From the UHGV virus genome UHGV-0136745: a stretch of DNA of 24,121 nt; one strand, 5' to 3'. The notes below the pieces were generated by a model. It was not told the origin of the DNA. It searched no databases and saw only the letters and a list, made by a program, of their open reading frames with translations. Origin of the DNA: a virus. The first letter of the stretch is position 1; every line of letters begins with the position of its first letter. Below are positions 1 to 24,121 of the stretch, in pieces. A program made the translations under genes and the position numbers.

Positions 1-330
1 TACAACCCCCGAAGTATTAGCCTTGTTCCTTGTCGTGTTGCGGTTGTTATCAATCTTAGCTACTTTTCTCAAGTTTAATATTCTATTGTCATCCCTTATG
101 TGATTTATATGGTCTATCTCAAATCCTGTAGTCAGAACATCATTAGGGTTGCACATATCCCAAATTATTCTGTGAACAGGGATATGCTTGTTTTTATGTT
201 TCACGCGCACGTACCCATCGCGCTCCTTTGTGCCTGCTACTAAACTTCTTTTTGCACCCCTACGCCACTTTTTCCATGATAGTACCCCGGTATTGTGGTC
301 GTAATTGAAAATCTCATCCCAATAGGTCAT
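1..330 (-). CDS. HNH homing endonuclease (HNH_3-like), 3' end cut by window edge
   Basis: Reverse-strand translation from ATG at 330..328 gives MTYWDEIFNYDHNTGVLSWKKWRRGAKRSLVAGTKERDGYVRVKHKNKHIPVHRIIWDM...IDHINHIRDDNRILNLRKV..., the HNH_3 pattern (GY.V...H..VHRIIW...IDHIN...DNR..NLR). Open to position 1. ATG overlaps the helicase stop (ATGA). Absent from ORF track because no stop lies in the window. Confidence 0.7.
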   Translation of the reverse strand, partial: MTYWDEIFNYDHNTGVLSWKKWRRGAKRSLVAGTKERDGYVRVKHKNKHIPVHRIIWDMCNPNDVLTTGFEIDHINHIRDDNRILNLRKVAKIDNNRNTTRNKANTSGVV

Positions 331-1751
331 TTTTTACCTCTGCGCTTCATATACTCTAGTAATATGTCTTGTACTTGCTTTTTCTCGTCGGTACGAGCCG
401 CAACTACTTCATCCAAGGTATCTTTTGCGATTATATGGTAGATAAATACCGCTCTATTATAGCCCGCTTGTTTTTGACGGGTTGGACCTATGCGCTCAAC
501 AACCTGCAAATAGTGCTCAAGGTTCCAGCCTTGCGAAATAAACGCCAGATGATGTCCGCCGTCCTGTAAATTTAAACCGTGCCCGGCTGACGCCGGATGC
601 ACACACAAAATCTCGATTTCACCTCTGTTCCACGCTTCCATCTGCTTGTTACCCTTAGCACCTTTGGCAAACGCCTGCGCCTGCGGAAAACGTTTCAGGA
701 TGCGCTCCAGTTCGTGTTTAAACTGATAGGCCACCAGTAACGGCGCGCCCTGTAACTCCTCAACAATGGACTCCAGCGCATCCAGTTTCGTATCGTGTAC
801 TTTCTCCCAGTCTTTCGTTGCCTCGCCGTCCGGCCCTGATACATACACGGCACCGGATGCAATCTGCAAACACTTCGACGTCTTCGCCGCTGCGTTAGCC
901 GCCTCAACTTCTCCGCTCTCCAGTTCCGCAAATAACTTTTCCTCCATATCGATGTACGCCTGACGCGCTTTCTTCGGCAGGTCGATTTCAACCGGTACGA
1001 TAATGGGCGCCTCGCATCCAAACCACTCGGCGGGGTCGATGGTTAGACTGATGTCTTTCATCTTCTGATGAATTTCATTATCCGCACCCGGGCGCGCGTG
1101 ATACTCCCGTGCCATAGCGGATTTACCCTTCTGTACCGAATTAAACCAGCGGTCGGTGAACGCGGTGTATGAAGAGCCAAGACGCTCGCCGCCGTCTATA
1201 AACCAGTTCTGGCCCCAAAGGTCTTTGAGGCCGTTAGGCGATGGTGTACCGGTCAGATTAATGAAGCGCTTAACCTTCCCGAATGCTACCTTACTGAGCG
1301 CCTTTGCCCGCTTACTGCCACCAGAACGGCTACGGAAAGATTTCAGCTTCGTGCTCTCATCAGCGACGATAACCGTGAAAGGCCAGTCGTCTTTGCCATA
1401 GTAGTCAATCAGCCACTCGATAACTTCGTAGTTAGTGCACACCACATTAGCGTCGGACTCCAGCGCCGCGATGCGGCGCTTCTCTGAACCGGTTGCGTCT
1501 ACTACACGTAGCGTAGGGAAATTCCACTTCTCCTGTTCCGCGGGCCACGTACCTGACGCAACACGTAACGGGGCAAGGATTAACACGCGGTCGTCGTCCG
1601 TAAGTTGCCCATTACGGAACAGCCTGTTAAGGACCCACATAGTAGAGGAGGTTTTACCCCCTCCCATACCACACCAGATATTACAACGTGGGTGCTGTAG
1701 CATGAACGAAGTCATGAGCTTTTGGTATTCGCGCCTTTGGAATTTAGACAT
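327..1751 (-). CDS. Superfamily 2 DNA helicase (DEAD/DEAH-box, SNF2-like)
   Basis: ORF 327..1784; Walker A GMGGGKTSS, motif II DESTKLKS, ILAPLRVASGTW and LTGTPSPNGLKDLW typical of SNF2-type helicases. Start placed at internal ATG 1751 (MSKFQRREYQ), which has a GAGG SD and sits 5 nt from the upstream gene stop; 1784 is the alternative. Confidence 0.8.
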   Translation of the reverse strand: MSKFQRREYQKLMTSFMLQHPRCNIWCGMGGGKTSSTMWVLNRLFRNGQLTDDDRVLILAPLRVASGTWPAEQEKWNFPTLRVVDATGSEKRRIAALESDANVVCTNYEVIEWLIDYYGKDDWPFTVIVADESTKLKSFRSRSGGSKRAKALSKVAFGKVKRFINLTGTPSPNGLKDLWGQNWFIDGGERLGSSYTAFTDRWFNSVQKGKSAMAREYHARPGADNEIHQKMKDISLTIDPAEWFGCEAPIIVPVEIDLPKKARQAYIDMEEKLFAELESGEVEAANAAAKTSKCLQIASGAVYVSGPDGEATKDWEKVHDTKLDALESIVEELQGAPLLVAYQFKHELERILKRFPQAQAFAKGAKGNKQMEAWNRGEIEILCVHPASAGHGLNLQDGGHHLAFISQGWNLEHYLQVVERIGPTRQKQAGYNRAVFIYHIIAKDTLDEVVAARTDEKKQVQDILLEYMKRRGKK

Positions 1752-2427
1752 GGTTAGCCTCGTAAACTGCTTTTGCGAAACCACGCGGAGTTAACGAGCG
1801 GATTACCTTAGTGCGCGCGCTCTTGCCCCCCAACTTCTTGTGCTGGTCAGAATACCCAGCACCAACGGCAACGGGCTTAACCTCCGGCATAACGAAGCCG
1901 TTGCCAACCCACAGACACGTCTTTTTAGGATACGCATCTCGCGGCTTTATGTACTCGGGGAAGGTCGGGTGTGTATCATCCTCTGGCAAGTAGCCGCCGT
2001 ATTCGAACGGGTCAAACGTATAATCTGGCTTACGCCACATAGAGGAAAGCACGCTAACCGGATTCTCAATCATATACGGCACGTTGTATTTCTTCGCCAG
2101 ACGAGCCGCTACTTTACATGTGATAACTGCTTCAACCTGAAACGTTGCATTCTTTTTACGCTTAGCTTCAAAATGCGCAGCCCCGCTTACAGCAAGGTCA
2201 GTACACGGCGGGAACGCGAAAATAATATCTGGCGCTACGTCGAAGTCGAACTTGTTATCAATCCATGCGTTTACATAGTGAATATTCTCGTGCTGAACCT
2301 TAGCGCCGGCAGTGTTGTAGTCGCCGTGGTCGGCATCATCGTAATTGAAACAATAGCAAGTATGGCCTGCTTCCGCCCACGGCTGGACCATAAGGCCCGA
2401 ACCGTCAAACAGTGACCAGATAATCAT
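1744..2427 (-). CDS. DNA (cytosine-5)-methyltransferase-like protein, unusually compact (227 aa)
   Basis: Motif I-like SLFDGSG (FxGxG AdoMet site), motif IV-like FPPCTDLAVSG (catalytic PC), motif VI-like MIENPVS (ENV), C-terminal RSLTPRGFAKAV resembling the R.LTPRE.AR element. Far shorter than typical C5-MTases; no obvious target-recognition domain. ATGA overlap with upstream ORF. Confidence 0.55.
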   Translation of the reverse strand: MIIWSLFDGSGLMVQPWAEAGHTCYCFNYDDADHGDYNTAGAKVQHENIHYVNAWIDNKFDFDVAPDIIFAFPPCTDLAVSGAAHFEAKRKKNATFQVEAVITCKVAARLAKKYNVPYMIENPVSVLSSMWRKPDYTFDPFEYGGYLPEDDTHPTFPEYIKPRDAYPKKTCLWVGNGFVMPEVKPVAVGAGYSDQHKKLGGKSARTKVIRSLTPRGFAKAVYEANHV

Positions 2428-2615
2428 TTCAGCACCAGCACCAGTTCTTTACGCCCGAACGCCGTAACGTTACCTGTTACGTCCTCGATAACCAGTTTAC
2501 CGTTCGACTCGACGAACACCGTATCAACGGCGACAGGCTGGCGCGTCTTAACGTTGAAAATCATGTCACCTGGTACGATGTCACGTGCGGGTTTGCGGTC
2601 ATATTCGTGTTTCAT
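2424..2615 (-). CDS. hypothetical protein (63 aa)
   Basis: ORF in operon orientation; stop overlaps start of the MTase-like gene (ATGA). No recognisable motif. Confidence 0.45.
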   Translation of the reverse strand: MKHEYDRKPARDIVPGDMIFNVKTRQPVAVDTVFVESNGKLVIEDVTGNVTAFGRKELVLVLK

Positions 2616-2645
2616 TTCTCAATTCCTTATATTGTTGGTGTATGA

Positions 2646-3038
2646 CTAACTATAATAGTTTGCTATTAGGTCGTCAACCTGTTTGAACGAGCCAACGACA
2701 AAAACATTTGCGCCACGTTTACGCATCCGCTCATGTTCCCGTAGCTGGTGAGGGTCTGGCTTCGTGTTTTCGTCTTTCTTTACCTCGACGAACCAGATGA
2801 TGCCGTCGGGGAGAATTACCAGCAGGTCGGGGGCGCCTATTCTATTTTCGTACGACAACTTACGAACGAGGCCCCCGATGGCCTCGAATCGCTCTTTTGC
2901 GTATTTCTGAATCTTGCCTTCCGGGGTCATTAACCGATTATCCTGCTGAAAATAGCCGCGCCCAGTAATAAAGCTACAAGTACAGCGATTATAGTTATCA
3001 TAATACGCACCCCTCGCGTTTAGTATGTTCAATCCCAC
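2646..3038 (-). CDS. VRR-NUC domain nuclease (PD-(D/E)XK fold)
   Basis: C-terminal region GAPDLLVILPDGIIWFVEVKKDENTKPDPHQLREHERM matches the VRR-NUC signature (D...E.K plus downstream Q). Start uncertain: GTG at 3038 or internal ATG at 2930 (MTPEGKIQKY). Confidence 0.6.
   Translation of the reverse strand: MGLNILNARGAYYDNYNRCTCSFITGRGYFQQDNRLMTPEGKIQKYAKERFEAIGGLVRKLSYENRIGAPDLLVILPDGIIWFVEVKKDENTKPDPHQLREHERMRKRGANVFVVGSFKQVDDLIANYYS
2649..2677 (-). promoter_or_regulatory. sigma70-like promoter (reverse strand TTGACG-17 nt-TATAGT) with embedded palindrome AATAG-N4-CTATT
   Basis: Reverse complement of 2649..2677 reads TTGACGacctaatagcaaactatTATAGT. Same architecture as the sites at 6152..6180 and 8998..9026. 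Lies inside the last codons of the VRR-NUC gene. Confidence 0.45.
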
Positions 3039-3083
3039 AGCGCGGACAGATTCGGCAGTCTTCTTCGTAGAACCAGTAAATTT

Positions 3084-3215
3084 TCATTCCAGCACCCACA
3101 GATAAATTGCGATTAACATACGCAATACGGCGACCATCATGCCGTACTGGCCCTCGTGACAGTAGACACCGGCGGCGAATCCCGCCAGTGCTGTGACAAT
3201 CAGTTTACTTAGCAT
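3084..3215 (-). CDS. possible small hydrophobic membrane protein (43 aa)
   Basis: Reverse-strand ATG at 3215..3213 gives MLSKLIVTALAGFAAGVYCHEGQYGMMVAVLRMLIAIYLWVLE, stop at 3086..3084. Overlaps the polymerase 3' end by 11 nt. Below ORF-track cutoff. SD weak. Confidence 0.3.
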   Translation of the reverse strand: MLSKLIVTALAGFAAGVYCHEGQYGMMVAVLRMLIAIYLWVLE

Positions 3216-5406
3216 AACGTTTCATCTCCGCGCCTTCTGCGACTAAAGGGAACCCCTCGGCCCACTCAGGCAATGCGCACATTAATTTTTCCAGCTCAGC
3301 CACCGTGTACTCCGGTGTATCCGGGGTTTCGCATACCAGTTCATCGTGCACAGAAAGCACGATAGGATACCCACCACCCTCAACATTAACCATTGCATAC
3401 GCAAGTAAATCACGGCACAGCGCCTGAACAATGTTTTCACAGGCCTTGCCGCCGTGTGTGTACAGGGTGGTCCATTGGCGGGTTAACTGGTTTTCACCCT
3501 GGTATTTGATTCGCACATTTGTGTTTACCCGTCCGTCTTCGTCGGTTTCTTTTGTCACACTAACGCCGATTCCTGGATACGATAGAATCCGAGCCGACGG
3601 CAACTCCATACACAACCACCAACCGGGAACTTTCCTGCCGGACGAATCGGTTTCTACTGTTCTCCAGATTCGGATGGCGCGTTCACCATTCTTGCGCAGA
3701 TGCGCCCCTGCCCAAAACTCACGACCCGGATTTCTTACAGCGGCTAAAATTCCATCTTTAAGGTCGCGCCAGAAAGCTACTGTTTCCGGGTGTGACTCAC
3801 GCCACATACGCTTGATCGCGTCGCATGTACGCCAGACTTTCTTATCAAGAATATATGAAGGTCTGTCATCTTTTTCACCGGGACGCGGGGGGCGCTTGGC
3901 TTCCTGAATACGTGCCCACTCGTAACCCCGTGCCGTAGCGGCCCATATATGGTCAGGGAAAGTCCCGTCCATTGTTTTTGCCATCTCAATAAGGTCAAGA
4001 CCTAGGTTTTTAGCAAACGTAACGAACGCTCCTACGCCCCCCTCATAGCCTAGGCCAAGCTCGCAAGCCTTGCCTATCTGTCTGATTTCCTTGAAGTTTT
4101 TCTTAATGTCATCTGGGTCCATGCCGAACATCTTACCTGCGGTTACACAGTAAATATCCAGTCCGGCGCGGAACGTATCGAGCGCGGTTTCTTCTCCTGC
4201 CAGCCATGCCAACCCGCGGCCTTCGACGTTAGAGTAATCGGCGACGACAAACTTATGTCCTGCTTCCGGGATAATGCAGCTACGAACCGTCGATGCCGTT
4301 AGTTTGGCTACGTCAAAACGGCGATGCGCGCGCCCCTTAAGTAGCGCCGCAATTCCTTTATCCAGTTCATCGTCATGATAGTACCCGCGCGCCAGGTTCT
4401 GTGGCTGGAAGCCTTTACCCGCCCATCGCAGAGTACGTTTCGCCCCGCCGTACTGCAAGCAACCACGGCGGCGGTCGTCAGAAGAACGGCCCAACAGCAG
4501 GGGGTTATATTTCGTAGACGCAGTTGACGCCGCGCCCAGGCGCATTTCTATAATCGTGCGCGCATCGTCCGGTAAATCCTCGTCCGCCAGCAGGTCATGA
4601 AGTGTTGACTTCTGCGCATTGTGAATGCGGTGAGCGGGGGCCAGTTCACGCAGAATCGGCAGGAAGTCTTTGCCGGTTAGCGAGCCGCCGTATTTACGCT
4701 GAGCTTCTTCCTGCAACTGCGCCTTGTGTTTCTCTACGGCTTCAATCGCGGATTCCGCCAGAGCGACATCAACCTTAAACCCACGGTCGTTGATTAACTG
4801 GTCCAGTTCCAGAACCCGGTCCTCGAACTCGGAGTTACCCCAACGCGGCAGCTTGTGGAATACTTCACGCATCGCTGTTATGTCGCTCACGGCGTACTTG
4901 ATGAACAACGCCCACTCGTCCGGGTGCGTTTCGGCAGTGTAGCGACGGATTTTATAGTTCTTCGGCGTAGGTTTAGAGAAACGCTGAATCAGCGCCTTGC
5001 CTCGTTTGTCTTTTGCATTGTCCGCAGATACCCCAAGCACTTCACACAACGCATCGAGTGACCCCGGCAGCGCGTGGCGAAACGCCCAAATCATCGTATC
5101 AATGGTGTTGCTGACCGGAATATCGAAGTCCCAGCAGTGCTTCATGATGAGACGGTCGAACATTGAGCCGTTGTGCCAGACCATCTTGATACGGCTGTTC
5201 GGCTTAACCAGGCGGCGCAGTGCACGGTGCAAATCGCCTGGCATGTCGCTGCCGTCTGTGCAATCCCATACCTGAACAGGTTCATCGTCGAAGGCGTAGG
5301 TGCAGATAAGCACTCCGGTAGTCGGGTGTTCGGCGTAGGCATAGGAGCCGACTTTCTTCAAATCGGCTTCGGAGAAGGTTTCAAAGTCCAAGAACAGGTA
5401 ACTCAT
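3205..5406 (-). CDS. DNA polymerase, family A (Pol I-like) with 3'-5' proofreading exonuclease domain
   Basis: 733 aa. Exo I motif FLDFETFS near N-terminus; polymerase motif A VVADYSNVEGRGLAWLAGE, motif B RQIGKACELGLGYEGG (K...YG), motif C LSVHDELV. Confidence 0.9.
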   Translation of the reverse strand: MSYLFLDFETFSEADLKKVGSYAYAEHPTTGVLICTYAFDDEPVQVWDCTDGSDMPGDLHRALRRLVKPNSRIKMVWHNGSMFDRLIMKHCWDFDIPVSNTIDTMIWAFRHALPGSLDALCEVLGVSADNAKDKRGKALIQRFSKPTPKNYKIRRYTAETHPDEWALFIKYAVSDITAMREVFHKLPRWGNSEFEDRVLELDQLINDRGFKVDVALAESAIEAVEKHKAQLQEEAQRKYGGSLTGKDFLPILRELAPAHRIHNAQKSTLHDLLADEDLPDDARTIIEMRLGAASTASTKYNPLLLGRSSDDRRRGCLQYGGAKRTLRWAGKGFQPQNLARGYYHDDELDKGIAALLKGRAHRRFDVAKLTASTVRSCIIPEAGHKFVVADYSNVEGRGLAWLAGEETALDTFRAGLDIYCVTAGKMFGMDPDDIKKNFKEIRQIGKACELGLGYEGGVGAFVTFAKNLGLDLIEMAKTMDGTFPDHIWAATARGYEWARIQEAKRPPRPGEKDDRPSYILDKKVWRTCDAIKRMWRESHPETVAFWRDLKDGILAAVRNPGREFWAGAHLRKNGERAIRIWRTVETDSSGRKVPGWWLCMELPSARILSYPGIGVSVTKETDEDGRVNTNVRIKYQGENQLTRQWTTLYTHGGKACENIVQALCRDLLAYAMVNVEGGGYPIVLSVHDELVCETPDTPEYTVAELEKLMCALPEWAEGFPLVAEGAEMKRYAK

Positions 5407-5425
5407 TATTTCGACCCTTAGTAAA

Positions 5426-5445
5426 AAGGCCCAATAAAGGGCCTT
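5426..5445 (-). terminator. putative intrinsic terminator/attenuator between SSB-like gene and DNA polymerase
   Basis: Reverse strand RNA forms stem AAGGCCC/GGGCCUU with a 6-nt loop, followed by a U-rich tract (UUUUUAC). Located in the 58-bp gap between two co-directional genes. Confidence 0.4.
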
Positions 5446-5464
5446 AATTAAACATATTCAGATA

Positions 5465-6094
5465 TTAACCACGGCGACGACGTTCGCGGCGCGGTGCTTC
5501 ATCTTCTTCGTCGTCTTCCAGGTCATTGACGCTGGCCGCAACTTTAGAACCACCGAACGCTTTACCCTCGCCGACATATTTAATCGCCAGCAGGTTAACA
5601 CCGAGAACTTTGTACTTCTGGCTAAACCAGACTTCCACGCTTACGTTAGCAACGCAGCCGCTGTAAACCTGTTCACCTTCAATCTGTTCACCTTCGACAT
5701 TGAAGTCTGGCTCTACCTGAGTTTCACCTTTTTTAGAGGTTACAATCAGAGGTTGTTTCTGCGCCTTCGCTTTGAAGTAGAAACCTTCAGGGAAGTCTTC
5801 AAAAGGATTATCACGCTCGGCGATGTCCTTAATAGCACATTTATCCATGTGCTTGCCTTCGCCGTAGTTTGACTTCATCCACTTCTCGGCAGCGGCGGCC
5901 CCCAGTGCTTCTTCTACAACCGCGTAAACGGTGTCGTACATTTCGTCGATTTGCGCATGGTCAGACGGCAGGATGATAGTGGCGCTGTACTGACCTTTAG
6001 TGATAGAGCCATCGTCGTTTTCACGGTCTTTTTCGCGTTCGAATACGTTAACCCATGCAGTGTTTACTTTACGCAGATTTAATTTCAGTCCCAT
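5465..6094 (-). CDS. putative ssDNA-binding protein (DUF2815-like by architecture)
   Basis: 209 aa with acidic C-terminal tail (NDLEDDEEDE) then a basic end. Sits between a Cas4-like nuclease and Pol A, the position usually occupied by DUF2815 SSB proteins next to DUF2800-type nucleases. Assignment rests on context and composition. Confidence 0.45.
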   Translation of the reverse strand: MGLKLNLRKVNTAWVNVFEREKDRENDDGSITKGQYSATIILPSDHAQIDEMYDTVYAVVEEALGAAAAEKWMKSNYGEGKHMDKCAIKDIAERDNPFEDFPEGFYFKAKAQKQPLIVTSKKGETQVEPDFNVEGEQIEGEQVYSGCVANVSVEVWFSQKYKVLGVNLLAIKYVGEGKAFGGSKVAASVNDLEDDEEDEAPRRERRRRG

Positions 6095-6151
6095 TTGATT
6101 TCTCGCTTTTAAGTTTCGTTTACTCCGGGAGCTGCCCGGCCAGTGATTAGA

Positions 6152-6180
6152 ACTATAATAGCTAACTATTCAGTAGTCAA
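6152..6180 (-). promoter_or_regulatory. sigma70-like promoter (reverse strand TTGACT-17 nt-TATAGT) with embedded palindrome AATAG-N4-CTATT
   Basis: Reverse complement reads TTGACTactgaatagttagctatTATAGT. A CCGGG/CCCGG hairpin lies in the predicted 5' UTR (6126..6140) ahead of the SSB-like gene. Confidence 0.5.
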
Positions 6181-6184
6181 CACT

Positions 6185-6367
6185 TTATTCTAAATCTTCT
6201 TTCTTACACATCTCTAAAAAGGCTTTGTACGAGGTTATTCTAAATACCCGGTCAACAGCCTTAGACTTGCTTCTGTGAAGAACATGCACTAGTCCTCTTT
6301 TCTTTCGGGCCATAAACTCATCTAAATACGCCCGGCGCAATTGCTCAACTGTACTTGATTTACTCAT
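6185..6367 (-). CDS. hypothetical small basic protein (60 aa)
   Basis: ORF 6185..6397; start placed at internal ATG 6367 (MSKSSTVEQLRRAY), which overlaps the nuclease stop as ATGA. Confidence 0.45.
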   Translation of the reverse strand: MSKSSTVEQLRRAYLDEFMARKKRGLVHVLHRSKSKAVDRVFRITSYKAFLEMCKKEDLE

Positions 6368-7611
6368 TCTAAATCCTCCTCTGTTACCTGATTCCACTCA
6401 GGCCGTTTGTCGTCTGCCGTTGCTACGCACGGTGCACCTGGCTTACGTGTGATGAAGTCTTTCAGTTCTTCTTCCGGTATAACCTTAACCGCTTCGCTCG
6501 GCGTCATGAGAACAACTTTGTTTAGCATAGTGCCGTATGCCTCAGCCACCTTGTCAGCGTCTTTCCACGCACGATTACCCGGACGACCTTCTACCAGCTT
6601 GTAACCCGGCACTTTCTTACCGGAATGCAACGCGGCAGCCATAGCTTTCTCAACCTTGTCGATGTGCTGGCGCAACAACGGCAACTTCTCATACTCAGCG
6701 ACGAGTTGCTCAAGTGTCAATTCCAGCGCGAAGTCGTCCTCCAGTTCTTCTGCCAGTACCGAATTAACCGTCTTCGTTCTGGCGGCACACTGTTCTGAGA
6801 ACCTACACCACTGGCAACCGTCCGCCGACGGCTTGAAGTCCGACGCTTTCAGGTTCTTCTTACCGCGGAAGTACGCATCGAGTGCTAACAGCGCGCGTTT
6901 CTGTGCGAACTTAGCGAACAGTTCAAGACCTTCAACCGAGATATCCCACTCCGACGCACCACCGGCATACGGCTGGAATATGACCAGACGAACAGTTGTT
7001 ATGTTATAACGTCTCTTGAGTCGGCGATAAACACCGAGAGCATAGAGCATAAGCTGCTTGTTTTCTTTCGCTTCTACACGATGCCGTCCTGTTTTCAGGT
7101 CGCCGATAATGAGCATGTGTTCGTCAGTGTTCGCCAGTTCCTGAACGGCAACGAGGTCTGCAGTTCCGAATGTCTCAACGCCTTCGTATCCCGGATGCAG
7201 TACCTCAGTAAGATTGACGCGCATTTCAAGCTTGGCGTAAGTCGCTACGTCGATAATAGCTTTGCAGTAGTCGGTATACTTTCGCACCTGCTCAATCATG
7301 TCCGCTGTAATCAGTACCGCGCCTTCCATCGGGCTGATTAGCGCCTTAATCTGGCCTTTACCTTCATCCAGCACGTAAGCGCCGACTTCGCGTTCTAACG
7401 GCAGCGCAGTGCCCCGGATATAGGCGTTTAGGTGCACTTCTGCTATTGTATGACATGCGGTCCCCGTAACGGCAGCTTTACCGGATGTGTTCGGGATGTC
7501 TTTTTCACAGGCCAGTGATGCGGCACAGGTAAGCCACTTTTTAGCACCTGATGGCGACAGTAAGGCGTGCACATCGTTATTGCCGCCGCGTTCTTTTAGC
7601 TTCATGCTCAT
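6364..7611 (-). CDS. Cas4/RecB-family PD-(D/E)XK exonuclease with Cys cluster (DUF2800-like)
   Basis: Motifs ADLVAV...IIGDLKTG (D / D.K nuclease core) and C-terminal CQWCRFSEQC plus N-terminal Cys, consistent with a 4Fe-4S Cas4-like nuclease. Start at 7611 (ATGA overlap with upstream 50-aa ORF) or 7626. Confidence 0.8.
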   Translation of the reverse strand: MSMKLKERGGNNDVHALLSPSGAKKWLTCAASLACEKDIPNTSGKAAVTGTACHTIAEVHLNAYIRGTALPLEREVGAYVLDEGKGQIKALISPMEGAVLITADMIEQVRKYTDYCKAIIDVATYAKLEMRVNLTEVLHPGYEGVETFGTADLVAVQELANTDEHMLIIGDLKTGRHRVEAKENKQLMLYALGVYRRLKRRYNITTVRLVIFQPYAGGASEWDISVEGLELFAKFAQKRALLALDAYFRGKKNLKASDFKPSADGCQWCRFSEQCAARTKTVNSVLAEELEDDFALELTLEQLVAEYEKLPLLRQHIDKVEKAMAAALHSGKKVPGYKLVEGRPGNRAWKDADKVAEAYGTMLNKVVLMTPSEAVKVIPEEELKDFITRKPGAPCVATADDKRPEWNQVTEEDLE

Positions 7612-7760
7612 AAGTTCCAACCCCATTTAACTTTACGCGTTTTGCGTTTGCAGGCAACCGTGTCGCCGCTACGGTTGAAAATAATCAGCCAAGTTGAGTT
7701 ACTCACTCGAAAAGGCTGGTGACGTCTAACAAATAGAAGTCGCGCTTTACGGTTCGTCAT
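7608..7760 (-). CDS. small basic protein (50 aa), unannotated in ORF track
   Basis: Reverse-strand ATG at 7760..7758 preceded by GGAGG (spacing 7). Translation MTNRKARLLFVRRHQPFRVSNSTWLIIFNRSGDTVACKRKTRKVKWGWNL. ATGA overlaps at both ends with neighbouring genes. Confidence 0.45.
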   Translation of the reverse strand: MTNRKARLLFVRRHQPFRVSNSTWLIIFNRSGDTVACKRKTRKVKWGWNL

Positions 7761-8029
7761 ACCCTGACCTCCCACTGGTCAATTAAATGTCGTGTCTTAT
7801 GGTCACAATGCATCGCCCAGCTATACATTGATTCGAAGACATAAAAGTCAGGCTTAGCGAATGTCGTGCGCTTAATCTGCGACAGGTGACGGCCTATATC
7901 TTTCGGCTTCGGTACTTTTCCTAGGTAGGCCATCTCTTCCATCTGGTGCGCACCCGACGGTGCACGCAACAGCCACAACGCCTCTGTGTTATCTCGTCGG
8001 TCGATGCCGCGGTAGAGTTGGTAAATCAT
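7757..8029 (-). CDS. hypothetical protein (90 aa)
   Basis: ORF in operon orientation, ATGA overlap with the upstream 75-aa gene. No recognisable motif. Confidence 0.5.
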   Translation of the reverse strand: MIYQLYRGIDRRDNTEALWLLRAPSGAHQMEEMAYLGKVPKPKDIGRHLSQIKRTTFAKPDFYVFESMYSWAMHCDHKTRHLIDQWEVRV

Positions 8030-8253
8030 TGATCTTCCTCCGCTTCCTCCGCTTCCTCCGCTTCATCTGCGGCAGAAATAAGCGCTTTGGCAAGTTCTCG
8101 CGCCATGTCTGGGGTGTATTCCATAAACGACAGCCCTGTCATTTCGTCGGCTGGGTCAAAATCTAGTGTTACTCTTTTTTGCTTGCCCTGTATGGTGTTG
8201 CGCACCTCGAGGCTAACTCTGGCTTCATCGCTGTTAATATCTTTAACAATCAT
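8026..8253 (-). CDS. hypothetical protein with C-terminal (EAE)n acidic tail
   Basis: 75 aa ending EAEEAEEAEEDQ, encoded by a tandem 9-bp DNA repeat. Confidence 0.5.
   Translation of the reverse strand: MIVKDINSDEARVSLEVRNTIQGKQKRVTLDFDPADEMTGLSFMEYTPDMARELAKALISAADEAEEAEEAEEDQ
8037..8066. repeat. tandem 9-bp repeat (cctccgctt x3) inside a coding region
   Basis: Plus strand tcctccgcttcctccgcttcctccgcttc; encodes the EAEEAEEAEE tail on the reverse strand. Confidence 0.8.
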
Positions 8254-8270
8254 ACCTTGACCCTCTGTTT

Positions 8271-8294
8271 GCTGCCCTCACTAATGAGGGCAGC
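8271..8294. other. perfect 10-bp stem, 4-nt loop hairpin in intergenic gap
   Basis: gctgccctca-ctaa-tgagggcagc; no adjacent U/A tract on either strand. Lies between the acidic-protein gene and the next leftward gene. Confidence 0.6.
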
Positions 8295-8307
8295 ATATGT
8301 TAAGTGG

Positions 8308-8808
8308 TTATTCTTCTTCGAAATACTTGTTCTTAATCGCCGTCAGGCGTTCCAGGTATTCGGCCAGGTCTTCGTCTTTAATCGCGGCAATCTTCATCTT
8401 CTTACCGGTGAACTCTTCCAGCAGTTCATCGGAGTCGTCACACGCGGCATCGCTCGGGCCTTCGTTAATCGCATCGTCGATAGCCTGAATCTGGTCACGC
8501 AGAGACTGGTAATCGACTTCTTCTTTATCCTCTTCCGGCTCTGGCGCAGGATCCTCTACCTTAGCTTTACGTTGCTTGCGCTTCGGTTTCTCTTCTTCCG
8601 CCGGTTTAGTGTCGATAACTTCTTCACCTTCTACCGGGATTTCTTTTGTTACTTCTTCGGCGCACTCGGATACCTCTTCTTTGGCATACACTACCGTCTC
8701 TACTTCTAAAGGCGCTGCAACTTGTGCTGGCTGTTTCGCACTGTTAGCTGCAATCAGTTCATGTGCAACTACGAAACGTTCCAGTAATTTCAGAAATTGT
8801 TCTAACAT
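8308..8808 (-). CDS. highly acidic early protein (166 aa), function unknown
   Basis: Strongly Glu/Asp-rich (e.g. VEDPAPEPEEDKEEVDYQ, SDAACDDSDELLEEF, ends YFEEE). AGGAG SD 8 nt upstream of ATG 8808. First sizeable gene downstream of the leftward promoter at 8998..9026. Confidence 0.6.
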   Translation of the reverse strand: MLEQFLKLLERFVVAHELIAANSAKQPAQVAAPLEVETVVYAKEEVSECAEEVTKEIPVEGEEVIDTKPAEEEKPKRKQRKAKVEDPAPEPEEDKEEVDYQSLRDQIQAIDDAINEGPSDAACDDSDELLEEFTGKKMKIAAIKDEDLAEYLERLTAIKNKYFEEE

Positions 8809-8851
8809 TATTTGTTCTCCTGTTTATAAGTGTAAGTTTTAGATAAATATA

Positions 8852-8965
8852 TCAATTACGTCTATTTATGTAGTCTGATACCGTGTCCTTAACTAGCACA
8901 CATACTACATACATCAGGATTGCTATCGACGCTAGTAATACTATTGTTATGCTATCTGTGTGCAT
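8852..8965 (-). CDS. possible small membrane peptide (37 aa), unannotated in ORF track
   Basis: Reverse-strand ATG at 8965..8963 preceded by GAGAGGAGAG SD. Translation MHTDSITIVLLASIAILMYVVCVLVKDTVSDYINRRN has one hydrophobic helix-length stretch. Lies in the leader between promoter and acidic-protein gene. Confidence 0.35.
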   Translation of the reverse strand: MHTDSITIVLLASIAILMYVVCVLVKDTVSDYINRRN

Positions 8966-8997
8966 TTTGTTTCTCTCCTCTCGTTTGGTATGAGCTA

Positions 8998-9026
8998 ACT
9001 ATAATAGCAAACTATTCACCTGTCAA
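8998..9026 (-). promoter_or_regulatory. sigma70-like leftward promoter (TTGACA-17 nt-TATAGT) with embedded palindrome AATAG-N4-CTATT
   Basis: Reverse complement reads TTGACAggtgaatagtttgctatTATAGT: consensus -35, 17-nt spacer, near-consensus -10. Divergent from the HTH gene promoter. Confidence 0.55.
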
Positions 9027-9029
9027 CGC

Positions 9030-9058
9030 TTTTTATCAAAAAATTAATATGCTACTAT
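9030..9058 (+). promoter_or_regulatory. putative rightward promoter for HTH gene (-10 TACTAT, weak AT-rich -35)
   Basis: gCTACTATTCAcaTATC at 9051..9067 matches the -10 and downstream part of the 12546 and 13921 promoters; upstream is AT-rich (TTTTTA) rather than a good -35. Confidence 0.35.
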
Positions 9059-9089
9059 TCACATATCAATCAGCTAAGGAGTAACCATT

Positions 9090-9314
9090 ATGCAACAGTC
9101 ACCAATTGGCGCTCGTATGGAGCAACGCCGTAAAGAGCTTGGCCTGTCCCAGCGCCGTTTAGCTACTCTGGTCGGCGTTTCCCAGGGGGCGATTAACCAA
9201 CTTGCCCTCGGCGTAACTCAAGATGTCCGTCGCACCACTCTGTTTAAACTTGCGGAAGTTCTCGAAGTTAAGCCAGAGTGGTTAGCTTTCGGTGACCAGA
9301 CTCAAGGGGCTTAA
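9090..9314 (+). CDS. HTH-XRE family transcriptional regulator (Cro/CI-like)
   Basis: 74 aa; ELGLSQRRLATLVGVSQGAINQLALG is a classic XRE helix-turn-helix. AAGGAG SD upstream. Only rightward gene in this region. Confidence 0.85.
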   Translation: MQQSPIGARMEQRRKELGLSQRRLATLVGVSQGAINQLALGVTQDVRRTTLFKLAEVLEVKPEWLAFGDQTQGA

Positions 9315-9329
9315 CGCCCCTTTCTTTTT
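9305..9329 (+). terminator. intrinsic terminator after HTH gene
   Basis: AGGGGC-ttaac-GCCCCT stem-loop overlapping the stop codon, followed by TTTCTTTTT. Confidence 0.55.
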
Positions 9330-9331
9330 AC

Positions 9332-11596
9332 CTATTCCAAATCCTCCTCAGTCACTACCAGCATTTCGTTCGGTTCGTACACGGTCTTCGGTATCTTGCT
9401 GTCGTTAATCCTGGTGTTTAGCCTGTATCGCCCAGGTATTATCTGATTGTTCTCGTCAGTACCGGGTACAAGATATCCTGCTTCAACCATTTTCTTAATC
9501 TTACCGCGCTCTATAGCTTCCTTAGAGTTGAACGCCTTTGCATTAGGGTCAGACTGCGCAAGCTTATTAGCTGCGGCTACTGTGATACCTTCGTTGCCGT
9601 TGTAGGTTCCCTCCGCCAGTTCAAACGCAGCCAGTATCGTGGCTTCTGAACTGTTTACTGCGTTCTCTACGGTTTTTCGTACATTTTCTTTACCTTCCTT
9701 TGTCAGCCCTTCTTCCTTCTCTTTCTCTTCGTCAGTCTTGAATGGCTCAAAGCCCCACGGCATCAACACGAGCGCCTTATGTGGCTCCGGTAGGTCGAGG
9801 TTTACGATTGTGCCGTATTCCTCGGTGCTGCCGATGAATTCTACCGCGCGGTACGCCTTCGGAGGAGGGGCTTCACGGAACTGTACTGACTCCAGCACCA
9901 TGCCAATCGTTTTCTGTTGCGGCCCGTGCTTAAATTTAGTGTGTGACACGTTAATCTGGCGGTCGGTTGCACGTTCAATTGTCAGTTCCACATCGACACC
10001 CGCATACAGCGCACCACTGCCACGGGCTTTCTTTCCACCTTTTGGCGTGTGATGGACCACACCAACGGCGGCTTTAGTCGCGTCGCGGACTTCTTTCAGT
10101 ATGGCTATAACTTTACCCATACCGATTGCCGTTGATGAACTATTCTCGTCGAACTTATCAATCGTCAGGGCCAGCGTCTGGTTAAGGGTGTCGAACGCAA
10201 CCATGCCAATTGGCTCATCGCCAGCAGTTTCGCGCATCAGCTTAATCAGGCTTTTCAGTTTGCCGACGTCGCCCATATCGATAACGTGGATGTAGTTCTT
10301 CCCTTCCTCTCCGTACTTAGCCGCGAGCGCATCAATACGTGTGCGCGTAGCTGCACCGCCCTCACCATCGATATAAAAGTGATGGCAGCGTTGGGTGTCC
10401 GCACCTGCAAACCGATATCCGGCAGCGCTCAGGTACATCATGCCAAGGGTGTAGAAAGACTTATATGTGCCGGACTCACCGACAATATCCCAGATACAGT
10501 CCGACGGCATATAGCCCTCGACGACGAAATCGGCCTTTACCGGTTCCGGTAAATCGTCTTCCTCAGAGTCGTCGTCTTCCAGGTCGTCAAGGCTACATTC
10601 GACCGTTTCACGTGCACCCCAGCCGATGGCCTCAGCGACTTCACTGAACGGCAGCCCTGTCGCTTCGCAAGCGTATTTCCACACCTCTTTCGGCGACATC
10701 CCCTCTGTTGCCGTTAGGTCGGTGTCGTGAATCATGGTTACGTTAGGCGCAGCGTAGCCCTCGCGCGGGAAGCACAGCAGGAAATCATCCGGGCGCGGTG
10801 TCGGGTCACTGTAGTTCTCGGCGTGCTCAGGCGTCGCTGGCATCTTCAGACCACGTGGTGTAATGACACCGCCATACTCGAATGCCAGTGCTTCGAACGC
10901 GTCCGTAAACGCTGTGCGCAGTTCTTCCGGTATCTGGTAGTCGGATGCGCTGCTTACCTCGTAATCCGGGACTCCTTCCAGCAGACGGTCAGGGTCAATC
11001 ATGCCATTTCGGCGAGACCAGACGACCTCAGAGTTAACTGGCGGCAGGTACATCGGCTGGGACAGGGTAAACCCGCTGCGGTCAGCACCCATGCCTTTAA
11101 AGAAGTGCTCCAGCAGCCCGTGGCGGACGCGGATGATATCACCACCCTCTACCGGACGCGCCAGCGGCATGACGACACGGAAACGCGGTGATTCGTCGGT
11201 GTGTGATGCCGTGGTGTAAAGGCACATTGCTACACGGCTGCGCTTAACCAGACGCACAGCTTCCTGATACTCTTCTGGCGTCGCGCTGTCAAAATCCAGA
11301 TAAGCCAGTGACGATTTACTTACTGACGCGTCACAGCGGTAGAAGAAGCCCCGTCTCGCCTGTTTAAACTCGCCCGTTTCCGGGTCTTTCACGGTGCTGT
11401 GTGTTGAGCCGCACGCGGCAGTAATGTACCCCGGCGCGGTCTTTGGGTTAATCCCGTCACGAACGGCGTCAAGTGGCTGGATTAACTCTTTAAGGTCGTC
11501 CAGTGTTGCCGTGTGAGTGGTTCTGACGTTTATATCCTTTTTCTCCGCCCGCGCGTTGCGGCGAGACCATGAATAGGATAAAATTACATCGGACAT
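9332..11596 (-). CDS. DNA primase/helicase (primase-polymerase N-terminal region plus RecA-fold helicase domain)
   Basis: 754 aa. Walker A-like VGESGTYKSF, later VVHHTPKGGKKARGSGALYAGVDVEL (RecA/DnaB-like helicase motifs), acidic linker (DDLEDDDSEEDD). Size and position fit phage primase-helicase fusions. Confidence 0.8.
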   Translation of the reverse strand: MSDVILSYSWSRRNARAEKKDINVRTTHTATLDDLKELIQPLDAVRDGINPKTAPGYITAACGSTHSTVKDPETGEFKQARRGFFYRCDASVSKSSLAYLDFDSATPEEYQEAVRLVKRSRVAMCLYTTASHTDESPRFRVVMPLARPVEGGDIIRVRHGLLEHFFKGMGADRSGFTLSQPMYLPPVNSEVVWSRRNGMIDPDRLLEGVPDYEVSSASDYQIPEELRTAFTDAFEALAFEYGGVITPRGLKMPATPEHAENYSDPTPRPDDFLLCFPREGYAAPNVTMIHDTDLTATEGMSPKEVWKYACEATGLPFSEVAEAIGWGARETVECSLDDLEDDDSEEDDLPEPVKADFVVEGYMPSDCIWDIVGESGTYKSFYTLGMMYLSAAGYRFAGADTQRCHHFYIDGEGGAATRTRIDALAAKYGEEGKNYIHVIDMGDVGKLKSLIKLMRETAGDEPIGMVAFDTLNQTLALTIDKFDENSSSTAIGMGKVIAILKEVRDATKAAVGVVHHTPKGGKKARGSGALYAGVDVELTIERATDRQINVSHTKFKHGPQQKTIGMVLESVQFREAPPPKAYRAVEFIGSTEEYGTIVNLDLPEPHKALVLMPWGFEPFKTDEEKEKEEGLTKEGKENVRKTVENAVNSSEATILAAFELAEGTYNGNEGITVAAANKLAQSDPNAKAFNSKEAIERGKIKKMVEAGYLVPGTDENNQIIPGRYRLNTRINDSKIPKTVYEPNEMLVVTEEDLE

Positions 11597-11654
11597 GTGT
11601 ATATTCCTTCAGCAAGTAATTTGGCCTCGGCGTTCACCGCGTCGGGGCTTTCTT

Positions 11655-11945
11655 TTAACGTTTAGCCAGACATTCCATTAAATGTGAATATTTTCTGTAA
11701 TAGCAAGGAACTAAATCACACCCAAAATAATGATAAACATAATCCAAGTGGTCGGTAACATCTATAGCGGCCGACATTGTGCTAAGACGGCGAAGGCTAA
11801 TCAACTGTAATTCTTCCGTAATGCAAAATGGCTCATACGTATCAAGTTTGCAAGAAACGTTAAAACACAGAGCATAGCCGTCTTGTGCGGAGTGGACCAG
11901 AAATGCACTGTCGTTCTCTTTATCGTGAAAAATTACACCTTTCAT
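11655..11945 (-). CDS. hypothetical protein (96 aa)
   Basis: ORF in operon orientation; start overlaps stop of upstream AlpA-like gene (ATGA). No recognisable motif. Confidence 0.45.
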   Translation of the reverse strand: MKGVIFHDKENDSAFLVHSAQDGYALCFNVSCKLDTYEPFCITEELQLISLRRLSTMSAAIDVTDHLDYVYHYFGCDLVPCYYRKYSHLMECLAKR

Positions 11946-12112
11946 CTCACATTCTCCTTAACCCACGCTTCTACTTTATTTCGGTCAAACGTACCCGGCA
12001 TACGGCGGCCCATTACTTTAACGCTGCAATCAGGGAACTTCCCGCTTTTAATCCAGTTGTTTATTGTCTGGCGAGTAACTCCGATTAATTCTGCAACCTC
12101 GTTTATAGTCAT
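11942..12112 (-). CDS. AlpA/excisionase-family HTH DNA-binding protein (56 aa)
   Basis: MTINEVAELIGVTRQTINNWIKSGKFP is the AlpA/Xis-type HTH signature. Start at internal ATG 12112 with AGGAGA SD; track ORF extends to 12184 with an implausible Cys-rich N-terminus. Confidence 0.65.
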   Translation of the reverse strand: MTINEVAELIGVTRQTINNWIKSGKFPDCSVKVMGRRMPGTFDRNKVEAWVKENVR

Positions 12113-12522
12113 TTCACGCTCTCCTGTGTAAGATGTAGTGAAGTATAAAGCGGTAACTTTGTAAAAGCAACCAAAACAACACACAAAGCACTAAGATACA
12201 AAAGATGCTACTGGTATTGACTTTTACTTAAAAATATGCTAAGCTTCACTGAGCTTGTGAGATATCGCAAGCGACCGCGGAGCGGCAGGGAACGCAACGC
12301 GTGCCATCAGGCACTTGAGTGTAGTTCCGCTGGCGCTTTCGGAAGGGCCAAAGTCTATTGTTAATCACGCCTAAATACCCAAGTCACTGATAATTAAAGT
12401 TTCTATAGTTGCCGTAAGCAAGGTAGCGAGTACTTCACTCCGCTGGGGTGGGCTAACGCCCACCCACTGCGTTGCGTACTCTTTTAAGAAAACGAAGAAT
12501 CACAACGGCAACGAATCTTCGC

Positions 12523-12551
12523 TTGCACACCCCAATATAATAGGCTACTAT
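12523..12551 (+). promoter_or_regulatory. rightward promoter (TTGCAC-17 nt-TACTAT) with embedded palindrome AATAG-N4-CTATT
   Basis: cTTGCACaccccaatataataggcTACTATtcacttatcgaaacgag; about 45 nt are near-identical to 13896..13940. Precedes the first small-gene operon. Confidence 0.45.
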
Positions 12552-12585
12552 TCACTTATCGAAACGAGACAGATGAGTGGGGGTT

Positions 12586-12777
12586 ATGTTTAAGAAGGGT
12601 CAGTTGGTGCGAACCGCAGACGGCATCTATGGAGTTATCGAAAAAGAGAGTACTGTGTATCGAAGGTCGTATATAGTCCGTTCTCTTTATATCAGCGGGT
12701 CAGTATCTGTGCTGGTTTGCGACATAAATGAGCTACTACTCATCGGCAACAATTTTAAATTCAAAGGGGCGAAGTGA
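12586..12777 (+). CDS. hypothetical protein (63 aa)
   Basis: ATG 12586 preceded by GAGTGGGGG; alternative GTG at 12577. First gene of rightward operon. Confidence 0.5.
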   Translation: MFKKGQLVRTADGIYGVIEKESTVYRRSYIVRSLYISGSVSVLVCDINELLLIGNNFKFKGAK

Positions 12778-12980
12778 TGGAAGAATTATTTGAAGAACTG
12801 AAACACCATGAACTGGAAGAAGTGCATTTCCGGGTAAACAGATACGAAGTTGTTATTTTAGGTGGGGTAACAATTATCACAGCTTCTGCGGGAAGAATGC
12901 TTCATAGTTTACGTTCCATACGAACGACATCGAATCATGATGCCAGTGCCGACGACTCTGAGGGAGGTTGCCGTGAATAA
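12774..12980 (+). CDS. hypothetical protein (68 aa)
   Basis: Start overlaps upstream stop (GTGATGG). Acidic N-terminus. Confidence 0.5.
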   Translation: MMEELFEELKHHELEEVHFRVNRYEVVILGGVTIITASAGRMLHSLRSIRTTSNHDASADDSEGGCRE

Positions 12981-13028
12981 TTACACGTTTATTTTAATTG
13001 TCAGCGCCGTTTGTGTGGTGCACGCGTT

Positions 13029-13232
13029 ATGGGGGCTGGTGTGGGGATTCGAATAATCGACGTTGATTATGTTCTTCCGCCGGGTTATGGCGACCATTCA
13101 CTGCGCTACTTTGGCGTCTCCGTCGGAGATGAGTTCGAGGTTATAACTTATAACGATTACGGGTGCACCGTTGAGCATTGCGGGGAAGAACTGTACGTGC
13201 GTCGACGTGAATATGTGATTCTGGAGGGCTAA
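13029..13232 (+). CDS. hypothetical protein (about 67 aa)
   Basis: Track ORF 13011..13232 begins at TTG; first in-frame ATG is 13029. Start ambiguous; overlaps a candidate 27-aa hydrophobic ORF at 12973..13056. Confidence 0.4.
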   Translation: MGAGVGIRIIDVDYVLPPGYGDHSLRYFGVSVGDEFEVITYNDYGCTVEHCGEELYVRRREYVILEG

Positions 13233-13235
13233 GTT

Positions 13236-13379
13236 ATGAGAGAAGCATTTGAACGCTGGGCCGTCGTCGAGGGGTTGCCTGTTAACAAGGGTTCGAAGAA
13301 AGAGTACCTGAACGTTAAGACGCGTCTTGCGTGGCGTGCGTGGAAAGCTGGGGTTTTGTTTATCACGAATCAGAGGTGA
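13236..13379 (+). CDS. hypothetical small protein (47 aa), unannotated in ORF track
   Basis: ATG 13236 preceded by GGAGGG; translation MREAFERWAVVEGLPVNKGSKKEYLNVKTRLAWRAWKAGVLFITNQR; stop 3 nt before the next gene. Confidence 0.4.
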   Translation: MREAFERWAVVEGLPVNKGSKKEYLNVKTRLAWRAWKAGVLFITNQR

Positions 13380-13382
13380 GTT

Positions 13383-13586
13383 ATGGGCGAGTGGATTAAG
13401 TGTAGTGAGCGGATGCCGGAAGAAACGGGAGACATTATTGTTTGTTGCTTCGACGGCATAGTAATGTCCGGGATTTCTTACTCACGGAGTAAAGGGTTCT
13501 TCATAGCTGCGTTGGAGTATGACGATGATGAGCCGATTGACGATGTAGTCTACTGGATGCCGTTACCAGAGCCGCCGGAAGTGTGA
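13383..13586 (+). CDS. DUF551-like phage protein
   Basis: MGEWIKCSERMPEE...VVYWMPLPEPPEV: N-terminal W-x-x-C-x-ER-x-P and C-terminal WMPLPEPP are as I recall them for DUF551. GAGGTGA SD. Confidence 0.55.
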   Translation: MGEWIKCSERMPEETGDIIVCCFDGIVMSGISYSRSKGFFIAALEYDDDEPIDDVVYWMPLPEPPEV

Positions 13587-13628
13587 TGTTATATTGTAAC
13601 AATAGTTTGGGATTTTACTGAGTGACTT

Positions 13629-13666
13629 ACGCTGCTACACAGCAGCGTATCATTTTTCTCATTTTT
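13629..13666 (+). terminator. intrinsic terminator
   Basis: Perfect 8-bp stem ACGCTGCT-acac-AGCAGCGT followed by atcaTTTTTctcaTTTTT. Confidence 0.6.
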
Positions 13667-13719
13667 GTTCTATTTCACGAAACGCAACAATCGAAGCGAC
13701 TATTGCAGGAGATGCAACA

Positions 13720-13890
13720 ATGAAACCAAATGACATCGTAACCTGGGTCGGGCGTAACGGAGAAAAGCGATTCGGTCTTATCGTAGCTACCAACGGCAAC
13801 ACGTATCGGGTTATGCGCTGGCGACAGTGGGCTAAGAGGCCGAGGTACTACTGGATTAGAGAAGAGAGACTTTCTCTTAAACACCAATAA
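13720..13890 (+). CDS. hypothetical small basic protein (56 aa), unannotated in ORF track
   Basis: ATG 13720 preceded by GCAGGAG; translation MKPNDIVTWVGRNGEKRFGLIVATNGNTYRVMRWRQWAKRPRYYWIREERLSLKHQ. Preferred over antisense ORF 13675..13887, which lacks an SD and opposes operon direction. Confidence 0.4.
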   Translation: MKPNDIVTWVGRNGEKRFGLIVATNGNTYRVMRWRQWAKRPRYYWIREERLSLKHQ

Positions 13891-13897
13891 AATTTAC

Positions 13898-13926
13898 TTG
13901 CACACGTAGATATAATAGACTACTAT
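13898..13926 (+). promoter_or_regulatory. rightward promoter (TTGCAC-17 nt-TACTAT) with embedded palindrome AATAG-N4-CTATT
   Basis: cTTGCACacgtagatataatagacTACTATtcagttatcgaaacgag; near-identical to the 12523 promoter cassette. Confidence 0.45.
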
Positions 13927-13957
13927 TCAGTTATCGAAACGAGAGGAGAGACAGAGC

Positions 13958-14101
13958 ATGAATAACAAACCGGTACAAGAACCATCACGCGAGGTACTAG
14001 AGTTCTACGCATTGTCACCTAGGAATACCCGTGAACGCCAGACCGCTCGGTTATTACTGGAACTTATGAACAGAGAGGCTAAAAATGCAGAACGCAAATG
14101 A
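13958..14101 (+). CDS. hypothetical small protein (47 aa), unannotated in ORF track
   Basis: ATG 13958 preceded by GAGAGGAGAG; translation MNNKPVQEPSREVLEFYALSPRNTRERQTARLLLELMNREAKNAERK; 3' end overlaps next gene start. Confidence 0.4.
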   Translation: MNNKPVQEPSREVLEFYALSPRNTRERQTARLLLELMNREAKNAERK

Positions 14102-14522
14102 CGCAGTAATCGAGTTCCTGCTTAACCAGTTACGGCAGCAGCTAACGAAAAACCCATACAAGCAACAGTGCGAAGACCTGGCCCATGAGGTGTTGTCGCT
14201 CAAGAACCAGTTACGTGATGCTTCGGCGCTGGCGGCTGAGTTGCAGAAAGAGCTTGAGCACACAGGCAGTGAGTATCGACGCGCGATTGATTACGCTCTT
14301 AGCGATGCGCCTGAGCAATCTGGCTGCCGTAAAAATGATACCCAGGAGTGTTATCATAACTGGCGATTTGTTGGCGGTAAGTCACCGGCTGTATGTGTTA
14401 ATTGCGGTGTGACTAAGTCAGAAGGATGTGCGCACGATTGGAGGGTTGTGCAGTATTGCGCGGGGGTAGAGACGGATAAGTGTCGTATTTGTGGGGGAGA
14501 AAAAGAGGTTCACTACGAATGA
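14085..14522 (+). CDS. hypothetical protein with helical N-terminal half and Cys-rich (zinc-ribbon-like) C-terminal half
   Basis: 145 aa; C-terminal CYHNW...CVNCG...C...C...CRICGG suggests metal binding. AGAGG SD. Confidence 0.55.
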   Translation: MQNANDAVIEFLLNQLRQQLTKNPYKQQCEDLAHEVLSLKNQLRDASALAAELQKELEHTGSEYRRAIDYALSDAPEQSGCRKNDTQECYHNWRFVGGKSPAVCVNCGVTKSEGCAHDWRVVQYCAGVETDKCRICGGEKEVHYE

Positions 14523-14719
14523 CCACACTCCTTTTCATCTGGACTTTGACCGCGGGCCAGTTACAACTAGCGGCAACAGAAACGTTTTACTCACTTGAGG
14601 CGTGCCAGGCTGCAGCACGCAACGCAGAGAACGCGCACTTCCTGTTTCAGGATAAGCCGATTGATACTGAGGTGCGCGCAACATGTTCAACGAAGCGATT
14701 AGGTAAGCAGGAGAAATAA
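14519..14719 (+). CDS. hypothetical protein with N-terminal hydrophobic (signal/anchor-like) segment (66 aa)
   Basis: Start ATG 14519 overlaps upstream stop (ATGA); MTTLLFIWTLTAGQLQLAA is hydrophobic. Confidence 0.45.
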   Translation: MTTLLFIWTLTAGQLQLAATETFYSLEACQAAARNAENAHFLFQDKPIDTEVRATCSTKRLGKQEK

Positions 14720-14720
14720 G

Positions 14721-14903
14721 ATGGTACAGAGATACGAAATAGCCGGGAAATATATGGTGTACCCAAAAGACGAGGGGCGAATTGTTTTATACGAAGACTA
14801 CGCGAAACTCGAAGCCGAGTTACAGAAATACAAAGACCAGTTCCCAGATTACGTAGAGTGTCCGAATTGTGGGTCGTTTACACATGTGGAAGGGGTGGAA
14901 TGA
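14721..14903 (+). CDS. hypothetical protein (60 aa) with CPNCG motif
   Basis: GCAGGAGAAATAAG upstream of ATG 14721; single CxxC. Confidence 0.5.
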   Translation: MVQRYEIAGKYMVYPKDEGRIVLYEDYAKLEAELQKYKDQFPDYVECPNCGSFTHVEGVE

Positions 14904-15067
14904 CACTCGCAACTGACATCATGAAACACAGCGGCAAAGCGCCGCTGTCACCACGTAAAAGACATTTCAACACGCATCCGACGTATCTAGAATTACATGA
15001 GCGCCGGAAGACACCAGCACAACGACTGGCTGAATATTGGAGAAAGCATGACTACTATCGCGTTTGA
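14900..15067 (+). CDS. hypothetical small basic protein (55 aa)
   Basis: Start ATG 14900 overlaps upstream stop (ATGA); GAAGGGGTGG upstream. 3' end overlaps the HslV-like gene by 20 nt. Confidence 0.4.
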   Translation: MTLATDIMKHSGKAPLSPRKRHFNTHPTYLELHERRKTPAQRLAEYWRKHDYYRV

Positions 15068-15485
15068 CGGTAAGACGATGGCCTGCGACACCCGGGTTAC
15101 CTGCGGAGACACGTTCTGCAACACCGATACCAAGATATACGAGAACGATGCTTATGTTATCGGGGTCGCCGGTGACGCGGGTGTCGGAACTATGCTCGTT
15201 CAGGTGTCAAATATCCTGACTATGCGTACTTATGAGTATAACTTCCAGGCTATCGTATATGAGAAACATACCCAACGTATCTTCTATGTGTCGTTCGATA
15301 AAAAATGGGAGTCAAATAGCAGCGTTGTCCCAATTGTTGATAGCTACTTCGCCGTCGGTTCAGGGGCTGATTTCGCGCGCGCAGCTATGTATTTAGGTAA
15401 CACCGCAACACGCGCTGTTACGGTAGCTGCAGAGTTCGACATAAACACGGGGGGCAAGATTATTACCAAACCATTATTCGGATAA
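15048..15485 (+). CDS. HslV/proteasome beta-subunit-like N-terminal-nucleophile (Thr) peptidase
   Basis: From ATG 15048 (GGAGAAAG SD): MTTIAFDGK... with Thr directly after Met, as in HslV (TTIVSV...); VIGVAGDAG vs HslV VIAGFAGGTAD; YFAVGSGADFARAAMYLG vs HslV LIAIGSGGPYAQAAARAL. No HslU-like ATPase in the window. Confidence 0.65.
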   Translation: MTTIAFDGKTMACDTRVTCGDTFCNTDTKIYENDAYVIGVAGDAGVGTMLVQVSNILTMRTYEYNFQAIVYEKHTQRIFYVSFDKKWESNSSVVPIVDSYFAVGSGADFARAAMYLGNTATRAVTVAAEFDINTGGKIITKPLFG

Positions 15486-15501
15486 TTCCTAACCGTGGTA
15501 T

Positions 15502-15537
15502 CCTCCAGGTACAGCATACTAAATACGCACCTGGAGG
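15502..15537 (+). promoter_or_regulatory. inverted repeat that would sequester the holin ribosome-binding site
   Basis: CCTCCAGGT (15502..15510) and ACCTGGAGG (15529..15537), 18-nt spacer; the right arm contains the GGAGG SD for the TTG start at 15545. Confidence 0.4.
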
Positions 15538-15544
15538 ATTCATC

Positions 15545-15853
15545 TTGGATAAATTTACTGAAACTGTGACAGGCTGGCTTCTGGCTGCCGCACTAGCTGG
15601 CGGAGTAATAGGCCTACGGCAACATAAAGCCACTATTACCGGCCCTGTCGATGCTCTCTGTTTTCTCGCCACTGGCTTTGCGTGTGCCGTATTCGGTGCG
15701 CCTCTCGCCGCTCAATGGTTCGGTATCGCAGGTGAACGCGAAATAGCGGGCCTTGGGTTCATCATTGCTATTCTCTGGATGCCGATTTATTCCCGTCTCT
15801 CTGGCATTGTCGCCGGAGAATACATCGCACGTCGCGGAGGTAGCAATGACTGA
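15545..15853 (+). CDS. holin-like protein, three predicted TM segments (class I-like)
   Basis: 102 aa; hydrophobic stretches TGWLLAAALAGGVIGL, ALCFLATGFACAVFGAPLAAQWF, IAGLGFIIAILWMPIY; charged C-terminus. TTG start with GGAGG SD. Directly upstream of lysozyme. Confidence 0.55.
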   Translation: MDKFTETVTGWLLAAALAGGVIGLRQHKATITGPVDALCFLATGFACAVFGAPLAAQWFGIAGEREIAGLGFIIAILWMPIYSRLSGIVAGEYIARRGGSND

Positions 15854-16127
15854 GTTATTCTGGTTTGGCGGTATGCTCGCAATCGGGGGCACATCGCTGT
15901 TTAATGTATACCACCCCAGCGTAGATGATGGCCTGTTTGGGCGTGTGCTGTATATCCTCACTGCTATTGTTTGCGCCGCCGGTTGCATCCACCTGCTACA
16001 GGGCAGCATGTCACCGACGCTGCCGGAAACATTAATCACCCTGGTAGCGCTGCGACAGATTCGCCAGTCGTGGCTGCATTACCAGTCGAAAGGAGGGCAT
16101 AAGCGTGTCTCGAAACATTTCAGATAA
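15846..16127 (+). CDS. second holin/antiholin-like protein, two predicted TM segments
   Basis: From internal ATG 15846 (overlaps upstream stop): MTELFWFGGMLAIGGTSLF..., LYILTAIVCAAGCIHLL, basic C-terminal tail. Track ORF starts at 15753. Confidence 0.5.
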   Translation: MTELFWFGGMLAIGGTSLFNVYHPSVDDGLFGRVLYILTAIVCAAGCIHLLQGSMSPTLPETLITLVALRQIRQSWLHYQSKGGHKRVSKHFR

Positions 16128-16590
16128 TGGCTTGCATTTCTGCGCCGAGTTCGAAGGCTTCCGTGGAACTGCGTACCGCGCTACGCCGGATGAGAAGTAC
16201 CTGACTATAGGCTACGGGCATTATGGCGCAGACGTTAAGCCTGGTCAGACTATCACGCCGGGGCAAGGCCTCCTGCTACTCAATCGCGATATGGCTAAGG
16301 CGGTAGCCGCCGTTGATGCCGCGGCGCATCACTCACTGACGCAGGGCCAGTTCGACGCAGTATGCGACCTGGTGTTTAACGCAGGTGCTGGCGTTATCGC
16401 GGCTACTACCGGTACTGGTAAGGCCCTGCGCGCAGGTGACATTGCTACGCTGCGGGCTAAGCTGGCGCTGTTTATCAACCAGAACGGCAAACCGTTACTC
16501 GGCCTGCGCCGCCGTACAGCCGGGCGTCTGGCATTGTTCGACGGTAAACCGTGGCAAGAGGCGGTTGCTATCGGGAGGGCGGTAAAATGA
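16105..16590 (+). CDS. endolysin, GH24 lysozyme (T4 e / lambda R-like fold)
   Basis: N-terminal GLHFCAEFEGFRGTAYRATPDEKYLTIGYGH carries the Glu...Asp...Thr catalytic arrangement of phage-type lysozymes. GTG start with AAAGGAGGG SD. No TM segment, so holin-dependent. Confidence 0.85.
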   Translation: MSRNISDNGLHFCAEFEGFRGTAYRATPDEKYLTIGYGHYGADVKPGQTITPGQGLLLLNRDMAKAVAAVDAAAHHSLTQGQFDAVCDLVFNAGAGVIAATTGTGKALRAGDIATLRAKLALFINQNGKPLLGLRRRTAGRLALFDGKPWQEAVAIGRAVK

Positions 16591-16802
16591 TGGACGAATA
16601 CGAAGGCGTTTAGTATTCTGTTCATGCCAAGTTTTTCGTATTTGCTTACTGGAGGCCATTATGGCACTGCAAGAGTTCACCAACCCAGTTAAATCTCGTG
16701 ACGATATCGACGAGCAGATCGACTACGGCGAAGGTTGACACTTAATACTAATCCGACGATACTTAAATCACCTCCTGTATCACCCCTCTGCTCTCTGTTT
16801 CT

Positions 16803-16832
16803 CCCGGCCCTGACCCAGCCGGGATTTTTTTA
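16803..16832 (+). terminator. intrinsic terminator after lysis cassette
   Basis: CCCGGC-cctgaccca-GCCGGG followed by ATTTTTTTAT. Confidence 0.6.
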
Positions 16833-16853
16833 TCTATTTTCTGTAATGACTAG

Positions 16854-16882
16854 TTGACTATTACTCTGACACCAATTATATT
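16854..16882 (+). promoter_or_regulatory. sigma70-like promoter (TTGACT-17 nt-TATATT)
   Basis: ttGACTagTTGACTattactctgacaccaatTATATTtact, about 30 nt upstream of the 16916 gene and just after the terminator. Confidence 0.45.
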
Positions 16883-16915
16883 TACTCCATCGACAACGAT
16901 AACGGAGTAGAGAAG

Positions 16916-17113
16916 ATGAAAGACACTAAGTGGCAGAATGAAGCGTTACGTATGAGGACAAACAACATAGATGCTATCGCCGAAGCTCATCTTGATGCCG
17001 GGGTTTACGGTAGTGGCTGGCTTAAGGTTGATGTAAATGGGTATCTAACACGCATAAATCCTCTTGATATAGTCATAACCGTTAAAGCGTTAAACCGCGA
17101 GGAGGCTGAATAA
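16916..17113 (+). CDS. hypothetical protein (65 aa)
   Basis: GGAGTAGAGAAG SD before ATG 16916; first gene of a coupled small-gene block. Confidence 0.5.
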   Translation: MKDTKWQNEALRMRTNNIDAIAEAHLDAGVYGSGWLKVDVNGYLTRINPLDIVITVKALNREEAE

Positions 17114-17262
17114 TGAAAATAACAGATATCGAAGCATTCAAAGACGCGCAACTGATGGCACGTATCGCCGTTAGTAACCTGAGCAACAGCATTCCAGCGG
17201 ACGCGTTCTGGTTCGCCGCGATGCAGACACTGAAGGCAGCGTATGCAGGAGAGAAGAAATGA
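17113..17262 (+). CDS. hypothetical small protein (49 aa), unannotated in ORF track
   Basis: ATG 17113 overlaps upstream stop (TAATG); translation MKITDIEAFKDAQLMARIAVSNLSNSIPADAFWFAAMQTLKAAYAGEKK; stop overlaps next start (ATGA). Confidence 0.45.
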   Translation: MKITDIEAFKDAQLMARIAVSNLSNSIPADAFWFAAMQTLKAAYAGEKK

Positions 17263-17468
17263 GCGAAGTTACCGTCGGTGGCATCTACAGGAGTGATTAT
17301 TCGTGGGGTGAAGAGGATGACGCCAGATTCATCGTAACCGCGGTAGGGTTGGACCACATACTTATCGCGGACTGCCCATTGATAAAATTCAATGACTCAT
17401 ATTTAGAATATTGTGTTGGTAGAAAGGAGTTTGAGGCTAAATTTAAGTTTGCAGGAGAGAAGAAATGA
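17259..17468 (+). CDS. hypothetical acidic protein (69 aa)
   Basis: ORF with GCAGGAGAGAAG SD; flanked by a 24-bp direct repeat at both start and stop junctions. Confidence 0.5.
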   Translation: MSEVTVGGIYRSDYSWGEEDDARFIVTAVGLDHILIADCPLIKFNDSYLEYCVGRKEFEAKFKFAGEKK

Positions 17469-17626
17469 GCGAACAAGGTCAAGTAAGCCAACCGTTACGT
17501 GTGGGCCGTAAAGTCAGTCACACCCAGTTCCCGACACGTGAGGAACTGATGAAACGTAACAGTTTCCCGGGGCCGGACAAGAACAAGTATCTCAATCGCA
17601 TGTGGGGAGAGCGTAAAAATGACTGA
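17465..17626 (+). CDS. hypothetical small basic protein (53 aa), unannotated in ORF track
   Basis: ATG 17465 within the second copy of the 24-bp junction repeat; translation MSEQGQVSQPLRVGRKVSHTQFPTREELMKRNSFPGPDKNKYLNRMWGERKND; overlaps next start. Confidence 0.45.
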   Translation: MSEQGQVSQPLRVGRKVSHTQFPTREELMKRNSFPGPDKNKYLNRMWGERKND

Positions 17627-17804
17627 CCGTGAATATGAAAAGATGATGGTGGAGGCTGTTAACAACGGCGTAGATATTGGTCACGTTATGCACGTCCTGA
17701 ACACTAAAATCGCAGTAGCTGAGCAAATGGTGGAGTCGCTTTATGAGACTCGCCGTGAGCTTATTAACCGCTTCAACCTGAACAAAGGTGACAGCAATGC
17801 CTAA
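17619..17804 (+). CDS. hypothetical protein (61 aa)
   Basis: ORF translationally coupled to neighbours on both sides. Confidence 0.5.
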   Translation: MTDREYEKMMVEAVNNGVDIGHVMHVLNTKIAVAEQMVESLYETRRELINRFNLNKGDSNA

Positions 17805-18075
17805 AATCACAATCGCATCACTTGAACGCCGTATCCTGGTGCTGGAGTCAGAGAAGCAGACGTTAGGCGGGCAACTGTCTATCAATGGCGAGTTTCAGCT
17901 GGAGGCGTTTAAAGAACTACTGACTATTATGGCGGACATAGAAAATATGTGCTTGTTGCTAGAATCTGGGGAGTGGGCGGAGCATTGCACTAAGTCAGAA
18001 TTTGGCCAACGGCTCGAATTGGAGATTACTGACTTGCTTAGTGGTCTTGGATGGTCGCCAGATGAAATCGCCTGA
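17797..18075 (+). CDS. hypothetical protein (92 aa)
   Basis: Start at ATG 17797 (MPKITIAS), overlapping upstream stop; track ORF begins 17788. Confidence 0.5.
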   Translation: MPKITIASLERRILVLESEKQTLGGQLSINGEFQLEAFKELLTIMADIENMCLLLESGEWAEHCTKSEFGQRLELEITDLLSGLGWSPDEIA

Positions 18076-18244
18076 ACCAGTAGTCATTGATGGTGTCCTG
18101 TGGAAACCTTACGCGGTTAACCACATCGACGCCGACGGGAAGAAGTTCAGCTTCTACATTTTTGCAATTAGCCGTGAGCACGCCGCTTGTGTGGTCGACG
18201 ATATACGAGAAACGGCGTGGCTCGGCGATGAGATAGTAGGGTGA
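18062..18244 (+). CDS. hypothetical protein (60 aa)
   Basis: Start at internal ATG 18062 (MKSPEPVVIDG), overlapping upstream gene end; track ORF begins 18002 inside the previous gene. Confidence 0.4.
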   Translation: MKSPEPVVIDGVLWKPYAVNHIDADGKKFSFYIFAISREHAACVVDDIRETAWLGDEIVG

Positions 18245-18331
18245 GAGTATGAGCCTTGAAGTGGTTATAAGTTTAGTTGGTCTTAGTTATTTTATCAGGT
18301 TGACCGTCGGCTTTCTGTGGGGTAGATACTG

Positions 18332-18502
18332 ATGTTCGATAATATTGACGCAGCAATCGAAGAAGCAATCTGGCGTCGCCACAACGGCGAGCAACAACGA
18401 CACTTCTGCCTCGTGCAGCGCGGTAACATGATTGCCGTGGTGCAGGACAGAGATAATAAATACCCAAATGCGATGTGGACGACGAGGAATTTCTTAGGAT
18501 GA
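18332..18502 (+). CDS. hypothetical small protein (56 aa), unannotated in ORF track
   Basis: ATG 18332; translation MFDNIDAAIEEAIWRRHNGEQQRHFCLVQRGNMIAVVQDRDNKYPNAMWTTRNFLG. Preferred over antisense ORFs 18273..18651. Confidence 0.4.
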   Translation: MFDNIDAAIEEAIWRRHNGEQQRHFCLVQRGNMIAVVQDRDNKYPNAMWTTRNFLG

Positions 18503-18735
18503 TTACCAGCATTCCGAACCTGATTAAAGAATACGGCACGATGGCGGAGACATGCCGACAAACCGGCATCAACGAAATGACGATTCGCAAGTACAGCAAA
18601 GACGTTGATTGCGAGCGCCATGTAATTTATAACAACCGTCTCATGACACACGTTAAGACAAGCCCGGTGCTATTCACGCGCCGTGGCGTCACGAAGACTG
18701 AGCAACGCATTGCACGAGAGGAGAGTGAGGAATGA
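18499..18735 (+). CDS. hypothetical protein with possible HTH (78 aa)
   Basis: Start ATG 18499 overlaps upstream stop (ATGA); AETCRQTGINEMTIRKYSK resembles a helix-turn-helix. Confidence 0.45.
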   Translation: MITSIPNLIKEYGTMAETCRQTGINEMTIRKYSKDVDCERHVIYNNRLMTHVKTSPVLFTRRGVTKTEQRIAREESEE

Positions 18736-18836
18736 AACTGTTAATTATCCCGAACGCCTGGGCAATCGCGGTAGCCAACGACCACTACGGCGGCGATGGT
18801 AAAAGAGCACCGCGACACGGTTTATACAACTGATAC

Positions 18837-18862
18837 AAGCCCTCTACGGAGGGCTTTTCTGT
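18837..18862 (+). terminator. intrinsic terminator before packaging genes
   Basis: AAGCCCTC-tacg-GAGGGCTT followed by TTTCTGT. Confidence 0.55.
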
Positions 18863-18954
18863 ACATCCCGCCCAATCCCCTTATATAATCCCTTTAGACG
18901 CGTAGGGCGCGTCTGATGCGCTCTGATGGTCAGACGCATATGTCAGGGGGTTAT

Positions 18955-19500
18955 ATGAAACTTACACTTAAGCAACCATCACCTGAGGTGGTGAAAGCTG
19001 CGCATGAAGAAGCTGTTAGCGCCAACCGTCGCCGTAAACGACCACGCGGCAAACAGAGCCTTTATCAGTCATCCCGTAATTCCGCTGCGTTGTGGAACCC
19101 GGACTATTGCGACGAGTTAATCCGGTTCTTTGACCGTAACTCGTGGGAACTCGTACCTACGTCCAAGGGTGACGAACGCCCACTGATTCAGGACAAACCC
19201 CCGTCACTGGCCCGCTTCGCCTTACACATTGGCGTCACTATTCCGATTATTAAGCTGTGGTTACGCGAGATTCCGGCGTTTGCAGAAGCTTATGAAACAG
19301 CTCAGGCGCTGGAAGAGGCCTATTTCACTGAGACAGGGGCAGCGGGTATATCCGCCACGTTTGCTGCCGCTAAGCTGGGCTTAAGCAAAGAGAAACCGGT
19401 TGAATCTACCGAAGAAACGGCACCAACTGAGATTGTGTTCACCGTAGCGGAGCCTGTAGGTAAAATCGTTACAACGAACATGGGTGAGGTAGAGGAATGA
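18955..19500 (+). CDS. terminase small subunit (putative)
   Basis: Immediately upstream of, and overlapping (ATGA), the terminase large subunit; contains HTH-like LARFALHIGVTIPIIKLWLREIPAFAEAYETAQ. Start at ATG 18955 (GGGGG SD); track ORF starts 18916. Confidence 0.6.
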   Translation: MKLTLKQPSPEVVKAAHEEAVSANRRRKRPRGKQSLYQSSRNSAALWNPDYCDELIRFFDRNSWELVPTSKGDERPLIQDKPPSLARFALHIGVTIPIIKLWLREIPAFAEAYETAQALEEAYFTETGAAGISATFAAAKLGLSKEKPVESTEETAPTEIVFTVAEPVGKIVTTNMGEVEE

Positions 19501-20747
19501 GTATTCAGCTATCCGCCCCTCAGGCGCTGTTCCTTAACTGCGAGAACAAATACAAGGCATATGTTGGTGGTTTCGGCAGTGGCAAGACATTTGTTGGCTG
19601 TCTTGACCTGCTTACGTTTATGCTTAAACACCCCGGAACTCGCCTTGGCTACTTCGGTCCGACATACCCGGCTATCCGTGACATATTCTACCCAACGTTT
19701 GAGGAAGCGGCTAACCTCCTGGGCCTTGATGTGCTGGTTAAATCCGGCGACAAAGAGGTAGTGGTTACGCGGGGTAAGACGGTAATCGGCACCGTAATCT
19801 GCCGCTCGATGGATAACCCTGGCTCTATCGTCGGTTTCAAAATAGCCGCAGCGGTCGTGGATGAGCTGGACGTACTGAGCCGTGAGAAAGCGGAACTGGC
19901 ATGGAACAAAATCGTTGCCCGTATGCGTCTGGTTATCCCTGGTGTGGTGAACCACATCTCCGTTACCACGACGCCGGAGGGGTTCAAGTTCGTCTATGCC
20001 AAGTTCAAAGAGAACCCGACGCCGAGTTACTCGATGGTGCAGGCCTCGACTCATGAGAACGCCAGGTTCCTGCCGCCCGATTACATCAGCTCACTGACCG
20101 AGACATACCCGGCCCAGTTGATTAACGCGTACCTGAATGGTGAGTTCGTCAACCTGACCTCCGGCAGCGTGTATTACGCCTATGACCGCCGTAAGCACCG
20201 CAGCAAAGAGACAATTCAACATGGCGACACGCTGTACATCGGGCAGGACTTCAACGTTACGAAGAACGCAAGCGCCGTGTATGTGCAACGTAAAGACGGA
20301 TGGCACGCGGTAGCAGAACTGAAAGGCCTGTTCGATACGCCCGATACCGTGAGAGTTATTACTGAGAAGTGGAAGTCGCAAGGCCACCGCATCGTCGTGT
20401 ACCCGGACGCCAGCGGAAAGAACCGCAAGACCAACTCGGCGTCCATCTCTGACATCGCCTTACTACAGCAAGCCGGGTTCGATGTGCGGGCTAAATCCGC
20501 CAACCCGCCAGTTAAAGACCGTGTTTTAGCCGTGAATACTGCGCTGGAAAAAGGTAAGCTGTGGGTTAACGACCACTTATGCCCTGAGATAGCCAAGACG
20601 CTGGAGCAACAGGCGTACGACGACAACGGCGAGCCAGCTAAAGACGGCATCATCGACCATATGGCGGATGCGCTTGGCTATCCTGTAGTTTACGAGATGC
20701 CGGTGGTTAAACCTGTAATCAACATCCCGGTGACTTTCGCACTTTAA
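19497..20747 (+). CDS. terminase large subunit
   Basis: 416 aa; N-terminal Walker A YVGGFGSGKTFVG, followed by a nuclease-domain-sized C-terminal half; GAGGTAGAGGA SD. Confidence 0.85.
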   Translation: MSIQLSAPQALFLNCENKYKAYVGGFGSGKTFVGCLDLLTFMLKHPGTRLGYFGPTYPAIRDIFYPTFEEAANLLGLDVLVKSGDKEVVVTRGKTVIGTVICRSMDNPGSIVGFKIAAAVVDELDVLSREKAELAWNKIVARMRLVIPGVVNHISVTTTPEGFKFVYAKFKENPTPSYSMVQASTHENARFLPPDYISSLTETYPAQLINAYLNGEFVNLTSGSVYYAYDRRKHRSKETIQHGDTLYIGQDFNVTKNASAVYVQRKDGWHAVAELKGLFDTPDTVRVITEKWKSQGHRIVVYPDASGKNRKTNSASISDIALLQQAGFDVRAKSANPPVKDRVLAVNTALEKGKLWVNDHLCPEIAKTLEQQAYDDNGEPAKDGIIDHMADALGYPVVYEMPVVKPVINIPVTFAL

Positions 20748-20759
20748 GAGGATTATTCA

Positions 20760-22241
20760 ATGTTAACTATGAACGGTCAAAATCAGGGTGTTAAGACAAA
20801 ACACCGGGAATGGCTGCACCACTTTGATAAATGGCAGAAGGTGCGCCATGCGCTGGAAGGCGACCTTATCCGTTACCTGCGAAACGTCGGGAAGAACGAG
20901 CCGGACCCAACTTACGCTACCCAGCGCCAGGAAGAATATGAGAACGGAGCTATCTGCTACAACTTCACCAAGCGCACCCTATCTGGCATGGTCGGCTCAG
21001 TGATGCGCAAAGATCCTGAGCAGATTATTCCGCGTGAACTGGAATACCTGTTGCGTAATGCGGATGGCTCGGGTGTCGGCCTGTGGCAGCACGCGCAGGA
21101 TACGCTGATGGAAATTGACTCGGTAGGCCGTGGCGGATTACTGGTGGATGCGCCGGAGACAGCCGCAGCAACGGCAGCCGAACAGAACGCAGGATTATTA
21201 AACCCGGTCATCGCATTCTATACCGCAGAGAACATCATCAACTGGCGGCTCACTCGCGTGGGTTCTGTTAACCGCGTTACGATGGTAGTGCTGCGTGAGG
21301 TATGGGAATATTCAGAACCCGGTGCCGAGTTTGAAACAAAGTTTGGTGAACAATACCGCGTCCTCGACCTGATTGACGGGCGCTACCGCCAGCGCATATA
21401 CCGCTTCGATGCAGAGGGTGGTGCGCAGGGCGACGTAAAAGAAATCTTCCCGGAACTGGGCGAACAGTTGCGCGGTAAAATCCCGTTCACGTTTATTGGC
21501 GCGAGTAATAACGACGCGACTGTTGATGATGCACCTTTGTTGCCGTTGGCTGAATTAAATATCGGACATTTTCGCAACAGCGCGGATAATGAGGAATCAA
21601 GTTTCGTTGTAGGGCAGCCTACCTTGTTCATTGCCCCCGGCGAGAATATGAGCATGGAGCAGTGGCAAGAGGCCAACCCTCACGGCGTGCGCATGGGTTC
21701 ACGCTCAGGGCACAATATCGGCTACGGCGGCAACGCGTTTCTGGTACAGGCGGGAGAGAATAACCTCGCCAAGCAGAACATGCTGGACAAAGAGAATCAG
21801 GCTATCCAGATTGGCGCGCAGCTTATCACGCCTACGCAGCAAATCACCGCGGAATCTGCCCGCCTGCAACGCGGCGCTGACACGTCCGTAATGGCGACTA
21901 TCGCGCGTAACGTAAGCATGGCGTACACCGAAGCGTTGCGCTGGGTAGCTGCGATGCTGGGCCTGCGCGAAGGCACGGAGATTGAGTTTAAGCTGAACAT
22001 GGAGTTCTTCCTGCAACCAATGACAGCGCAAGATCGCGCACAGTGGATGGCGGACATTAACGCTGGTTTACTGCCGGCGACTGCTTACTACGCCGCGTTG
22101 CGTAAGGCTGGGGTAACTGACTGGACCGACGAGGAGATTATGACGGCGATTGAGGATGCACCTGTACCATTAGGTGCTGTTACTCAGGTAACTGGAGAAA
22201 TTCCGCAGTCGGCGCAACAGCAGGACACCACTCAGCAATAA
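20760..22241 (+). CDS. portal protein
   Basis: 493 aa ORF directly after terminase large subunit with AAGAGGA SD; size and position typical of portal proteins. Assignment by synteny; no motif confirmed. Confidence 0.7.
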   Translation: MLTMNGQNQGVKTKHREWLHHFDKWQKVRHALEGDLIRYLRNVGKNEPDPTYATQRQEEYENGAICYNFTKRTLSGMVGSVMRKDPEQIIPRELEYLLRNADGSGVGLWQHAQDTLMEIDSVGRGGLLVDAPETAAATAAEQNAGLLNPVIAFYTAENIINWRLTRVGSVNRVTMVVLREVWEYSEPGAEFETKFGEQYRVLDLIDGRYRQRIYRFDAEGGAQGDVKEIFPELGEQLRGKIPFTFIGASNNDATVDDAPLLPLAELNIGHFRNSADNEESSFVVGQPTLFIAPGENMSMEQWQEANPHGVRMGSRSGHNIGYGGNAFLVQAGENNLAKQNMLDKENQAIQIGAQLITPTQQITAESARLQRGADTSVMATIARNVSMAYTEALRWVAAMLGLREGTEIEFKLNMEFFLQPMTAQDRAQWMADINAGLLPATAYYAALRKAGVTDWTDEEIMTAIEDAPVPLGAVTQVTGEIPQSAQQQDTTQQ

Positions 22242-22251
22242 GTTCACCTGT

Positions 22252-22273
22252 AGCCCCGAAAGGGGCTTTCTTA
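22252..22273 (+). terminator. weak terminator/attenuator hairpin between portal and head morphogenesis genes
   Basis: AGCCCC-gaaa-GGGGCT followed by TTCTTAT (short, interrupted U tract). Confidence 0.35.
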
Positions 22274-22277
22274 TAGT

Positions 22278-23354
22278 ATGCTATTAACTTTAGCGCCACA
22301 GGGTTTATTTATGAGCTTACTGACATCATTAATCAGCCACCAGATTTGGCTGCAACGCAACGCATCCGGTGAAGTGAAAGACCTCGCACCATTCATTCAG
22401 GAGATGCGGGACGAAATCAAACGGCAGGTGCTGTTGTTCGGCGACGACGGGCGAAGCACCGCGCGTCTGAATAAACTGTTACGCGACCTAGAAGAAGCAC
22501 TGACGGGGCTTACAGGCGACTGGCAGACTAAACTGACAGAAGACCTCAAGGAACTGGCGGCGTATGAGGCTGAGTGGAATGTGAAGACACTCACGGCTAA
22601 CGTTAATGCGGAATTTGTTACCCCGACCGCTGAGCAGGTGTGGTCTGCTGCCGTGTTTCAACCGCTGGCGTTAAGCGACAAGCCAGTTGATTTCACTAAG
22701 CTGATGGAAGGCTGGGGTGAAACGGAAGTATCGCGCCTCGTAACCGGCGTTAAGATGGGATTTGTACAAGGCCAGACAACACGGCAGATTATAAAAAACG
22801 TTGTTGGCGGGGGCGGACTGGCAGACATCTCCGAACGCAACGCTGCTACTGTAATCCGCACCGCGCTTTCGCACGTATCTAACGAAGCCCGCAAAGAGAC
22901 GTACCGACAGAACAGCGACATCATCGAGAAATACGAATGGGTGTCCACGCTCGACAGCCGCACCAGCACAATATGCAAGGCCAGAGACGGCATGACATGG
23001 GAAATTGGCAAAGGACCTATGCCGCCCGCTCATTTTGGGTGTAGAAGTACCACAGCACCAGTAATAGGTTCAGAGTTCGACTTCCTTGATGCAGGCGCAA
23101 AACGCGCGGCTAAGGGTGCAGATGGTGGAACACAGGTTAGCGCGGACACCACTTACTACGAGTTTCTGAAACAACAGCCAGCGTGGTTCGTGGATGAAGC
23201 ACTCGGGCCGACCCGCGGTGCGATATTCAGGAATAGTGGGATATCACTAGAGGAATTTCGGGTAATATCTGTCGACGCGTTTGGGAGACCGCTAACCTTG
23301 AAAGAGATGGCGGCCCTCGACGGCAGAGTTGCTGAATATCTTAAATCGTTATAA
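22278..23354 (+). CDS. head morphogenesis protein (Mu F / SPP1 gp7-like minor head protein)
   Basis: 358 aa; PMPPAHFGCRSTTAP matches the conserved H..CRC-type motif of the Phage_Mu_F family. No SD before ATG 22278; ATG 22311 is an alternative start. Confidence 0.7.
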   Translation: MLLTLAPQGLFMSLLTSLISHQIWLQRNASGEVKDLAPFIQEMRDEIKRQVLLFGDDGRSTARLNKLLRDLEEALTGLTGDWQTKLTEDLKELAAYEAEWNVKTLTANVNAEFVTPTAEQVWSAAVFQPLALSDKPVDFTKLMEGWGETEVSRLVTGVKMGFVQGQTTRQIIKNVVGGGGLADISERNAATVIRTALSHVSNEARKETYRQNSDIIEKYEWVSTLDSRTSTICKARDGMTWEIGKGPMPPAHFGCRSTTAPVIGSEFDFLDAGAKRAAKGADGGTQVSADTTYYEFLKQQPAWFVDEALGPTRGAIFRNSGISLEEFRVISVDAFGRPLTLKEMAALDGRVAEYLKSL

Positions 23355-23412
23355 AGTGTAGTAGGTAGCTAGCTTTGGTCGGTGAACTACTAAAAACAGA
23401 GAAGAAACTAAA

Positions 23413-23466
23413 CCCCGCGGAGGTATGCCTTTCTCAGGCATCGACCAAACTCCACGGGGTTTTCTT
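23413..23466 (+). terminator. compound stem-loop terminator
   Basis: Outer stem CCCCGCGGAG / CTCCACGGGG (9 of 10 pairs) enclosing inner hairpin TGCCT-ttctc-AGGCA, followed by TTTTCTT. Confidence 0.5.
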
Positions 23467-23478
23467 ATAGGAGTAATT

Positions 23479-24048
23479 ATGGGTGTTGTTTTTGGAGTAG
23501 GGGTGAACGATGTTTCACCAATCAGTTATGGCAGAGTTCACATAGCTTCTTACGCCGCGTGGAAAAACATGTTGAAGAGATGTTATGACGAAAAATGGCA
23601 ACAAAGTAACAGAACCTATATAGGTTGCTGTGTGTCGGACGATTGGTTGGTGTTCAGTAATTTCAAGGTCTGGTTTGACACTTTTTATGTACCTGGGTGG
23701 CAGATAGATAAGGATTTACTGAACCCTGGAAATAAAGTTTATGATGCCTATAACTGTGTTTTCATCCCCAAATCCCTTAACTCTTTCCTCACAGCCCACG
23801 ACGCCCTCCGCGGCAAACACCCACTCGGCGTACATTTTCATAAACAAAAGAAAAGATTTATCGCCCAAGTGTCCGTGGATGGTGTATCTGAGCAAATAGG
23901 CGCTTACGAAACCGCTCAAGAGGCACATTTAGCCTGGTTTCATAGAAAAATTGAATTAGCCTATGAGTACAAAGGCCTTTGCGATAGCATAGACCCACGC
24001 CTTTTTGAAGGCGTCTTACGTAAGATTAACTCAATGAAAGAGGTTTAG
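23479..24048 (+). CDS. HNH-like endonuclease with C-terminal AP2 DNA-binding domain (homing-endonuclease-like)
   Basis: From ATG 23479 (AGGAG SD). C-terminal LGVHFHKQKKRFIAQVSVDGVSEQIGAYETAQEAHLAW matches the AP2 pattern (GV..K.W.A.I...G..LG.F.T.EEA..AY); upstream WQIDKDLLNPGNKVYDAYNCVFIPKSLN resembles a degenerate HNH_3 core. Track ORF starts 23425 inside the terminator. Confidence 0.55.
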   Translation: MGVVFGVGVNDVSPISYGRVHIASYAAWKNMLKRCYDEKWQQSNRTYIGCCVSDDWLVFSNFKVWFDTFYVPGWQIDKDLLNPGNKVYDAYNCVFIPKSLNSFLTAHDALRGKHPLGVHFHKQKKRFIAQVSVDGVSEQIGAYETAQEAHLAWFHRKIELAYEYKGLCDSIDPRLFEGVLRKINSMKEV

Positions 24049-24051
24049 TTT

Positions 24052-24121
24052 ATGGGCTTTTTCAAAGTAACTGATGTACCTTCGCGTCGCGTTGTTCAGT
24101 ACGCCCGCGTGTCTGGCTCCG
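24052..24121 (+). CDS. hypothetical protein, 5' end only (runs off window)
   Basis: ATG 24052 preceded by AAAGAGG; MGFFKVTDVPSRRVVQYARVSGS... open to window end. Confidence 0.35.
   Translation, partial: MGFFKVTDVPSRRVVQYARVSGS

Follow-up and report, generated by a model that had tools for sequence, protein, structure and literature searches.

The window, the whole stretch of 24,121 nucleotides that was analysed, is from a virulent Kagunavirus-type siphophage of the subfamily Guernseyvirinae. A search with 901 bases around the element described here matched 470 GenBank phage records at 60–95% identity, among them Escherichia, Salmonella, and Kagunavirus entries, and returned no match in complete E. 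coli genomes. Downstream of the endolysin gene lie approximately 2 kb of small ORFs on the plus strand, the last ones being a NinH-like gene and a 33-codon ORF. They are followed on the same strand by the intergenic element, terS, terL, the portal gene, and a head-morphogenesis gene (Table 1).

Table 1. Positions of the genes and sequence features discussed in the text, with the evidence or remark attached to each.
Feature	Position	Strand	Evidence or remark
Replication genes (helicase, DNA polymerase, exonuclease, helicase-primase)	327–11596	minus	
Holins	15545–16127	plus	
Endolysin	16105–16590	plus	
NinH-like (Fis-like) DNA-binding protein gene	18475–18735	plus	just upstream of the element
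Rho-independent terminator, stem AAGCCCTC/GAGGGCTT, loop TACG, then TTTTC	18837–18860	plus	inverted repeat, covariation
−35 hexamer TGTACA	18860–18865	plus	promoter scan, 10/12 match, 18-nt spacer
−10 hexamer TATAAT	18884–18889	plus	found in all clades, as TACAAT in Jerseyvirus
Predicted transcription start, A, 7th nt after the −10	18896	plus	promoter geometry, inferred
Hairpin 1, AGACGCGU-AGG-GCGCGUCU, 8 bp including U18903.G18907	18896–18914	plus	MFE folds, RNAalifold, covariation
Hairpin 2	18916–18939	plus	MFE folds, RNAalifold, covariation
Shine-Dalgarno (SD) AGGGGG of terS	18945–18950	plus	SD-like purine run in every clade
terS, small terminase, 181 aa	18955–19500	plus	PHROG 3064 profile position 1 = residue 1
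Terminator-like hairpin after the portal gene	22252–22267	plus	same strand as the element

The first-pass annotation had described a terminator, then TATAAT, then the element ahead of terS; all of these strings were confirmed, as were the terS ATG and the AGGGGG preceding it. The terminator hairpin (18837–18856) runs into a T-run and closes the upstream small-ORF/lysis transcription unit, and its stem covaries among relatives (CCTC/GAGG in Kagunavirus, CCGC/GCGG in Jerseyvirus, and GCCCGC/GCGGGC in Cornellvirus). Kagunavirus and Jerseyvirus have in common the arrangement terminator, TGTACA, 18 nt, TA[T/C]AAT, 6–7 nt, hairpins, SD, and ATG, in which TGTACA is invariant and the spacer has diverged to approximately 50% at constant length. 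Cornell-like phages and Tsm2 carry the −35 sequence TTGCC[T/A]-N17 with unrelated spacers, and Dhillonvirus has, in place of a −35, an extended −10 (TGnTATAAT) directly next to the T-run of the terminator. A sigma-70 promoter is expected to have −35/−10 hexamers 16–18 nt apart or an extended −10, and the three forms seen here agree with this. Promoter and terminator scans of the region returned sigma-70-like sites and terminators no more commonly than scans of shuffled sequences, and the case for the promoter is therefore one of conservation: conserved hexamers at constant spacing, separated by a drifting spacer, argue for a real promoter. In all clades, 6–7 nt separate the −10 from the first paired base of hairpin 1, and the predicted start position is a purine. 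A 10-bp stem is possible in the DNA of eiAU; if transcription begins 7 nt past the −10, the RNA stem would have 7 bp, like those of the others. The searchable literature contained no mapped transcript 5′ end for these phages (Guernseyvirinae).

Three other readings of this region were discarded. Pairing of the −10 region (18883–18892) with the SD/start region (18947–18956) reached 76.2% of cells against 74.7% in shuffles; one of its pairs is disrupted in 26 of 36 sequences, and the two regions do not pair in eiAU or Tsm2. Such pairing would silence terS on read-through transcripts, and some Jerseyviruses carry TACAATCC/GGATTGTA in place of TATAATCC/GGATTATA. A sigma-70-dependent pause element (TATGAT within hairpin 2) is confined to the Jersey and Cornell clades. 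As for an intrinsic terminator or attenuator within the element, there is no U-run, hairpin 1 being followed by GAUGCG and hairpin 2 by AUGUCAGG, and the plus-strand scan found none.

Both inverted repeats reported at first reading, AGACGCG (18896–18902) with CGCGTCT (18908–18914) and GCGTCTGA (18909–18916) with TCAGACGC (18930–18937), are present in the window. Palindromes of such size are common in the window when it is considered alone. Perfect inverted repeats (loops of 3–15 nt allowed) numbered 35 with arms of at least 7 nt and 11 with arms of at least 8 nt, against 20.9 ± 6.4 and 6.6 ± 3.0, respectively, in dinucleotide shuffles, and pairs of such repeats starting at most 40 nt apart were equally frequent in shuffles. 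The RNA fold of the 44 nt from 18896 to 18939 (−22.1 kcal/mol, z = −3.2) was modestly better than those of shuffles. The signal is comparative, and the comparison redraws the geometry: the nested, compound palindrome originally proposed gives way, in the MFE fold and in the comparative data, to two adjacent hairpins. The second repeat, GCGTCTGA/TCAGACGC, shows no covariation, with its pair 23–43 broken in 13 of 21 variants and its pair 25–41 in 7 of 21. It is lost because the C:G pair 18923/18933 double-changes to A:U, the copy in the 3′ arm of hairpin 1 remaining unchanged. We rejected it as an alternative, attenuator-like conformer, since it is broken in most clades and does not covary. The direct repeat (T)CTGATG does occur twice, at 18912 and 18922, as had been noted, but it is not conserved in relatives: copy 1 reads CTGGTG in most Kagunavirus relatives and CTCATG in Cornellvirus, and copy 2 reads ATGATG or CCGATG in other relatives.

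Relatives were drawn from 49 IMG/VR loci reached via TerS, from pattern scans of IMG/VR and metagenomes anchored outside, or just partly within, the hairpins, and from GenBank records of distant genera. A recurrent layout (terminator, −35/−10, 6–7 nt, hairpin 1, 0–2 nt, hairpin 2, 4–11 nt, SD, and ATG) was seen in Kagunavirus, Jerseyvirus, Cornellvirus, TS6, Serratia phage Tsm2, Dhillonvirus, and Eiauvirus. A 126-nt query matched 572 GenBank phage records at least partly, and in 350 the match extended across 80% of the query or more. The covariance model built from the MAFFT alignment found one copy in the 24-kb window (18892–18939, plus strand, 73.9 bits), the next match being the element's own reverse strand (E = 0.17). 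It also matched Dhillonvirus, Edwardsiella phage eiAU, Salmonella phage TS6, and Tsm2 (E of approximately 0.002–0.02 each), always at the corresponding position, with TATAAT immediately upstream and terS immediately downstream. The element was present in every Dhillonvirus locus examined, and it was not found alongside the more distant TerS homologues (L299–L304 and Pectobacterium phage Taid).

The terminase genes are the sole genes that travel with the element. In Cornellvirus, the local alignment spans only window positions 18882–18947 (the −10 and both hairpins) at approximately 79% identity, with unalignable flanks and a TerS that is 24–30% identical to that of the window, which argues that the element is an island of purifying selection. 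The TerS proteins of the aligned Cornellvirus, Dhillonvirus, eiAU, and TS6 representatives are 24–28% identical to the window's, and the TerS N-termini across relatives are gapped, with almost no conserved residues.

The triloop of hairpin 1 (18904–18906) reads [A/U/G]GG in all clades, and an additional pair, U18895.G18915, is possible. Hairpin 2 (UGCG[C]UCUGA-UGG-UCAGACGCA) consists of a lower stem (18916–18920/18935–18939; 5 bp), a bulged C18921, an upper stem (18922–18926/18930–18934; 5 bp), and a UGG triloop (18927–18929), of which the GAUGGUC apex (GA-UGG-UC) is invariant across clades. The stems, in turn, change on both sides. A compensatory C:G to A:U change at 18923/18933 is found in Jerseyvirus and Cornellvirus, and Dhillonvirus, eiAU, and Tsm2 show further double changes in hairpin 2. 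In Dhillonvirus, eiAU, TS6, and Tsm2, the stems are rewritten, hairpin 1 reading AGAUGGC/GCCGUCU, AGGUGGU/GCCACCU, GCGGGCC/GGUCCGC, or AAGGCCC/GGGCUUU and the upper stem of hairpin 2 GCCGA/UCGGC or UGGA/UCCA, with the triloop of hairpin 1 and the apex of hairpin 2 unchanged.

In the MAFFT alignment of 21 distinct hairpin sequences, 98.5% of cells were paired (92.6 ± 0.8 in column shuffles; 0 of 500 as high), the covariation score was 0.237 (0.138 in shuffles; again 0 of 500), and slid controls were 16–58% paired; RNAalifold, run unaided on this alignment, predicted the identical two-hairpin structure. In the model-based alignment of 30 distinct sequences, both sides had changed in 12 of 19 pairs (6.9 ± 1.2 in shuffles; 0 of 500) and 96.3% of cells were paired (84.5 ± 0.9 in shuffles), whereas slid controls were 18–56% paired with at most 4 both-side-changed pairs. 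Having been fitted to the covariance model, the latter alignment is biased towards the structure; no such bias affects the MAFFT alignment or the folds of single sequences, but these cover less divergence or give no statistics. With few independent clades (approximately eight), the shuffle counts overstate significance. The nine clade representatives, folded singly, all gave the same two-triloop fold as the MFE structure (9/9). As judged from these alignments and folds, the pairing is maintained through compensatory change.

The strand of the constrained molecule can also be read from the comparison. Among 563 scored cells, 57 are G.U and 4 are A.C, the latter confined to four sequences with one apiece, which argues for a constraint on the plus-strand RNA. 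The fraction of paired cells is 96.3% for the plus-strand RNA, 86.9% for the minus strand, and 86.1% for a symmetric duplex. Several G.U pairs are fixed clade-wide, such as the tandem G.U/U.G in hairpin 1 of Cornellvirus, GUGUCU in many Jerseyviruses, and the loop-closing U.G in Kagunavirus. Taken by itself, the window sequence folds almost equally well on the minus strand and on the plus strand; the strand conclusion therefore draws on the comparison. On this evidence the element looks to act as an RNA of the plus strand, unlike a DNA packaging or activator site.

This RNA structure, its strand, its occurrence as a single copy in the window, and its constant placement with respect to the −10 and terS are the observations from which an interpretation has to start. 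Probably, the element is the promoter-proximal structured 5′ leader of the terS–terL–portal–head mRNA, acting as RNA. Host sigma-70 RNA polymerase would start at approximately A18896, 7 nt past the conserved TATAAT, and the first 44 nt of the transcript would fold at once into two abutting hairpins. The SD and terS AUG would follow approximately 5 nt later, left outside both hairpins. With a base-paired 5′ end and 0–1 free nt, the long late mRNA may be shielded from RppH/RNase E 5′-end-dependent decay; here the likeness to a 5′-terminal stabiliser is one of predicted geometry, the −10-to-stem distance of 6–7 nt predicting a +1 at the first paired base. The [A/U]GG and GA-UGG-UC apices could in addition serve as a docking surface for a factor shared by all these phage–host pairs, the hosts of the element-bearing phages being E. 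coli, Salmonella, Serratia, Edwardsiella, and Sodalis. Recognition by a partner is argued because a plain stabiliser needs no fixed sequence, yet the loops are invariant while the stems turn over. Candidate partners would be RNA polymerase (put-like), a host RNA-binding protein, or the terminase, and the docked factor would set the amount of terS/late message made or translated. Against the leader reading, the association of the element with this TerS family would also suit a DNA function related to the terminase, and a pure stabiliser leaves the invariant loops unexplained.

One alternative is a specific version of the RNA-leader reading, in which the nascent double hairpin binds RNA polymerase as HK022 put does and allows terminator read-through along the approximately 20-kb late operon without a protein. 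HK022 put is likewise a double-hairpin RNA just past a promoter that acts in cis on RNA polymerase, anchored to the zinc-binding domain of the beta′ subunit (PMC8632103). Invariance of the loops points to a conserved partner, of which host RNA polymerase would be an example, and the terminator-like hairpin after the portal gene lies on the same strand as the element. The element is shorter, however (44–50 nt against approximately 65 nt), and has no sequence or structure similarity to HK022 put: when the element model (R1) was searched against the whole HK022 genome, the best match had E = 0.41 (13684–13737), in moron genes of the tail region, a long way from the early control region expected to hold put, and nothing was found at the put sites. 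We consider this mechanism rather unlikely.

The first-pass annotation had suggested a TerS recognition (pac) element as one candidate. On this reading, TerS would recognize the concatemer at the duplex 18896–18939, and the headful packaging series would start there. The element does adjoin terS, co-occurs with this TerS family in six genera, and is single-copy in the window, as expected of pac; the group is, moreover, reported to be headful with no pac site mapped (PMC10783031, PMC9409062). What disfavours the suggestion is, above all, the pattern of change: the stems are rewritten with pairing kept (57 G.U against 4 A.C), so that pairing on one strand only, rather than duplex sequence, appears to be selected (both sides changed in 12 of 19 pairs). 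Variable arms around an invariant centre are the opposite of a DNA site for a dimeric protein or TerS, which leaves a DNA-site reading unsupported. In addition, the element is approximately 79% identical where TerS fell to 24–30% identity, and the constant 6–7 nt to the −10 hexamer has no rationale for a packaging site. The GenBank annotation of Snoke, a close relative, gives P22 as the HHpred match of this TerS. The P22 pac is a 22-bp asymmetric duplex sequence inside terS (gene 3), and the SPP1 pac has multiple TerS contact points flanking the initial cut (PMC9611059); the element, unlike the P22 pac, is a structured inverted repeat upstream of terS. Packaging assignments for the group conflict, being P1-like headful (PMC10783031), random (PMC9409062), without termini (PMC9825357), or HK97-like 3′ cos by a TerL tree (PMC11641727), and none of them puts an end at the element; PhageTerm found random termini or none in several members (PMC9409062, PMC9825357). 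Deposited genome starts near the element (−39, −10, −50, and −66 from terS) were rejected as pac evidence because they reflect annotators' conventions. Breaks of IMG/VR metagenomic contigs fall at arbitrary positions relative to terS. Overall, a packaging site at this position is improbable.

The perfect palindrome AGACGCG-N5-CGCGTCT covers +1 to +19, counted from the predicted start, in a region where repressors such as LacI act; the palindromes might form a DNA operator at which a dimeric phage repressor or activator times the late promoter, and the NinH-like (Fis-like) gene lies just upstream (PMC11641727). Half-site symmetry is not kept, however: entire clades have fixed single changes of the G.U type, and the stems of Dhillonvirus, eiAU, and Tsm2 are wholly rewritten, only the loops, i.e., the palindrome centre, being invariant. 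Activators, furthermore, bind upstream of promoters rather than downstream. The late-promoter activator site proposed in the first-pass annotation finds no support for the same reason, as the element occupies +1 to +44 and such a site would be expected upstream of or over the −35. An operator is thus very improbable.

It is hardly credible that TerS starts at ATG 18916, with the AGG loop of hairpin 1 (9 nt ahead) as the ribosome-binding site and hairpin 2 encoding the N-terminus. In favour of that start, Kagunavirus, Jerseyvirus, and Cornell type 1 keep the frame 18916–18955 open and in phase with terS (39, 39, and 45 nt), and GenBank records of Snoke, Shemara, St162, and FSL SP-031 annotate the equivalent start. 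Against it, the two ATGs are 43 nt apart, out of frame, with a 20-codon dead-end ORF, in L142, L152, L155, L187, L188, and L220; most Kagunavirus relatives have GTG at the 18916 codon, and eiAU and Tsm2 lack this codon; substitutions alter the amino acid but preserve the pairing (S to Y with Q to H); the downstream ATG retains its own SD, of changing sequence, in all clades; and the PHROG terminase profile begins at the downstream Met. The inter-ATG distance is 42 nt in L174 and L197, sisters of the 43-nt Cornell-like subtype. The SD-like run lies 4–9 nt before the terS ATG in all clades (AAGGGGA, GAGAGGA, AGGAG, AAGGG, GGGGG, and GAGGUG). We conclude that TerS starts at 18955 and that the hairpins lie outside translated sequence, save at most for an overlap with a short ORF that is not conserved; the out-of-frame relatives, the GTG or absent codon, and the profile start bear out the original placement of the element outside the coding sequence. 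In Kagunavirus only, the loop AUG at 18926 opens a small ORF that ends in a UGA overlapping the terS AUG (AUGA); in Jerseyvirus and Cornellvirus the loop-AUG ORF stops after 5 codons.

Returning to the structured leader, we regard the covariation support as strong enough to define a new RNA family, and the element is best described as an undescribed leader RNA family, supported by covariation, in six groups of enterobacterial siphophages. That it stands for a new class of self-acting leader RNA, whose NGG triloops are read by the host transcription machinery or the terminase, seems unlikely. If the transcription machinery read the loops, put-like protein-independent antitermination or anti-pausing across the late operon would be expected; if the terminase did, autoregulation would tie TerS supply to packaging. 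Were such a class real, hundreds of sequenced enterobacterial siphophages that serve in phage therapy would carry it, and it would have gone unnoticed until now. Guernseyvirinae and Dhillonvirus are widely isolated as therapeutic and biocontrol candidates, and no antiterminator or late activator has been described for them; the timing of late expression is at stake, and the analysis points to one specific cis element heading the packaging/structural operon. A recurrent error of annotation is put right as well, several records having set the terS start 13–15 codons too early, and the palindromes should not be read as pac when genomes are re-opened or engineered at the element–terS junction.

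The element was also compared with known RNA systems. An Rfam 15 cmscan of 18700–19100 at E ≤ 10 returned only rsmX, at 17 bits against a gathering score of 56; this match (E = 0.55, 18761–18859, upstream of the element) was dismissed as chance, and Rfam searches of the element in the Zar3M, eiAU, Tsm2, and St162 loci returned nothing at E ≤ 1. Like the lambda/P22 nut sites, the element is a small conserved hairpin structure in a phage operon leader with a sequence-specific loop, and in Kagunavirus it contains a boxA-like string, CGCUCUGA, that matches 7 of 8 positions of lambda boxA, CGCUCUUA. This string is base-paired in the stem of hairpin 2, and other clades read CGCUAUGA, CGUUAUGA, or UUGCCGA. 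The boxB of nut has a 5-nt GNRA-like loop, whereas the element has triloops, and no N-like gene was identified. A lambda-type nut site was therefore rejected, both loops being triloops and the boxA-like string paired and clade-specific. CsrA/RsmA targets offer a second likeness, as two GG loops approximately 23 nt apart are followed by a GGA-containing SD; GGA is missing from the loops, however, which read AGG-G and UGG-U in 30 of 30 distinct sequences, and a CsrA site was rejected. RNase III needs longer stems than those of the element, and an RNase III site was rejected on this ground.

The remaining comparisons are closer. As in HK022 put, a double hairpin closely follows a promoter that heads a long operon, a likeness of topology only; put needs no dedicated protein partner, and the recogniser of the element would likewise be a shared host component. 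The element differs in its NGG triloops, in its place directly at +1 rather than further downstream, and in having no detectable homology to put. Pac sites share with the element a single-copy cis position, linkage to terS, and a group reported as headful; known pac sites are, however, duplex DNA without selected hairpin potential, and the element shows strand-specific, RNA-type covariation at a fixed distance from the −10. The 5′-terminal stem-loops of ompA and papA block 5′-end-dependent decay, according to the account of Emory, Bouvet and Belasco (1992) given in PMC3997798. They resemble the element in placing a stable hairpin at most approximately 1 nt from the 5′ end (a predicted end in the present case), with the SD and start downstream. 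In those hairpins the structure alone matters and the sequence is unconserved, whereas the element comprises two hairpins with a fixed bulge and invariant loops and apex. The element is thus best described as a member of a known general kind, the structured 5′ leader, whereas its family, its invariant double NGG-triloop design, and its putative partner lie outside what has been described.

At the 5′ end of terS, records of both close and distant relatives place the gene start at the upstream ATG (window equivalent of the added stretch, 18916–18954). Such an annotation was observed in the GenBank records of Snoke, Shemara, St162, and FSL SP-031, as well as in many genomes whose sequence begins 39 nt before terS. 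According to the comparative sequence data, this annotation would lengthen terS by 13–15 codons of untranslated leader.

A short ORF starts at the AUG in the hairpin 2 apex, and in Kagunavirus its UGA overlaps the terS AUG (AUGA), which is the usual look of translational coupling. The ORF is probably incidental, however, because it is only 5 codons long in Jerseyvirus and Cornellvirus. A repeat search of the window also located a perfect inverted copy of the apex motif TGATGGT (18924–18930) 44 nt downstream, as ACCATCA (18975–18981) in terS codons 7–9.

Short ORFs and terminator-like hairpins in the window
Feature	Coordinates	Strand	Sequence or structure	Position
86-aa ORF (PHROG 268)	18475–18735			two genes upstream of terS
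10-codon ORF (Kagunavirus)	18926–18958		MVRRIC...	AUG from hairpin 2 apex
Perfect palindrome	8270–8295		11 bp, 4-nt loop	gap between minus-strand ORFs 7757–8029 and 8308–8808
Strong terminator-like hairpin	13628–13659		9 bp, TACGCTGCT-ACAC-AGCAGCGTA, then TCATTTTTCT	
Terminator-like hairpin	22252–22277	+	AGCCCCGAAAGGGGCT, then TTCTTATAGT	directly after portal gene, before head-morphogenesis gene

The 86-aa ORF appears to be the NinH-like gene, which has been called a hallmark of the genus (PMC11641727). In related records, the features that overlap it carry differing labels: NinH-like, zinc finger, transcriptional regulator, or Fur. With its gene directly before the late promoter, a DNA-binding protein could regulate that promoter.

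Among the hairpins elsewhere in the window, the one following the portal gene bears on whether the late operon needs read-through. The 11-bp palindrome is probably a terminator for the replication-gene strand, and the 9-bp hairpin sits where the minus-strand and plus-strand gene blocks diverge, in a gap of approximately 1.9 kb (12.2–14.1 kb) that contains no ORF of at least 80 aa. A weak Rfam match to rsmX at 18761–18859 (17 bits versus a gathering score of 56, E = 0.55), which takes in the terminator and the last part of the 33-codon ORF before it, was judged to be due to chance.

In the Jerseyvirus-type genome IMGVR_UViG_641201315_000001, a single contig whose two ends are the loci L070 and L035, the Kagunavirus-type promoter spacer TCCCGCCCAATCCCCTTATATAAT was joined to Jerseyvirus-type hairpins; this mixture suggests a recombination junction inside the intergenic region upstream of terS. 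The terS promoter of Dhillonvirus (loci L226 and L280–L298) is an extended −10, TGTTATAAT / TGATATAAT, which begins only about 8–25 nt past the T-run of the upstream terminator. At these loci the −35 was not recognisable, whereas the terS promoter of Guernseyvirinae differs in having a recognisable −35.
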